DNA of 61,667 nucleotides from Candidatus Sabulitectum sp. GTDB lineage: Bacteria > Fermentibacterota > Fermentibacteria > Fermentibacterales > JCC-6. Below the pieces are notes generated by a model, which saw only the letters and a list, made by a program, of their open reading frames with translations, was not told where the DNA came from and did not search any database. The position numbers were made by a program, and so were the translations under genes. Shown here one piece after another: positions 1-61,667 of the stretch (position 1 is its first letter; every line of letters starts with the position of its first letter). The stretch spans positions 5,058-66,724 of the forward strand of contig DAINQE010000008.1 in assembly GCA_036743055.1 (NCBI GenBank). Reading direction: 5' to 3'.

Positions 1-265
1 CCCCTATGGTCATGTTCATGCTGTACACCGCTCCGCTCTCCGGCAGCGGGAACACATAGACAGCCTCGATCACTTCGTCGTAGGGGTTACCGTACACCTG
101 GCGCACCGTGGCCAGCTGAATGGATCCCTCCACGGTGATCTCCGCCTCGGTGTGCTCCAGGGGAAGGTCTCCGACTATTCCGTCCTCCCCCATGACCACC
201 ATCCTGGAGTAGTCCTGTTCAGGGGCCGCCGCCAGCACCGCGGCTATCATCAGCAATCCGGTCAT
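1..265 (-). CDS. VIT domain-containing secreted protein, N-terminal fragment (gene runs off the left edge)
   Basis: Minus-strand frame is open from ATG (265-263) to the window edge. It translates to MTGLLMIAAVLAAAPEQ... (signal-like) then ...IQLATVRQVYGNPYDEVIEAVYVFPLPESGAVYSMNMTIG, the classic VIT-domain pattern (EA.Y.FPLP..aAV). Absent from the ORF track because there is no stop in the window. Confidence 0.7.
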   Translation of the reverse strand, partial: MTGLLMIAAVLAAAPEQDYSRMVVMGEDGIVGDLPLEHTEAEITVEGSIQLATVRQVYGNPYDEVIEAVYVFPLPESGAVYSMNMTIG

Positions 266-367
266 CTCTCTCTCCTTTCCTTTCAGGAATGATCCATGGT
301 TTCGTTCATGGTACACCGCCGGGGGATGTATATTCCACGGACTTATCGAAATGCACGGAGGAACTGA

Positions 368-1213
368 ATGGCCGGAAGAGTACCGTCCGTGTTGCTGCTG
401 CTGGTAACAGCGGTTATCTGGGGCTTCGCTTTCACAGCCCAGAGGGCCGGTATGGACCATCTGGGCCCGCTGGCCTTCAACGGCATCCGCTTCGCGCTGG
501 GAGCCCTTGTGCTCCTGCCGGCCTTCCGCAGACATATTTCCATCGGTCTCGTTCCAGGGGCGGTTGCCGCCGGAACGGTGCTCTTCGCAGGCGCCGCACT
601 TCAGCAGTGGGGGATCGTTTACACCACCGCAGGGAAGGCAGGGTTCATAACCGGGCTCTACATGGTCTTCGTGCCCCTGCTGGGAATTGTCACCGGTCAC
701 AGGGAGAACCGGTACGTCTGGGCGGGGGTATGCCTCTCCCTCACCGGCCTCTGGCTGCTGAGCTTCTACCGGGGTTTCCAGGGGGTCAATCCGGGGGATC
801 TTCTGGTGCTTGCAGGAGCGTTCATGTGGGCGGTTCATGTGAGGCTCATCGGCATGTATGCCGCCGTTTTTCACCCCGGCGGGTTCGCCGCCGTTCAGTT
901 CGCCTGGGTTGCACTTCTGAGCCTGGCAGGAGCGCTTCTCCTTGGGGAGGGTTTCTCCGGGGCTCCGGAAGCCTGGCTTCCCCTGGCCTACAGCGGTGTT
1001 CTCTCGGTGGGTGTGGCCTTCACCATCCAGGTTTTCGCCCAGAGGGACGTCAAACCCGCACCGGCTGCTCTGATAATGAGCCTTGAGGCCGCCTTCGCGG
1101 CTCTGGGAGGGTGGCTGTTCCTGGGAGAGACCATGGCCTCCAGGGAAACGGCGGGAGCCCTGCTGATGTTCATGGGCATGGGGATCTCCCAGCTTCGATC
1201 CCGGGGAAGGTGA
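368..1213 (+). CDS. EamA/DMT family transporter
   Basis: 281 aa with about 10 hydrophobic helices. N-terminus VLLLLVTAVIWGFAFTAQR and a two-fold internal repeat are typical of EamA drug/metabolite transporters. Confidence 0.85.
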   Translation: MAGRVPSVLLLLVTAVIWGFAFTAQRAGMDHLGPLAFNGIRFALGALVLLPAFRRHISIGLVPGAVAAGTVLFAGAALQQWGIVYTTAGKAGFITGLYMVFVPLLGIVTGHRENRYVWAGVCLSLTGLWLLSFYRGFQGVNPGDLLVLAGAFMWAVHVRLIGMYAAVFHPGGFAAVQFAWVALLSLAGALLLGEGFSGAPEAWLPLAYSGVLSVGVAFTIQVFAQRDVKPAPAALIMSLEAAFAALGGWLFLGETMASRETAGALLMFMGMGISQLRSRGR

Positions 1214-1226
1214 AATACCTGAGGGG

Positions 1227-1268
1227 TTGACATTTTTCGGTTCCATATTAATTTAGTCGTGTCTAAAA
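1227..1268 (+). promoter_or_regulatory. Putative sigma70-type promoter (TTGACA 1227-1232) plus 18-bp imperfect palindrome ATTTAGTCGTGTCTAAAA (1251-1268) upstream of feoA-1
   Basis: TTGACA is followed 16-17 nt later by an AT-rich -10-like hexamer (TAATTT/AATTTA). The palindrome overlaps the -10/+1 region and lies 12 nt before the GGGAGG RBS. Confidence 0.4.
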
Positions 1269-1280
1269 ACGGGAGGCGCT

Positions 1281-1553
1281 ATGTTCGGTTTTTGCAGACG
1301 GGGCAGGAAATGCGCGAGCGCTTGCCTCTCCCTGGCGGACATTCCCCGGGGCGGAACCGCCAGGATAACGGCTTTCTCCGGGGGCCGGGGCATCCGTGAG
1401 AGGATGACCTCCATGGGCCTTTTCCCGGGAACCGTGGTCACCGTGGTGCATACCCACGGAGAGAACGGGATGATACTGGTTTCCGCCGGTTCTTCCCGGT
1501 TCATGGTCGATCCCTGTATGGCCGCCAGGGTTCAGGTGGAGAGAACAGCGTAA
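1281..1553 (+). CDS. feoA: Ferrous iron transport protein A (FeoA domain)
   Basis: 90 aa; ...ITAFSGGRGIRERMTSMGLFPGTVVTVVH...ILVSAGSSRFMVDPCMAARVQVE matches the FeoA SH3-like pattern. GGGAGG RBS; lies upstream of feoB. Confidence 0.8.
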   Translation: MFGFCRRGRKCASACLSLADIPRGGTARITAFSGGRGIRERMTSMGLFPGTVVTVVHTHGENGMILVSAGSSRFMVDPCMAARVQVERTA

Positions 1554-1562
1554 TTACTTTTT

Positions 1563-1591
1563 TTGCCATAACATTTAGATGTATCTAAATT
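1563..1591 (+). promoter_or_regulatory. Putative internal promoter TTGCCA-17 nt-TAAATT with perfect-arm 18-bp palindrome ATTTAGAT-GT-ATCTAAAT (1573-1590)
   Basis: Read directly from the sequence. The palindrome fills the spacer and -10. The leader ATTTAG..GT.TCTAAA..CGGGAGGC..(C/G)(T/A)ATG has the same layout as the one before feoA-1. Confidence 0.4.
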
Positions 1592-1602
1592 CGGGAGGCC
1601 CG

Positions 1603-1833
1603 ATGAAGCTGGCAGAGATGAAAAAGGGTGACACTGGAGTGGTCACAGGCTACGAGAAGGGCGAGAGGGTTTACCGGCAGAAGCTCCTTCGAATGGGGCT
1701 TGTGAAAGGCTGCGTCTTCACCGTTACCAGGGTGGCCCCACTGGGTGACCCCGTTGAGATATCGGTGGATTCCCACAGACTGACCCTGAGGAAGAACGAA
1801 GCCCAGGTGCTAGACGTGGAAAGGCGAAGCTGA
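1603..1833 (+). CDS. feoA: Ferrous iron transport protein A (FeoA domain), second copy
   Basis: MKLAEMKKGDTGVVTGYEKGERVYRQKLLRMGLVKGCVFTVTRVAPLGDPVEISVDSHRLTLRKNEA is a textbook FeoA. Start trimmed to the ATG at 1603, which follows a GGGAGG RBS. Confidence 0.85.
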   Translation: MKLAEMKKGDTGVVTGYEKGERVYRQKLLRMGLVKGCVFTVTRVAPLGDPVEISVDSHRLTLRKNEAQVLDVERRS

Positions 1834-1834
1834 A

Positions 1835-4081
1835 TTGAAAAAGCTCAGAATAGCCGTTGCCGGAAACCCCAATGTTGGAAAAACCACCCTCCTCAACGCC
1901 CTTACCGGCTCGAAGCAGAGGGTGGGCAACTGGCCCGGTGTCACCGTTGAGAAACTGGAGGGTTCCTATGTTCACGATTCCGTGGAGGTGCAGGTAACCG
2001 ACCTTCCCGGCATCTATTCCTTCACCGCCTTCTCAATAGACGAATCAATAGCCAGGAAGTTCATACTCGAGGAAAAGCCCGACCTTATCGTGAACATCGT
2101 CGACGCCACCAACCTGGAGAGGAACCTCTTCCTCACCACCCAGATCCTGGAGATGAAGGTACCCATGGTGGTGGTGCTTAACATGATGGACCTGGCGGAA
2201 AGAAGGCGCTTGAAGATAGAGGTGGAACACCTTCAGAAACACCTCGACTGCCCTGTGATCCCCATGAGCGCATCCAGGAACCGGGGGATCGAAGAGCTGA
2301 AGGAAATGGTGAACAGCGCCGGTTTCCAGAAGCCCGTACCCGGGACGAGGGTTGCCTACGACGAGGTACTGGAGGAAGCCGCGGAAACGGTTGCCGCCGC
2401 GGTGGTCTCCATTGCCTCCGGGAAGAAAGTCGATCCCAGATGGCTTGCCCTGAGGCTCCTCGAGGGGGACGAGTACGCCATGGAGCTCTGCGGCGGCCAG
2501 ATCCCGGAGTCCCTCCTCCAGGAGCAGACATCCCGTGTGGAAAGGCATGTGGGCGACGAGATCGACATAGTGCTGGCCGACGGCAGGTACGGCTTTATCC
2601 ACGGCCTGGCAAGGGACGTGATAAACAGGACCGACGAGGTAAGGAGAACGGTTTCCGACGGACTGGACAGGGTAATGCTGAACAGGTTCCTGGGCATCCC
2701 GGTCTTCCTGGGTATCATGTATCTGGTCTTCGCAGGCACCATCAACCTCTCAGGCCCCTTCATAGACTTCTTCGACATACTGGCGGGAACAATTTTCGTT
2801 CAGGGTTTCGGATCTTTCCTTGCCTCCATGGGAACTCCGGACTTCCTGGTAGCCCTGCTTGCCGAAGGCATTGGAGGGGGAATACAGACGGTATCCACCT
2901 TCATACCCCCCATCTTCATGATATTCCTCTTCCTCTCGCTTCTGGAGGACTCCGGCTACATGGCCAGGGCGGCCTTCGTGATGGACAGGTTCCTCCGGTC
3001 CATAGGCCTTCCAGGCAAGGCCTTTATTCCCATGCTGGTTGGTTTCGGCTGCAATGTCCCCGCGATCATGGCCACCAGAACCCTGGAGAACCGAAGGGAC
3101 AGGATACTGGCCATCATGATGAACCCCTTCATGTCATGCGGGGCCAGGCTTCCGGTATACGCCCTCTTCACCGCGGTGTTCTTCCCGGACAGCGGGGGCA
3201 CAGTTCTGTTCAGCATATACCTTACAGGAATACTCCTCGCCGTACTCACCGGACTTCTCTTCAAGAAGACCATACTCAAGGGCGAAACATCCACCTTCGT
3301 CATGGAGCTTCCCCCCTACCATCTCCCCACCTTCAGGGGCATCATGTACCACACCATGTCCCGGCTGAAGGGTTTCGTAACCAGGGCGGGAAAGGTGATA
3401 CTTGCTGTGGTGGTGGTACTCTCCTTCCTGGGATCACTGGGAACGGACTGGTCATTCGGGAATCAGGATTCCTCGAAGTCGGTGCTCTCCGCGGTGGGAA
3501 GGGCCATCACACCGGTGTTCCACCCCATGGGAATAACAGATGAGAACTGGCCCGCTGCTGTGGGGCTGTTCACGGGGATATTCGCCAAAGAGGCGGTGGT
3601 GGGCACCCTGGACAACCTTTACACCGCAATGGCCGACGAGCCTGTTGGGATCACCGAAGATGCCGGTGACTTCAGTCTTGCGGGAGGGGTAGCCGAGGCC
3701 TTCCGCTCAATTCCCGAGGGACTCCGCGGTCCAGAGAGCGAAGGGCCGCCTGAAACCAGCGAGTCGGCATTCCAGGTGATGAGGACAATGTTCGACGGCC
3801 CCGCCGCGGCCTACGCCTACCTGCTCTTCATACTGATCTACGCTCCGTGCGTAGCGGCCATAGCAGCCATCTACAAGGAGACCAGTCTGGCCTGGGCGGC
3901 CTTCTCCACGGCCTACCTCACTGTCCTCGCCTGGACTGTGAGCACATTGTTCTACAGGCTCGCCACATTCCACCGATCCCCGGGAGAGTCACTGCTATGG
4001 CTGGTGACGGCTTCCCTTGTTGCAGGAGGCGTCTGGCTAACGCTGAAGGGTCTCTCAAAAGCCGGAAAGCCGGGGATCTGA
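1835..4081 (+). CDS. feoB: Ferrous iron transporter FeoB (GTPase plus permease)
   Basis: N-terminal G-domain IAVAGNPNVGKTTLLNALTG, DLPGIYS, NMMD. Followed by a polytopic membrane domain with the gate motifs of FeoB. 748 aa. Confidence 0.97.
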   Translation: MKKLRIAVAGNPNVGKTTLLNALTGSKQRVGNWPGVTVEKLEGSYVHDSVEVQVTDLPGIYSFTAFSIDESIARKFILEEKPDLIVNIVDATNLERNLFLTTQILEMKVPMVVVLNMMDLAERRRLKIEVEHLQKHLDCPVIPMSASRNRGIEELKEMVNSAGFQKPVPGTRVAYDEVLEEAAETVAAAVVSIASGKKVDPRWLALRLLEGDEYAMELCGGQIPESLLQEQTSRVERHVGDEIDIVLADGRYGFIHGLARDVINRTDEVRRTVSDGLDRVMLNRFLGIPVFLGIMYLVFAGTINLSGPFIDFFDILAGTIFVQGFGSFLASMGTPDFLVALLAEGIGGGIQTVSTFIPPIFMIFLFLSLLEDSGYMARAAFVMDRFLRSIGLPGKAFIPMLVGFGCNVPAIMATRTLENRRDRILAIMMNPFMSCGARLPVYALFTAVFFPDSGGTVLFSIYLTGILLAVLTGLLFKKTILKGETSTFVMELPPYHLPTFRGIMYHTMSRLKGFVTRAGKVILAVVVVLSFLGSLGTDWSFGNQDSSKSVLSAVGRAITPVFHPMGITDENWPAAVGLFTGIFAKEAVVGTLDNLYTAMADEPVGITEDAGDFSLAGGVAEAFRSIPEGLRGPESEGPPETSESAFQVMRTMFDGPAAAYAYLLFILIYAPCVAAIAAIYKETSLAWAAFSTAYLTVLAWTVSTLFYRLATFHRSPGESLLWLVTASLVAGGVWLTLKGLSKAGKPGI

Positions 4082-4084
4082 CAC

Positions 4085-4345
4085 ATGCTTGCGCGGATAA
4101 TGGAGCTTCTGGAGGAACACGGAAGGCTCACACTGGCGGAGTTCGCCAACGCCCTGGAAGCTCCTGAAGATGCGGTGAAGCCCATGATGGACCTTCTCGT
4201 GAGGAAGGGCAGGGTGGAGGAAATGGGGGGAACCTGCTCAACAGGCTCCTGTGCCGGGTGCTCCTTCAGCTGCGGTGGTTCAGCCGCGGTCTATCGCACC
4301 GGAATCAAGCACTCCACGGACCCTGGAGGCCAGCAGGGCGGCTGA
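4085..4345 (+). CDS. feoC: FeoC-like winged-helix protein with Cys cluster
   Basis: 86 aa directly after feoB. IMELLEEHGRLTLAEFANALEAPEDAVKPMMDLLVRKGRV (wHTH) then CSTGSCAGCSFSC (Cys-rich Fe-S-type tail). The last 66 nt overlap the convergent kinase gene. Confidence 0.65.
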   Translation: MLARIMELLEEHGRLTLAEFANALEAPEDAVKPMMDLLVRKGRVEEMGGTCSTGSCAGCSFSCGGSAAVYRTGIKHSTDPGGQQGG

Positions 4346-7300
4346 AAAAGGTTTCTGAATGAAATTGATGCCGGTCTCGACCACTCCTCTGCTGGCAATA
4401 ACCTCGTCGGGGTAACCGGACATGTAGAGCACCTTCAGGTCGGGAATGGTCTCCTTCAGTGCGCCGTAGAGTTCCCTGCCGTTCATTCCAGGCATAACCA
4501 CATCGGTGAGAAGGAGATGCAGGGGTTCTTCCAGCTCCGAGACCATACCCAGGGCCTGCGAACCGCTTGAAGCGGTGATCATCCTGTAGCCGGTCCTGGA
4601 CAGTATTTCGCAGGCAAGGCTCCGCACCTGGTCATCGTCCTCCACCAGAAGCACCGTTTCGCTGCCTACGGGTTCTCCCGGGGCTGCCGGCCCCTCCGGT
4701 AAGGTTTCCGCACACCCTGAGAGCAGCGGCAGGTACACCGAAAAACGGGAGCCTTCACCGGGAACGCTGTCGACCCAGACATAGCCGTCATGCTGCTTAA
4801 CTATTCCGTAAACGGTTGCAAGCCCCAGCCCTGTCCCCTCGGTCATGCTCTTCGTGGTGTAGAATGGCTCGAAGACCTGTGAGCAGACATCCGGTTCCAT
4901 TCCCGTTCCTGTATCACTGACTACAAGACTGGCATATGTGCCCGGCTGCATCTCGTCCCCGGAGCCGGGAAGGTCAGTCGGCACTTCCACCCTGTTTGTT
5001 TCTATAATGAGGCTTCCCCCCTCGGGCATCGCATCCTGGGCGTTCACCGCCAGGTTCATCAGCACCTGTTCCAGCTGCCCCCTGTCCCCCATGATGTGAA
5101 GAGGATCGCCGAATGGGAGGAAATCTATCAAGATGTCTTCGGTAATGGTCCTTTGCAGGAGGGGGATGAAGTCGCCGACGAGGGTATTGATGTCCAGTGA
5201 GCGGAACTGAAGGGTCTGCCTGCGGCTGAAGGCCAGCAGCTGCTGGACCAGTTCCCGTGCTTTTTCGCCGGCGTTCTGTATGTGTTCCAGATTCTCCCTT
5301 TCCCTGCCCCTGGGCAGGCTTTCCCTCAGCATCTCTCCGTATCCCAGGATTGGGGTAAGGAGGTTGTTCAGATCGTGGGCTACACCCCCGGCCAGCCTTC
5401 CCACCGATTCCAGCCGCTGGAACTGCTGGAACCTCTCCTCCAGTCTTCTGTTCTCCCTCTCCATCCGTTTCTTCTCGGTGATGTCCTGTCCAACAATTAT
5501 CGCCGCCGGTCTTCCGTTCATGTTCACGGAGACCGACGTGGAGTAGCTCCAGCGCTCCTCTCCGCTGGGGTGGATGAACTTGAGCTCCACTGGAGAGTTG
5601 GATTCTCCCGATGCGGTCTTCATCATCCGTCGCTTCACCAGGGGGCGGTACTCCGGCGAAAGCTGCAGTAGAGGGTCTACGCCCTGGAGTTCGCTTGGGT
5701 CCTCATGCCCCAGAAGCCTGGCACCCGCTGGGTTGCAGTAGATGTACCTGCCGTCCTGCAGGAGGAAAATGGCGTAGGGAGACTGCTCCACCAGGGCCCT
5801 GAACCTGGCCTCGCTCTCATGGAGAGCCCTCTCGGCCAGGGTTCTCTCCGTTATGTCCGTGGCAATGCTCAAGACCGCCTGTTTACCCTGCCAGGATATC
5901 TTCTTGGCCTGAACATGAAGGGGGAACGTGGAGCCGTCCTTCCTGTAGTGCATCACCTCGAAGGATGCCTCCCCTTCCCTGTCTATCCTGTCGAACCTTT
6001 CCGCAAGCAGGGCTTCGCTCTCGGGAACGTCAAGCCGGTGCAGGTTTACGCTGCGGAAATCGCTCTCCTCTTCGTAGCCATGGAGTCTCAGGGTCTCTCT
6101 GTTCGCGTAGAGGAACGCTCCCCCAGTGTCGTGTATGGTTATTGAGGCCGGTGCTGAATCCAGCATCTGGCCGAGAAGGCGTATCCTCTCCTCCCTGGCC
6201 CTCGCCTCGGTAACGTCCAGGGCGTTTCCCACAAAGCGTGAAAGCTCCCCGGAATCGTCGAAGAGGGGCGTGACCACCGAGCGGAACCATCTCAGCGAGC
6301 CGTTCTTGTGAACTACCCTGAACTCGGCGGCCGGAAGGGCTTCGCCGGCTTCCTCGGTGGCCTTCAGCCCCCTGCTGCAGAAAGCCATGTCCTCAGGGTA
6401 TACGAACTCATGGAAGTGCTTCCCAACGGCCTCGCTGGAAGAAAAGCCCAGGTGAGACTGCCAACTGGGGGATACATAGTCGAGGATGCCGTGGGGCAGC
6501 AGTTCGTAGATAACGCTCTGGCTGTTCTCCACCAGGTGACGGTACCGGCTTTCAGCCTCCCGCAGTGCCTGTTCGGCACGCTTCCTCTCGGTGGTTACCC
6601 TGAAGTATATGGACACCCTGCCCTCGCTGGAGGGAAAGAGACGCATGTCGTACCAGTCGGCATAAGGCTCCCTGTCGAAGTAAACCTCGAACACCTGGGG
6701 TTCTCCGGACTCCCTGGCCTTCATGTATCGTTCATTGAAGACCGAATCGTTCCCCTCCGGAAAAACATCCCTCACCGACCGCCCGAGGACCTGCTTCGGA
6801 TCAACGCCCAGCTGCTCCCCTGCGGCGCGGTTGAAATAGGTTATGCGGAGGTCACCGTCCAGGGTTATCATGGCGTCGGAAATGCTGTCCAGTATCTCCG
6901 CCTTCTCCCTTTCGGAAAGAGCGCTTTCCCTCTGAAGGTCACTCCTGTAGAAACCAGCGGCAATATCCGAAGCCAGCTCGGTGAAAAGGCCGAGTTCCTC
7001 ATCGTCGTCGGCGAACTCCATTGGGACCGAAGCGGACAGAACGCCGTAAGTCCGTCCAGAATGGCGAAGCCTTGTGGTGAAACCGGCCCTGTCGCTGTAG
7101 AACTCGGCCAGGGGACAGTCCGGGCAGTCCCTGGGGGGATCCCTGAGAACAAGCACCTTCGAGGAGTCCAGGGCTTTAACGGTGCATGACGGCGGTCTGC
7201 CCTGGGTGAACGCGGCGCCCAGGGAGTCGAACTCCGCTCCGAACCCGCTGGAAACGATGGAGCCGAAGGAACCGTCTTCATTAAGCAGGACCATCCAGGC

Positions 7301-7576
7301 ATTGTGGTAACTGAGGTTCCCGGTAAGTACCCTGCATATTTCCCGGGCCGTGCTTTCTCTGTTCCTGTCCTGGTTCAGAAGGGCGCTCACGGCCCTGAGG
7401 GAGTGGAGCACCTGCTTCAGGTGCTGTTCTCTCCTCTTCGCCGTGGCAAGCCGGGAGAGAAGGGACCTGTCCTGACCGAGAACGGTGTCCACCTCACCGC
7501 TCCTCAGCGCTGCCAGGGCGGACTCGGCGGCTAAGAGCCTTTCGACCAGCTCACCACGGGTCAAGTCATCATGCAT
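4280..7576 (-). CDS. Hybrid sensor histidine kinase (coiled coil-GAF-4xPAS-HisKA-HATPase-REC)
   Basis: H-box VAHDLNNLLTPILGYGEML, N/G boxes (NLAVNAQDAM, DTGTGM, GTGLGLATV), C-terminal receiver VLLVEDDDQV...LLLTDVVMPGMNG...YMSGY, and several PAS cores. The ATG at 7576 overlaps the kaiB stop by 8 nt; the TTG at 7585 is an alternative start. Confidence 0.9.
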   Translation of the reverse strand: MHDDLTRGELVERLLAAESALAALRSGEVDTVLGQDRSLLSRLATAKRREQHLKQVLHSLRAVSALLNQDRNRESTAREICRVLTGNLSYHNAWMVLLNEDGSFGSIVSSGFGAEFDSLGAAFTQGRPPSCTVKALDSSKVLVLRDPPRDCPDCPLAEFYSDRAGFTTRLRHSGRTYGVLSASVPMEFADDDEELGLFTELASDIAAGFYRSDLQRESALSEREKAEILDSISDAMITLDGDLRITYFNRAAGEQLGVDPKQVLGRSVRDVFPEGNDSVFNERYMKARESGEPQVFEVYFDREPYADWYDMRLFPSSEGRVSIYFRVTTERKRAEQALREAESRYRHLVENSQSVIYELLPHGILDYVSPSWQSHLGFSSSEAVGKHFHEFVYPEDMAFCSRGLKATEEAGEALPAAEFRVVHKNGSLRWFRSVVTPLFDDSGELSRFVGNALDVTEARAREERIRLLGQMLDSAPASITIHDTGGAFLYANRETLRLHGYEEESDFRSVNLHRLDVPESEALLAERFDRIDREGEASFEVMHYRKDGSTFPLHVQAKKISWQGKQAVLSIATDITERTLAERALHESEARFRALVEQSPYAIFLLQDGRYIYCNPAGARLLGHEDPSELQGVDPLLQLSPEYRPLVKRRMMKTASGESNSPVELKFIHPSGEERWSYSTSVSVNMNGRPAAIIVGQDITEKKRMERENRRLEERFQQFQRLESVGRLAGGVAHDLNNLLTPILGYGEMLRESLPRGRERENLEHIQNAGEKARELVQQLLAFSRRQTLQFRSLDINTLVGDFIPLLQRTITEDILIDFLPFGDPLHIMGDRGQLEQVLMNLAVNAQDAMPEGGSLIIETNRVEVPTDLPGSGDEMQPGTYASLVVSDTGTGMEPDVCSQVFEPFYTTKSMTEGTGLGLATVYGIVKQHDGYVWVDSVPGEGSRFSVYLPLLSGCAETLPEGPAAPGEPVGSETVLLVEDDDQVRSLACEILSRTGYRMITASSGSQALGMVSELEEPLHLLLTDVVMPGMNGRELYGALKETIPDLKVLYMSGYPDEVIASRGVVETGINFIQKPFSAALLASRVRGVLDSGAIDRG

Positions 7577-7865
7577 TCGCCTCAAGGTCCGTTCCGAAGA
7601 TGGAGTCGAGTTCCCTTGTCTTCGTCAGGTTCCCGTAGATTATCAAGGTGGAGTCGCCTGAACCCAGCAGAAGGGCCGGGGTAATGAATACGCCTCTGTC
7701 CAGGGCTTCTTCGGGATGCTCCATCACATCCACGATGTGGACCCTGTTCCAGCTGATCCCCGCTCTGTCCAGCAGACGGTGAAGGTTGTCGAGGGCAATG
7801 ATCGAGTTGGGAGCCTTCCCCGCTATGAAAAGCCGTATCGTTCCTGTGGAGGAATCGAAGGTCAT
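7569..7865 (-). CDS. kaiB: Circadian clock protein KaiB homolog
   Basis: IRLFIAGKAPNSIIALDNLHRLL...VHIVDVMEHPEEALDRGVFITPALL...IIYGNLT aligns by eye with Synechococcus KaiB (LKLYVAGNTPNSVRAL...VIDVLKNPQLAE..ILATPTL..IIGDLS). ATGA overlap with kaiC. Confidence 0.9.
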   Translation of the reverse strand: MTFDSSTGTIRLFIAGKAPNSIIALDNLHRLLDRAGISWNRVHIVDVMEHPEEALDRGVFITPALLLGSGDSTLIIYGNLTKTRELDSIFGTDLEANA

Positions 7866-9313
7866 TGAAGGGCACCCCCCTGCACCTTGATTCCCGAGTC
7901 CGTTATCAGGAACGGGTGGATAGCCGATGAATGGTTCCTGCCCCTGGACTTCAGTATGCCCATCTCCCTGATGTACTCTCCCCCTGATTCCTCGTTCCTG
8001 AGGATGATGGCGGTGTCGATAACCGAGGAGAGGTCCATTCCGGAGATCTCGCTTCCATAATCCCTGGTGGATGCCAGGTTCGTGAGGAGTGAAGTGATCC
8101 CCCTCTGCTTGCAGTGGTTGATCAGCCTGAGCATGTAGTCGAAGGCGGCGTGTTTCGAGCCCATCCTCCTGCAGGCGGAGATGGCGTCCACCACCAGGTG
8201 GTGAGGTTCGAACTCCTTGATCGCCATGAAGGCCTGGATCAGATGCTCCTCAACCCCCTGGGCCTCGGGCATGATGGAGAGGAACTTCATCAGTTCTGCA
8301 TCCATGGCCGGTTCCAGTTTCAATCCCGGACTGCTCATGCAGGAAAGAAGGGCATCCCATGACTCCTCGAAATCGATGTAGAGCACCTTCTCCCCCTGAG
8401 ATGTAATCCTCTCCACGAAGGAGCACACGAAGGTTGTCTTACCTGTGCCCGAACCCCCGGTGAACAGTGTGCAGGAGCCACGTCTGTACCCTCCGCCCAT
8501 GAGTTCGTCCATCCCGGCAACTCCCGTGGGAAGGCTTTCACCAAGGGCTTTCTGCTGGAGGGATGTCTGCGTCACCGGTATTATCCACACACCGTGCCGG
8601 GTGATACCGAAGGGATACTCGTTCCTGCCGTACGAAGATCCCCTGTACTTGATCACCCTCAAACGCCTTGTGGTTATCTGTTCCTGAACACGCTGATCGA
8701 GGTGAACCACGCAGTCGGCCATGTAGTCAAGGAAGTCGTAGTACGAATCCCCCCCGTTATGGGCGCTTCGCTTCACCGTCATGATGGAGGTCAGCTCCCG
8801 GTCCACCAGCCATTCATGGAGGATCCTGAGCTCCGCCCGTTCAGAAGCCCTGTCGCTGAGAAGGCCCAGGAAAGCATCAGGGGCGTCTATGAGTACAAGC
8901 TTCCCTCCCAGTCTGTCCAGGGTGCTTGAAAGAATCGCGGTAATACCCTTCAGGTCGAAGTCGCCTGCGAGGATGGCCTGGGGGTCGATCCTGGCGCCGA
9001 TGATCCTGAAAAGGTTCTCCTTCTCCAGGGAGGCAAGGTCGAGGCCTATTCCCGCCGCGTACCTGCGCAGTGCCGATTCCCTTTCCTCGAAGGTAAGAAG
9101 GACGCAGGGGGTTCCCGCACCGGCGGCCCTGGCCAGGAGTTCAAGACCGATCATGGTCTTTCCCGTTCCAGGCCCGCCGCTGAGAAGTGTAAGGGAACCC
9201 AGGGGGATCCCGCCGTTGAGGACCTCGTCGAGTCCGGGGATCCCAGTTGGCAGTTTATCCACCGAAGAACTTCGGCATAGGGTGTTATCCGCGTCCGGCA
9301 TGCTCACCTCCAT
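7862..9313 (-). CDS. kaiC: Circadian clock protein KaiC homolog (double RecA-like ATPase)
   Basis: Two Walker A motifs (GGPGTGKT, GGSGTGKT) and catalytic EE pairs (TFEERE, DFEESW). N-terminal LPTGIPGLDEVLNGGIP; the phosphosite region LSSVIDTAIIL aligns with ISTITDTIILL. An alternative ATG lies at 9301. Confidence 0.93.
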   Translation of the reverse strand: MEVSMPDADNTLCRSSSVDKLPTGIPGLDEVLNGGIPLGSLTLLSGGPGTGKTMIGLELLARAAGAGTPCVLLTFEERESALRRYAAGIGLDLASLEKENLFRIIGARIDPQAILAGDFDLKGITAILSSTLDRLGGKLVLIDAPDAFLGLLSDRASERAELRILHEWLVDRELTSIMTVKRSAHNGGDSYYDFLDYMADCVVHLDQRVQEQITTRRLRVIKYRGSSYGRNEYPFGITRHGVWIIPVTQTSLQQKALGESLPTGVAGMDELMGGGYRRGSCTLFTGGSGTGKTTFVCSFVERITSQGEKVLYIDFEESWDALLSCMSSPGLKLEPAMDAELMKFLSIMPEAQGVEEHLIQAFMAIKEFEPHHLVVDAISACRRMGSKHAAFDYMLRLINHCKQRGITSLLTNLASTRDYGSEISGMDLSSVIDTAIILRNEESGGEYIREMGILKSRGRNHSSAIHPFLITDSGIKVQGGALQ

Positions 9314-9452
9314 GGTTCACAGTCGGGCGAATAGAAGGCAGGCAGGGTATCGCCCTCTTATGCTCTTTACCAACAAAACTATATAACAGAGGATTGAGCG
9401 CTCGCCAATCCCGGGTTTTGACACTTGATTGGCCGTGAATCATCTTCCGGGA

Positions 9453-10802
9453 ATGGAACACAGGATTCGAAAACTTAACGCCGCGCCGGAGGTCCGGGGA
9501 AGCTGCGTAATTTACTGGATGCAGCACGCCAGACGGGCTTCCTGGAACCACGCCCTGGAGTTCGCAGCATCCCTGGCTGAAAGGGCGAGGGTTCCCCTGT
9601 ATGTATTCTTCGCAGTAACCGACACATTCCCCTCGGCGAACCTGAGACACTTCTCGTTCATGCTTCAGGGGCTGGGGGAAACCGCAGCCATTCTCAGGGA
9701 GAGGGGCGCCGGTTTCATACTCAGGAAGGTGAATCCCGCCGAGGGTGCGGTGGAGCTTGCGGAAAGGCTCAGGGCCGGAGCACTGGTCACCGACTGCGGC
9801 CACCTTGCAGTTCATCGTAAGTGGAGAAGGAGCGCCGCAATGTCCCTTGAAATACCCATGTTCCAGGTGGAGACTGACATGGTGGTCCCGGCATGGGTGG
9901 CTTCAGACCGGGAGGAAGCAGCGGCATGGACCCTCAGAAGAAAGCTGCAGGGGCATATCAGCTGGTTCCTGAAAGAGCCGGAGACCATATCCCTGCCGGT
10001 GGACATGTCTTCCCATTCGGAGGAAACCCTTGATCCAGGCGACCTTAACGGCATACTACGCCTTCTGGATATCGACAGGTCCGTTCGGCCATCCCCTGTG
10101 TTCCAGGGAGGCCCGTCGGAAGCGATGGCCAGATGGACATCCTTCATGGAGAAAGGACTCTCGGACTATACCCGCAACGCCAGGAATCCCGGAATCCGCG
10201 GCACATCAATGATGAGCATGTACCTGCATTTCGGTCATGTATCCCCGGTGATGATGGCCGCAGACGCCCTCCGCCAGGGAGCTGCCGAGTTCTTTGAACA
10301 GCTGGTGGTGAGGAGGGAGCTGGCGATCAACTTCACCGAGTACGACCTGAACTACTCAAACCCCCGTTCCATGCCTGAGTGGGCCGCCATAACACTCCAT
10401 GAGCACAGGAATGACCCCAGGGAAGCCATCTATGACCTGGAGACCCTGGAACGGGCCGGAACCGGCGACGAATACTGGAACGCCGCCCAGAGGGAGATGG
10501 TGGAAACCGGCCACATGCACGGCTACATGAGGATGTACTGGGGAAAGAAGGTCCTCCAGTGGACCGAAAGCCCGGAAACCGCTTGGAAATACCTTGTGCA
10601 CCTCAACGACAGATACCAGCTGGACGGCAGGGATCCCAACGGCTACGCCGGCATAGCCTGGTGCTTCGGAAAGCACGACAGGCCCTTCGGGACATTTCCA
10701 GTTACAGGGAACATCAGACGCCTTGGGTCTTCGATGGAAAGAATGCGACGTCAGAGGTCTTCGAAGTACAACGGTTATCTGAGGAGGCTTTCCGGCTCCT
10801 GA
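9453..10802 (+). CDS. phr: Deoxyribodipyrimidine photo-lyase, class II
   Basis: VIYWMQHARRASWNHALEFA, LVTDCGHL, VETDMVVPAW and a C-terminal FAD-binding region (MYWGKKVLQW...LNDRYQLDGRDPNGYAGIAWCFG) match class II CPD photolyases. Start placed at the first ATG; the TTG at 9429 is possible. Confidence 0.9.
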   Translation: MEHRIRKLNAAPEVRGSCVIYWMQHARRASWNHALEFAASLAERARVPLYVFFAVTDTFPSANLRHFSFMLQGLGETAAILRERGAGFILRKVNPAEGAVELAERLRAGALVTDCGHLAVHRKWRRSAAMSLEIPMFQVETDMVVPAWVASDREEAAAWTLRRKLQGHISWFLKEPETISLPVDMSSHSEETLDPGDLNGILRLLDIDRSVRPSPVFQGGPSEAMARWTSFMEKGLSDYTRNARNPGIRGTSMMSMYLHFGHVSPVMMAADALRQGAAEFFEQLVVRRELAINFTEYDLNYSNPRSMPEWAAITLHEHRNDPREAIYDLETLERAGTGDEYWNAAQREMVETGHMHGYMRMYWGKKVLQWTESPETAWKYLVHLNDRYQLDGRDPNGYAGIAWCFGKHDRPFGTFPVTGNIRRLGSSMERMRRQRSSKYNGYLRRLSGS

Positions 10803-10831
10803 GATCAGTTCAGAAAAGAAAGAGGGATACT

Positions 10832-12220
10832 ATGAGAGAGGTCCTTGTGATAATGCTCTGTGCCGCGGCCCTTGCGTCGGGTTCCCCGGTCTCCATGGGA
10901 ACCGCAGGGGAGAAGGCTTCATCCATCCTGCCGAACGGATGGGCCCTCGATCCGGGTGAAGCAATTGCGGAAGGCGGAACCATCCTGGGCTATGCTTTCC
11001 AGCTGGAACCCTGCGGATATGTGATAACCTCTGCGGATACCGGGATCGAGCCGGTACTGGCCTACTCCTTTCAGGATCCACTCCTCTCAGCTGATGGGTC
11101 TTCCCCCATGCTGGAACTTGCGGAAAGGGACCTTGCGGCGAGGATGCAGGCACTGGAATTTACCCCGGCGGTCACCAGGACAGGGAATGAACTTGCCTGG
11201 GCCCGCAGGGATGACCCTACCCCCGAGCAGTGGCCCCCTGATGGCTCCACACCCACAGGTGGGTGGCTGGAAGAGAACTGGACCCAGAACGCCCCCTACA
11301 ACCAGTTCTGCCCCATGGACCTAATAGCCGGCAGCAGAAGCCTGGCTGGATGCCCGGCGGTTGCCATGGGAGCCATACTGAACTTCCACAGGGAGACCAA
11401 CGGAACAAGGTTCGACGACGGTGACGACTACTACCACAACTACCACGAATACTACTGGATAGACGACGCAGCAGCTGAACGGGACTTTCCCGCCTGGCCG
11501 GAGCTGAACACCCTGCTTGATACCCTGGAAAGCCACTACGCCCAGGGCATCCTTACCCAGTCGGACAGAGGGGCTGTTGTGTACGCCAGCGGTGCTGCGT
11601 GCAAACAGGTCTACACCGCTTCCGTCTCCGGCACCTTCGGTGTGAACCAGGCGTATGACGCCTATCTAAGGTTCGGCTTCGACTCATGCGAACTCCTTGG
11701 TGAGGAGGCGGACAGCCTGCAGGAGAGAATGGCCTGGAACATGATGAACGCCCTTCCAGCTCACCTTGCGATAATCGACGAAGGCCCCCAGTACGGCCAT
11801 AACGTGGTCATGGACGGCTACAACACCGACGGATACTTCCACTTGAACTTCGGCTGGGGCGGCTCCAGCAACGGCTGGTACAGCTTTCCCCTCACAGGCA
11901 TGCCCTATGGCATGAACATCATCGAGGGAATAGTTCTGGACATCGGTCTGCCGGCCCAGTCAGCTGAAGACCCTGATGGATGTGAAAGTCTTTCAGTGGC
12001 CGTGTCCAGCAACCCTGCGGGTGCGTGGCTCGAAGCCAGGATTTCCGGCGCGGAAGAGGCTGTTGTTACAGCAATCGACGGCAGGGTCATGGGCAGGGTG
12101 GAAGTGCCAGCCTCCGGCGTCCTGAGCATCCCGGCGGGGGACTGGCCGGCGGGGGTATACATTCTGACAGCAACGAGCGGAACCGCCACCACAAGCTCCA
12201 TGTTCACGGTACTCAGGTAG
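10832..12220 (+). CDS. Peptidase C10 (streptopain-like) with T9SS-type C-terminal sorting domain
   Basis: Signal peptide MREVLVIMLCAAALASG, catalytic Cys context AGCPAVAMGAILNFH, His context GHNVVMDGYN...HLNFGWGG, and C-terminal tail ...GVYILTATSGTATTSSMFTVLR. The track ORF was trimmed, since its 5' part overlaps phr. Confidence 0.8.
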   Translation: MREVLVIMLCAAALASGSPVSMGTAGEKASSILPNGWALDPGEAIAEGGTILGYAFQLEPCGYVITSADTGIEPVLAYSFQDPLLSADGSSPMLELAERDLAARMQALEFTPAVTRTGNELAWARRDDPTPEQWPPDGSTPTGGWLEENWTQNAPYNQFCPMDLIAGSRSLAGCPAVAMGAILNFHRETNGTRFDDGDDYYHNYHEYYWIDDAAAERDFPAWPELNTLLDTLESHYAQGILTQSDRGAVVYASGAACKQVYTASVSGTFGVNQAYDAYLRFGFDSCELLGEEADSLQERMAWNMMNALPAHLAIIDEGPQYGHNVVMDGYNTDGYFHLNFGWGGSSNGWYSFPLTGMPYGMNIIEGIVLDIGLPAQSAEDPDGCESLSVAVSSNPAGAWLEARISGAEEAVVTAIDGRVMGRVEVPASGVLSIPAGDWPAGVYILTATSGTATTSSMFTVLR

Positions 12221-12222
12221 AG

Positions 12223-12256
12223 AAAAGGCCTGCTCCCGGCGGGGAGCAGGCGCTTT
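12223..12256. terminator. Bidirectional hairpin terminator between convergent genes
   Basis: GCCTGCTCCC-GGCG-GGGAGCAGGC (10-bp perfect stem) flanked by AGAAAA upstream and GCTTTA downstream. Confidence 0.6.
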
Positions 12257-12269
12257 AATCGCTCTATTA

Positions 12270-13895
12270 CTAACCCAGGAACGGGTAGGTGTAGTCCAGG
12301 GGCGGGTTGAAGTTCTCCTTCACCGTTCTTCCGGTAACCCAGCGGAGCAGGTTCAGGTGGCTACCAGCCTTGTCGTTTGTTCCGGAACCCCTTCCGCCGC
12401 CGAAGGGCTGCTGCCCCACCACGGCTCCTGTGGGCTTGTCGTTTATGTAGAAATTCCCGGCTGCGTGGCTCAGCTTGTCCATGGCCTGCACTATCTCCCT
12501 GCGGTCCCTTGCGAACACAGCGCCTGTGAGGGCGTAGGGGGATGTGGAGTCCAGTATCTCCAGCGTTTCGATCACCTTTGAGTCGTCGTAGACGAAAACG
12601 GTGAGCACAGGACCGAAGAGTTCGGTCTCCATCAGCTCGTGCCTGGGATCGTCAACCCTGATCACCGTGGGTTCGATGAACCACCCCTTCGACTTGTCGA
12701 AGCCGCCCCCGCAGACGATCTCGCAGGCAGAGGACTCTGCGGCCCTGGAGACGAAGGGTGTGATGGTGTCGAAGGCCTTCTCGTCGATTACGGCATTCAC
12801 GAAGTTGCCGAAGTCTCGCACATCGCCCATTTTCATGGTGCCCACCATTTCGGCCAGCTGATCGCGGACCTCAGGCCAGATGCTCTTTGGCACATAGGCC
12901 CTGGAGGCGGCGCTGCACTTCTGCCCCTGGTACTCGAAAGCACCTCTTGCAAGGGCAACCGCCACTGCGGTGACCTCCGCGGAAGGGTAGGCGAAAACGA
13001 AGTCCTTCCCGCCGGTTTCCCCGACGAGCCTGGGGTATGAAACGTAGTTCTCCAGGTTCTGGGCGGTGTGCTTCCAGAGCCAGTTGAAGGTGCCCGTGGA
13101 ACCGGTGAAGTGTATTCCGGCCATGTACTTATTCGCTGTCACCGTGTTTCCGATAAGGCTTCCGGAGGCGGGAACGAAGTTGACCACGCCGTCGGGAAGG
13201 CCGGCTTCCCTGAGCAGCTCCATCACGTACCAGTTGGAGAGCACAGAGGTGGTGGCGGGTTTCCACACCGAGGTGTTGCCCATGAGCGCCGGCGCCGTGG
13301 GAAGGTTAGCGGCGATGGAGGTAAAGTTGAAGGGAGTAACCGCGAAGACGAAACCCTCAAGGGGCCTGTATTCCAGCCTGTTGAGCTGATCGTGACCTGA
13401 AGAGGGCTGGTCACGGTAAAGGTCGGAGGCGAAGGCGGCGTTCATCCTGAAGAAGTCTATGGCCTCTGCCGCTGCGTCTATCTCAGCCTGATATGGGTTC
13501 TTGCTCTGACCCAGCATGGTGGCGGCGTTGATCCTTGCACGGTACCTGGTGGCCAGCAGCTCACCGGCTTTGAGGAAAACGGAGGCCCTTTCCAGCCAGG
13601 GCATCCTCATCCAGTCCTTCTGGGCCTTCACGGCGGCGTCGCAGGCTGCGTTGATCTCCGCCTCTCCCGCCTTGTGGAAACGGGCCAGTACGTGGCCGTG
13701 ATCGTGGGGCATGGTCACCTCGGCCACATCCCCGGTTCTTACCTCTTTCCCGCCGATGAAGGCGGGTATGTCGATTACCTGCCCGGCCTGACGGTCCAGC
13801 TCCCGGGTGAGCTCTTCACGCTCGGGTGAACCGGGTGCGTAGGAAAGCACCTTTTCGTTGGCCGGCTTCTCGATGGAGAAGTTCATGTTGTTCAT
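12270..13895 (-). CDS. pruA: L-glutamate gamma-semialdehyde (1-pyrroline-5-carboxylate) dehydrogenase
   Basis: 541 aa aldehyde dehydrogenase with ETGGKD and EYQGQKCSAASR catalytic motifs. The N-terminus (...VLSYAPGSPEREEL...) is typical of single-domain P5CDH. Confidence 0.9.
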   Translation of the reverse strand: MNNMNFSIEKPANEKVLSYAPGSPEREELTRELDRQAGQVIDIPAFIGGKEVRTGDVAEVTMPHDHGHVLARFHKAGEAEINAACDAAVKAQKDWMRMPWLERASVFLKAGELLATRYRARINAATMLGQSKNPYQAEIDAAAEAIDFFRMNAAFASDLYRDQPSSGHDQLNRLEYRPLEGFVFAVTPFNFTSIAANLPTAPALMGNTSVWKPATTSVLSNWYVMELLREAGLPDGVVNFVPASGSLIGNTVTANKYMAGIHFTGSTGTFNWLWKHTAQNLENYVSYPRLVGETGGKDFVFAYPSAEVTAVAVALARGAFEYQGQKCSAASRAYVPKSIWPEVRDQLAEMVGTMKMGDVRDFGNFVNAVIDEKAFDTITPFVSRAAESSACEIVCGGGFDKSKGWFIEPTVIRVDDPRHELMETELFGPVLTVFVYDDSKVIETLEILDSTSPYALTGAVFARDRREIVQAMDKLSHAAGNFYINDKPTGAVVGQQPFGGGRGSGTNDKAGSHLNLLRWVTGRTVKENFNPPLDYTYPFLG

Positions 13896-13962
13896 GGTTA
13901 CCTCCGGAAATGACTTGTGGGAAACTGCTTGAATAATAATACACGGCCGCGCCCCGAGCCAG

Positions 13963-13989
13963 GAAAAACCCGCCCCCGGAGGGGCGGGT
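13963..13989 (-). terminator. Rho-independent terminator downstream of the S8 peptidase gene
   Basis: Minus strand reads ACCCGCCCC-TCCG-GGGGCGGGT followed by TTTTT. Confidence 0.7.
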
Positions 13990-14011
13990 CTTCAGAAATG
14001 CCGGCCGGCCG

Positions 14012-15778
14012 TTACCTTACCAGAGTCATTCTGGAAACGGATGTGCCGGCGGACGTGGAGGCGCGCACCAGGTAGATGCCGTTGCCCAGGTCGCCGGGAA
14101 CCTGCCACTGGAACATGTGGCTTCCGACCTGAAGCGATCCGGAGTGAACGGTGGAAACCGTTCTGCCGGAAACATCGTAGACGGACACTTCCGCCACGCC
14201 CTCAACCGGCATGTAAAGGGAGAAGGACGCGGTTGAGGCAACAGGGTTGGGGGATACCCGGGAGAGGGCAGTGGTGAACCCCTCCACAGAGGCGGAGGAA
14301 CCCTCCTGGGTGCCGGTGAGTTCAAGGGCCGCCAGCACCGCCTGGTATATGTCCACCCTTCCGGCACCGTAGTAGTTGTCCTTACCCGCAGCGCCCAGGT
14401 CAATGGAAGTCACTTCGAGGATGGAATCCATCTGGGCCACGGTGAGTTCCGGGTTGGCGCAGAGAAGGAGGGCCATGCAGCCGGCCAGGTGCGGGGTTGC
14501 CATGGAGGTTCCGCTCATGGTGGTGTATCCGTCGGGATCGGAGTAGTTGCAGCTGAGAATGTCAACGCCGGGACCTGATATATCGGGGTCGATCAGTCCG
14601 ATGTCCGGGGAGGTGTCGGGGTAGTCGTTCCAGGGAGCATCGTACATCCAGGTGGAGTAGCCCAGGCTGGAGAACGAGGCCAGGTTGTCGTTGGAATCCG
14701 TGGCTCCCACGGTAATAGTGGCAGTTAGACCACCAGTTGTGATCTGGTCCGGGTGGATCCAGGGGGGCGGGCAGTCGCCGGGGGTTCTTATATCTCCCCA
14801 GTCGCCGGGATTTCCGCCTTCGTTGCCTGCTGCAATGGAGTGGATCACTCCTGCGGCGAGAACATTCTCCTCGCCCTCTCTCCAGGTCTGTCTTGCGGGG
14901 TTCTGGTTCTGGGGCCAGCCAAGACTGGTGGAAATTACCTGGGCTCCGTTCTCAACGCTGAACTCGAAGGCATCCCAGACATCCTGCTCGTCGCCGAAGG
15001 TGGTTCCCACCCGAACGGCCATAAGTGTGGCCTGTGGAGCAACTCCGCAGACCGTCCCTGCATTGCCGTTGCTGCCCACGGATCCTGCACAGTGGGTTCC
15101 GTGACCGTTCTGGTCCATTGGGTCGCCGTCGCCGTCGGCGAAGTCCCAGCCATAATGGTAGCCGGCATCGGTGTCGTGCCACATCTGGTTGTGCAGATCT
15201 ATGTGGTTGTAGTTCACTCCGGTGTCAACGATGCTGACCAGGACTCCCTGGCCCTCGTAGCCCATGGCCCACACGTCCGGGGCGTTGATCTTGTCAACTC
15301 CCCAGGCGTTGGCAAGGAGAAGCTCGTCCCTTACTGGTTCCCTGATCTCCACGGGCTCGATGAGAATATCGGGGAAGGTCTTCAGGGCGATCCATTCAAC
15401 GTCTTCCCTGGCTGCTATCTCAGCGATGACTTCGGCGGTTGCGGCGCAGCCCACAACGCTTACTATCCAGTTGGTCCGTACCTCTTCCACGGAGCCTTCC
15501 GGGAAGGCGGCAAGGGCATCCAGCACCGGCTGCTGGGAAGTTTCGGCGAACTGCTTCATCACGGAGACGGCGAACTCCCTCCTCTGGGCGGAGTTCATGG
15601 AGGCGGCCACAGTGTTGATGTAGTCGAGGTCTGCCCTTCCAGAGGGTTTGATGAGAACGTGGATCAGCTCTCCGGGATCCGATGAAGCCATTTCGGAGCG
15701 GAGGAGATCCGTTACTGTTCCGGCATGCAGAGCCCCTGCCAGAAGCACAACACAGAGTATTGCTTTTACCATTAACAT
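14012..15778 (-). CDS. S8 (subtilisin-like) serine peptidase with T9SS-type C-terminal domain
   Basis: Catalytic triad contexts [32 protein letters not shown]. Signal peptide [19 protein letters not shown] (start trimmed to the ATG at 15778). Tail ...[22 protein letters not shown]. Confidence 0.9.
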
Positions 15779-15931
15779 TCCTTTCGGGTTTACGGGGAAA
15801 ACCAAGGCAACTGATGTGAATATGCGGAACCCGGCTAAAAAATCCAATGGCCTTCCATTGACCAGGTTACGATACCGTGGGTATGGTTCGTTTCAGGAAA
15901 AGGGACTATCACTCGGGAGGCCCCTGATACA

Positions 15932-17176
15932 GTGTCGATAACAGGCATTCTGCTGGAGTTCAGAGACACGGTGAGCGTTCACCCGGTCTTCGGCCTGGGG
16001 ATACTCCTCGTTGGAGCCTGGTTCCTGGGGTGGCTGGTGGAGAAGCGCGGTATTCCGGCTGTGTCGGGGTTCGTTCTGGCGGGAATGCTCCTGGGCCCCC
16101 AGGTTACAGGAATGGTCCACGGTGACCTCTACGCCAGGATGCAGCCCATAACCCAGATCGCCGTTGCAGTTATCGCAGTGGTCATAGGCAGCGAGTTCAG
16201 ACTGGCCCGTATGAGGAAGATAGGCCGGGCAATGGCTTCCATTACAGCGTCCCAGCTGGCGGTCACTTTCCTCCTCACCTCGGCGGCCCTTGCAGTCACC
16301 GGGCATCTGCCCCTGCACACGGCTGCTGTTCTGGGGGCAATAGCCACCGCCACTTCCCCCACCGCAACGGTGACCATTATCCGTGACCTGAATGCCAGAG
16401 GTCCCTTCATCGACCACCTCTACGGCGCTATCCCCCTGGATGACGCCGGATGCATAGTCCTTTTCGCTGTGGTAATGGCAATCGCGGCCGGATTCCTCCA
16501 GCCCGGTGAAGCATCCGTGGCCGAATCGGTACTCCACTTCGCTGAAGAGATGGGCGGTTCGCTTATTCTGGGGCTTCTCACCGGTCTGGCCCTCAGGAAG
16601 GGAGCTTCAGCAAAGTACAACATGAACTCCATATACATCGTAAGCCTGGGTCTTCTGTGCCTCATGGCGGCTCTCGCAGCGGCTTTCCACCTCTCGCCGC
16701 TCCTGGCGGGAATGGCCGCGGGAGCGGTGATGGCCAACTCCCCCAAGGGCGGGAGGAAGGTGGTGGAAGCCCTGGAGCTTCTTGCGCCGCCGCTTTACGC
16801 CGTTTTCTTCGCCATCGCCGGGGCCGAGCTGGAACCGGGGGTGCTCGGTGACCGCACCGTGCTGGCCGCAGGAGGCATCTACATTCTGGCCAGGGCAGCC
16901 GGCAAGTATTCTGGCGTCTGGCTGGGAGCGGCCCTCTCGGGAAGCGAGCCTGAGATACGGAGGTACCTGGGACTTGCCATGCTTCCCCACTCCGGGGTTA
17001 CCATCGGTCTCCTGCTCTACCTGCAGACCTCAGAATCCTTCGCCGCACACAGCGGGCATCTGGCCCCCCTTGTTGTGAGTGTGGTGCTCATGTCGGTGCT
17101 GGTGAACGAACTCCTGGGGCCTGTGCTGGCCAAGCTGGCCATCCAGAGGGCGGTAAAAGAGGAAGGGCGCCGCTGA
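15932..17176 (+). CDS. Cation:proton antiporter (CPA2 / Na+/H+ exchanger family)
   Basis: 414 aa polytopic membrane protein. N-terminus ...LLVGAWFLGWLVEKRGIPAVSGFVLAGMLLGPQV is the characteristic Kef/NapA-type start. GTG start after a GGGAGG RBS. Confidence 0.85.
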   Translation: MSITGILLEFRDTVSVHPVFGLGILLVGAWFLGWLVEKRGIPAVSGFVLAGMLLGPQVTGMVHGDLYARMQPITQIAVAVIAVVIGSEFRLARMRKIGRAMASITASQLAVTFLLTSAALAVTGHLPLHTAAVLGAIATATSPTATVTIIRDLNARGPFIDHLYGAIPLDDAGCIVLFAVVMAIAAGFLQPGEASVAESVLHFAEEMGGSLILGLLTGLALRKGASAKYNMNSIYIVSLGLLCLMAALAAAFHLSPLLAGMAAGAVMANSPKGGRKVVEALELLAPPLYAVFFAIAGAELEPGVLGDRTVLAAGGIYILARAAGKYSGVWLGAALSGSEPEIRRYLGLAMLPHSGVTIGLLLYLQTSESFAAHSGHLAPLVVSVVLMSVLVNELLGPVLAKLAIQRAVKEEGRR

Positions 17177-17207
17177 GGGCGCCCTTCGCGAAGTAACGGT
17201 ATCGGAT

Positions 17208-18908
17208 CTACCTTACAACGGTCATCCTGGATGAAACAGTCTGGCCGTTCATGGAGGCCCTTACGAAGTAGATGCCGCTTCCCATTGTATCGGGAATACG
17301 CCAGCTGAAGGCGTTGGGACCTGCGGTGAGTTCGCCGGTCTGGATGTTGGCGGCTCTGCGGCCCGCAACGTCGTACACTGCTATGTCAGCCTGGCCGGAA
17401 ACCACTGCGTTCACACTGAAGGAAGCGTATGTGGCAACCGGGTTGGGGCTCACTGCGCTGATGCCAATCACCGCGGGGTTCACCTGTGCGCTCTGCTCCT
17501 CGGCATTGCCCACCATGGCCAGAGCGGCCAGAACAGCCTGATAGGCGTCGACCCGTCCAGCACCAAAGGTATTGTCCTTGCCCGAGGATCCCAGATCAAG
17601 GCTGGTCTCTTCGATGATCTGATCCATCTCAGCAACGGTGAGGTTGGGATTTGCACTGAGGATCAGCGCGGCAACGCCAGCCAGGTGCGGAGTGGCCATT
17701 GAAGTACCGCTCATTGTGGTGTATCCGCCGTTCCAGGCGGTACTCACAACATCAACTCCCGGTCCGCTGATGTCGGGGTCGATCAGGGGGCTGGAATCGG
17801 AGTAATCATACCACCAGGTGACCGGGCCGCGGCTGGAGAAACTGGCGATGTTGTCGCCGCTGTCGGTGGCGCCCACCGTAACCACAGCGCTCTGCCCGGC
17901 CTGGTAGGTCTGATCTGGGTGGAACCAGGGTGGAGGGCCGTCTCCCGGAGAAAGGACGGTGCCGGCACCGGGGCCGCTGTTTGCGGCTGCAATGCTGTGA
18001 TAGACACCTGCGGTGAGGGCGTTCTCGTTGGCTGTCCTGAGGGAAGTGTTGCCCTGGCCTGAGCCCAGGGACATGGACATCACTGAAGCTCCGTTGTCGA
18101 TGGCGAACTCCATGGCCTCTATCCAGGTTGGCTCGCCGCCGCTGTAGTAGTTGATCCTCAGGGCCATGATGGTGGCCTGGGGCGCTACACCCGTCTCGGT
18201 TCCCGCGGTGCCGTCGCCGGCAACTGAACCGGCGCAGTGGGTGCCGTGTCCGTAGTCGTCCATGGGGTCGCTGTCATTATCGAAAAAGTCCCAGCCGTAG
18301 TGATAACCGGCGGCGGTGTCGTGCCACATGTTGTTGCCCAGGTCGGAGTGGTTGTAGTCCACACCGGTGTCGATCACTGCAACGATGACTCCCTGGCCTT
18401 CATAGCCCAGGGCCCAGGCGTCGTCGGCGTTAATCTTTGAAACGCCCCAGGCGAGACCCTTGCCCCTCTCTTCTGCATTGAGGGGTCTGGTTTCCACAGG
18501 CTCAATGAGCCCGGAGTTCTCGTCGGTGGCCCTCTCCACGTACCACACATCTGACCTTGCGGCCATGCGCCTTATGGCGGAGGGGGAAGCTTCGCAGTAA
18601 ATGCCGTTGGAAAGCCAGAGGGACCTGATGTCCGTGGCGTTCAGGGAGGAAAGTTCCTCAAGTATTCCGGCCTGGGACGCCTGGGCCATCTCCTTCATGG
18701 CCTCCACGGCGAACTCCTGCCTCTGTGCCCTGTTCATTCCGTCGGTGGCTGCATCCACCCAGTTCCTGTCCACCTGGCCGTGGGCCAGTATGAACACCGG
18801 GATGAGGTCGGTGTCGGTGGCACCGGCGAGCATCATCTCCAGGTCAGGGCTGATGGTTCCCGCGGCGGCCAGGGAGACCGCTGCGAGCAGAACCAGCAAC
18901 TGTTTCAT
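17208..18908 (-). CDS. S8 (subtilisin-like) serine peptidase with T9SS-type C-terminal domain (paralog of 14012-15778)
   Basis: [32 protein letters not shown]; signal peptide MKQLLVLLAAVSLAAAG; tail ...GIYFVRASMNGQTVSSRMTVVR. Confidence 0.9.
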   Translation of the reverse strand: MKQLLVLLAAVSLAAAGTISPDLEMMLAGATDTDLIPVFILAHGQVDRNWVDAATDGMNRAQRQEFAVEAMKEMAQASQAGILEELSSLNATDIRSLWLSNGIYCEASPSAIRRMAARSDVWYVERATDENSGLIEPVETRPLNAEERGKGLAWGVSKINADDAWALGYEGQGVIVAVIDTGVDYNHSDLGNNMWHDTAAGYHYGWDFFDNDSDPMDDYGHGTHCAGSVAGDGTAGTETGVAPQATIMALRINYYSGGEPTWIEAMEFAIDNGASVMSMSLGSGQGNTSLRTANENALTAGVYHSIAAANSGPGAGTVLSPGDGPPPWFHPDQTYQAGQSAVVTVGATDSGDNIASFSSRGPVTWWYDYSDSSPLIDPDISGPGVDVVSTAWNGGYTTMSGTSMATPHLAGVAALILSANPNLTVAEMDQIIEETSLDLGSSGKDNTFGAGRVDAYQAVLAALAMVGNAEEQSAQVNPAVIGISAVSPNPVATYASFSVNAVVSGQADIAVYDVAGRRAANIQTGELTAGPNAFSWRIPDTMGSGIYFVRASMNGQTVSSRMTVVR

Positions 18909-19029
18909 GTCTCTCCTCTCGATCTTATGGGTGCGGTTGTGCGTTCCTGGTAATTCCTATTATTGCAGTATGTTTTTCCCCCGGCAACCGCCGTGGCACA
19001 TGCGCAAATCAACGAGCCATAGAATAAGC

Positions 19030-19770
19030 TCATGGTTTCGTGAAAGCAATGGCCTCACATTCCTTAAGGGTTGATGCATCCGCATCGTCAAGGGAAACCC
19101 CGCGCTCCTCCAGGAGTTCCTCGAGCATGTGGAATCCCTGGATGAAATCGGAGTTAGCTTCCCTGAGGGCCTGCTCGGGTTCAACCCCCCTTATCCTCAG
19201 CAGATTCACCACTCCGAAGAGCAGGTCTCCGGGATCCCCAGCCTGAATATCCTTCTTTACTTTTGCCAGTAGATCCTCCTCGCCGGGCCACGGGAAACCC
19301 ACTTCGGAAGCCCTCTGCTGTATCCTCCAGGCCTTCTGCAGGGCGGGCATGGATTCCGGGATGGAGTCGAAGAACCTCTTTTTCTCATTCTTCTTCTCCT
19401 GGGACTTGATGGCTTCCCACTGCTTCTCCACCTCTTCCGGGGTGAGGTCGGTGGTTCCGTCGAACACGTGGGGATGCCTTCGGACCAGCTTCTCCGTGAT
19501 CCGGGAAGCTACTTCGGCAAGGTCGAAGATACCCTCCTCCCTGCATATCTCAGCTGACATCACTATGTGAAGAAGAAGGTCGCCCAGTTCCTTCCTGAGT
19601 TCGTCCATGTCGCCTGAATCCACCGCATCAGCCACTTCGTAGGCCTCCTCCAGCATGTAGGGGCGGAGTGTCTGGAGGGTCTGGCTCCTGTCCCAGCTGC
19701 AGCCGCCGGGGCCCCTGAGCTTCCTCACAGCCTCCAGGAGTTCTTCCAGGGCGGCGGTGGTCCTATCCAT
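19030..19770 (-). CDS. mazG: Nucleoside triphosphate pyrophosphohydrolase MazG
   Basis: LLEAVRKLRGPGGCSWDRSQTLQTLRPYMLEEAYEVADAV, then a second MazG repeat with EE..E..D motifs. Confidence 0.9.
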   Translation of the reverse strand: MDRTTAALEELLEAVRKLRGPGGCSWDRSQTLQTLRPYMLEEAYEVADAVDSGDMDELRKELGDLLLHIVMSAEICREEGIFDLAEVASRITEKLVRRHPHVFDGTTDLTPEEVEKQWEAIKSQEKKNEKKRFFDSIPESMPALQKAWRIQQRASEVGFPWPGEEDLLAKVKKDIQAGDPGDLLFGVVNLLRIRGVEPEQALREANSDFIQGFHMLEELLEERGVSLDDADASTLKECEAIAFTKP

Positions 19771-21127
19771 GAAGGGCGCCGATCCCCAGCCCCTCCGCGG
19801 CCTCCATGGGTATCTCAGAGAGTGTCGGGTGGGGATGCACGAAGGATGCCGCGTCGGAAGCCCTTATGCCGGCATTAACCGCCATCACCGCCCAGCCGGT
19901 CATGCTGGAGGCATCGGCACCCACTATCTGAACGCCTATGATCCTGTCGGTTCCCTTTTCGGCTATGAGCTTCACGAAGCCCTCGGTCTCGTTCATGCCA
20001 ACCGCCTTGCCGTTGGCGATGTACCTGGCGGTGGAGGTGACCACGTCCACCCCCCTGCTTCTCCACTCGTCCTCTCCGGGGCCAACCATTGATATCTCCG
20101 GAAAGGTGAAGATGCACCCGCTCATGGCATCGGGGTTCACCTGCCTGGGGTATGCTCCGAACATCCTGTGGACCGACGCGAGACCCTGGGCGCTACCGGC
20201 ATGGGCGAGCTGCCACTTTCCCGTTGCGTCCCCGGCGGCGTATACACCCGGCAGGTTAGTTTCGCCGTATTCGCCGGTTACGATGTTACCCCTGTCATCC
20301 ACGTTCAAGCCGGCTTCACGGAAACCGCAGCCTTCGGTTTTCGACCTTCTGCCTATTGCCACCAGGATCTTCTCAGCCTCTATGAGGGTGCCGTCCTCCA
20401 GGGTAACGGAAGCCCCTGCGGGGGAGGTTCCAACACTGCCTGCAGGCTGTCCTGTATAAATCCTTACCTTCGATTTCTTCAGGGCCTTTTCCACCACCTG
20501 GGCAACATCACGGTCCACGCCTGGCAGGATACCAGGCAGCATCTCGATAATGGTCACCTTCACCCCGAAGGAGGCCATAATGGAGGCGAACTCGCAGCCG
20601 ATTACACCGCCGCCCACTATCACGAGGCTTTCCGGAAGGCTGTCCATTGCCAGCAGTTCCCTGCTGGTGAGAACCCCCTCCTTCGCCATGAACCCGGGAA
20701 CTATCGGGGAAGATCCCGGGGCAAGCAGAATGTTGTCCGCCTCTATTCTCCTGCCGTCCACGGTTATCAGGTCAGGGGCTTTCAGCTCGCCCCTGCTCCT
20801 TACGATCTCTACTCCCATGTGGGCGAAGTGGGCTTCGATGCCCTTCCTGAGCCTGGTAACGACCATTTCCTTCCTCTTCGAAGCGGCCTCGTAGTCAAGC
20901 TCCAGGGAACCCTTCAGCCCGAACTTCGAGGCGGAGAGGCCGTGCCTGTAGAGTGCCGCGGTTGCCACAAGTGTCTTCGTGGGTATGCAGCCCCTGTTCA
21001 GACAGGTCCCCCCCATCTGGTCCTCCTCCACAAGTACAACCCTTCTGCCCAGCTGGGCGGCCCTGACAGCGGGGATGTAGCCGGCAGGGCCACCGCCCAG
21101 CACCGCGAGATCGTACCTCTCAGCCAT
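19763..21127 (-). CDS. lpdA: Dihydrolipoyl dehydrogenase
   Basis: YDLAVLGGGPAGY...GGTCLNRGCIPTK redox-active disulfide, second NAD fold VIVGGGVIGCEFA, and C-terminal HPHPTLSE interface motif. Confidence 0.93.
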   Translation of the reverse strand: MAERYDLAVLGGGPAGYIPAVRAAQLGRRVVLVEEDQMGGTCLNRGCIPTKTLVATAALYRHGLSASKFGLKGSLELDYEAASKRKEMVVTRLRKGIEAHFAHMGVEIVRSRGELKAPDLITVDGRRIEADNILLAPGSSPIVPGFMAKEGVLTSRELLAMDSLPESLVIVGGGVIGCEFASIMASFGVKVTIIEMLPGILPGVDRDVAQVVEKALKKSKVRIYTGQPAGSVGTSPAGASVTLEDGTLIEAEKILVAIGRRSKTEGCGFREAGLNVDDRGNIVTGEYGETNLPGVYAAGDATGKWQLAHAGSAQGLASVHRMFGAYPRQVNPDAMSGCIFTFPEISMVGPGEDEWRSRGVDVVTSTARYIANGKAVGMNETEGFVKLIAEKGTDRIIGVQIVGADASSMTGWAVMAVNAGIRASDAASFVHPHPTLSEIPMEAAEGLGIGALHG

Positions 21128-21222
21128 GGATTACCTCCTTCTTCAAGCAGGGTGATTCTTTCGTTTCGACGGGGAACGAATATAATAGGCTCCATGGTGT
21201 CTTCCTGAAGGGAGGGGTCGCT

Positions 21223-21960
21223 TTGACGCTGTTCATTGCAGTTCTGGCTGCGGTCACCGGAGGAATGAACATGGATTCGCTCACGGCGGCCCTCCATGTT
21301 GAGACAGGAATGGCCTTTCTGGAGCAGGGGCTCACAGGGCGGGCAATGCTGGAATTCGACAAGGCTCTTGAAAGAAGCGATACCGCCTTCGAGGCCTACC
21401 TGGGAATGGGAAGGGCCCTTGCCGCCCAGGGTTCCTGGTCTTCCGCAGAGGAGCACTATCTGGTTTACATCTCCCATGCCCCCTGGGACCACAGACCGCT
21501 GGTTGAGCTTTCCGGAATGCTCCTGGAGCTTTCAGGCCGGGGAGATGAGGCACTGGAACTTGCGGAGAAGGCACTGGAACTTGCGCCCCTTGACGGCGGC
21601 TGCAGGCTTGCCAGAGCTCAGGCCCTGGAGGCTTCCGGATCATATGACGACGCCATGGCGGCCTATCTCTCTGTCATCGCGCAGAACCCTGAGTGCGAGA
21701 TGGACGCCCGGGTGAAACTGGGCGCTCTGCTCTATTCCCTGGGCGACATCCCGGAAGCCAGATCCGTTCTGCTGCCGGCGGCCGGGGAGAATGCCGAGGC
21801 CAGCAGGTATCTCTGCCTGATATACCTTGAGCAGGGGGACATGCTCAGAGCGGCTGACAGCGCGGCAAGATACCTGTTCATGGCACCCGACGGATACTGG
21901 GCCGATTCAGCCGGTCAGGTAATGATCGAGGCTTCGTTCATCCCCGGGGCGGTGGAGTAG
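21223..21960 (+). CDS. TPR repeat protein
   Basis: Repeated A..Y...G.A......A...Y 34-residue units; TTG start after a GGGAGGGG RBS. Confidence 0.7.
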   Translation: MTLFIAVLAAVTGGMNMDSLTAALHVETGMAFLEQGLTGRAMLEFDKALERSDTAFEAYLGMGRALAAQGSWSSAEEHYLVYISHAPWDHRPLVELSGMLLELSGRGDEALELAEKALELAPLDGGCRLARAQALEASGSYDDAMAAYLSVIAQNPECEMDARVKLGALLYSLGDIPEARSVLLPAAGENAEASRYLCLIYLEQGDMLRAADSAARYLFMAPDGYWADSAGQVMIEASFIPGAVE

Positions 21961-21961
21961 G

Positions 21962-23323
21962 TTGCAGCACCTCAGAGACCTGGCGGAGAGGGCGGTGGAT
22001 GGTTCCGAAGCGGATCTGGCCGAGATAACTGTATTGGCCTCGGAGAGGTCCCTGGTGATGCAGTCGGGGATAATGGCCGAGAACCACGGGCCGGTGGGAA
22101 GGCTCACCGGCATCGCAAGGGCATTCGTGTCCAACAGGTGGGGTCTCTGCGAGTTCGACGATATGGACGGGATGAGGGCGGCGCTGGACACCGCGGCGGC
22201 AAGGGCCATCCACGGTTCATCCCCCCCTGTTCCATTCCCCATGCTTTCCGAAGAACACAGGGATACATACGACGATTGCACAGGAGCCCTCTCTCCAGTG
22301 GACGTTTCCCTGAGGGAGAAGGCCTTTCTGTGCCGCCATTACTGCGAACTGCTGGGCGCATCCGCCGGCAGCGGCTCCGCCAGGGTTTCCTATGAGCAGA
22401 GCAGGACCGACAGGATCACTGTGAACTCCCGGGGAACCAGCCTCAGGGAGATAGAGACGCTGGGCTCCATGAGGATGGAGGCGGTGCTCCCCGGGGGCAG
22501 GGTCTTCATGAGCGAAACCGCCTCCAGGGGTTCATTCGAACCCTTCAGGGGCCTTGAAAAAAAGATAGAAGAAGCCGGAAAGAACCTGATGATAACGGAG
22601 ACATCAACTGTGATCGCCCCTGGCAAAAGCAGGGTGGTGCTTGCTCCTGAACTCACAGGCATACTGGTTCACGAAGCCTTCGGACACCTTACGGAGGCTG
22701 ATTTCCTCGAGGCCAACCCGGCGGTTGCCCACATGATGCGTCCCGGAGCCCGGATAGGTTCATCCAGGGTCTCCATTGTGGACGACGGTGGCCTGCTCTC
22801 CATGCCCGGGAGCATGAAGTGGGACTATGAGGGAAACCCAGGCGCACGAACCGTGCTGGTCAGCGAAGGAGTCATGGGCAGCTGGCTTCACACAGGGGGC
22901 ACCGCTTCCAGGAACGGAGCCGAGCCCACGGGAAACGCAAGGATCGCCGAGCCGGGAAGACCCCCGGAGGCAAGGATGACCTGCACCTACATGGAACCGG
23001 GAATACCCAACCTTGAGGAACTGCTGAAGATGCTGGGGAACGGGCTCTACCTCAGGGGTTTCATGGGGGGAGCAACCGACATGGACCGGTTCAGCATAGC
23101 GGTTCAGGAAGCCTGGACCGTAAGGGGCGGAGAGATCCACAAGCCTGTGGCCCCGGTGGTCATCTCCGGAAGGGTCACGGATTTCCTGACATCAGTGGAG
23201 GAAACCGGGAACGACCTGGCCATCACAGGGGCTCTCAGGGGATGCTCCAGAAGGGGCACTAACCCCGTTCCGGTGAGTTACGGCGGACCCCACATACTGA
23301 TAGACGGGGTACAGGTGACCTGA
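21962..23323 (+). CDS. tldD: TldD/PmbA-family metallopeptidase (TldD-like)
   Basis: HEAFGHLTEADF metal motif; C-terminal glycine-rich GGATD...SIAV...G region typical of TldD. Confidence 0.85.
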   Translation: MQHLRDLAERAVDGSEADLAEITVLASERSLVMQSGIMAENHGPVGRLTGIARAFVSNRWGLCEFDDMDGMRAALDTAAARAIHGSSPPVPFPMLSEEHRDTYDDCTGALSPVDVSLREKAFLCRHYCELLGASAGSGSARVSYEQSRTDRITVNSRGTSLREIETLGSMRMEAVLPGGRVFMSETASRGSFEPFRGLEKKIEEAGKNLMITETSTVIAPGKSRVVLAPELTGILVHEAFGHLTEADFLEANPAVAHMMRPGARIGSSRVSIVDDGGLLSMPGSMKWDYEGNPGARTVLVSEGVMGSWLHTGGTASRNGAEPTGNARIAEPGRPPEARMTCTYMEPGIPNLEELLKMLGNGLYLRGFMGGATDMDRFSIAVQEAWTVRGGEIHKPVAPVVISGRVTDFLTSVEETGNDLAITGALRGCSRRGTNPVPVSYGGPHILIDGVQVT

Positions 23324-24615
23324 TGGACGGAAGGGACATACTGGCGGCGGGGAAGCAGGTGGCCGAATCGGTGGAGGTGTCGGGCATCGTCAGGGAATGG
23401 AACTCCCTGGAATACAGCCCCGTGCTCACGGTACCAGCTTCTGGCAGGCGAACCGGCTGGGGTCTTCGGATGAAGAGGAACGGGAAACTCGGCGTTGCCG
23501 GACAGTGGGGACAGGTGGATCCCTATCAGCTCGTGGAGAGGGGAATAGGGAGCTGCCGGTACGGTCCGCCGGCGAACTTCGATCTCCCTTCAGAGGCACC
23601 GCTCACTCAGGAGAGTGTCCCTGACGGGCTGGCCGCCATGGATCACCAGGGAGCTTCGGACTATCTGGAGGAGGTACGCCAGGGGATGCTGAAGAGGGTT
23701 CCCAACGCTTCCCTGAGCGGACGGATATTCTGGAGCAGAGACTCCTTCACTCTGATGAACACCCGGGGGCTGAATGCCGGTTATGGAAAGACCAGGGCAG
23801 TCACCTCCCTCTCGGCAACCGTTCCCACCAGCGAGGGCCTGATGCAGTCCGGATGCGCCATGGACACCTCCTGTTCACTGCCATCGGTGAACGACGCGGT
23901 GGAGTCCCTTTCCCTTCCCCTGGCCTTCACGGGACTCACTCCCGGTGAAGCGGTTGGGCGCAAGAGGGTGGTCCTCGCCCCGGCGGCGTTCTCGATACTG
24001 CTGCAGGGCATCAGGGCCGGGGTAAGCGGCAGGCTGCTGTCCATGGGAAGCTCTCCCCTGCAGGGCCTGGAAGGCGACAAAGTGCTCAGTGACAAACTGA
24101 CCCTCAGAGACCTTCCCGGGCTGGCCAATGGAGCAGCGTCAGCACCCTTCGACAGCGAGGGAATACCGGCATCGGACAAGTACCTGTTCAGGGATGGAGT
24201 ATTCACCGGCTTCATCCACGACCTCCAGACCGCAGCGGCTTCCGGGGCGGCGGAGAGCACCGGAAACAGCGGAAGGAACCTGGGAGAGCACTCCCGTCCG
24301 GTGTGCACGAACCTTGTGGTAACCCCCTCCCACGGCACCACCGACTGGACGCTGGAAGAGACCGGGTCGGGAATCCTGGTCACCGGCATACTCTCCGCAG
24401 GCGGGGGCGACGCCGCCTCCGGGAGGTTCACATTCGACTGCGGAAGGGTGTTCCTTTTCAGAAGGGGAGAGATACAGGGCTACTTCGACGGCTGTGTAAT
24501 ATCCGGGAACGTTTATGACGCCCTGTCCAGGATCATCGCCGTTGGCGGAAGGGGCTACAGAACAGGGTCAGACATCCTGCCCTTCGTCTCCCTTGACGGC
24601 ATCTCCGTCAGATAG
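23323..24615 (+). CDS. pmbA: TldD/PmbA-family protein (PmbA/TldE-like partner)
   Basis: Same fold signature without the HExxxH motif; C-terminal ...SGRFTFD...GNVYDAL... pattern. The start overlaps the tldD stop by 1 nt. Confidence 0.8.
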   Translation: MDGRDILAAGKQVAESVEVSGIVREWNSLEYSPVLTVPASGRRTGWGLRMKRNGKLGVAGQWGQVDPYQLVERGIGSCRYGPPANFDLPSEAPLTQESVPDGLAAMDHQGASDYLEEVRQGMLKRVPNASLSGRIFWSRDSFTLMNTRGLNAGYGKTRAVTSLSATVPTSEGLMQSGCAMDTSCSLPSVNDAVESLSLPLAFTGLTPGEAVGRKRVVLAPAAFSILLQGIRAGVSGRLLSMGSSPLQGLEGDKVLSDKLTLRDLPGLANGAASAPFDSEGIPASDKYLFRDGVFTGFIHDLQTAAASGAAESTGNSGRNLGEHSRPVCTNLVVTPSHGTTDWTLEETGSGILVTGILSAGGGDAASGRFTFDCGRVFLFRRGEIQGYFDGCVISGNVYDALSRIIAVGGRGYRTGSDILPFVSLDGISVR

Positions 24616-25578
24616 ACCCCCCGGGGAGAAAACCTCCCTCATCCTTGCCGGAGTGATCCCCATAAGAGGAAAGGACACTCCGAAGGCGGCCACCTCACCA
24701 ATTGTTATCCAGAGCCTTGCCACCAGGGACACCAGCTCGGGAAGACCCGGCTCACACTCCGGAACAAGCAGCCTGATCAGCCATACGGTGGAAAGCTCTC
24801 TGGCGCCCAGCCCTCCAGGGGAGAAGATCATCAGGTAGCCTATGCCCATTGCTGCTGGATAGATGAATACCCCGGGGAGAAAGGGCATCCTCAGCCCGAA
24901 TGAGAGGGCAAGGAACCAGAAGGCCGCACCAAGGAAAACGAAAAGGGCAACATAGGCCGGAAGGATGGCAAGCATCTCCGTGAACCGGCACTTCCTGAGG
25001 GTTCCCCCGGTTTTCATCACCCTGGCGGCAAGCGCCGCAAGTTTCTGGAAGAACCAGGGGTGGACCGACGCCAGCAGAATCGCTGCGAGACCCGCCGCAA
25101 GGGCGGTTCCCGCGCCTGCCCCCATTCCGGCCTCGGAGGCCGCCAGGGGCATCAGGGGAATAACCGTGACCAGGCATCCCAGTACGATAAAAACGGTTTC
25201 CAGAATGAGACCCTGACCGATCTGAACCGGCTGAAGGCCCCCGCTGCGGCTGAGGCCGTACTTCCCCATGGCCGCCCAGACCTTTCCGGGAACATACTTC
25301 CCCACCTGTGAGAGGAAATGAATGGCGAACGCCTTCCTGAATCCGATTCGCCCCCCGGCAACCCTGGTTACAAGATCCCATGTCCAGCCCGCCATGAGGA
25401 GATGAACTGCCAGAAGCGCTGAACTGGCGGCAAAGAGGGGTACATCGAAGTTCAGCAGGTTGGAGATGCCTCCGGCCTGCTCCACTCCCTGGAGGAAGGA
25501 CCTGCCCAGGAACCACATCGAGAGAACTATGAAGATGAACCCAAGGGCCGCCATGAGGCCCTTTCCGTTCCTCCCCAT
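24568..25578 (-). CDS. UPF0104 / lysyl-phosphatidylglycerol-synthase-like transmembrane protein
   Basis: 336 aa polytopic protein. ...AGWTWDLVTRVAGGRIGFRKAFAIHFLSQVGKYVPGKVW... resembles the flippase-like UPF0104 core. Family assignment is from memory only. Confidence 0.6.
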   Translation of the reverse strand: MGRNGKGLMAALGFIFIVLSMWFLGRSFLQGVEQAGGISNLLNFDVPLFAASSALLAVHLLMAGWTWDLVTRVAGGRIGFRKAFAIHFLSQVGKYVPGKVWAAMGKYGLSRSGGLQPVQIGQGLILETVFIVLGCLVTVIPLMPLAASEAGMGAGAGTALAAGLAAILLASVHPWFFQKLAALAARVMKTGGTLRKCRFTEMLAILPAYVALFVFLGAAFWFLALSFGLRMPFLPGVFIYPAAMGIGYLMIFSPGGLGARELSTVWLIRLLVPECEPGLPELVSLVARLWITIGEVAAFGVSFPLMGITPARMREVFSPGGLSDGDAVKGDEGQDV

Positions 25579-26009
25579 CAGTCCAGTACGCTTACCCTGC
25601 TGGGTCTCTGATCCCTTGGGGATTCCCGGTCCTGCGAACCAAGGGGCAGGAAACCGGCATAGAAAGGAAGGCAGCAGAGCTGCAGCATTCTGGTGAGCTT
25701 TTCATCGCCGGGTTCTCTACCGTTCATTATTTCCTCTATTGCCCTGTAGAAAGACTCTTCCCGGTGCTCCCTGCTCTTCATGGATATCTCCCGCCATCCC
25801 GCGGGATTCTCCAGCCTGTTCAGGATCTTGATCACTTTCCTGTCAGGCTCGATACGGGCTTTGAAAATGGCCCTGGCGTCCTTGGAACTGAGAAGGGAGT
25901 GTATCTGCTTCCGGAACAGACTTCCCTGGACGATGCCTCTTCTGTGGAGGTCCGAAAGGGTCTGTATCCTCTCGGTTATCCTTTCCGAGGCCTTACCGGT
26001 GGACTGCAT
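25578..26009 (-). CDS. Hypothetical protein
   Basis: 143-aa ORF with a strong AAGGAG RBS. Overlaps the hflX stop (17 nt) and the next start (1 nt), so it is embedded in the operon. No recognisable motif. Confidence 0.5.
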   Translation of the reverse strand: MQSTGKASERITERIQTLSDLHRRGIVQGSLFRKQIHSLLSSKDARAIFKARIEPDRKVIKILNRLENPAGWREISMKSREHREESFYRAIEEIMNGREPGDEKLTRMLQLCCLPFYAGFLPLGSQDRESPRDQRPSRVSVLD

Positions 26010-27288
26010 CGGTCTCCTTCATGGTAAAAGATATTCCCCTGCTTCTCAGATATCGAGCTGCGCCCTGGGCGCCCAGGAAGAAACCGCAGGTAACCGTGGT
26101 CCCTCCATCGGAAGAGTGGTGGAAGCTGCCTGTAACGGCGTTCTTCCTTATCCAGTTCTCCACGTCGCCGGGGCAAATATCCATATTGAGGACCCGCCAG
26201 TCCAGTGCCTCCCTGCGACGGGCCTGTATCTCCATCAGAAGGGATTCCATGCCTGTGCCCCTCAGGGCGGAGACACCGATGCCTCCATCCACTGAAGCCT
26301 CCGGAAGGTCCAGTTTGTTCCATACCAGCAGTCTGGGTATCTGACCGGCTCCGATTCGCTCCAGTGTTTCCGTTACCGTTCTCACCCTGGTGGCCCTTTC
26401 CGGGTCAGACGCGTCGGCTACCAGCAGGATAAGGTCGGATTCGGTCACCGCGTCCAGTGTGGAGCGGAAGCTGTCCAGCAGCATCGGAGGCAGGTTCCTT
26501 ATGAATCCAACCGTATCGCTCATCACCACCGTTTCCCCGCCTGGAAGCTCCAGTCTTCTGGCGGTGGCGTCAAGGGTGGCGAACAGCCTGTCCTCGGACC
26601 TGACGGAAGAACCGCAAAGGCGATTGAGAAGCGTGCTCTTCCCGGCATTCGTGTAACCAGCCAGGGCCACGGAGAACATTCCCGACCTGAGCTTCCTCCT
26701 CGTTCTGGAGCCTGACTCCACCTTTGCAAGGCGGGCTTCGAGGGCTGAGATACGGGTCCTTGCCCTCCTTCGGTCCACCTCCAGCTGTGTTTCGCCTGGG
26801 CCGCGGGTCCCTATTCCCGCACCCAGCCTGTCAAGGTGATGCCACATGCCGGACAGCCGTGGAAGCATGTATTTCAGCTGGGCAAGTTCGATCCTCAGTT
26901 TTGCCTGGGGGGTCCTTGCCTGAAGGGCGAAGATGGCAAGGATCAGCTCGGTGCGGTCGATCACCTTGCACTCCGTGGATTTCTCCAGCCTGCCCACCTG
27001 GCCGGGGCTCAGGTTGTGGTCGAACACCATTGTACCCAAGTCCTGCGAACGGGCCAGGGCAGCCAGCTCCTCCACCTTGCCGCTGCCGACGAATGTACCG
27101 GGATCCGGCCTGTGCCGGCTTTGTGAAGCGACTGCTGCAACCGTTCCGCCGGCGCTTTCCACAAGACGGGTCATCTCGGCAAGATCGGCCTCCAGGGCAG
27201 GATCGCCGTGGAGGTTCACAGAAACCAGAAGGACCCTTTCGAGCCCTTCATCGGTTACTGTTCTGAAAGTGGTTTCTTCTGGGGGCAT
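25993..27288 (-). CDS. hflX: GTPase HflX
   Basis: HflX N-domain (...LILAIFALQARTPQAKLRIELAQLKYMLPRL) followed by G-domain LAGYTNAGKSTLLNRL, DTVGF, NKLD. Confidence 0.92.
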   Translation of the reverse strand: MPPEETTFRTVTDEGLERVLLVSVNLHGDPALEADLAEMTRLVESAGGTVAAVASQSRHRPDPGTFVGSGKVEELAALARSQDLGTMVFDHNLSPGQVGRLEKSTECKVIDRTELILAIFALQARTPQAKLRIELAQLKYMLPRLSGMWHHLDRLGAGIGTRGPGETQLEVDRRRARTRISALEARLAKVESGSRTRRKLRSGMFSVALAGYTNAGKSTLLNRLCGSSVRSEDRLFATLDATARRLELPGGETVVMSDTVGFIRNLPPMLLDSFRSTLDAVTESDLILLVADASDPERATRVRTVTETLERIGAGQIPRLLVWNKLDLPEASVDGGIGVSALRGTGMESLLMEIQARRREALDWRVLNMDICPGDVENWIRKNAVTGSFHHSSDGGTTVTCGFFLGAQGAARYLRSRGISFTMKETDAVHR

Positions 27289-27800
27289 CAGGCCTTCTTC
27301 TTGTCCCTGTTCTTCCCCCTGGACATTACCTTCTTGTTGATGAGACGCCTGGCGGATTCCAGCTTGACCCCGCGCACCAGTGAAAGCTCACCGGCGAAAA
27401 CGGTTATCGCCTCGTTGAGGACCCTCTTCTCCGACGGATTCATCTTCGAGAAGGAGGACCTTCCCAGAACGTCCCTGATGGCGGTTGCTATGGTGACCGG
27501 ATCACCTGAATTCACCCGCTCCTTGAGAACATCTATCCTTCTTCGCCAGTCCTTGGGAAGCTCTTTCCCTTCCTGGGAAAGGATGTCCATGGCCTCGTCG
27601 ATATCGCCGTCGGATGAGACCCTTCTCAGCCCCGATTCCTCCACCGCGTCGGCTGGAAGGAGTATTCCCGCGCGCCCCCCGGAAAGGGAGATCACCACGC
27701 ACTCCACCATTTCTCCTGAAATGTCCTTCATGCATATGTCCGATATCACGCCGGCCCCGTGATAAGGGTGTACGACCTTGTCATTGATACGGTATTTCAC
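27288..27800 (-). CDS. carD: CarD/CdnL family transcriptional regulator
   Basis: MKYRINDKVVHPYHGAGVISDI... is the RNAP-interacting Tudor-like N-domain of the CarD family. GTG start after a GGGGGA RBS. Confidence 0.9.
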   Translation of the reverse strand: MKYRINDKVVHPYHGAGVISDICMKDISGEMVECVVISLSGGRAGILLPADAVEESGLRRVSSDGDIDEAMDILSQEGKELPKDWRRRIDVLKERVNSGDPVTIATAIRDVLGRSSFSKMNPSEKRVLNEAITVFAGELSLVRGVKLESARRLINKKVMSRGKNRDKKKA

Positions 27801-27828
27801 TGCGTCCCCCTGCTGGAAATGGTTGGCT

Positions 27829-27857
27829 AATATAGGGTTTTAATACCGATTTGTCAA
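27829..27857 (-). promoter_or_regulatory. Sigma70-type promoter for carD: TTGACA-17 nt-TATATT
   Basis: Minus strand reads TTGACA AATCGGTATTAAAACCC TATATT, ending about 28 nt upstream of the carD GTG. Confidence 0.55.
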
Positions 27858-29503
27858 ATGTCCGAGCCGCTGCCGATGAGAAGATGGAGGTGGGGAACGG
27901 GAACATCCGACATGCTTCGCGTTCCCTGCAGGGGGAGGGCCTGCACGTACTGTCTTACAAGCTGCTCCAGGGCCCGGGCTTCAGCGGCATTCCCGTGGCG
28001 GAGGAACAGTGTTTCATCCAGGGCCGCCGGTATGCCAATCTCCCGATTGAAGCCGTCGGCGTCGCGGACGTCCACCACCCTGATGAGATACGAAACGCCT
28101 TCGATGACACATGACCTGCCGTCGAGTATCCGGCCGGCATAGGTTGCGGCGCCAAGCCCGTCGAGGGCGTACTGGATACCGTGGTTGACCACATCGATGT
28201 AAAGAGTGTCTCCGGGAGGCTCCGCAGGAAGGGGAAGGAAATGGGCGTTCACCCCTGCGTATCTCAGGTCGGTTCCCAGCAATATCGTAAGGTCGACTGG
28301 CTTCACCATGAAGGATGTGTCCTCACCTGCTGTCAGCAGGGCCTGATCCCAGAGGGCCTGGTAGCCCGGCCCGCCTGCGGGGCTCGACCTGCGCACGGTG
28401 ATCAGAGAGGAGGTCCTTCGGGAGGTTCCGGTCTGGGTATAGACCAGTGAGTAGTCCCTGAATGGACCGGACCTGAGCAGGTTCTCCCTGTCCGGAACGC
28501 CTGAGCAGTTCGTAATCCATACCCTGGCTGTATCCTGGAGGAGCAGACCGGTCTCCATGGGAGGGGAAGGAGGAGGTTCAGGGAGAGTGTCCTCCACCCA
28601 GGGTGACACTGTTTCCAGAGTATCCGGATCGGGTACTGCCTCAGGCTCGGTCTCCGGCGGGGCGGAATACCTGAAGACCAGGTATGCGGCCAGGAGAAGA
28701 AGCGGCAACCAGAAATACCACCGGCTGTACCATGGAGTTTTGACCCTGGAGGTTTCCTTCTTCCTGAGGAAGCTCTCCGAGTGGGACAGAGGAGCGGGTT
28801 CCGCGGGTTTGCTCTCAGGAACTGCGAGACTCTCAAGCAGTTCTCCGGCCTTCCTCAGGCTTCCGGGGCGATTCACCGGGTCGGCAGAGGCCATACTCTG
28901 AATCGCCGACTGGTACGCCGGGGGAAGCATCTTCCATTTTCCCACCTGCTTCTCCCTGTCGTCGGTGCCGGCGATAAGCCTGAAAAGGAATGATCCCAGG
29001 GCGGAAACGTCGCTTCTGGGATCGGATGGTCTTGATTTGCCCACCTCGGGAGGAGTGAAGGGGGTAATGGGCACGCCCCTCCTTCCAGCAAGGAGCAGCA
29101 GTGTCTCCCCCTGGAGAAGAAACATCTCCGGGCCCAGGTATCCGCAGATCATGCCCGCGGCCTGAAGGTCCGTTACTATCCTGAGGGCCTTCAGGGTAAG
29201 GTCCAGTGCCATGGGATTGGTCATGCCTCCGGTAACCGTCAGTTTCTCGCAGAGGAACCGGCCGGCACCTCCCTGGAAAAGAAGGAGCTTCCTGCCACCG
29301 GGGAGATCCCTGGCGGATGCAGGTGTAAGAAGCCCCCTTACCGAGGGCCACCTGTGCTGAAATATGCCCTGGGAGCTTGAGATCTCCGCGATCATTTCCT
29401 GCCCCTGATAAAGCACCCGGGACAGAGAATAATCCCCTGAAGAGTAAATCTCCTCCTTCAGGAGCAGGCCGCAGCTTCCCAGGAGGTCAGTATCCGCTGG
29501 CAT
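27854..29503 (-). CDS. Membrane-anchored protein with degenerate protein-kinase-like N-terminal domain (putative pseudokinase)
   Basis: 549 aa. ...ICGYLGPEMFLL...PPEVGKSRPSDPRSDVSALGSFLFRLIAGT resembles Hanks kinase subdomains VIb-IX but lacks the HRD Asp and the DFG motif. One TM helix (WYFWLPLLLLAAYLVF); extracytoplasmic C-terminal domain of unknown type. Confidence 0.55.
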   Translation of the reverse strand: MPADTDLLGSCGLLLKEEIYSSGDYSLSRVLYQGQEMIAEISSSQGIFQHRWPSVRGLLTPASARDLPGGRKLLLFQGGAGRFLCEKLTVTGGMTNPMALDLTLKALRIVTDLQAAGMICGYLGPEMFLLQGETLLLLAGRRGVPITPFTPPEVGKSRPSDPRSDVSALGSFLFRLIAGTDDREKQVGKWKMLPPAYQSAIQSMASADPVNRPGSLRKAGELLESLAVPESKPAEPAPLSHSESFLRKKETSRVKTPWYSRWYFWLPLLLLAAYLVFRYSAPPETEPEAVPDPDTLETVSPWVEDTLPEPPPSPPMETGLLLQDTARVWITNCSGVPDRENLLRSGPFRDYSLVYTQTGTSRRTSSLITVRRSSPAGGPGYQALWDQALLTAGEDTSFMVKPVDLTILLGTDLRYAGVNAHFLPLPAEPPGDTLYIDVVNHGIQYALDGLGAATYAGRILDGRSCVIEGVSYLIRVVDVRDADGFNREIGIPAALDETLFLRHGNAAEARALEQLVRQYVQALPLQGTRSMSDVPVPHLHLLIGSGSDI

Positions 29504-30962
29504 CTGAGGAGTAGTTGGGAGCTTCCTTGGTTACCGTTACGTCGTGGGCGTGGCTCTCCCTCAGCCCCGCGGAGGTGATCCGTACGAATCTCGCCTTCTG
29601 GAACAGCTCACCTATCGTAGCGGCACCCACATAGCCCATTCCGGATCGAAGACCCCCTGTGAGCTGAACGAGGTAGTCACTGGCGGGACCCTTGAAGGCC
29701 ACCATGCCTTCGATCCCTTCGGGAACAAGCTTCTTCTCCACGGTTGAATCCTGGAAATACCTGTCGGCGCTTCCCCGGCGCATGGCGCCCATGGATCCCA
29801 TTCCCCTGTAGGTCTTGAACTTCCTGCCCTTGTAAATAATGGCCTCTCCGGGGCTCTCGGAGGTTCCCGCGAAAAGGCTGCCTATCATAACCGCTGAGGC
29901 ACCCGCCGCAAGGGCTTTTACAATGTCGCCGGAGTACTTGATTCCTCCATCGGCTATCACCGCGCCGCCCTGCTTCGCAGCGGCTTCGGCGCAGTCGTAG
30001 ACCGCAGTGAGCTGCGGGCAGCCAACCCCGGCGACGATCCTGGTGGTGCAGATGGAGCCCGGACCCACGCCAACCTTCACGGTGTCGGCTCCCAGCTTCA
30101 TGAGTTCCTCTGTGGCTTCAGGGGTTACCACGTTTCCCGCCACGATGGCGATATCGGGATAGAGGGCCCTGACCCGGGAGGTGGTCTCCAGCACGCTCAC
30201 GCTCTGGCCGTGGGCGGTGTCTATGAAGATGCAGTCAACACCGGCTTCAACCAGTGCAGCCGCCCTCTCGAGGGCAGCTTCGCCCACGCTGATCGCCGCC
30301 GCCGCCCTGAGCCTTCCCCTGGAATCCTTGCACGCTTCCGGGAAATCCATGGCCTTCTGGGCATCCTTAAGGGTAACGAGACCGGCCAGGCTGCCCTGTT
30401 CGTTCACCAGGGGAAGCTTCTCCAGCCTGTGCTTCCGAAGGAGGACCAGGGCATCCTCGAGACCTGTTCCCACAGGAGCGGTTACCAGTTTCTCGATGGG
30501 TGTCATAAGCCTGGCCACTGGGACGGAGCCGTCGGTCTCGAAGTGATAGTCCCTGTGGGTGAGAATTCCCGCAAGACGGTGGTTCTCCAGAACCGGGAAG
30601 CCTGAGACTCCTGTCCTGGAGGCCAGATCCAGAGCGTCAGATACAGTGGCGCTGAGATCCAGGGTAATGGGATCCATGATAACGCCGCTTTCCGCTCTCT
30701 TCACCGTTCTTACCTGTCGGGCCTGCTCCTCCACCGAAAGGTTCTTGTGTATAACGCCGAGCCCCCCCTGCTGGGCCAGGGCGATGGCCATTCCGGCTTC
30801 AGTCACCGTATCCATGGCGGCACTGAGGATGGGTATGCTGAGTATGATATCCCGGCAGAGCCTTGTGTGCAGACTGACCCGGGACGGGTGGACATTGGAT
30901 CTTCCGGGAAGGATCAGCACGTCGTCGAATGTGAGTGCTTCCTGTGCTTCTCTTGGATTCAT
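29487..30962 (-). CDS. guaB: IMP dehydrogenase
   Basis: [13 protein letters not shown] pair insert, catalytic loop [44 protein letters not shown]. Confidence 0.97.
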
Positions 30963-30983
30963 GTTCCCTCCTGAAAGAGAGCC

Positions 30984-31337
30984 TCAGTCGGCCCAGTAAA
31001 TGATTCTTCCGCAGGTGGGGCAGGTATGCACCCTGGAGTTGCGCTCAGGATCGGAGCAAACGGCGGTGGGAAGCCGTGTGAGGCAGCCAGTGCACCTTCC
31101 CATGAGTGCAGGTACCACCGCGTTCCCGTAATGCCTGGTAAGCTGGGAGTAAAGACCCCTCCATTTCCTGCTTATGCTCTTGCAGTAGGCTTCACGAAGT
31201 TCTGTGAGCTCCTCCAGGGCCCCCTCGGTCTTGAGACCCATGTCGGCCTCTTTGTCGCGGATTTCCTTTCTGTTCAGATCGGCTATCATTACGTCCAGAT
31301 CGTGAAGACTGATTAGCTTCTCCAGCTGCTTGTCCAT
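30984..31337 (-). CDS. Zinc-ribbon protein with N-terminal coiled coil
   Basis: MDKQLEKLISLHDLDVMIADL...CTGCLTRLPTAV...HTCPTCGRIIYW (two CxxC pairs). AGGAGG RBS; the ATG overlaps the upstream TAA (TAATG). The 257-aa track ORF was trimmed. Confidence 0.7.
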   Translation of the reverse strand: MDKQLEKLISLHDLDVMIADLNRKEIRDKEADMGLKTEGALEELTELREAYCKSISRKWRGLYSQLTRHYGNAVVPALMGRCTGCLTRLPTAVCSDPERNSRVHTCPTCGRIIYWAD

Positions 31338-31774
31338 TAATCCTCCTGCTTCGCCGGCTGGAAGTCGAGAAGCTCGAAGAGCCTCTCGGCGGAGCCGGCG
31401 GAGGCAAACTCGTCTCCGTGCTCCTTTATCCGCCCGGCAATGTGGCTCAGAAAGGCCGCGTGCTCCTCCGGACCGTTCGGCTTCACCGGAGATATGAAAA
31501 GAATGACTGTGTGAACCTTCTCCTCGGGCCATCCGATACCATCGGCGGACCTGCCGACGGCAATGGACAGCTGATCCACAAGAATGCTCCTGCAGTGGGG
31601 AAGGGCGATGCCCCGGTGAACCACCGTGGCCCCTACCTGCTCCCTCACCTCCAGCGCTCCGGCAAGGAGATGCCGGGTCTTCTCCCCGAAGGGGAAAAGC
31701 TGGAGAAGCTCCGAAACGGCTTCGTCCCTGCCGTCGGATCCAAGATCGAATTTGCACAGTGCGGTGTATTTCAA
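31337..31774 (-). CDS. ptsN: PTS EIIA(Ntr)-like regulatory protein (PTS_EIIA_2 domain)
   Basis: ...VHRGIALPHCR... active-site His context and overall EIIA-2 pattern. Start placed at the TTG at 31774, which has an AGGGAGAG RBS. The track start at 31846 (also TTG, no RBS) would leave no intergenic space with the divergent gene. Confidence 0.75.
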   Translation of the reverse strand: MKYTALCKFDLGSDGRDEAVSELLQLFPFGEKTRHLLAGALEVREQVGATVVHRGIALPHCRSILVDQLSIAVGRSADGIGWPEEKVHTVILFISPVKPNGPEEHAAFLSHIAGRIKEHGDEFASAGSAERLFELLDFQPAKQED

Positions 31775-31851
31775 AATTCTCTCCCTTGCCTTTTCAGCGT
31801 CTAATATAGAATACTGCCCATGTCCTGCAAGTTTTGAACCGAACAACCCGA

Positions 31852-34341
31852 ATGAGTAATATGCTAAGTAAAGAAGAATTCAACACGTATCTTGGAAAAG
31901 AGACCTGCTGGGCGATAAGGGGCGAGAACGGCGACCTGCTCGCCGTGTCCCCAGGTATGGAGTCGCTGGCCGAATCCATCTCCATGAAGGTTCCCACGAT
32001 GCTTGCACTCCTGGAGGAATCCAGCGAGGGTTTCTGGCCGCTGCGGCTGGGCGGTGGACTCTTCACCATGCTCTCCGCCGGGATGGGGGAAGGTGTGAAG
32101 CTTCTCTCACTCAGACCATCCAGCCCTGAAGAGGTACGCGACCTGCTCCAGAACGTTACTGCTGAAGAGCTTTTCGCCCTCTGTTCCTCCGATGGAAGGA
32201 TGATCACCGTTTCATCCAGGTTCAGCAGGCTGTTCGGCGAAACGGGCAGTCTGACGGAGGCGTTCGATTCTTCGTCATCCGGGGCAATAGTCTCCGCCCT
32301 GAGGAAATGCCTGCTGGAGGGCAGCGTACAGGAGTTCCTGGTCAGCTGCTCCTCGGGGGGCGACGACGGCTCCAACTACGGTCTCTCCATGAGAAGGCTT
32401 CCATCTCCAGGGAAACTCCTCTTCTGCAGGCTTCACGTAACTTCTGTTGCGGTGGTTACAGGAAGCATGGACCGGAACAGCATGATCAGAACCCTCCTGG
32501 AGGAGAGCTTCTGCCCCAATGTGACAATAGACGCCGAGGGGGTGATTACCTCCATGAATCACGTTGCCAGGGAGATATCCATGGGGAAATGGGGCAGCGA
32601 CCCAACCGGCAGGGTATTCTTCGAGCTTGTCCACCCGGATCAGAGGGAGGAGGTGAGGAGCCGCCACGAACAGAGGAGGAAGGGATACGCAGTCCCCTCA
32701 CGTTATTCCATTCATCTGACATCGGCGGAAGCTTCAATGCCGGACTCTGTGGAAGTCTCCGTGGTGTCGCTCTTCGGGCTGGATCGCTGGGTGATCTTCA
32801 TGCGGCCTTTGCCGTACCCGTCAGAGGATGGAGCGCATTCCCCGAAGCCGGCTTATGGACATTCCTCCCCAGGCGAAGGCATATCCCCTGAGGAGGCCCT
32901 TTCCGAACTGGTAAGGTCCACAGGCGCAACATCGGCGGCTTATGTGAACGAAAGCGAAGTACTCACCGCCGGCGACTCAGCCTCCCTGATAAGTGTCATT
33001 GACCGCGGGAAACTGGCAACTTCCCAGGGAGGGACCCTCTCGAAGGGAGTTCACCATCAGAGGATCAGGACACCCTTCGGTACATCGCACCTGCTGCTGG
33101 AGACCAGAGGGGAAGAAAAGCCCGGCGGATCATTCATGGAAGCTCTGGAATACACCTCCAGGATACTGGAGAGACACCATATCGAAACCGTTCTGGAGCA
33201 GGAGAGGAAGCTGCTCTCCCTCACCAGGGAGATGGGTCTTGCCTATCTGGGCAGGAAAGAATCCCTGGACGGGCTGTTAAGCGACTTCGCAAGGACAACG
33301 GGCATGGAGACCGTAGTGGTTTACAGAATAGGAAGAACAGGAAGCTTTCTTGGAGGGGTGGCCGGGGCCGGTGTGGTGGGAACCATACCCGACCTCCCCC
33401 TGGATGAGCTCAACACGGCTTCATGGGCATGTCTCCGGGGAGAAACCGCTCTGTATACCGGTGCCCCCGGGAACGACCTGAGGTTCACTCCAGTGTTCCA
33501 CGAATCCCAGTCGGAGATAGCGGTCCCCTTCTTCAGGGGGACCACCCCCGACGGAGTGGTTCTCCTGGCTTCCTCCGAGAAGGATCACTTCTCCCGTGCC
33601 GCAGGGGATTTCATACAGCTTCTCGCCCTTCTTTTCTCCTCCAGGGAGGAGCTGGGAGAGGGTGATGATCCCGGTCTCCACGAGGAGTCCTCGGCGCTCA
33701 GGGATGCCGCCCTGGAAAACCTCATACAGGACATGTCAGGGCTGCATTCGGCCTTTTCCGCAAGAGCGGAACTCCTGCGGAAGGACCTGGAGGAAAGAAC
33801 AGGAGATCCCCTCGGGTCCCTGTCAGCCCTGGCGGATGCCGCCGGATCCCTGGAGTTCACAACCAGATGGGCACTCTGGTTCCTGAGGACCTCGCTGTTC
33901 CAGGGAAAACCCAGACAAAGATGGATCGACCCTTCACCGCTGCTGGAGAGAACCCTTGCCGAAGCAGGCAGACTCAGGTCCTCCGGGAGCTTGGAAATGG
34001 TGTTCGAACCTCCGGCCAGCGACCTTGAGGTTTGCACCGACGGGTCCTTCATTGGCATGATAGCACATTCCCTGATAGCCTGCGTCGTGGGGAACGCCCC
34101 CGAATGCAGCAGGATCACCCTGGCCATTCAGTCCAGGGGTGACCACTGGTCCTTCAGCATCGACGCCGAAGGCGACAGCGTTCCAGGCGAGTGTCTCTCG
34201 GTCCAGGGTCTTCCCGACCAGAGGAACATGGCCTTCCTTCTTGCCTGGAAGCTGACCGAAGAGCTTGGGGGAACGGTTAGCACCTTTTCCAACAGGGGAA
34301 GGTCCACGAAAATAGCGGTAAGGCTCAGAAAGAGCGGATAG
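31852..34341 (+). CDS. Cytoplasmic PAS/GAF sensor with divergent histidine-kinase-like C-terminus
   Basis: PAS-like core (VITSMNHVAREISMGKWG...FELVHPDQREEV), GAF-like segment (...EIAVPFFRGTTPDGVVLLAS), and C-terminal HATPase-like region (...LTEELGGTVSTFSNRGRSTKIAVRL). The H-box is not canonical (MSGLHSAFSARAEL). The start is uncertain (31834, 31852 or 31861). Confidence 0.7.
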   Translation: MSNMLSKEEFNTYLGKETCWAIRGENGDLLAVSPGMESLAESISMKVPTMLALLEESSEGFWPLRLGGGLFTMLSAGMGEGVKLLSLRPSSPEEVRDLLQNVTAEELFALCSSDGRMITVSSRFSRLFGETGSLTEAFDSSSSGAIVSALRKCLLEGSVQEFLVSCSSGGDDGSNYGLSMRRLPSPGKLLFCRLHVTSVAVVTGSMDRNSMIRTLLEESFCPNVTIDAEGVITSMNHVAREISMGKWGSDPTGRVFFELVHPDQREEVRSRHEQRRKGYAVPSRYSIHLTSAEASMPDSVEVSVVSLFGLDRWVIFMRPLPYPSEDGAHSPKPAYGHSSPGEGISPEEALSELVRSTGATSAAYVNESEVLTAGDSASLISVIDRGKLATSQGGTLSKGVHHQRIRTPFGTSHLLLETRGEEKPGGSFMEALEYTSRILERHHIETVLEQERKLLSLTREMGLAYLGRKESLDGLLSDFARTTGMETVVVYRIGRTGSFLGGVAGAGVVGTIPDLPLDELNTASWACLRGETALYTGAPGNDLRFTPVFHESQSEIAVPFFRGTTPDGVVLLASSEKDHFSRAAGDFIQLLALLFSSREELGEGDDPGLHEESSALRDAALENLIQDMSGLHSAFSARAELLRKDLEERTGDPLGSLSALADAAGSLEFTTRWALWFLRTSLFQGKPRQRWIDPSPLLERTLAEAGRLRSSGSLEMVFEPPASDLEVCTDGSFIGMIAHSLIACVVGNAPECSRITLAIQSRGDHWSFSIDAEGDSVPGECLSVQGLPDQRNMAFLLAWKLTEELGGTVSTFSNRGRSTKIAVRLRKSG

Positions 34342-34355
34342 CATCCGGAGGTTTC

Positions 34356-35381
34356 ATGCTCACCAGATCGGACTTGATGTACACCCTTCCAGAGGAACTG
34401 ATAGCCCAGCACCCCCCGGGCGAGAGGGGCGCCAGCAGGCTCATGGTCCTGAACCGGGGGGAGCGCACCATCCGGCACAGGAACTTCGCCGACCTGCCGG
34501 AGTATCTGGAACGCGGTGACGCAATCGTTCTCAACGATACAAGGGTGATCAACGCCAGGCTCAAAGGTCACCGCGAACCCACCGGCGGCGCAGTGGAACT
34601 GCTTCTTCTGCATGAACTAGGGCCGGATTCCTGGAGGGTCATGATCAGACCGGGACGAAGATGCAGGACCGGGAATGTCTTTTCCTTCGCCCACGGACTT
34701 ACCGCTGTGGTAACCGAAGAGCACGGCATGGGAAGGGCTGATGTGAAGTTCGAGTCCGCCGGGAACACACAGGAACTGGTAAGGTCCGCGGGGACCATAC
34801 CCATCCCACCCTATATCAGAAGGGAATCCACCAAGGCGGATGACCAGCGGTATCAGACCGTATACGCAACGAACGACGGGGCGGTGGCCGCCCCCACAGC
34901 AGGGCTGCACTTCACCGGGGAGAGCCTGGCCGAGCTGGAAAGGAAAGGGCTCAGTGTGGAATACCTTACCCTCCATGTGGGGCCCGGCACCTTCCAGCCT
35001 CTCAGGGAGGAGGTCCTCTCGGAGAACACCCTGGAGGAGGAAAGGTACTTCGTCCCGGCAAAAGTGCTGGAGACACTCCGAAGGACCCGTTCGTCCGGAG
35101 GGCGCATCACCGCCGTGGGAACCACCGTTACCAGAACCCTGGAATCGGTGGACATCGACTCCCGGGAGGATCAGTCCGGCACCACCGGCATTTTCATCCA
35201 CCCGCCGTACTCCTTCAGGAACGTGGACATCCTGCTCACCAACTTCCATCTTCCGGGAAGTTCGCTTATATCCCTGGTGGGCAGCTTTGCAGGCCTCGAC
35301 TTCATAATGGAGGCCTACCGTACAGCCGTTGAGAACCGCTACAGATTCTACAGCTATGGCGATGCCATGCTTATTCTATGA
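34356..35381 (+). CDS. queA: S-adenosylmethionine:tRNA ribosyltransferase-isomerase
   Basis: YTLPEELIAQHPPGERGASRLMVL..., IPIPPYIRR, AAPTAGLHFT, VGTTVTRTLES, LLTNFHLPGSSL. Confidence 0.95.
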   Translation: MLTRSDLMYTLPEELIAQHPPGERGASRLMVLNRGERTIRHRNFADLPEYLERGDAIVLNDTRVINARLKGHREPTGGAVELLLLHELGPDSWRVMIRPGRRCRTGNVFSFAHGLTAVVTEEHGMGRADVKFESAGNTQELVRSAGTIPIPPYIRRESTKADDQRYQTVYATNDGAVAAPTAGLHFTGESLAELERKGLSVEYLTLHVGPGTFQPLREEVLSENTLEEERYFVPAKVLETLRRTRSSGGRITAVGTTVTRTLESVDIDSREDQSGTTGIFIHPPYSFRNVDILLTNFHLPGSSLISLVGSFAGLDFIMEAYRTAVENRYRFYSYGDAMLIL

Positions 35382-35390
35382 GGAGTTGAC

Positions 35391-36497
35391 GTGCCCTACA
35401 CTTCGCAGAAACCAGCTTCCGCATCGAAGGTTCTGGCGCTGGCGATCAGGGAAACCGTGTTCGTTCTGGGCTGGGCCCTTCTGGGCGGAGCGGTTCTTCT
35501 TCCCTTCACCGCTTACTGGTACGCCGGTATCATCCCCGGGGCGGTCCTCTCGGCATACGCCCTTGCCAGGATGGAGGCCGTGGGCAGGACAGGCCCCCTG
35601 ACGGCGCTTGAAATGAGGCAATACTCCGCCAGGGGCAGGAGAAGGGTCCCTCTCTGGAGAACCTTCGTCAGGATCCTTCTTACCGCGCTCACCGCTCCGC
35701 CACTGGCTGTGGGGTACCTTCCAATGGCGTTCAAGGCCAGGCCGCTCCCTGAACTGGCATCCAGGACCAGGCTGACCTCACTCGACAGGAGGCTCGATCC
35801 ACGGCCGAGAATGGAGATCGAGGCCTCGGTGAAAGCCGCGCGTCAGCGGTTCAGACTTCTGGCAGCAGCCCCCCTGGTGGCATCCGCAGCCATGTTCGTG
35901 CTTAACGCCAGGGCCCCGGAGGTCATCATGGTGCAGGGAGGCGGGAACGGGGACGAACTCCCTGAACAGGAAAGGGAACTGCTTATACAGTACCTGGAGC
36001 TCACCAACCTCCATCCCCAGGAACTGGAGTACCATGTCAGACTGGCGAGCCTCTACTACCGCAACGGCATGGAAAGGGACCTTGCGGAGGAACTGGAGAT
36101 AATAGCCGCCATCGACCCTGAGCATGCAATCCTCATACTGGCGGACACCACAGGGTTCCACTTCGGGATGATAACCCCGGAGGAGCCGGATACCCTTTCC
36201 CCTGACCTGACCGTTCCTGAACTGACATCGGTTGCGCCGGCGGAGCAGGACTCCGTTCCGGCTGACACCATGGTAACCGATTCCATCGATATCCCCCAGG
36301 ACACACTGAATGTAACTCTGGAAGGTTCGCCTTCCCCTCCGGACACCTCCGCCGCAGACGAAAGTCCCCTTGAGGAAACCCCGCCGGAGACCCTGGAGAC
36401 CGTAACCGATCAACTTGAGATCGAGATCGAGAACGAAACCGCCGAACAGGAGGAACCCGCCCTTGAGCCGGACACCCTGGTTCCAGCTGAAGGCTGA
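35391..36497 (+). CDS. Membrane protein with TPR-like segment and highly acidic Pro/Glu/Thr-rich tail
   Basis: 368 aa; GTG start after a GAGGAG RBS. Several N-terminal TM helices, then ...LASLYYRNGMERDLAEELEIIAAIDPEHA, then a low-complexity acidic C-terminus. No family recognised. Confidence 0.55.
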   Translation: MPYTSQKPASASKVLALAIRETVFVLGWALLGGAVLLPFTAYWYAGIIPGAVLSAYALARMEAVGRTGPLTALEMRQYSARGRRRVPLWRTFVRILLTALTAPPLAVGYLPMAFKARPLPELASRTRLTSLDRRLDPRPRMEIEASVKAARQRFRLLAAAPLVASAAMFVLNARAPEVIMVQGGGNGDELPEQERELLIQYLELTNLHPQELEYHVRLASLYYRNGMERDLAEELEIIAAIDPEHAILILADTTGFHFGMITPEEPDTLSPDLTVPELTSVAPAEQDSVPADTMVTDSIDIPQDTLNVTLEGSPSPPDTSAADESPLEETPPETLETVTDQLEIEIENETAEQEEPALEPDTLVPAEG

Positions 36498-37584
36498 GAG
36501 CGGCGGAGCCAGGCTGGGCTCCCTCCATCTGGGTCACGGGGAGGTGGAAACCCCCGTCTTCATGCCCGTGGGGACCCAGGGCACAGTGAAGACGGTTCGC
36601 AACGCCGATCTCGAGGCAGACGGTTACAGAATAATCCTGGGCAACACATACCACCTCTACCTGAGACCGGGACTTGAACTCCTGGAAGAGGCGGGGGGGC
36701 TTCACAGCTTCATGAACTGGAACCGTAACATTCTCACCGACAGCGGCGGTTTTCAGCTTTTCAGCCTCTCATCCCTGCGAAAGGTCACCGAAGAGGGGTA
36801 CAGCTTCCAGTCCCACATCGACGGCAGCAGCCACATCCTTACACCTGAGAAGGTGGTCGAGGCCCAGAGGATCTTCGGCAGCGATGTGATGATGGTGCTG
36901 GACGAATGCCTGGAACAGCCCAGCGGAGAGGCGCAGACCGCCGATTCGGTGGAGCTGACCCTGCGCTGGGCTGAGAGGGCGAGAAAACTTCATCCAGGTG
37001 GCTCCCAGGCCATGTTCGGCATCGTCCAGGGAGGGGGATTCCCTTACCTGAGGAAGAAGTGTGCCGAAGCCCTGGTGGGAATGGATTTCGACGGATACGC
37101 CATAGGCGGGGTCGCCGTGGGAGAGGAAAGGCCAATGATGGAACTTGCGGTGAACAGCTGCATCCCCAGCCTCCCGGCGGACAGGCCCAGATACCTGATG
37201 GGAGTAGGCAAGCCCGAGGACATCGTGGACTTCGTGGGTATGGGTGTTGACATGTTCGACTGCGTGGTACCCACCAGGAACGCCAGGGGGGCCTGCTTCT
37301 TCGTTCCCGAGGGAAGGCTCAACATCAGGAACGCCAGGTTCCGCGGTGACTTCAGGCCGGTGCAGGAGGACTGCGGCTGCTATGTCTGCCGGAACCACAC
37401 AAGGGCCTACCTGAGACACCTGTTCATCGCTAAGGAGTGGCTTGCACCCATTTTCGCCACCCTGCACAACCTCCACTACTTCGCCACACTCACCGAATCC
37501 CTCAGGGAAGCGATAAAGGAAGACAGGTTCAGGGAAACCGCCGGGGATATCCTGGGAAGGATGGGCAGGCTTGGGAAGCGCTGA
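36463..37584 (+). CDS. tgt: tRNA-guanine transglycosylase (queuine tRNA-ribosyltransferase)
   Basis: ...GARLGSLHLGHGEVETPVFMPVGTQGTVK, LGNTYHL, TDSGGFQ, GIVQGG, Zn site CGCYVCRNHTRAYLRHL. Start proposed at the TTG at 36463 (AGGAGG 9 nt upstream); the exact start is uncertain. Confidence 0.92.
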   Translation: MSRTPWFQLKAESGGARLGSLHLGHGEVETPVFMPVGTQGTVKTVRNADLEADGYRIILGNTYHLYLRPGLELLEEAGGLHSFMNWNRNILTDSGGFQLFSLSSLRKVTEEGYSFQSHIDGSSHILTPEKVVEAQRIFGSDVMMVLDECLEQPSGEAQTADSVELTLRWAERARKLHPGGSQAMFGIVQGGGFPYLRKKCAEALVGMDFDGYAIGGVAVGEERPMMELAVNSCIPSLPADRPRYLMGVGKPEDIVDFVGMGVDMFDCVVPTRNARGACFFVPEGRLNIRNARFRGDFRPVQEDCGCYVCRNHTRAYLRHLFIAKEWLAPIFATLHNLHYFATLTESLREAIKEDRFRETAGDILGRMGRLGKR

Positions 37585-38746
37585 GAGGCTTCGAATCGAC
37601 TTCCTGGGAAACAGGGTGGGAGGCATAGCCAGGCCCGAGGACCGCCCGGCGGTCTTCGTAAGGGGTGCCCTTCCCGGCGAGGAGGTCCTTGTGGAGTACA
37701 CCTCCAGCAAGAAGAGTTATTCCGAGGCCAGGATCATCTCCGTGGAAAAGCCCTCCCCCCACAGGATCGACCCTTTCTGCCCCCTGTACGGCCGTTGCGG
37801 CGGCTGCTCCCTGCAGCATATCGAATACTCCGAAGAGCTCAGGTGGAAAAGGGAATGGGTATCCAAGGCCCTGCGGAGCCTCGATTCGCCGGAAGTTGAG
37901 GAGGTGATCCCCTCTCCCCTGACCCGGGGGTACAGGAACAGGGTAACATTCGACCTTGTGGAAGGGCAACTGACCCTCCACGCCTTCAGGGGTGACCCCC
38001 TGCCTGTGGACAGCTGCCCTCTGATGAACGGCGGAGCCAGGAAAGCGCTCTCCGGCATTGATCCGTGTTCTATCCCGGAGGGGGTCTCCAGGATCTCCGC
38101 AAGGGGCGGCGAGCACACCGGAGACAGCGCTCTGGAGTACTTCAGCGGGGGCAGGTGGATACGGAAGGGAGAGCTGAGGGAGAGGCTCAACGGTCTCCTC
38201 TACGAGGTTCCCGCAGGGGGTTTCTTCCAGGTGAACACCCTCTCCGCCGAACTTCTTGTGGACATGGTGATGGGTATGATCCCGCCTGGCTCCGGGAAGG
38301 CGCTTGACCTGTACGGTGGAGCCGGCACCTTTTCCGTTCCAATGGCACTCAGTGGTATTGAGGTGGATTCCGTGGAGATGAACCGTGAAGCGTCCGCGGC
38401 CTGCGGGAAGGCAGCCCTGCTGAACGGTGTCAGTGAGGGAGGGCTCACCGCCCACCGGTCCAGGGATCGGAACTTCCTCTCAGAAGCGATCAGGGAGAGC
38501 GCGAAATACGATGTGATAGTGACCGACCCGCCCAGGGCGGGTATGGGCATCAGAATAACAAGGCAGCTGCGGAGGATCGCCCCTGAAGCGATTATCTATG
38601 TCAGCTGCAACCCCTTCGCCTCCGCGAGGGACATATCTGTCCTTCTCGAAGGCGGTTACAGGATCGCCCGCGTGGCTCCGGTGGATCTCTTCCCCCGGAC
38701 CGACCACGTGGAAACCGTGTTCCTTCTGGAAGGGAAGACCCTATGA
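37571..38746 (+). CDS. TRAM-domain 23S rRNA/tRNA (uracil-5-)-methyltransferase (RlmD/TrmA family)
   Basis: TRAM-like N-terminus (VFVRGALPGEEVLVEYT...), Fe-S Cys cluster CPLYGRCGGCSLQH, SAM fold LDLYGGAGTFSVP, and catalytic region ...YVSCNP. Confidence 0.85.
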   Translation: MGSAERLRIDFLGNRVGGIARPEDRPAVFVRGALPGEEVLVEYTSSKKSYSEARIISVEKPSPHRIDPFCPLYGRCGGCSLQHIEYSEELRWKREWVSKALRSLDSPEVEEVIPSPLTRGYRNRVTFDLVEGQLTLHAFRGDPLPVDSCPLMNGGARKALSGIDPCSIPEGVSRISARGGEHTGDSALEYFSGGRWIRKGELRERLNGLLYEVPAGGFFQVNTLSAELLVDMVMGMIPPGSGKALDLYGGAGTFSVPMALSGIEVDSVEMNREASAACGKAALLNGVSEGGLTAHRSRDRNFLSEAIRESAKYDVIVTDPPRAGMGIRITRQLRRIAPEAIIYVSCNPFASARDISVLLEGGYRIARVAPVDLFPRTDHVETVFLLEGKTL

Positions 38747-40116
38747 CTTTCATCGCGGCCATGCTTGCCGCGGCAGTGTCCGCGGCGCCGGTTCCCCTGG
38801 AGGATCCCCTCTTCCAGTGGATCTACCACACGGAGACCTTCGGTCCCCTTCTTCCCGGGGAGCTCCCCGGCGATCATTCCGTTTCATACGACCCCATGCC
38901 TGGATCATCATGGATATGGGAACTCATCCAGGACAGGTCGGAGAACGATACCTGGCGCTTCGCCGTTTCCGGCGAACTTATGGAACCTGAGAACGAGGAC
39001 CTGATCTCCAGGGCAGGGGGCACCGCCGCCCTCTACATGTCCCCGATGGACTGGCTCTCCTTCCATGAGAGGGTCTCCATCTGGACGGGATCCGACGGCA
39101 ACCCGCCCTCGGGCTTCTCCCCTTTTCACTACGGTCTCGAGCACGGCAGACACCTGTACGTCGACTGGGGCTACGCAACAGGAGTCACCGGCCCCCTGTC
39201 AGTCTCCCTTGGGAGAATACCGCTTCGCTGGGGTCCCGGAAGGTTCTCGCAGCTGCTTATCTCAGGCAAGGCCCCGGCGATGGACATGCTGCACATATCC
39301 CTGGACCTGGGAAGCTCCGTGAGGTTCACGGGATTCACCTCCACCATTGATTCGGATTCTTCAACCTGGCTCTCGGCCCACAGGCTGGATATCAAGGCCC
39401 TGGAGAACCTGAGGATAGGCCTTTCCGAATCGGTGCTCTACTCCGCCGACGGGATCGACCTGGCCTACGCCAACCTTATCATCCCCTGGTATCCGGTTCA
39501 GTGGAACGAAAGGGAGGACGACAATGCCTTTCTCTGTTTCGACGCCACCTGGCAGCCGTTTTCCGGACTGGCCCTGTACAGCGAGTTCCTCATCGACGAC
39601 ATACAGTACGAGAACGTGAACGACGTGCCCAACAAGCTGGGCTGGACCATAGGGGCCGACGGCTTCCACAGGCCAAGCGGCCTGGGCGCGGTACTGGAGT
39701 ACACCGCCGTACAGAGGTATGTCTACAGCCAGCGTAAGGAGGCGAACTACTACCTCCATGACGGAAGGATAATCGGATGTCAGCTGGGTCCCGACGCCGA
39801 CATGGCCACCGCCTCTCTCTCCTGGTGCGGAATGCCCGGAATAACCGCGGAACTCACCGGAAGCTATCTGAGAAATGGCGAAGCCGATGTTTACGAGGGC
39901 TGGCCCGACTCGGTGAGCACAGGCGGCCCATTCCCCTCGGGCGTAGTCGAGAAGACCACCAGTCTTTCGCTGGATCTGGCCTGGTACCGGGGCAGCTTGC
40001 TGGAGATAAGGGCGGGGGGATACCTCAGCTCCACTGAGAATGCCGGACATCAGACCGGTGAATCGATGGATGACCGGGGCGTGTATCTGCAGGCAACGGC
40101 CAACTTCGTAAGATAA
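38743..40116 (+). CDS. Outer-membrane beta-barrel protein, possibly capsule-assembly Wzi-like
   Basis: Signal peptide MTFIAAMLAAAVSAAP. ...LSLGRIPLRWGPGRFSQLLISGKAPAMDML... resembles the Wzi family, with alternating beta-strand pattern to a C-terminal aromatic residue (...ATANFVR). Family assignment is tentative. Confidence 0.45.
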   Translation: MTFIAAMLAAAVSAAPVPLEDPLFQWIYHTETFGPLLPGELPGDHSVSYDPMPGSSWIWELIQDRSENDTWRFAVSGELMEPENEDLISRAGGTAALYMSPMDWLSFHERVSIWTGSDGNPPSGFSPFHYGLEHGRHLYVDWGYATGVTGPLSVSLGRIPLRWGPGRFSQLLISGKAPAMDMLHISLDLGSSVRFTGFTSTIDSDSSTWLSAHRLDIKALENLRIGLSESVLYSADGIDLAYANLIIPWYPVQWNEREDDNAFLCFDATWQPFSGLALYSEFLIDDIQYENVNDVPNKLGWTIGADGFHRPSGLGAVLEYTAVQRYVYSQRKEANYYLHDGRIIGCQLGPDADMATASLSWCGMPGITAELTGSYLRNGEADVYEGWPDSVSTGGPFPSGVVEKTTSLSLDLAWYRGSLLEIRAGGYLSSTENAGHQTGESMDDRGVYLQATANFVR

Positions 40117-40137
40117 ACCACCGAAAGAGCAGGCGAA

Positions 40138-43017
40138 ATGGCTGAACACGGTTTCCAGATACGGAATACAAGCTTCCTGCAGTCTGTGAGAAGCACTGTG
40201 ACACAGGCGGTTCATAACCCCACCGGGGCCCTCCTGGTGCACCTCGACTGCCCTGAAGAGCGGGAGAACTTCTTCGCAGCGTGCTTCAGGACACCCCCGG
40301 AGGACGACACCGGTGTTCCCCACATCATAGAGCACACCGTCCTCAACGGCTCCGGGAAATATCCGGTGAAGGACCCGTTCATGGAAATGGTGAAGAGCAG
40401 CATGGCCACCTTCATCAACGCCATGACCTACGGCGACAGGACCGTTTACCCATGCGGCAGCATGAACCGGAAAGACTTCATGAACCTGGTCTCCGTCTAC
40501 ATGGATGCGGTGTTTCACCCTCTCCTGAAGGAGGAATCCTTCATGCAGGAGGGCTACAGGCTGGATTATTCAGAAGAGTCGGGCAAACTTGTTCACAACG
40601 GAGTAGTCTACAACGAGATGAAGGGAGCCTACTCCGACCCCGACAGCCTGATGGAGAGGGAGGTTGCCAGGCTTCTCTACCCTGGGGGCTCGTGCGGAAA
40701 GGACTCCGGCGGCGATCCGCCGGCTGTGGCCGGACTCACATGGGAGGCGTTCAGGGATTTCTACCACAGCCACTACACGCCAGACAACTGCTGCCTTTTC
40801 GCCCTTACTTCCATCCCGTTCGACGATTTCGCCGGTTTCATGGACAGCAGGCTCCCCAGGGGAAGAAAGGGTTCGGTGAAGCATATCATGCAGGAACCGT
40901 TCACCGAACCGGTCCGCCAGGAGATACCTGTGCCGGGTAGCGGTGAGGGATGCACGGTCTTGAGCGCCTGGATGGTAAACCAGGCCGGGGACCCGGGGGA
41001 AGCGCTGGCCTTCTCCCTGCTTGAGGAGATACTCCTCGAGGATGACTCGTCTCCGGTGAAGCAGGCCCTTATGGACTCAGGTCTGGGAACGGGTCTGTCC
41101 GTGTGCGGCTACGATTCCGACCCCGTGCAGAGGAATTTCATCATCGGCCTGAAGGGCGTGCGGAGGAAGAGGGCACCCGAAGTCCTTGAACTCATCAACA
41201 GGACACTTGAAGACCTTTCCGTCAATGGGCTGAAGGGCGAACTGGTCAGGGACATGCTGCACCGGAAGGAACTCCATCTCAGGCACACAGGTTCCGGCTG
41301 GCCCATGGCGCTCATGGGAGCGGTTACAGCCGCCTGGACCCACGGAGAGGACATATGCCGCACCCTTAACCTTGACGGGCTCCTGGAGGACCTGAAGAGG
41401 GAACTCATGGAGAACCCCCGTTTCCTCGAGGAGATGATCCGCAGGTGGCTCATCGGGAACCCCCACCGGGCCGACGCCGTCTTCTACCCCCACAGCGGGC
41501 ACTTCAAACACATGGAAAAGGTGGAGGAGAGGAAGCTTCGCCACAGACTCGAGAACACATCCCGGAAGGAACTTGAGAGTATCCGGGAACGCACTGAGAG
41601 ACTGGAGGAATACGCAGCCGCCGCGAATCCTCCCGAGGCGCTGGCCACACTTCCCAAGCTGGAACTTTCCGACATTCCCCCATCAAGCGGGGCGATATTC
41701 CACACACTTGAAAACACGGTAACCGCTGACCTTCTCTCCACGGAGATCGACAGCCGGGGTGTATGCTACGTGGACCTGGCCCTGGACCTGTCCGAACTGC
41801 CGGAAGACCTCATCCCCTGGGCCGCTTTCTACGGAGACCTGATCACCCGAACCGGAGCCGGCGGCAGGGATCACCTGGAACTGGCGGAGGCGGAACTCTC
41901 CTGCTCCGGCGGAATCAGCGCTTCGGTGAAATGCGTCACCGACGACTTCTGCTCAATCGGAAGGTCATCGGTTATCCTCAGGGTGTCCGGATACTGTCTG
42001 GAGAACGACCTGGAAAAGATGCTGGCCGTCATGGAGCAGCGGATACTCCACCCGGATGTGACCCACCATGGAAGGATAGTCACCGTTGCCGGCGAAACGG
42101 CGGAGCACGAAAGAAGCTCACTGATACCCAGGGGACACACCTTCGCCATGCTTGCAGCAAGGGCCCCCCTCTCCAGGGGGCACGGCATCTCGAACCTTCT
42201 CCATGGAACCCCGTCGCTGAAGCTCCTCGACTCGGTGGAGAACAGCAACGCCGGCAAGCACGCCGAAGTGCTGGGTTCCATAAGGACTCTTATCGCCGCT
42301 GGTGTTCCAGCAACGGCGGCATGGACTGGCCCGGCCTCAAGGGAGGGAATGATGCGGAACTGGCTGGAAGGCCTTCCATTCCGTCCGGGCAGAAAACTGG
42401 AGGAAAACCGGGAACCGGAGTGGGTGGGCAAACCCGCCAGGCTGGGCCTGCAGACGGGGCCGGGAACCTGTTTCGCCGCCGCCGCACTGCCGGGGCTGCC
42501 CATGGGGCACCGGCTGTATGCCCCTGGAACGGTTTTTCTCAGGCTGCTTTCCGAGGGTTATCTGTGGGATTCCATAAGGGTTCAGAGGGGAGCCTATGGA
42601 GCCGGAGCCTCCCTCACTGGAGGCACCGTCAGTTTCTACTCGTACAGGGATCCTTCCCCTGCGGAGAGCATAGGTTTCTTCAGGAAGTCGGTCCTTGGAG
42701 GCATCGGTGAGGTTGACCTCACAAGAAGGTCCATAGAAGATTCCATTGTGGCCGGTATGAGGGGAACAGACCCCCCGGTTAGACCGGCCATGGCCAACGG
42801 CATCGCCCTTGCCAGGCACTTCAGGGGCGTCACCAGGGAGAGGGCCAGGGAATACAGGGAGGCACTGCTTGAGGTTACCGCCGAAACAGTCGAGGAGTTC
42901 GGCGCCTGGCTCAGCGGCTCCGCCGTGGGACTGAGCCTGGTGGTTATGGGAAGCGAGGAGTGCATGGCATCCGCTTCCGCTTATATCGATATTATGGAAG
43001 AAGTGGATGGAGGCTGA
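40138..43017 (+). CDS. M16 family metallopeptidase (PreP/insulinase-like, M16C)
   Basis: Inverted zinc motif GVPHIIEHTVLNGS...; FINAMTYGDRTVYP; 959-aa four-domain clamshell size. Confidence 0.9.
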   Translation: MAEHGFQIRNTSFLQSVRSTVTQAVHNPTGALLVHLDCPEERENFFAACFRTPPEDDTGVPHIIEHTVLNGSGKYPVKDPFMEMVKSSMATFINAMTYGDRTVYPCGSMNRKDFMNLVSVYMDAVFHPLLKEESFMQEGYRLDYSEESGKLVHNGVVYNEMKGAYSDPDSLMEREVARLLYPGGSCGKDSGGDPPAVAGLTWEAFRDFYHSHYTPDNCCLFALTSIPFDDFAGFMDSRLPRGRKGSVKHIMQEPFTEPVRQEIPVPGSGEGCTVLSAWMVNQAGDPGEALAFSLLEEILLEDDSSPVKQALMDSGLGTGLSVCGYDSDPVQRNFIIGLKGVRRKRAPEVLELINRTLEDLSVNGLKGELVRDMLHRKELHLRHTGSGWPMALMGAVTAAWTHGEDICRTLNLDGLLEDLKRELMENPRFLEEMIRRWLIGNPHRADAVFYPHSGHFKHMEKVEERKLRHRLENTSRKELESIRERTERLEEYAAAANPPEALATLPKLELSDIPPSSGAIFHTLENTVTADLLSTEIDSRGVCYVDLALDLSELPEDLIPWAAFYGDLITRTGAGGRDHLELAEAELSCSGGISASVKCVTDDFCSIGRSSVILRVSGYCLENDLEKMLAVMEQRILHPDVTHHGRIVTVAGETAEHERSSLIPRGHTFAMLAARAPLSRGHGISNLLHGTPSLKLLDSVENSNAGKHAEVLGSIRTLIAAGVPATAAWTGPASREGMMRNWLEGLPFRPGRKLEENREPEWVGKPARLGLQTGPGTCFAAAALPGLPMGHRLYAPGTVFLRLLSEGYLWDSIRVQRGAYGAGASLTGGTVSFYSYRDPSPAESIGFFRKSVLGGIGEVDLTRRSIEDSIVAGMRGTDPPVRPAMANGIALARHFRGVTRERAREYREALLEVTAETVEEFGAWLSGSAVGLSLVVMGSEECMASASAYIDIMEEVDGG

Positions 43018-43020
43018 GCA

Positions 43021-43290
43021 ATGGATACCGCATCGCTGGTGATAGGCATAATTTCCGTGATAATAGGGTTCATACCCTGCATACAGGTCTTCGTATTCCT
43101 TCCGGCCCTGGTGGGGCTGATCCTGGGAGTGGTGTCATTCATAAGGAAGAGGCAGGTGGAGGAGCCCACCGGTACCGCACTGGCCGGGATCATCCTCAAC
43201 GCCATTCCCCTGCTGGTGATGACCGCCCTTGCCGTTTTCGTGGGGATAGGAGCCGACGCCTCCACCATCAATGACATGACAATCAAGTAG
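43021..43290 (+). CDS. Small membrane protein (two TM helices)
   Basis: 89 aa, MDTASLVIGIISVIIGFIPCIQVFVFLPALVGLILGVVSFIRK...; starts one codon after the M16 stop. Confidence 0.55.
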   Translation: MDTASLVIGIISVIIGFIPCIQVFVFLPALVGLILGVVSFIRKRQVEEPTGTALAGIILNAIPLLVMTALAVFVGIGADASTINDMTIK

Positions 43291-43298
43291 AGCGCCCC

Positions 43299-43664
43299 AT
43301 GGGGGCTTACCGAACCCTCAACCTTGTCCTGCTGGGGCTTCTGCTCTTCGCTCCGGTATTCATTCTGATCTCACCTGCCATGGAGCGGGCCTTTCCATCC
43401 GTGTGGAGATGTCACTGGAAGGCGGCTTCTGGCCAGGAATGCCCGTTCTGCGGACTCACCAGGGGCGCCGGGGAGTTCATGGAAACCGGTGATATCCCGC
43501 CGGAGGGGAATCCGCGGCTGAGGCCTCTAGTGACAGGCTACGCCATAGTCCTTCCCGCAAGGGCGGTGTTCACCTGGCTGTCGTTCAGAAGGATGGGCAG
43601 GGCCCTTCCATGGATCGACGGGGCGGTTCACCTCGTTCTTCCAGGGCTTCTATTCTCCCTGTGA
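43299..43664 (+). CDS. DUF2752-like membrane protein
   Basis: CPFCGLTRG motif between TM helices, as in the DUF2752 family (from memory). Confidence 0.65.
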   Translation: MGAYRTLNLVLLGLLLFAPVFILISPAMERAFPSVWRCHWKAASGQECPFCGLTRGAGEFMETGDIPPEGNPRLRPLVTGYAIVLPARAVFTWLSFRRMGRALPWIDGAVHLVLPGLLFSL

Positions 43665-45346
43665 GAACCTCCCAGTACGGCTTCCTTCTGTTTCTGCTTC
43701 TCCGAAGGCTTCAGGGGGATCCTCAGGGGAGAGCCGTCGGGGTATGAACGCCTCGTGAAGTACATCGCGGTGGCGGGGGTCATGGGTGTGGGCAGGAAGA
43801 TCTGTACCTGCCTTGGCAGAGGCCCCAGCCTTCCTATGACGCTCCTGGCCGCCTGCATGTCGCCCAGGGTGCAGCCGGGGAAGGCGGCCATTATATAGGG
43901 CATGAGGTACCTTTCCTCCGCCCTGACCTCCCCTGCTGCCCGCTGGAACATGGCGGCGAACTCCTCCCAGGCCTCCCTGCCCGGTTTCCTCATCAGTTCC
44001 AGTATCCTGTCCACAGTGTGCTCCGGCGCTATCCTCAGATGGCCCGACACGTTCCTCCTGGCCAGCCTCTCCACGAAGGCAGGGTCCTTTACAGCCAGGT
44101 CGTGCCTGATACCGCTGGAGATGAAGACCCGTTTCACCCCGGACACCTGCTCCACGGCGTCGAGGAGTTCAATGTAGCTTCCGTGGTCGGTGCTGAACGC
44201 CGGGCAGATCTCGGGGTAAAGACATGAGGGACGAAGACAGGCACGACAGGCTTCGTCTGAGGAACACCCCAGCCCGTAAAGATTTGCTGTTGGTCCTCCC
44301 AGATCGGAAATGGTGCCCTGGAAACCCGGGGTATCTGCAACTGCCTCAGCTTCCCGGACCACCGACCTCTGGGACCTGCTCACAGGGTACTTTCCCTGGT
44401 GAAGACCTATGGCGCAGAAGCTGCAGCCGCCGCTGCAGCCCCTCACCACCGTAATGGAGTCCCTTATCATGGTGTAGGCCGGTATCTCACCTGCATAGGA
44501 TGGGTGGGGAAGCCTTGTGTAGGGAAGGTCGTACACCGAATCCAGTTCCTCCTTCGACATGGGGTAGCAGGGAGGCTCCACCACGACCATCCTTGAGTCC
44601 GCCGCCTGCACCAGCCGCCTGCCAAGCCAGGGATTCTGATTCTCCTCCACCTGAGCGGTGAGTCCTATAAGGGAGGGAGGGTTCTCCAGAAGCTCTTCAT
44701 GGGATGGGAGCCATATGTCTCCAGGCGTTTCTTCATAGGAGTTCCGATGCATTGCCACCGCGGTTCCCCGTATCCCCGAAAGGTCCTCCCCCCGTGAGAG
44801 CCGCCCGGCTATCTCAACTATCTGCCTCTCCCCCATGCCGTAAACAAGTATGGCGGCCTTTGAGTCAAGGAGGATGGACTTCTTCAGCCTGCTGCTCCAG
44901 AAGTCGTAGTGGCTAACCCTGCGCAGGCTGGCCTCTATTCCCCCGATCACCACCGGAAGCCCCTTGAACACCCTCTGAACGATGTTCGTGTACTTCAGCA
45001 GGGCCCTGTCGGGCCTTCTTCCCGCGGCTCCGCCCTCGGTGTAGGCGTCGTTGGTGCGGATCCGCCCCAGGGAGGTGTAGTGGTTAACCATGGAGTCCAT
45101 GTTGCCGGAGGTGACCCCTGCGAAGAGAAGCGGCCTGCCCATGGCCTCCAGGGTCTCAGGACGGCTGCAGTCGGGCTGGGCGATGATCCCCACCCTGTAA
45201 CCAGCCGCAAGAAGGACCCTTCCGATGACCGCTGCGCCGAATGAGGGGTGATCCACATATGCGTCCCCGGTAACAAGGAGCACGTCGAGTTCACTCCACC
45301 CCAGCAGGTCCATCTCGCGGCGGCTCATGGGAAGCGGCTTTTTCAT
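43628..45346 (-). CDS. ygiQ: YgiQ family radical SAM protein
   Basis: N-terminal MSRREMDLLGWSELDVLLVTGDAYVDHPSFG..., radical SAM cluster RGCSGGCSFCAI, about 570 aa. Confidence 0.9.
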   Translation of the reverse strand: MKKPLPMSRREMDLLGWSELDVLLVTGDAYVDHPSFGAAVIGRVLLAAGYRVGIIAQPDCSRPETLEAMGRPLLFAGVTSGNMDSMVNHYTSLGRIRTNDAYTEGGAAGRRPDRALLKYTNIVQRVFKGLPVVIGGIEASLRRVSHYDFWSSRLKKSILLDSKAAILVYGMGERQIVEIAGRLSRGEDLSGIRGTAVAMHRNSYEETPGDIWLPSHEELLENPPSLIGLTAQVEENQNPWLGRRLVQAADSRMVVVEPPCYPMSKEELDSVYDLPYTRLPHPSYAGEIPAYTMIRDSITVVRGCSGGCSFCAIGLHQGKYPVSRSQRSVVREAEAVADTPGFQGTISDLGGPTANLYGLGCSSDEACRACLRPSCLYPEICPAFSTDHGSYIELLDAVEQVSGVKRVFISSGIRHDLAVKDPAFVERLARRNVSGHLRIAPEHTVDRILELMRKPGREAWEEFAAMFQRAAGEVRAEERYLMPYIMAAFPGCTLGDMQAARSVIGRLGPLPRQVQIFLPTPMTPATAMYFTRRSYPDGSPLRIPLKPSEKQKQKEAVLGGSHRENRSPGRTR

Positions 45347-45468
45347 CTGGCTAGTGTGCGTGAAAAACCTCTGATTGTCAAGCGAAACGAGCGCACTTGA
45401 AAAACCCGGGGACCTGGTGGTACCTGGATATGTAAACCCATGTTCACCAGCTCAAAGGAGGAGCAAAA

Positions 45469-45915
45469 ATGCAGGAAGAGAGAAAAACACTGTTCGAGGC
45501 AAGGGTCTCCGCCGGAAGGAACACCTTCTTCATCGACGCAAGGCAGGCGGTGAACGGCCACTACTACATCTCGGTCACCGATTCCAGAAGGCAGGAGGAC
45601 GGCACCTTCCAGCAGCAGAAGGTCATCGTTTTCGAGGAGTCGGTGAAGGAGTTCGCCGATGCGGTGGCCGAGGCTGGGAAGATCATAGGAAGCCTCTACG
45701 GCGACCGCCGGAAAGAGGAGATCGCCGAGATCAGGAAGACCCACCCCCGGGCCTTCATGAAGTGGGAAGAAGATGAAGAGAAGAAGCTGGAAAAGCTCTT
45801 CAGGAAGGGAACCGAAATAGAGGACCTCGCCCGGGAGTTCGGAAGGAGCCAGGGCTCCGTCCTTGCCAGGCTCGAGAGAATGAAGCTCATCGAACCCGCC
45901 GCCTCCGGAGAGTAA
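45469..45915 (+). CDS. PUR-alpha-like (DUF3276-type) nucleic-acid-binding protein with C-terminal Myb/SANT-like helix bundle
   Basis: LFEARVSAGRNTFFIDARQAVNGHYYISVTDSRR...QQQKVIVFEESVKEF matches bacterial Pur-like repeats. C-terminus KWEEDEEKKLEKLFRKGTEIEDLAREFGRSQGSVLARLERMKL. Confidence 0.65.
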   Translation: MQEERKTLFEARVSAGRNTFFIDARQAVNGHYYISVTDSRRQEDGTFQQQKVIVFEESVKEFADAVAEAGKIIGSLYGDRRKEEIAEIRKTHPRAFMKWEEDEEKKLEKLFRKGTEIEDLAREFGRSQGSVLARLERMKLIEPAASGE

Positions 45916-45952
45916 ACTCGCTCCTTACCCGGGAAATCCCTATACTTCCGCA

Positions 45953-46684
45953 ATGGGGTACAACCTTCTTCTTCTCACAGCGGGAATCGTTGCCGGTTTC
46001 ATGAACGTCACCGCCGGCGGCGGTTCCCTCATTACCCTTCCCCTTCTCATACTCACAGGTATGGATCCTGTCACTGCCAACGGAACCAACAGGGTGGCGG
46101 TCCTGGTCCAGAACCTCCTGGCCGCCGGCAACTTCAGAAGAAGCGGAAGAAGGAACCTCAGAACGGGCATTCTTCTGGGGCTTGCTGCGGTTCCCGGGGC
46201 GGTTGCCGGAGCTTTCACCGCCCTCTCGCTCCCCGACCCTGTCTTCAAAGGAATACTCGCCGGAGCCATAGTCCTGGGGCTCTCGGTAGTGGTCTTCCAC
46301 CACCCGAGAAGGTGCTGCGGCACGGTTCTCAGAAGGAAATGGCTCCAGGCGGGCATCTTCCTTTTCATAGGTTTCTACGGAGGGCTCATACAGGCGGGAA
46401 CAGGTTACCTCATCATTTTCAGCCTCACGCTGCTGGGGGGGCTAGACCTCGCCACCACCAACAGCATCAAGGTGATCATAATCGCGGTCTATCTCATACC
46501 TTCCATAGCGGTATTCGCCTGGCAGGGCAACGTTGACGTGGTTCCCGGGCTTTTCATGGCCGCTGGGAACGGAATCGGCGGTGTGCTGGGCAGCAGTTTC
46601 AGCCACAGGGCCAACCCGAAGTGGATAAAGATGATTCTCGCCATTGCGCTGCTGGCCATGGCGGCGAAACTCATAAGCGGCTAG
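45953..46684 (+). CDS. Sulfite exporter TauE/SafE family membrane protein
   Basis: ...AGIVAGFMNVTAGGGSLITLPLLILTGMDPVTANGTNRV... is the hallmark TauE motif. 243 aa, about 8 TM helices. Confidence 0.88.
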   Translation: MGYNLLLLTAGIVAGFMNVTAGGGSLITLPLLILTGMDPVTANGTNRVAVLVQNLLAAGNFRRSGRRNLRTGILLGLAAVPGAVAGAFTALSLPDPVFKGILAGAIVLGLSVVVFHHPRRCCGTVLRRKWLQAGIFLFIGFYGGLIQAGTGYLIIFSLTLLGGLDLATTNSIKVIIIAVYLIPSIAVFAWQGNVDVVPGLFMAAGNGIGGVLGSSFSHRANPKWIKMILAIALLAMAAKLISG

Positions 46685-47127
46685 TCGGTTCTCCTGGTTC
46701 CGGTCATCGGGTCGCCTTCCAGGACCTTGCTCATAACGAAAATGTCATCACGCAGGTGCCAGCCGGCCTTCCTGTAGAACTCCACGGCGGGGTTGTCGGT
46801 GAATATGAAGAGGTGAACCTTCTCAATTCCGGCTCTCAGCAGGGCTTCCTCGCACCTCTCCATCAGCATCCTGCCAAGGCCCCTGCCCTGCAGTTCAGCG
46901 GAAACGGCCAGGTGGTATATGTATCCGCGCCTGGTATCATGACCCGCCATTACCGACCCAGCCAGGCATCCGCCGGAGAACGCGGTGAAGCAGAAGTCGC
47001 CGTTGGCATTCAGGAAGGAGGTGAAGTTCTCCTCCGAGTCAGCGCCGGTGATGGCGTTGCCGGGAAAAGACCTCCACAACTCAAGGAGCCTTCCGTAGTG
47101 GGCCTTCTCCATGGGCACTATTTCCAT
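46681..47127 (-). CDS. GNAT family N-acetyltransferase
   Basis: ...YIYHLAVSAELQGRGLGRMLMERCEEAL... acetyl-CoA binding motif (Q/RxxGxG/A). Confidence 0.85.
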   Translation of the reverse strand: MEIVPMEKAHYGRLLELWRSFPGNAITGADSEENFTSFLNANGDFCFTAFSGGCLAGSVMAGHDTRRGYIYHLAVSAELQGRGLGRMLMERCEEALLRAGIEKVHLFIFTDNPAVEFYRKAGWHLRDDIFVMSKVLEGDPMTGTRRTD

Positions 47128-47582
47128 GAAAGCCTCTCCCTGTATATACCCGGCGAGCTGTGGGGGATCACCGTTGCCCCGCAGGCCTTCTCAAAGAACT
47201 CCCCCGGGCCTGCGTCACCTATCACGGCGTAGCCGTAGCCCGAGGCTTCCATGGCGTTCAGTACGGAAACCACCAGGGCCCTGCCCATACCTTTCCCCCT
47301 GTGCTCTTCCTTCACTCCCACCGGCCCCAGGAACCCCTTAGCCGTGCAGTCCCAGGCGCAGAAACCCGCAGGGGTCATGGAGCCGGTGTGCACAGCTATG
47401 AGAACCGTGGCAGGCACCCGTGAGATCCCGGGCTCGATCTCCGACGCCCATCCCGGGCTGAACACCCGCTCCACCCATTCCGTCAGGCGGGAACCCTCAC
47501 TGGCCATGGGCCTGCGCAGGGTGTAGCCCGGAGGTATGACAAGCTCCCTTGGTCCGTAAAGTTTCGCGAGGAGGTCAGCCAT
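47118..47582 (-). CDS. GNAT family N-acetyltransferase
   Basis: ...LGPVGVKEEHRGKGMGRALVVSVLNAM... motif A; overlaps both neighbouring genes. Confidence 0.8.
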   Translation of the reverse strand: MADLLAKLYGPRELVIPPGYTLRRPMASEGSRLTEWVERVFSPGWASEIEPGISRVPATVLIAVHTGSMTPAGFCAWDCTAKGFLGPVGVKEEHRGKGMGRALVVSVLNAMEASGYGYAVIGDAGPGEFFEKACGATVIPHSSPGIYRERLSWK

Positions 47583-48762
47583 TGTCCGGAAGGCTGAGAA
47601 GGTCCTTCAGGAACATCAGCGATTCGTTCCCGGTTATGGCGCTTAGTATGCTGAGAACAATGCTGAAAACGATAATGGTCATCACCACCGCTTTGCATGC
47701 GTCCTGCCCCTTTATCGAGCCGAGCTGCTTCGGTTCCCTTCCCAGGTAGGCGCTGGCGGCGTAGAGTTCCTCGCCGATAAGGGTGTAGTCGCAGGTGGTT
47801 ATGAAGAATGGAAGCTGGGTCACCGCGTCGGTCCCGGCGATCTGTATAGCGCCTGAAAGGGAACCGGTTTCGGCCAGTATCAGGGATTCGGCCCAGAACA
47901 TCCCCAGGTAGAAGTTCGTGGCGGGCCTGTCCCTCATCATGATTCCGTTGACTCCGGCAACATAAGCGAACTGGGCATCGGTAAGGAAGAAAACGCCGTC
48001 CTTGTCGAAAGCATCCGGCCTGCCGGCTTCCAGGTAGGCCTGGCGCACGGTTTCCTCCGCCACCGTATAAACTATCGGATCGCAGTTCGGCACCAGCAGG
48101 GGCGTCTGGTACTCCGCCACCTTTTTCGCCACCCTTCCCAGGATGGTCAGGCTTGCAATGGTGGCAACGTCGCTTATGGTGGAAAGCCCCGGAACGTAGA
48201 GTATGGGCTTCCCCATCTCGGTGGCCCTGCCGATGGCCTCGTCTATTGCCTCTATCCCTGCAATGGGCCTCAAATAGAGGTCGACCCCCTTCTTAGCCCG
48301 GTGGAAGTAGTAGAGGATAAGGGCGATGAAGATCACGCAGCCCACCAGTACCGGAACCTCATCACTGTTGAACCATTCCCCCCTGGCGATCTCAGCCCCG
48401 GTGAAGACCCCGCTGTACAGGGAGTCCCCATCCATGGTGAAGGTAATGGTCCTGTATTCGTATGCGGTCATGGGCTCGATGGGAAAGTCGGGATCGTATC
48501 CGTCCTCAAGCACCGGAGTTTCCAGTGGAAGGGCTTCCGCAAGCACGGTCTGCCAGGTGTCATCACCGGCATCCCTCCGCTGAACGAGAAGGGCCCCTGC
48601 GTCGGCGGGGCAGTCAGTGGCGCCGGAAACCTCCACCAGGAGGGTGGTACCCGCGTCGTTCGGAGCGTTGTAAACTCCGACTATCTCAGGAACCGAAATC
48701 AAAGCCAGCAGCATCATGGCCAGGGTGAACAAGCCGGACCTCCTGTTATGGGTTATGTTCAA
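47575..48762 (-). CDS. Conserved-looking membrane protein of unknown function
   Basis: 395 aa. N-terminal signal/anchor, an about 130-aa extracytoplasmic domain, a TM helix, a soluble domain (...IAGIEAIDEAIGRATEMGKPILYVPGL...) and C-terminal TM helices. I suspect a DUF family but cannot name it reliably. Confidence 0.6.
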   Translation of the reverse strand: MNITHNRRSGLFTLAMMLLALISVPEIVGVYNAPNDAGTTLLVEVSGATDCPADAGALLVQRRDAGDDTWQTVLAEALPLETPVLEDGYDPDFPIEPMTAYEYRTITFTMDGDSLYSGVFTGAEIARGEWFNSDEVPVLVGCVIFIALILYYFHRAKKGVDLYLRPIAGIEAIDEAIGRATEMGKPILYVPGLSTISDVATIASLTILGRVAKKVAEYQTPLLVPNCDPIVYTVAEETVRQAYLEAGRPDAFDKDGVFFLTDAQFAYVAGVNGIMMRDRPATNFYLGMFWAESLILAETGSLSGAIQIAGTDAVTQLPFFITTCDYTLIGEELYAASAYLGREPKQLGSIKGQDACKAVVMTIIVFSIVLSILSAITGNESLMFLKDLLSLPDNG

Positions 48763-48803
48763 TTATTGCATGAACCGAAGGTAAGGTACAGAGGAGGCGA
48801 TCC

Positions 48804-49136
48804 ATGAGATCACTGATCGCTGCGGCTGCGATCCTGATGACCGCTGGATGCGGCTTCAAAGGCAACAGGGTAATGGTAACCAACGACACCGATGAGGCCA
48901 TAAGCGGTATCACCGTTTCGGTCTGCGACAGCGTGTGGAGCATTGAGAGCCTTCCCCCGGGGGAAACGGTGGTCTTCAAGGTGGTCTATGACAGGGACGA
49001 CCATTTCAGGGTAAGCTCCCCGGAACTGAACGGAGACTTCGGGTACGTTACCCATGGCATAACCGGGGAGGAAACCGAGATTACCTTCAGAGAGGACAGG
49101 ATCGACTTCAGGCAGTCGGGAAGCGACTTGTACTGA
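48804..49136 (+). CDS. Small lipoprotein
   Basis: MRSLIAAAAILMTAGC lipobox; 110 aa. Confidence 0.6.
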   Translation: MRSLIAAAAILMTAGCGFKGNRVMVTNDTDEAISGITVSVCDSVWSIESLPPGETVVFKVVYDRDDHFRVSSPELNGDFGYVTHGITGEETEITFREDRIDFRQSGSDLY

Positions 49137-49199
49137 CCGTTTCGCAAAACCACAGAAACAGTATATTACCCCCTCGAAAAAAAACCGAAGGGAGGTGAG

Positions 49200-50378
49200 A
49201 TGAACACCCATTGCCCCTGCCCCAACACAGGATGCAGAAGATACGGCAACTGCGAAGCGTGCCGCGAGTTCCACGCAAGCGTGAACTCGCCGGAGTACTG
49301 CAGGCAGACCAGCCGCGTTTCTCCCCAGGCTTCCGGAGGCATCAACCTCATGGATTACGCCGCCTGCGCCGGTTGAGCCGGTAAGATGCCCCCCGGCAGG
49401 TTGTCGGGAATACTGGAGAGGCTGCCATCGGTGAAGAGCCCCGACCTGATCGTGGGAATGGACACCATGGATGACGCAGGGGTGTACCGTCTCTCCGACG
49501 ATTCGGCGCTCGTTCAGACGGTGGACTTCTTCGCGCCTGTGGTGGCGGATCCCCGCACCTTTGGACGAATAGCCGCAGCCAACTCAATGTCGGACATCTG
49601 GGCAATGGGAGGCAAAGCGATAACCGCCATGAACCTCCTCTGCTTCCCGGGAAGCAAACTGGGGCCGGAAGTGGTTGCGGAGATACTCACCGGATCAAGC
49701 GAGAAGCTGGTTGAAGCCGGAGTGGTGCTTGTGGGTGGGCACACCGCCCAGCAGGACGAAGTGCTCTTCGGCCTCAGCGTAACCGGCGTCATCCACCCGG
49801 AACTCGCCAAGATGAACTCGAAGGCCAGGCCGGGAGACGCACTGGTACTCACCAAGCCCCTGGGAGTAGGTATCCTCACCACCGCCAACAAAGCCTGCCC
49901 CCTGGAACCTCGGATAATGGGCCCGGTGATCTCCTCAATGGAGAGGCTGAACATGTACGCCAGCGTTGTTCTCAACGGCTACGACGTAAGCTCCATGACG
50001 GACATCACGGGGTTCGGCCTTCTTGGGCATTCCCTGGCATTCGCCCGGTCGGCGGGAGTCAGGCTTCAGTTCTACCTGAGCCAGGTGCCGGTATTCCCAG
50101 GAACGGTGGAACTCACCGAGAGGTTCTTCCCCGGAGGTTCCGCCCAGAACAGGAAGTACGTGGGCGAAAACGTATACGTCCATCCGGACATAGGATCCAT
50201 AAGGTCAGACATACTCTTCGACGCCCAGACCTCAGGAGGCCTCCTTGCGGCGGTGAGGGCGGATCAGGCGGAAGAGATCATCGAAGCCTTGAGGGAAGCC
50301 GGCGATGAGAACGCCGCAATAGTGGGATCCGTACAAAGAAGGGAAACCGGGGAGCCTCCCCTTACCCTTCTTCCGTAA
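49200..50378 (+). CDS. selD: Selenide, water dikinase (selenophosphate synthetase) SelD, selenocysteine-containing (in-frame TGA at 49374-49376), with Cys-rich N-terminal extension
   Basis: The same frame is open from ATG 49200 (GGAGGTGAG RBS) through the TGA into the track ORF 49386-50378. ...GGINLMDYAACAG-U-AGKMPPGRLSGIL aligns with E. coli [25 protein letters not shown], so TGA sits on Cys17 and K on Lys20. Downstream are the AIRS-type motifs DDAGVY, VDFFAPVVADPRTFGRIAAANSMSDIWAMGG. Confidence 0.85.
49392..49408 (+). other. Candidate bacterial SECIS apical hairpin
   Basis: CCCGGC-AGGUU-GUCGGG (6 bp including one G-U pair, 5-nt loop containing GGU) begins 15 nt after the UGA. An alternative lower pairing is GCCGG(49377-81)/CCGGC(49393-97). 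Confidence 0.4.
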
Positions 50379-51417
50379 AAAGCCTTATGTGCTCCAAGGC
50401 ACAATCCACAATGGAATAGCTCCTGGAACGGACGGCTCCCGCCCTGCCCGTACCAATCGCCATGGAAGGGTCCAGCAGAAGCGACCGCAGCGCTTTGGCC
50501 ATGGCCGAAGTGTCGGAAGGATCCACAAGTATCCCTGCATCAGAACCCACCACCTCGCTGAGCCCGGGAACGTCGGATGCCACAACGGGCAGCCCTGAGG
50601 CCATTGCCTCCACCGCGGCGATGCCGAAACCCTCCCAGGAAGAGGGCATGAAGAAGATGTCCGACCGCTTCATCAGTTCAGGCAGGTCATCGACGTAACC
50701 AGTAAACACGACGGTACCAGCGGCAACGAGGTCGGATGCCCGGGCACGAAGCTCCTCCAGCAGCGGCCCTTCCCCGGCTACGGTCCACACGAATGGAAGG
50801 GTGTGTTCATCTGCGAGCTTCCTCACCGCTTCCAGAGCTCTGAAGAGGTTCTTTGCCTGGGCTATCCTTCCGGCGGACAGTATCACAGGCGGTTCATGGA
50901 AGCCGTTCCTTACAACTGGCGGGAACCTGTCCAGGAACACACCGTTGCTGATGACCTTTGTCCTGCCCTGAAGGAATGGTTTCCATGAGACCAGGGCTTC
51001 TTCAACAGCCGGGCTTATGCAAACCACCTTTCTGTAGGGAGCGTATGTGAAACGGTCCAGCAGCCTTCCTCTGAGGGTTCCCCGCCTTCTGTTCCAGGTG
51101 CTGTGTTCCGTTGCGAAGATGGCCCCGGAGTAACCGCGGCGGCGCAGTGCGAAAGGTACCGTGAGCAGCGCCGGGAACAGGTGAACATGCACCGCATCGA
51201 TCCGCCCCCCGGGCATCAGGGCGCTTGCCTTTGAAGCCGCCAGCGGATGGTATGGTGAGGAAAGACCGGTTGAGTGGATCCCCTTCCCGGAAGCAGGTCC
51301 CGAGAGGGCGATCACCATGGAATCGTGGCCCATGTCCGTATATGTCCGGTGCAGGTCCAGCACCAGTCTTTCAGCTCCGCCGCCCACTGCGGCGTTGACT
51401 ATCTGAACGATTCTCAA
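50362..51417 (-). CDS. Glycosyltransferase family 4
   Basis: N-terminal RIVQIVNAAVGGGAERLVLDL and C-terminal EGFGIAAVEAMASGLPVVASDVPGLSEVV (GT4 E-x7-E region). Start proposed at the TTG at 51417 after an AGGGGGA RBS. Confidence 0.85.
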   Translation of the reverse strand: MRIVQIVNAAVGGGAERLVLDLHRTYTDMGHDSMVIALSGPASGKGIHSTGLSSPYHPLAASKASALMPGGRIDAVHVHLFPALLTVPFALRRRGYSGAIFATEHSTWNRRRGTLRGRLLDRFTYAPYRKVVCISPAVEEALVSWKPFLQGRTKVISNGVFLDRFPPVVRNGFHEPPVILSAGRIAQAKNLFRALEAVRKLADEHTLPFVWTVAGEGPLLEELRARASDLVAAGTVVFTGYVDDLPELMKRSDIFFMPSSWEGFGIAAVEAMASGLPVVASDVPGLSEVVGSDAGILVDPSDTSAMAKALRSLLLDPSMAIGTGRAGAVRSRSYSIVDCALEHIRLFTEEG

Positions 51418-51472
51418 TACAGTCCCCCTGATGGAAGATATTGTCACACCGAATATAACCGGAAGGAACGCC

Positions 51473-51874
51473 ATGACCGACGAGAAGGCTCTTCAGAAGG
51501 AGATCAGCCAGTATCACAGCGAAAAGGAATCAGTAAGAAAGATACTGGGTGAGATAGGCGGCAGCACCACGAAGAGGAAGGAAACAATCATCAACATCAC
51601 CTTCGCCGTGCTCGTGGTGCTGTTCTTCTCCTTCGACGTGATGCGCCACGCCCTGCACACGGAGATAGACTTCATCCCTGAGCTCTTCAGCGTGGAGATA
51701 GCCCTTCTGCTGGTATCCATGAAGATAATCTGGATGATCCACCGCCAGCAGAAGGTGGAGCACTACCAGTTCTGGATACTGAACACCATCGAGTTCCAGA
51801 TGAACTCCACCGCCGCCAGGGTGCGGAAGATCGAGAAGCTGCTGAAGGAAGACGAAAGGGAGCGGGGCAAATGA
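51473..51874 (+). CDS. Hypothetical two-TM membrane protein
   Basis: MTDEKALQKEISQYHSEKE... then TM helices (IINITFAVLVVLFFSF, FSVEIALLLVSMKIIWMI) and a charged C-terminus. GGAAGGA RBS. Confidence 0.5.
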   Translation: MTDEKALQKEISQYHSEKESVRKILGEIGGSTTKRKETIINITFAVLVVLFFSFDVMRHALHTEIDFIPELFSVEIALLLVSMKIIWMIHRQQKVEHYQFWILNTIEFQMNSTAARVRKIEKLLKEDERERGK

Positions 51875-51903
51875 TCCGTTGATGGCTGGCGGTTCCTTAC
51901 CCC

Positions 51904-51928
51904 GTGGTGGATACTTTTCGAACCCGTC
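51904..51928. repeat. Degenerate copy of the tRNA-Phe 3' end (possible att remnant)
   Basis: GTGGTG...TCGAACCCGTC here compares with GTGGTG...TCGAACC-GTC at 53972-54000 (the tRNA acceptor/T-arm), in the same order and orientation, with 5 nt less between the blocks. Confidence 0.35.
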
Positions 51929-52005
51929 AAGGTCATTAGATCCTATCAGGAAGCATCATTCCTGAGTTGAGATCAAAGTGTTCTTCAACTCGGAATAATC
52001 TTTCA

Positions 52006-53292
52006 CTATTTAAACGGGAGTACTTTTTCAGTTCCTATCCCAGCAGCTTGACGGAACGAGTTCCGGAGATTTCTTGTCTGCCTTCTCATAGTGGGGAGTA
52101 CTCGTTGCTGAACAGATTCCTCCATTCTTAATCGAGGTAGCCCCGAATCTAGAACAGTCGACAAAATTTCTGCCATAGTAAGAACAAAACCTCGTAACCA
52201 CTTAGGCGATAGACCACAATCCTCAGCCAGCAAATCAAACTGGCGTGGACCTACGCGTCCAGGATCGAAAGTAGAACCTATACTCATCGCCATCTCTTTA
52301 TCGAGATTGGTATAACTACGAGTGCACACCAAATCATAAAAAGGCGCAAGTTCAACTTTGCCATCAGGGTAAAACAGAAGGGAAGCATTCTTTGCATGCG
52401 CATCTGAATTGCCAATTAAGGTGTTAAAGACTAGCCATCGCAGAAGCTGATCTCGCTCTATTACGGGCTCTGTGCAAACTCGATCAACCAACTGGAGGCA
52501 ATCCCTGAACGATGGACCTCCCTCAGATTCGTACTTTTTAAAGTACGGGAATCCAAGTGCTTGGCACATGTCTTCCTGATGCATTCGTCGAATGTTCTCT
52601 ACAGAATCAATGTATCTGTCGTAACGAGAGACCATGCAGGTCTCAATATCGCGAACCTTGAAAATCCAGGCATCAACGGTTCGTATTCCTATGTGTTTGG
52701 CTAAGCTAACGGTAAATACTTCGTTTGCCGGAAGGTCTCTGTAATCGCTACTAGGAAATTTCATTATGTGAGTAGAAGGGCAACCATTTTGAGGGAGGAG
52801 TACTTCATCTCCATTTAAACGTATAGGCAACTTGTCCTGTGCCCCAGCAAGAGAAAGCCGCGCTTTTTTCTTTCCAAGAACTGACGAAAACACATTCCCA
52901 TCTGTAATTCTTTGATACAATTCGTCTTGCTGAATGACCGTGTAGACCTGTTCCTCTTGAGATACTGGTTTTCCTTCACCTATCCAAAGCGCTCCTGCGC
53001 ATTCGCCACCAATTCGAGCAAGCAACTCAAAATCGTTGTCAAGGGATACACCAAGTGACTGAGCAATACTCTTACGAACTAAACCCTCAGGCAGAAGATT
53101 GGTAAAAAACGAGTGTGCTATCTCTGGTGTGTATAGTATCTCTCTGCACGGCATTGTAATAGAAATAGGGAAAGCTTTCGGATTACCTAACCATGAAAAT
53201 GAGTACTGGAACGACATCCTATTCATTGTATCAGCAGTGATAAGTCCTACTTCGAAATTCTCGAAGTACACACTCAACGTCTTATCTGTCAT
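52006..53292 (-). CDS. hipA: Type II toxin HipA family serine/threonine kinase
   Basis: N-terminal coupling domain (...FFTNLLPEG..., LSLAGAQDKLP), catalytic core MHQEDMCQALG...KYESEGGPSF and NSDAHAKNASLLF. Confidence 0.92.
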   Translation of the reverse strand: MTDKTLSVYFENFEVGLITADTMNRMSFQYSFSWLGNPKAFPISITMPCREILYTPEIAHSFFTNLLPEGLVRKSIAQSLGVSLDNDFELLARIGGECAGALWIGEGKPVSQEEQVYTVIQQDELYQRITDGNVFSSVLGKKKARLSLAGAQDKLPIRLNGDEVLLPQNGCPSTHIMKFPSSDYRDLPANEVFTVSLAKHIGIRTVDAWIFKVRDIETCMVSRYDRYIDSVENIRRMHQEDMCQALGFPYFKKYESEGGPSFRDCLQLVDRVCTEPVIERDQLLRWLVFNTLIGNSDAHAKNASLLFYPDGKVELAPFYDLVCTRSYTNLDKEMAMSIGSTFDPGRVGPRQFDLLAEDCGLSPKWLRGFVLTMAEILSTVLDSGLPRLRMEESVQQRVLPTMRRQTRNLRNSFRQAAGIGTEKVLPFK

Positions 53293-53293
53293 T

Positions 53294-53563
53294 TCAGTTA
53301 TCCTTCATCTGTAACCTAGATCGTGACATCACTATAAGTTCGAGACCAAGGCTATTGGCAACACGCAAGGCCTTTCCCATTTCGATTGTATTCTTTCCTC
53401 GTTCCAGCTCAGAAAGATACCTTGGTCCAATTCCTGACAGTCCAGCGACATGTTTAAGAGTTAATCCAAGCATTTTACGCTTCCTTCTAATCTTCTCCCC
53501 AAACTCCTTTACACTTGTAACATGTCCGTAGGCGCTATCATTGCTATTATCAAGCATACTCAA
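53294..53563 (-). CDS. hipB: XRE-family HTH antitoxin (HipB-like)
   Basis: FGEKIRRKRKMLGLTLKHVAGLSGIGPRYLSELERGKNTIEMGKALRVANSLGLEL is a Cro/C1 HTH. Its stop lies 1 nt before the hipA ATG. Confidence 0.88.
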   Translation of the reverse strand: MSMLDNSNDSAYGHVTSVKEFGEKIRRKRKMLGLTLKHVAGLSGIGPRYLSELERGKNTIEMGKALRVANSLGLELIVMSRSRLQMKDN

Positions 53564-53616
53564 TCACCACCTTTCCCCGAGCAATTTTTCACTTAATTGG
53601 CAGTACATTATAGACT

Positions 53617-53733
53617 TATCCCGTACGGGAATATATGGAGCAAAGTAATAGAATGCAAGCGGAATATTCCCGTACGGTATGATATGCTAATTTCGATACT
53701 CCGATCCACTAATTTTTCCCGTACGGGAATATC
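53617..53733 (-). promoter_or_regulatory. Three palindromic operator sites (TTCCCGTACGGGAA core) upstream of hipB
   Basis: Cores are centred at 53624.5, 53673.5 and 53722.5, exactly 49 bp apart: TATCCCGTACGGGAATA, ATTCCCGTACGGTAT (1 mismatch), TTTCCCGTACGGGAATA. Confidence 0.6.
53630..53658 (-). promoter_or_regulatory. Putative hipBA promoter TTGCAT-17 nt-TATATT
   Basis: Minus strand reads TTGCAT TCTATTACTTTGCTCCA TATATT, immediately followed by operator copy 1. Confidence 0.45.
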
Positions 53734-53972
53734 TCTATGCGGAAAATATATCCTAGGGCAATATCTTTAATGAGTTCTCATTATTAATTATTCAGTTTAC
53801 AATTTACTACCCCGTAGTGGACGCATTCGGAACCTTTTACTGCGGCACCCCGAAGTGAATTCGAACAGCCAGGCCTGATACTGGCTAAGGCACCATTAAT
53901 TGAGTAGTTGTGGATTTTGATTGACAAACTTGCGGGCGGCCTGGGGGTATGACCACTTCGGGGAAAAAGAAG

Positions 53973-54048
<76 letters not shown>

Positions 54049-54060
54049 ACCGGAGGCAGT

Positions 54061-54089
54061 AATTTACGGCTATTTGCGGCGATGGTCAA
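54061..54089 (-). promoter_or_regulatory. Putative tRNA-Phe promoter TTGACC-17 nt-TAAATT
   Basis: Minus strand reads TTGACC ATCGCCGCAAATAGCCG TAAATT. The -10 ends 12 nt upstream of the mature tRNA 5' end. Confidence 0.45.
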
Positions 54090-54132
54090 CCCCGGGGGGA
54101 GTCATTCATTCAACTCATTGCCATTTAATATT

Positions 54133-54303
54133 TTAGTCGCTCGTTCCATGGAGCTCTTCGAAGAACTCCTTGCCCACTCCGCACACCGGGCACTTCCAGC
54201 CGTGGGGAAGGTCCTTGAACGGGATCCCCGGTTCCACGCCGGAGGACTCGTCTCCCTTGGCTGCGCTGTACACATAACTGCACGCCTGGCATTCCCATAC
54301 CAT
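54133..54303 (-). CDS. Rubredoxin
   Basis: [50 protein letters not shown] has two CxxC pairs and the conserved aromatic/Gly pattern. GGAGGA RBS; the ATG lies 1 nt after the upstream stop. The track ORF was trimmed. Confidence 0.9.
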
Positions 54304-54304
54304 A

Positions 54305-57055
54305 TCATTCCTCCGGGTCCTGAAGAAGGATGAACGGGCGCTCCACACCGGCCCTCAGCCTGGTCGTGGTGAACAAGGCGCAGTTGCCTCCTGTGTAGCT
54401 CTCCAGGGCGTAGAAGGCTTCATCCTCCAGTGCTGCATCCCCGACGCCCCTGAGCAGGATGAGGGAGAAGGGAAGCTCCTCGTCACCGGTGAGGATCACC
54501 CCGGGTTCATCATCCAGGAACTCCACCAGATCCACTGCGGACATGGAGGGGGCTACCACACCGGACACGCCAGCCTCGGCTGCCCTGGAGGCGTACGATG
54601 AGGTAAGGGGGCCTTTGAGGAGCATCACCGCGCCCTTCTGCGGGTCTCCGGTTGCAAGGGCTCCCCAACTGGTTCTACCGAACCCGGCTATGCCCTGGAC
54701 CTTGGCGCCTGTGCAGGATATCGTCGCGGAAATGTTCTTCTTTACGGCGGTGACCCTTCCGGAAACGGGTGAGAGCATCATAACCGGGTTGAGGAGGTAC
54801 TGTATCTTCACCACTCCTGTTTTACCGTCTATCTCCATGACCGTGCCTGTAGCCGGGGATTTCACGGCCTTAAGACCGCTGCCCACCGCAAGGTGCTGGC
54901 CGATATGGACGAACTCGCCTTGGCGCACCTTCATGATGGCCTTTATCCGATTGGGTTTCACCCCGAGAAGCCTTGCCACGTTCACGAAGTGGGGTTTGGC
55001 GTCGTAGTCCTGGATCTCCTTCATGATCACCATGCCCGGGGGGGTTACCGAGGTGACCTCTCCCCTTACCGGACTGTTAACCTTGATATTGACGGCAAGC
55101 AGACCGGAACCTGTCTTCATGGAGAGGATCTTCTGCCCGGTGGAAACGCTGTCGCCGGGCTTCACGGTGATACCCTCCATGACCATCCCGTCGGTAACGC
55201 CCTTCCTCTGGTAACCCACCCTGTCCCTTACGTCCACGAAGTATACCGAGGGAGGGGCCAGGCTGTTCTCCCCCACCGGATCCCCTGCCTCAACGGAGTC
55301 CGATTCCTTCACCAGGATATCCCCCTGGTAGGCCAGGGAAAGCTCTTTCTCCACCGTATCGTTCTCAGGCATGGGTGAAGGTCCCGCGGGGAGGATAACC
55401 TCCTCCCTCGGAAGGGCTCTCTCCGTCTTGAGGTCCATGGGCAGTACCTCATTGCCGAAACGCATGTCCACCAGCAGCGGAGAATCGTCCTGGGGAAGCT
55501 CAACGCCGGGAATTGATACACCCTGCGAGCTTTCCAGGTAGAGGAATCCTCCGCTCTTCACCTTGATGGTCCTGTCGGATGTGGTCACCTGGAGGCTGCG
55601 CTTTTTTCTCACCGGAGAGTAGACCCTGCAGACGGTTGCCAGGCATTCCCTTTCGTAGTAGTCCAGGGCCTCTTCCGGGAATTCCCGGGAAAGCACGCCC
55701 ATGTGAGGGCTGTGGAAGTGCCTGTCGATCATCAGGGTGGTAAGGCCCTTCGGTCTGAATCCCATGGCGAGGATCCAGGCGGCCCTTCGGGGAGAGGAAT
55801 GGGCCATTATCCCACCGGCGCCTATGATCACGTCTATGTCCGATATCCTGAAGGAGTCGCCGTGGACCGTATCGAAGGCCAGGTCGAACCTGCACTTCCC
55901 CAGGTTCCTTAGCTTCTCCGAGAATCCCACCTGTGATCGGCGGTAACCCATTTCCAGGTGGTGCTTCCAGGCCAGGGCCATTCCCTCCGCCGCGGCAGCT
56001 CCTTCAACGACCTCCGCAGTGCCGCACCTGGGATTCTCCGTGGGGAAAAGGGTCTTCGAGAGTATCCAGTTCCTGGCGGTGCTCTTGTCAACCTCGGGTA
56101 TGTGCCTGAGGATCATATCGGGGCCAGCTTCCCTGACTATGTTGGAAAGGCTGTAGCTCATGCCGGTGTTCGCGGCAACGGTTCTCTGGAACTGCCCCTC
56201 CAGGCTGCTGAAGATGTCGGTGGTGGCTCCGCCCATGTCCGCCATAACCACCTTTTTCCCGGAGTGCTCGCTTACGAGCCTCAGAATCCTCTCAACTCCT
56301 GCCGGGGTGGGCATGATGGGTGCGGAAGTCATTTCCGAAAGCCTGGGATAGCCCGGGGCCATCTGCATCACATGGTCCATGAACAGCCGGTGAACCTCGC
56401 CGATCGCTGGACGCAGGTTGAACTTCGTGCCGGTGGGACGGATGTTTTCGGAGAAGGTAATGTCGAACTGTTCCCCCAGAAGACCCTGGATGAAGGGTCT
56501 GGCCTTCGTGTTGCCGCAGAAGACCAGAGGGAGCTTCCCCTTGCCGTACTTTGGCTGGGGGCGGGAGAGGGCAACCAGCTGAGCCATGTTAACTACCCCT
56601 GCTATAGCGCCGTCCTCGTAACCGCCGGCCATTATCACCAGGTCAGGTGACAGATGCTGCATTCGCCTTATCTTCTCGACCCTGGGGGTTTCGTCGTCGA
56701 TGGCGAAGGAATCCAGAACTACTCCACCGGCGCTGAACGCCGTGGCCTGGGCCATTTTTCCCGAGTCGCCGGATGCAAGGGCCACCACCAGTATCTGAAG
56801 GCCTCCTCCGGCTGAACTGGTTGTATGGAAGGGAACGGCAAGATCTCCGGAGTCGGTGGTCAGCTTTTCCCCAGTTGCCTCTTCAAGGGCCCTCAGTCCC
56901 TTGAAAAAGCCCTTGCATACGTCTTCTTCCGGTTTCTCCACCGTGGTGCCGGTCTCCCTGGAACCCAACGCTCTGAATCCCCCTTCGCCCCGTTCAAGCA
57001 GCAGGAGCTTGGTGGTTGTGCTGCCCACGTCACCTGCAAGAATCCTTCCGGTCAT
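54305..57055 (-). CDS. GlmL (glutamate mutase L / MutL)-family ASKHA ATPase-like protein fused to a roughly 430-aa C-terminal region with repeated barrel-sandwich (lipoyl/biotinyl-like) motifs
   Basis: N-terminal about 480 aa align by eye with Clostridium GlmL: [58 protein letters not shown]. The C-terminus has repeats such as [14 protein letters not shown]...[33 protein letters not shown]. Confidence 0.7.
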
Positions 57056-57196
57056 TTCGACCCCCTATCCGGTTAGTAAGGGTGGATGATTGCGTCTGCT
57101 TGAATATATACACTCTCTCCCCTTTAGCATGTGCGCGAGTGTACTGTATGTTCTTCGGGGTATTCGGAACAACCGGTAAAATGAGGGGGAGGGATC

Positions 57197-58117
57197 ATGT
57201 GTGTTCACGCTGTCCTGGCGTCGGACCTTAAGAAATCCTACGGCACGGTTCAGGCACTCAGCGGAATGAGCTTCCAGGTGGAGCGTGGCGAGGTTTTCGG
57301 GATCGTGGGACCCAATGGTGCCGGGAAGACTACCACCATAGACTGCCTCGCCGGCATGAGAAAACCTGACTCTGGAACCATGTCCGTTCTGGGGCTGGAC
57401 CCCTCGAGGAACGGCAGGGAACTGAGAAAACGCATAGGCCTTCAGCAGCAGGAATCGGAACTCCCGGAAGGCATGAGGGTCTCTGAGGCCCTGGAACTCT
57501 TCGCCTGCCTTTTCGGCGCGAAGCCAAGGTCGAAGGAGCTTCTTGTCAGGGTCGGCCTTTCAGAGAAGGCACAGAGCCCTTTCTCAGCGCTTTCCGGCGG
57601 CCAGAAGAAACGGCTCTTTGTTGCCCTGGCCCTGGTGAACTCCCCTGAGCTGATCATACTCGACGAACTCACCAGCGGTCTTGACCCCGCAGGCAGAAGA
57701 CAGCTGTGGAACCTGGTCAATGAGTTCCGCTCCCCTGAGAGAACCGTGATACTCTCCACCCACTACATGGATGAGGCGGAGAAGCTCTGCGACAGGGTGG
57801 CTGTAATGGACAGGGGCAGGGTGGTGGCGGTGGACACCCCCAGGGCTCTGATAGAGACGTACTGCCCGGGAATGGTACTCACCCTGGAATGCGGCTCCGA
57901 TTTCCAGATCGGGAAAGCCCTTGCGGTAAACGGCGATCAAAAGGCGGTGATGAAGGACGAGTACTGCGTGATGGACCTGGCAGGTCCCGAGGTGGTGGTC
58001 CCTGTGATAAGGGAACTCTCCGGCGCCGGCGTGAACCTGGGAAACCTACACACCAAAACACCCACCCTGGAGGATGTGTTCCTGGTGGCAACGGGGAAGG
58101 AGTACTCCCATGAGTAA
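57197..58117 (+). CDS. ABC transporter ATP-binding protein (ABC-2/DrrA-like)
   Basis: Walker A GPNGAGKTT, Q-loop, signature LSGGQKKRL, Walker B LIILDELTSGLD, H-loop STHYMDEA. Confidence 0.93.
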   Translation: MCVHAVLASDLKKSYGTVQALSGMSFQVERGEVFGIVGPNGAGKTTTIDCLAGMRKPDSGTMSVLGLDPSRNGRELRKRIGLQQQESELPEGMRVSEALELFACLFGAKPRSKELLVRVGLSEKAQSPFSALSGGQKKRLFVALALVNSPELIILDELTSGLDPAGRRQLWNLVNEFRSPERTVILSTHYMDEAEKLCDRVAVMDRGRVVAVDTPRALIETYCPGMVLTLECGSDFQIGKALAVNGDQKAVMKDEYCVMDLAGPEVVVPVIRELSGAGVNLGNLHTKTPTLEDVFLVATGKEYSHE

Positions 58118-58850
58118 GACCCTGAAGCTCTGCGCAATGGAGCTTAAGCTCTACCTGAGGGAGCCCTCCGCGTTCTTCTTCACACTGATCTTTCCGCTGC
58201 TGCTGATGCTTCTCTTCGGAAGCATCTGGGGCAACGACCCGTTCCCCGAGGCGGACTACGGCTACATAGACGCTTTCACCTCTGCATTCATCGGCATCGT
58301 GATACTTACAGCAGGGATAAGCAACCTTACCATTGGGATAGCCACCTACAGGGAAAAGGGTATACTCAAGAGGTTCCGGGCCGCCCCCATTTCACCGGTC
58401 TCCTTCCTGCTGGCGCAGATGGGGGCCATCCTTGCGGTGAGCGCCATGGGCGTTATACTGCTGCTGATCGCCGGGAAAGTGATCTTCCACATGCAGTTCA
58501 GGGGAAACTCCCTTGAGGCCTTTGCCGCATTCTTCCTCAGCTGCTGCGGAATAGCCGGGCTGGGCTTCATTCCAGCCAGCCTTGCGAGAACCGCCAGGAG
58601 CGGAACGGTGATAGCAAACAGCCTCTACTTCCCCATGCTTTTCCTCTCCGGGGCAGCGCTTCCCAGACAGATGCTTCCCGATCTTCTGAAAAAGGTGTCG
58701 GAAGCCTTTCCCCTCACCCACTCCATCCGCATGATGCAGGGTATCTGGCTCGGAGACCCAATCACCGAGTACTGGGTTGAAATGGCTGTTCTGGGGGCCA
58801 CACTTGCCCTTGGGGGCTTCTTTGCGGGAAAGCTCTTCCGCTGGGACTAG
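58110..58850 (+). CDS. ABC-2 type transporter permease
   Basis: MSKTLKLCAMELKLYLREPSAFFFTLIFPLLLMLLFG..., 6 TM helices. The start overlaps the ATPase stop by 8 nt. Confidence 0.85.
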   Translation: MSKTLKLCAMELKLYLREPSAFFFTLIFPLLLMLLFGSIWGNDPFPEADYGYIDAFTSAFIGIVILTAGISNLTIGIATYREKGILKRFRAAPISPVSFLLAQMGAILAVSAMGVILLLIAGKVIFHMQFRGNSLEAFAAFFLSCCGIAGLGFIPASLARTARSGTVIANSLYFPMLFLSGAALPRQMLPDLLKKVSEAFPLTHSIRMMQGIWLGDPITEYWVEMAVLGATLALGGFFAGKLFRWD

Positions 58851-59278
58851 TTCCCGGGGGGATCGCCTGAGGCGTCGGTGTAGTACATGGTCACCCACAT
58901 ATCCCCGGAATCAGTGTGGAGGATGATGTCCCAGCTGTTCCAGCCGCTGCTTCCTGAACCGTACAGGAAGCTGCCCTCCGCGGGGATGCTGTCCCATGGG
59001 GATGGAAGCTCCTCCAGGAAGAGTACTGGATCCCATGTGCAGGGTTTCTCAACGGAGAGTCCGGCCTCGCCTGCGAAGGTGTAGACTGAATCCAGGGGAA
59101 CGGTGAAGTGGGATGTGAAGGCCAGGTCGGAATCGGTGAAGTGCTTAACGTTCTTCGAACCCCGGGGAAAGGTGAACCCGGCATGCTCCTCGATGTAGTT
59201 CGTGTAGTAGTCGCCTGACACGCAGCCCAGGGCGGTCGCCATCACAACAGCAGGCAGCAGAACCCTCAGCGCAAGCAT
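58847..59278 (-). CDS. Lipoprotein of unknown function
   Basis: MLALRVLLPAVVMATALGC lipobox, with a GGAGG RBS 5 nt upstream. The track ORF was trimmed from 59431. Confidence 0.6.
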   Translation of the reverse strand: MLALRVLLPAVVMATALGCVSGDYYTNYIEEHAGFTFPRGSKNVKHFTDSDLAFTSHFTVPLDSVYTFAGEAGLSVEKPCTWDPVLFLEELPSPWDSIPAEGSFLYGSGSSGWNSWDIILHTDSGDMWVTMYYTDASGDPPGN

Positions 59279-59382
59279 GACGCCTCCGTTCCCCTCCTGA
59301 GTAAAGATAAGAACGCGCTGAGAAATGGCAATGCCGGGAACGCATGGCGCCATGGGGTGTATAAGGTGCAAAGGAGGAAAAT

Positions 59383-59460
59383 ATGAAAAAGACACTGCTC
59401 GCACTGGCAGCTGCGCTTCTTCTAGCTTCATGCAGCGTGCCCGAGGGAAATCCAGGTTGA
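59383..59460 (+). CDS. Tiny predicted lipoprotein (25-aa precursor, 9-aa mature peptide)
   Basis: AAAGGAGGAAAATATG, then MKKTLLALAAALLLASC|SVPEGNPG and TGA. Perfect signal peptide II/lipobox; below the ORF-track size cut-off. Confidence 0.4.
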   Translation: MKKTLLALAAALLLASCSVPEGNPG

Positions 59461-59495
59461 GGCGCCTCGATTGAAACGGAACGGTCGGTTCCGGC

Positions 59496-59828
59496 TCAGC
59501 CCTGCTGAGGCTTCTTCAGCGAGGAGAGAACATAGAGAGCCCCGGGGATGCCCATAATGGGAAAGATCCAACCGCCGGGGAATCTGCCTGAGAAGGCCAT
59601 GTTAAGCCCGTAGAAGACGGCAATGCCCCCCAGTACCATAAGCCCCCCTGCTCTCTGGATCTTCCATCCAATGAGGTAGCCCGTCCAGACCACGAACACC
59701 GCAAGCATCATCACGCTCTCCCGAAGGGTGAAACCTCCGAAGTCCGATGAAGCCGCCTCCCCTGTGAAGATCACAAGTATGAGAACCGCAAGCAGCAGCG
59801 AGGTGATCCTGGCGGACCATTTCAGCAT
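59496..59828 (-). CDS. Small membrane protein (3-4 TM helices)
   Basis: MLKWSARITSLLLAVLILVIF...MLAVFVVWTGYLIGW...LMVLGGIAVFYGL...IFPIMGIPGALYVL. Start trimmed to the ATG at 59828; 59843 is an alternative. Confidence 0.55.
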   Translation of the reverse strand: MLKWSARITSLLLAVLILVIFTGEAASSDFGGFTLRESVMMLAVFVVWTGYLIGWKIQRAGGLMVLGGIAVFYGLNMAFSGRFPGGWIFPIMGIPGALYVLSSLKKPQQG

Positions 59829-59839
59829 GGCGCTACCTC

Positions 59840-60400
59840 TCATTTCTTCTTGAAGATGCCCCGCCAGCCGGTGGGCTCCAGGGCGTAGGGTATCTTGCCG
59901 CTTCCCAGGGTGCCAACGGCTTCCGTAACGAAATACACATCGGGATCTATCTTCCTGACTTGCTTCATTATCCCGGCGAACTGCTTCCTGGCGCATACGA
60001 TGTACAGCTCGGTAACTGTTCCCTGCATTCCCCTGCCCTGGAACTCCGTGACGCCGAAGCCCATCTTCCTGATGGCTTCCGCAAGCACAGGGGCTTTCTC
60101 CCTTGCCATTATCTTGATAACGATGCTGCCCATGGCAAGCCGTCGTTCAATGGTAATTCCCACAACGTTTCCCGTGGCGAATCCCAGGGCGTAGAACACC
60201 CCCAGGGCCGGGCTGGCCTGCACCTGGCCTATCACCGCGGAGATAACACCGATCCAAACGCTTATTTCAATGAAACCCAGCAGGAAGGCCAGAACGGTCC
60301 TCCCCTGTATGATGCTGATGGTCCTTATGGTGCCCAGGGACACGTCAAGCACCCTTGCAGCGAAAACCAGCAGCCCTGTGAGCAGTACGCCTGTATCCAC
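59840..60400 (-). CDS. UPF0316 / DUF2179-domain membrane protein
   Basis: N-terminal TM region with VLDVSLGTIRTISIIQGR motif and a C-terminal soluble DUF2179-like domain (...ELYIVCARKQFAGIMKQVRKIDPDVYFV). Confidence 0.8.
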   Translation of the reverse strand: MDTGVLLTGLLVFAARVLDVSLGTIRTISIIQGRTVLAFLLGFIEISVWIGVISAVIGQVQASPALGVFYALGFATGNVVGITIERRLAMGSIVIKIMAREKAPVLAEAIRKMGFGVTEFQGRGMQGTVTELYIVCARKQFAGIMKQVRKIDPDVYFVTEAVGTLGSGKIPYALEPTGWRGIFKKK

Positions 60401-60456
60401 GCCTCAAATCCTTTCAGTCTGATCCAAGGCCTGAATATACCAGTGCGAAAAGGGCT

Positions 60457-61667
60457 TCAGGTCTGTTTCTGCAGTGATCGGTCAGTCGCCGGGGTCTTAG
60501 AACGCCTTATCCGTGCGTCGCACAGGAAACCGCTCCTTTCACCGGCGCTGTCCCTGAACTGCTTCTTGAGGAGGGTGGTGGCGCAGTCCAGCACCATGGC
60601 CGGGGAAACTTCCTCATCCTGGTAGTTGTGATTCCCAGTAGCGGCCATGGATACCGTGCAGAGCGGAAAGGTCACCCTGGAGCCAGACCTGGTAACAAGC
60701 TCCATGCTGCCCCTCTCCTGCTCCTCCCAGCTGTAGAAGAGGCTTGCGCTCCTTCTGTCAAACTCCTTGCATAAGGCGTCCATGCAGTCCCCGGGAACCG
60801 GGGTGAAACTTACCACCGCGAACCTGTCCTGGTTCATCTGACCGATGAAGGCATCCCTCACATAGGTGCCTACATGCTTTTTGAGCAACTCCGAAAGCAG
60901 CAGTATCATCCGGTCCCCGCTCTGAAAGCCGTGGACCAGGTTGAACGCCCTGAAACCGTTGATGTTGGTGAGGAGAAGATTGAAGGCCTTCAGGGGTATG
61001 GCTTCGCTGAGCTTCCTGCGCACCGATACGTTCCCGGGAAGATCAGTAAGGGGGTCCAGGGCGCCGCTGTTGGTCCTTTCCGCCTCTATGGTCCTGTCCA
61101 GGAGGTTCTTCACCGTTACCGTTCCCACCAGGTCGCCGCACCAGTCCACCACCACCACTGGATCGTATACCCTTCCAGAGGACCTGCCCATGGCGGCCCT
61201 GGATACCTCGGTCACCCTCACTCCGTCCCCTGTGATCATTGGGTCATTCTGAGCCAGGGCGTCCACCGTCTCCCGCTGAAAAACGGAGTAGCCGAACCTG
61301 CCTCCGGTGTTCAGGTAGAAGCCCGTTCTTGTAACCAGCCCCACCGGTTTGCTGCTCTCCACCACCACAGCATGATCAACATCGGGGTTGTGCTGAAAGA
61401 TCCTGTCCATCTCCTCGCAGCTCACCGCACCCTTCTCCACCACCATGGGCATAAGGGCTACCTCCCCCACCGGGCGGTCGGACCCGGCCCTGTTTGTTGA
61501 AAGAAGCGCTGCGGCGGCCCGTAGGGAGGCGCTCTCGAAGTCTTCCTGTATCTCAGGGGGTCTTGTCTCTGGCCTGGCCGCGAGGTATCCCTGAACGAGC
61601 CTTATCCCCAGAGAGATGAGCACTTCAAGCTCGTCCCTGTCCTCCAGCCCCTTGGCAACCATCGAGG
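60457..61667 (-). CDS. c-di-GMP signalling protein fragment: C-terminal end of an EAL domain, CBS pair, degenerate GGDEF domain (N-terminus beyond right edge)
   Basis: VAKGLEDRDELEVLISLGIRLVQGYLAARPE (EAL C-terminal motif). CBS-like MPMVVEKGAVSCEEM...VVVESSKPVGLVTR and ...VVVVDWCGDLVGTVTVKNLL. GGDEF fold DPLTDLPGN...NINGFRAFNLVHGFQSGD, with the signature position reading NQDRF. Confidence 0.8.
   Translation of the reverse strand, partial: SMVAKGLEDRDELEVLISLGIRLVQGYLAARPETRPPEIQEDFESASLRAAAALLSTNRAGSDRPVGEVALMPMVVEKGAVSCEEMDRIFQHNPDVDHAVVVESSKPVGLVTRTGFYLNTGGRFGYSVFQRETVDALAQNDPMITGDGVRVTEVSRAAMGRSSGRVYDPVVVVDWCGDLVGTVTVKNLLDRTIEAERTNSGALDPLTDLPGNVSVRRKLSEAIPLKAFNLLLTNINGFRAFNLVHGFQSGDRMILLLSELLKKHVGTYVRDAFIGQMNQDRFAVVSFTPVPGDCMDALCKEFDRRSASLFYSWEEQERGSMELVTRSGSRVTFPLCTVSMAATGNHNYQDEEVSPAMVLDCATTLLKKQFRDSAGERSGFLCDARIRRSKTPATDRSLQKQT

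Follow-up and report, generated by a model that had tools for sequence, protein, structure and literature searches.

A conserved in-frame TGA in the selD gene of Candidatus Sabulitectum very probably encodes selenocysteine and follows an unannotated Cys-rich module

Does the TGA that interrupts the selD region of a Candidatus Sabulitectum (Fermentibacterota) MAG separate two genes, or is it a sense codon inside a single one? In the window, by which we mean the whole 61,667-nucleotide stretch of DNA that was analysed, the list of open reading frames divides this region into a piece of 58 aa (49200-49376) and a piece of 330 aa (49386-50378). The first-pass annotation had proposed that the TGA at 49374-49376 encodes selenocysteine (Sec) at the catalytic position of SelD, and that the frame contains no other stop between it and ATG 49200. 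The sequence and its translation bear out the latter: on the + strand, a single frame runs from ATG 49200 to TAA 50376-50378, and this TGA is its sole internal stop, flanked by residues that read ...GGINLMDYAACAG-TGA-AGK-MPPGRL. A Shine-Dalgarno-like GGGAGG (49190-49195, +), read from the sequence, lies 4 nt before the ATG. Read through, the complete coding sequence (49200-50378, +) comprises 392 codons, with the TGA as codon 59, and the methionine at 49386 becomes residue 63 of the joined product.

The division of the gene is also that of the public records, as had been claimed of standard gene callers. P0001, to which the 330-aa piece is 100% identical, bears the NCBI name "selenide, water dikinase SelD [Candidatus Sabulitectum sp.]", and the 58-aa piece matches P0165, which differs by one residue from the window copy and is without a product name. 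Several homologues of the 58-aa fragment carry the NCBI name "hypothetical protein". On every selD-bearing contig, the two pieces are annotated as separate genes with 9 nt between them. Since the close database homologues of SelD are nearly all about 330 aa long, they are cut at the same place as P0001.

For profile and sequence searches, the TGA was replaced by Cys in the 392-aa product. The selD equivalog model TIGR00476 was matched with 349.7 bits (cutoff 125), its positions 2-310 corresponding to residues 50-356, and NF002098 with 312.6 (cutoff 299). The two-domain, PurM-like architecture was found with Pfam: the AIRS (PurM-like N-terminal) domain (PF00586, E = 1.8e-25) covers residues 91-198 (49470-49793, +), and AIRS_C (PF02769, E = 1.9e-16) residues 210-382 (49827-50345, +). 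Thus bridged, the region 49200-50378 aligned with TIGR00476, AIRS and AIRS_C alike, in agreement with the SelD assignment of the first-pass annotation. Among solved structures, the best match by sequence (phmmer) was E. coli SelD 3u0o (E = 3.9e-69, residues 46-375), and the SelD structures 2yye and 2zau were matched as well. Judged by these matches, 49200-50378 is a gene for SelD (selenide, water dikinase / selenophosphate synthetase).

A hand alignment had placed the TGA on the catalytic Cys17 of E. coli SelD, with the essential Lys20 three residues on. The phmmer alignment to 3u0o_A agrees with it, pairing residue 59, encoded by the TGA, with Cys17, and Lys62 with Lys20. In Aquifex aeolicus SelD (2yye), the column of U59 is occupied by the Cys of the SSGCAAK loop. 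The N-terminal catalytic loop, INLMDYAACAG-U-AGK (residues 48-62; 49341-49385, +), contains C56-x-x-U59 and Lys62, and its whole length is aligned with residues 6-20 of E. coli SelD (3u0o). Unlike the Sabulitectum protein, E. coli SelD has Cys17 in place of Sec and Cys17-Gly-Cys19 in place of CxxU, and it lacks an N-terminal module.

These alignments bear on the reading of the region as two separate genes, one for a Cys-rich protein of 58 aa that ends at the TGA (49376), and one for an N-terminally truncated SelD that starts from ATG 49386. Gene callers and NCBI annotate the region in this way (P0165, P0001), an ATG is present at 49386, and the Cys-rich module has free-standing homologues elsewhere. 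However, the 58-aa piece ends in a SelD motif, (I/V)xL(M/L)DYxxCAG, whose counterpart in the alignment is E. coli residues 6-16, and the TIGR00476 match begins at residue 50 (profile position 2), 5' of the TGA. A start at 49386 would remove the catalytic loop, as the first-pass annotation had argued, and with it both the catalytic Cys/Sec and Lys62.

A comparison of orthologs, also foreseen for the TGA column, was made on one genome per GTDB species and gave 80 loci, 79 of which were read upstream in frame. The codon at the catalytic column of these 79 loci was TGA in 44, TGC in 29 and TGT in 6, and in none was it TAA or TAG. As the column is occupied by TGA or TGC/TGT and never by TAA/TAG, the in-frame TGA does not stand there by chance. 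All Fermentibacterota loci (Sabulitectum, Fermentibacter, Aegiribacteria) were of the TGA type, which was also found in Phycisphaerae, Sedimentisphaerales, Verrucomicrobiota, Ignavibacteriota, Cloacimonadota, Fidelibacterota and a few Myxococcota MAGs; the Lachnospiraceae loci, like most of those from Myxococcaceae/Archangium, were of the Cys type.

The frame was conserved on either side of the codon at SelD identities of 42-91%, and the CAG-U-AGK motif and the residues preceding it stayed in frame even where SelD identity was as low as about 42%. When the window was compared with 12 loci of the Sabulitectum clade, the 58 codons before the TGA had 200, 203 and 388 differences at codon positions 1, 2 and 3, respectively, and this excess at the third position indicates that the region 5' of the TGA is translated in the selD frame. 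The codon that matches ATG 49386 is CTN in 26 of the 44 TGA-type loci; therefore, there is no conserved start codon 3' of the TGA, and orthologs do not begin at the equivalent of 49386, as both the SelD profile and the conservation of residues extend 5' of the TGA. The stop is invariably TGA, and the remaining orthologs have Cys at the column. On this evidence, we consider the existence of two separate genes extremely unlikely.

The TGA could also result from a sequencing or assembly error, or from an inactivating mutation, in which case the gene would really be a Cys-type selD or a pseudogene. Single-nucleotide TGC-to-TGA errors do occur in low-coverage MAGs, and in the locus L001, from a MAG with 2.9x coverage, an additional TGA stands in place of the Cys56 codon. 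Against such an origin of the TGA at codon 59 stand its occurrence in 44 species-level genomes and the purifying selection on the frame on both sides of it. Moreover, the identical protein was present on 21 contigs, and all 10 independent assemblies that were fetched (NCBI, JGI, ENA, Logan) had the TGA: nine were identical to the window over 1179 nt, and one was a strain variant with 10 other substitutions. The probability of an error or a pseudogene is therefore next to nil, and this explanation is effectively refuted. The selD TGA is confirmed as real and conserved.

A real UGA within a translated frame could be read in ways other than as Sec, either by near-cognate insertion of Trp or Cys or owing to a lineage-wide UGA reassignment, which has occurred in some uncultured lineages. 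In the window, however, UGA terminates ordinary genes. For example, FeoB (1835-4081) ends at TGA 4079 and has full-length profile coverage. A raw scan of the window for further TGA-split genes gave 120 candidates, which were dropped as chance in GC-rich DNA. Two other lines of evidence speak against readthrough without Sec: a conserved SECIS-type hairpin follows TGA-type genes only, and selA and selB occur in the same MAG.

The hairpin (49392-49408, +) begins 15 nt past the TGA and reads CCCGGC-AGGUU-GUCGGG, its apical loop (49398-49402) beginning 21 nt past the UGA. It has a stem of 6-7 bp, a loop of 3-5 nt reading A-G-G-U-U, and a minimum free energy (MFE) of -9.2 to -10.7 kcal/mol. The bacterial SECIS model prescribes a stem of 4-16 bp, a loop of 3-9 nt with the sequence N1-G-[G|U]-N-N2, a spacing of 16-37 nt and an MFE of at most -7.5 kcal/mol (PMC13188914 Fig. 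2), and the window hairpin satisfies it in these respects. The single-sequence fold of the 60 nt past the UGA was no more stable than that of shuffled sequences (z = -0.42) and was thus uninformative; the evidence for a SECIS was therefore taken from comparison. All TGA-type sequences of Fermentibacterota, PVC and Ignavibacteriota keep the hairpin at codons 6-11 past the UGA, with 5 or 6 of the 6 pairs formed in each, whereas in the Cys-type orthologs, which are without the hairpin, 37% of pairs form at the equivalent columns. In the TGA-type genes of Myxococcota and Cloacimonadota, the hairpin occupies a different position.

RNAalifold, applied to 29 sequences, recovered the 49392-49408 hairpin unprompted. 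One of its pairs shows a C-G/G-C exchange and another occurs as G-U, C-G and A-U, both at largely synonymous sites. In a two-helix model that includes a possible lower helix around the upper hairpin (49378-49383 with 49411-49416; 49378-49416, +), 85.9% of cells were paired, compared with 15-44% when the 3' partners were slid, and the observed covariation score was reached by none of 500 shuffles, this covariation reflecting a few clade-level events rather than many independent ones. The upper helix alone had 94.8% of cells paired and two pairs covarying. The lower helix, which we regard as tentative, had 77% of cells paired, three pairs changed on both sides, and two pairs disrupted in roughly half the sequences. 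A search of Rfam with the hairpin gave no match to a SECIS family at the gathering or at a permissive threshold. By its form and conservation, the hairpin 49392-49408 fits a predicted SECIS of the bacterial type.

The first-pass annotation had predicted a full Sec-decoding system for the organism, and for selA and selB this holds: the organism's own MAG carries both. They lie one after the other, selA (P0302, 458 aa) and then selB (626 aa), on contig DAOPJH010000191.1 of assembly GCA_035399605.1, which also has selD with 0 mismatches on DAOPJH010000200.1. The two genes were recognised from their cluster membership, NCBI names and Pfam domains, and the 626-aa SelB has the Beta-barrel_SelB and WHD_2nd/3rd_SelB domains. 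Likewise, JGI metagenome 3300010350, an anaerobic-digester sample, has selA-selB on Ga0116244_10002151 and the identical selD on Ga0116244_10003168, and the NCBI accessions of SelD and SelA have four series in common (HOP, HPF, HPJ, HPR). The 30 largest ORFs of the window included neither selA nor selB when searched with NCBIfam.

In four relatives from Sabulitectum/Fermentibacteraceae, selA and selB lie directly 5' of selD on the opposite strand; at L006 and L011, they scored 496-503 bits with TIGR00474 (cutoff 268) and 318-325 bits with TIGR00475 (cutoff 242) (NCBIfam). When the Sabulitectum SelA was used as a probe for finding selA in related assemblies, a SelA-SelB operon was detected in both of the closest species: in GCA_964387445.1, the MAG of L001 (SelD 91% identical), and in GCA_964571965.1, the MAG of L003 (SelD 82%).

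As regards tRNA-Sec, the third component, it was located only in relatives. A tRNA-SeC gene adjoins selD in three of TGA type, L023 (Fermentibacteria), L027 and L036, and the flanks of these three selD loci contain neither selA nor selB. The sole tRNA in the 61.7-kb window is tRNA-Phe. A tRNA-Sec gene was found neither there nor within 6-10 kb of selA-selB in the window species or in one relative, and a fixed-spacing tRNA-Sec pattern had no match among the loci examined. This result favours readthrough without Sec. Weighed against the hairpin, selA and selB in the same MAG, and the ordinary use of UGA as a stop, it leaves that explanation highly unlikely. The preferred reading, decoding of the UGA (49374-49376, +) as Sec59, is a very probable one: we hold with high confidence that the gene encodes a 392-residue SelD in which codon 59 is selenocysteine.

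In the mechanism that we propose, SelB with GTP and Sec-tRNA(Sec) would bind the apical part of the hairpin 49392-49408 while the ribosome stands on the UGA, and Sec would be inserted without termination. Sec59 and Lys62, in the flexible Gly-rich N-terminal loop, would then take up reduced selenium, the ATP gamma-phosphate would be transferred to it, and selenophosphate would result. SelA would use the selenophosphate to make Sec-tRNA(Sec). Since SelA needs selenophosphate for this purpose, a Sec-type SelD would depend on its own product. Sec insertion, SelB binding and selenophosphate synthesis are inferred from the established bacterial Sec pathway (summarised in PMC13188914). The first ~35 residues of the protein would form a separate small Cys6-His module, joined to SelD by a variable linker.

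Sec-type SelD proteins include those of Haemophilus influenzae, Aquifex aeolicus and Clostridioides difficile, and in bacteria they depend on selA, selB and selC. The Sabulitectum protein resembles them in its AIRS/AIRS_C fold, its catalytic loop, the predicted Sec in the Cys17 column with Lys at +3, and also in the in-frame SECIS hairpin directly past the UGA and in the truncation to which gene callers routinely subject such genes. Unlike them, it has an additional Cys6-His module of ~35 residues and a linker before the catalytic loop, and its SECIS sequence is lineage-specific, with no model in Rfam. The substitution of Sec for Cys in SelD, which the first-pass annotation had described as established, is indeed so: Sec-type SelD (TIGR00476, UxxK motif) is an experimentally verified selenoprotein family and the second most widespread one in prokaryotes (PMC13188914). 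As it is so widespread, a UGA-encoded catalytic residue is not surprising here. This selD is a conventional selenoprotein gene of a well-known kind that annotation pipelines have missed, and its Sec decoding is textbook and adds only a phylum-level example. In the literature searched, Fermentibacter was not linked to selenocysteine.

The consequences for annotation are wider. Across Fermentibacterota, several PVC, Ignavibacteriota and other MAG lineages, annotation systematically breaks selD into two genes, one for a "hypothetical protein" and one for a truncated "SelD", and pipelines that score the selenium-utilisation trait or count selenoproteins will misread such genomes.

A modest novelty appears to lie in the N-terminal part of the protein, where sequence comparison points to an unannotated Cys6-His module restricted to Sec-type SelD. 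The first-pass annotation had made no comment on this conserved region. The module occupies the N-terminal 35-40 residues of SelD and has the signature CPC-x3-4-C-x5-C-x2-C-x3-H-x8-C, in which C5, P6, C7, C12, C18, C21, H25 and C34 (residues 5-34; 49212-49301, +) did not vary among 16 diverse orthologs. Next to it comes a weakly conserved linker of variable length (residues 35-47; 49302-49340, +); N-terminal fragments are 55-77 aa long across taxa, and their differences in length map to this linker. The module stands in front of SelD at 37 of 45 Sec-type loci and at none of 35 Cys-type loci. It has been hidden until now because annotation cuts selD at the TGA.

Residues 1-47 had no match in Pfam or NCBIfam, nor did eight free-standing homologues of the module in Pfam. 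DUF6485, considered as a possible identity, was rejected, as neither the window copy nor the eight homologues had a Pfam match to it. When PDB sequences were compared with a profile of the module, only a non-significant resemblance to the zinc-finger knuckle of SIAH1 (E = 0.6-0.9) was seen, and AlphaFold2 gave a mean pLDDT of 55 for the 58-aa fragment with a 60-sequence alignment. No description of a Cys6-His module was found in the literature searched.

A word-indexed search with the module profile retrieved 61 proteins, all of 55-77 aa. Of 23 that were inspected, 22 end in ...CAG right before the stop, which marks them as N-terminal pieces left over from split selD genes. The remaining one, P0156, is part of a group of small homologues that end in C-x-x-TGA. 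An exhaustive HMMER scan of 1.84 billion representatives gave 324 proteins at E <= 0.001, among them many free-standing proteins of 36-65 aa with the module signature. The best 150 of these 324 matches included no full-length Cys-type SelD. Three free-standing module genes were inspected in their genomic context, which consisted of short contigs with no selenium genes. Two of the small homologues, at L100 1609-1800 and L101 885-1076, read ...C-x-S-TGA-x-N-K-H-stop, and their residues past the TGA are conserved between contigs, which suggests that they could represent a small selenoprotein of the CxxU kind that shares the module.

The SelD fusions described so far carry an NADH-dehydrogenase-like (Ndh) or a NifS-like domain, always at the N-terminus, and are almost always of the Cys type, the NifS-SelD of Geobacter sp. 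FRC-32 being a Sec-type exception (PMC4561486); their active sites contain CxxC or CxxU (PMC2398784). As in these fusions, the extra domain of the Sabulitectum protein is N-terminal, and a CxxU is present (C56-A-G-U59), the combination of Sec type and CxxU being shared with the Geobacter protein. However, the module is only ~30 residues long and matches neither Ndh nor NifS, and unlike the mostly Cys-type known fusions, it is found on Sec-type SelD only (37/45 vs 0/35).

As to its role, the most likely options would be metal binding, or a thiol/selenol relay for the CxxU active-site loop. How selenium is delivered to SelD in vivo is an open question (PMC13188914). We tentatively suggest, as a possibility that is rather less probable than not, that the Cys6-His module may be an unrecognised selenium-handling domain, metal/selenide-binding or thiol/selenol-relaying, which supplies the CxxU loop of Sec-type SelD with reduced selenium. 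The fusion to Sec-type SelD only would be consistent with such a function, as would the free-standing copies that seem to end in C-x-x-TGA followed by the conserved x-N-K-H-stop, and a module concealed by the cut at the TGA would fit it as well. A small Cys-rich domain that occurs on the Sec form of SelD only, in several phyla, is a testable candidate for a step in selenium delivery or protection, and if this were true, the module would add a third class to the SelD fusions, one confined to the selenoprotein form. P0035 (373 aa) was considered as a Cys-type fusion and rejected, as its extension is C-terminal. Rare fusions of the module to other domains were present among the 324 proteins, for example, P0408, in which it is joined to a GNAT domain.

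A comparison of the 47575-51474 stretch of the window with the loci L006, L009, L011, L102 and L091-L096 revealed that the position of selD has changed. In several Sabulitectum and Fermentibacteraceae relatives, selD adjoins selA-selB in divergent orientation, at a site with the Rnf operon on one side and two genes for UDP-glucose dehydrogenase on the other. The lineage of the window keeps selA-selB at this Rnf/UDP-glucose dehydrogenase site, but its selD lies elsewhere, flanked by genes for a DUF6754 membrane protein (47575-48762, minus strand) and for a GT4 glycosyltransferase (50362-51474, minus strand).

Directly 5' of selD and on the same strand lies a 110-aa ORF (48804-49136, plus strand), which was found on all 10 fetched contigs bearing this selD; its N-terminus is lipoprotein-like (MRSLIAAAAILMTAGC), and it gave no family match. 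On the other side, a HipA-family toxin-like gene (52006-53292, minus strand) separates selD from a tRNA-Phe(GAA) gene (53973-54048, minus strand). In many loci of Sabulitectum and Fermentibacter, a tRNA-Phe gene is found on the 3' side of selD. As the distance between the two is larger in the window than in these other loci, the HipA region appears to have been inserted.

In an Ignavibacteriota MAG (L036), a Sec-type selD is flanked by a reductase gene and tRNA-SeC (824-2104 and 4034-4130); the former encodes a double-cubane-cluster anaerobic reductase (NF040772, 399 bits), an arrangement that agrees with the reported co-occurrence of double-cubane proteins and SelD (bioRxiv 10.1101/2022.07.06.499078). 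On a Fermentibacteraceae scaffold (L102), a gene at 6980-7552, roughly 1 kb away from selD, encodes a TusA plus DsrE-like protein of 190 aa, possibly a sulfur/selenium carrier.

In the selD of the closest species-level relative (L001, contig CAYLXG010000190.1, 2.9x coverage), whose product is 91% identical to the window SelD, the Cys56 codon is also TGA (2980-2982). This extra TGA lies three codons 5' of the Sec codon, giving the reading AA*AG*AGK, and the database fragment derived from this gene (P0164, 55 aa) ends at it. There are two possible explanations: an error due to low coverage, or an active site of the UxxU type.

Among the free-standing homologs of the Cys-rich module, two small ones, encoded in L100 (1609-1815) and L101 (885-1091), have the C-terminal reading C-S/P-S-TGA-x-N-K-H-stop. 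The NKH 3' of TGA is kept between the two, which lie on unrelated contigs, and two database proteins, P0331 and P0346, have similar ends (LCPA and LCPS). These homologs may represent a small selenoprotein, with CxxU at its C-terminus, that has so far escaped recognition. In both loci, a metallo-beta-lactamase-fold gene precedes the homolog gene.

Elsewhere in the window, two subtilisin-like serine protease genes (14012-15847 and 17208-18908, both minus strand) each encode a C-terminal sorting domain of T9SS type A (TIGR04183). A gene for a double-domain ATPase of the KaiC family (7862-9313, minus strand; NF006799, 445 bits, cutoff 408) adjoins a class 2 photolyase-like gene (9429-10802, plus strand), a surprising pair, as the source samples are apparently from anaerobic digesters.
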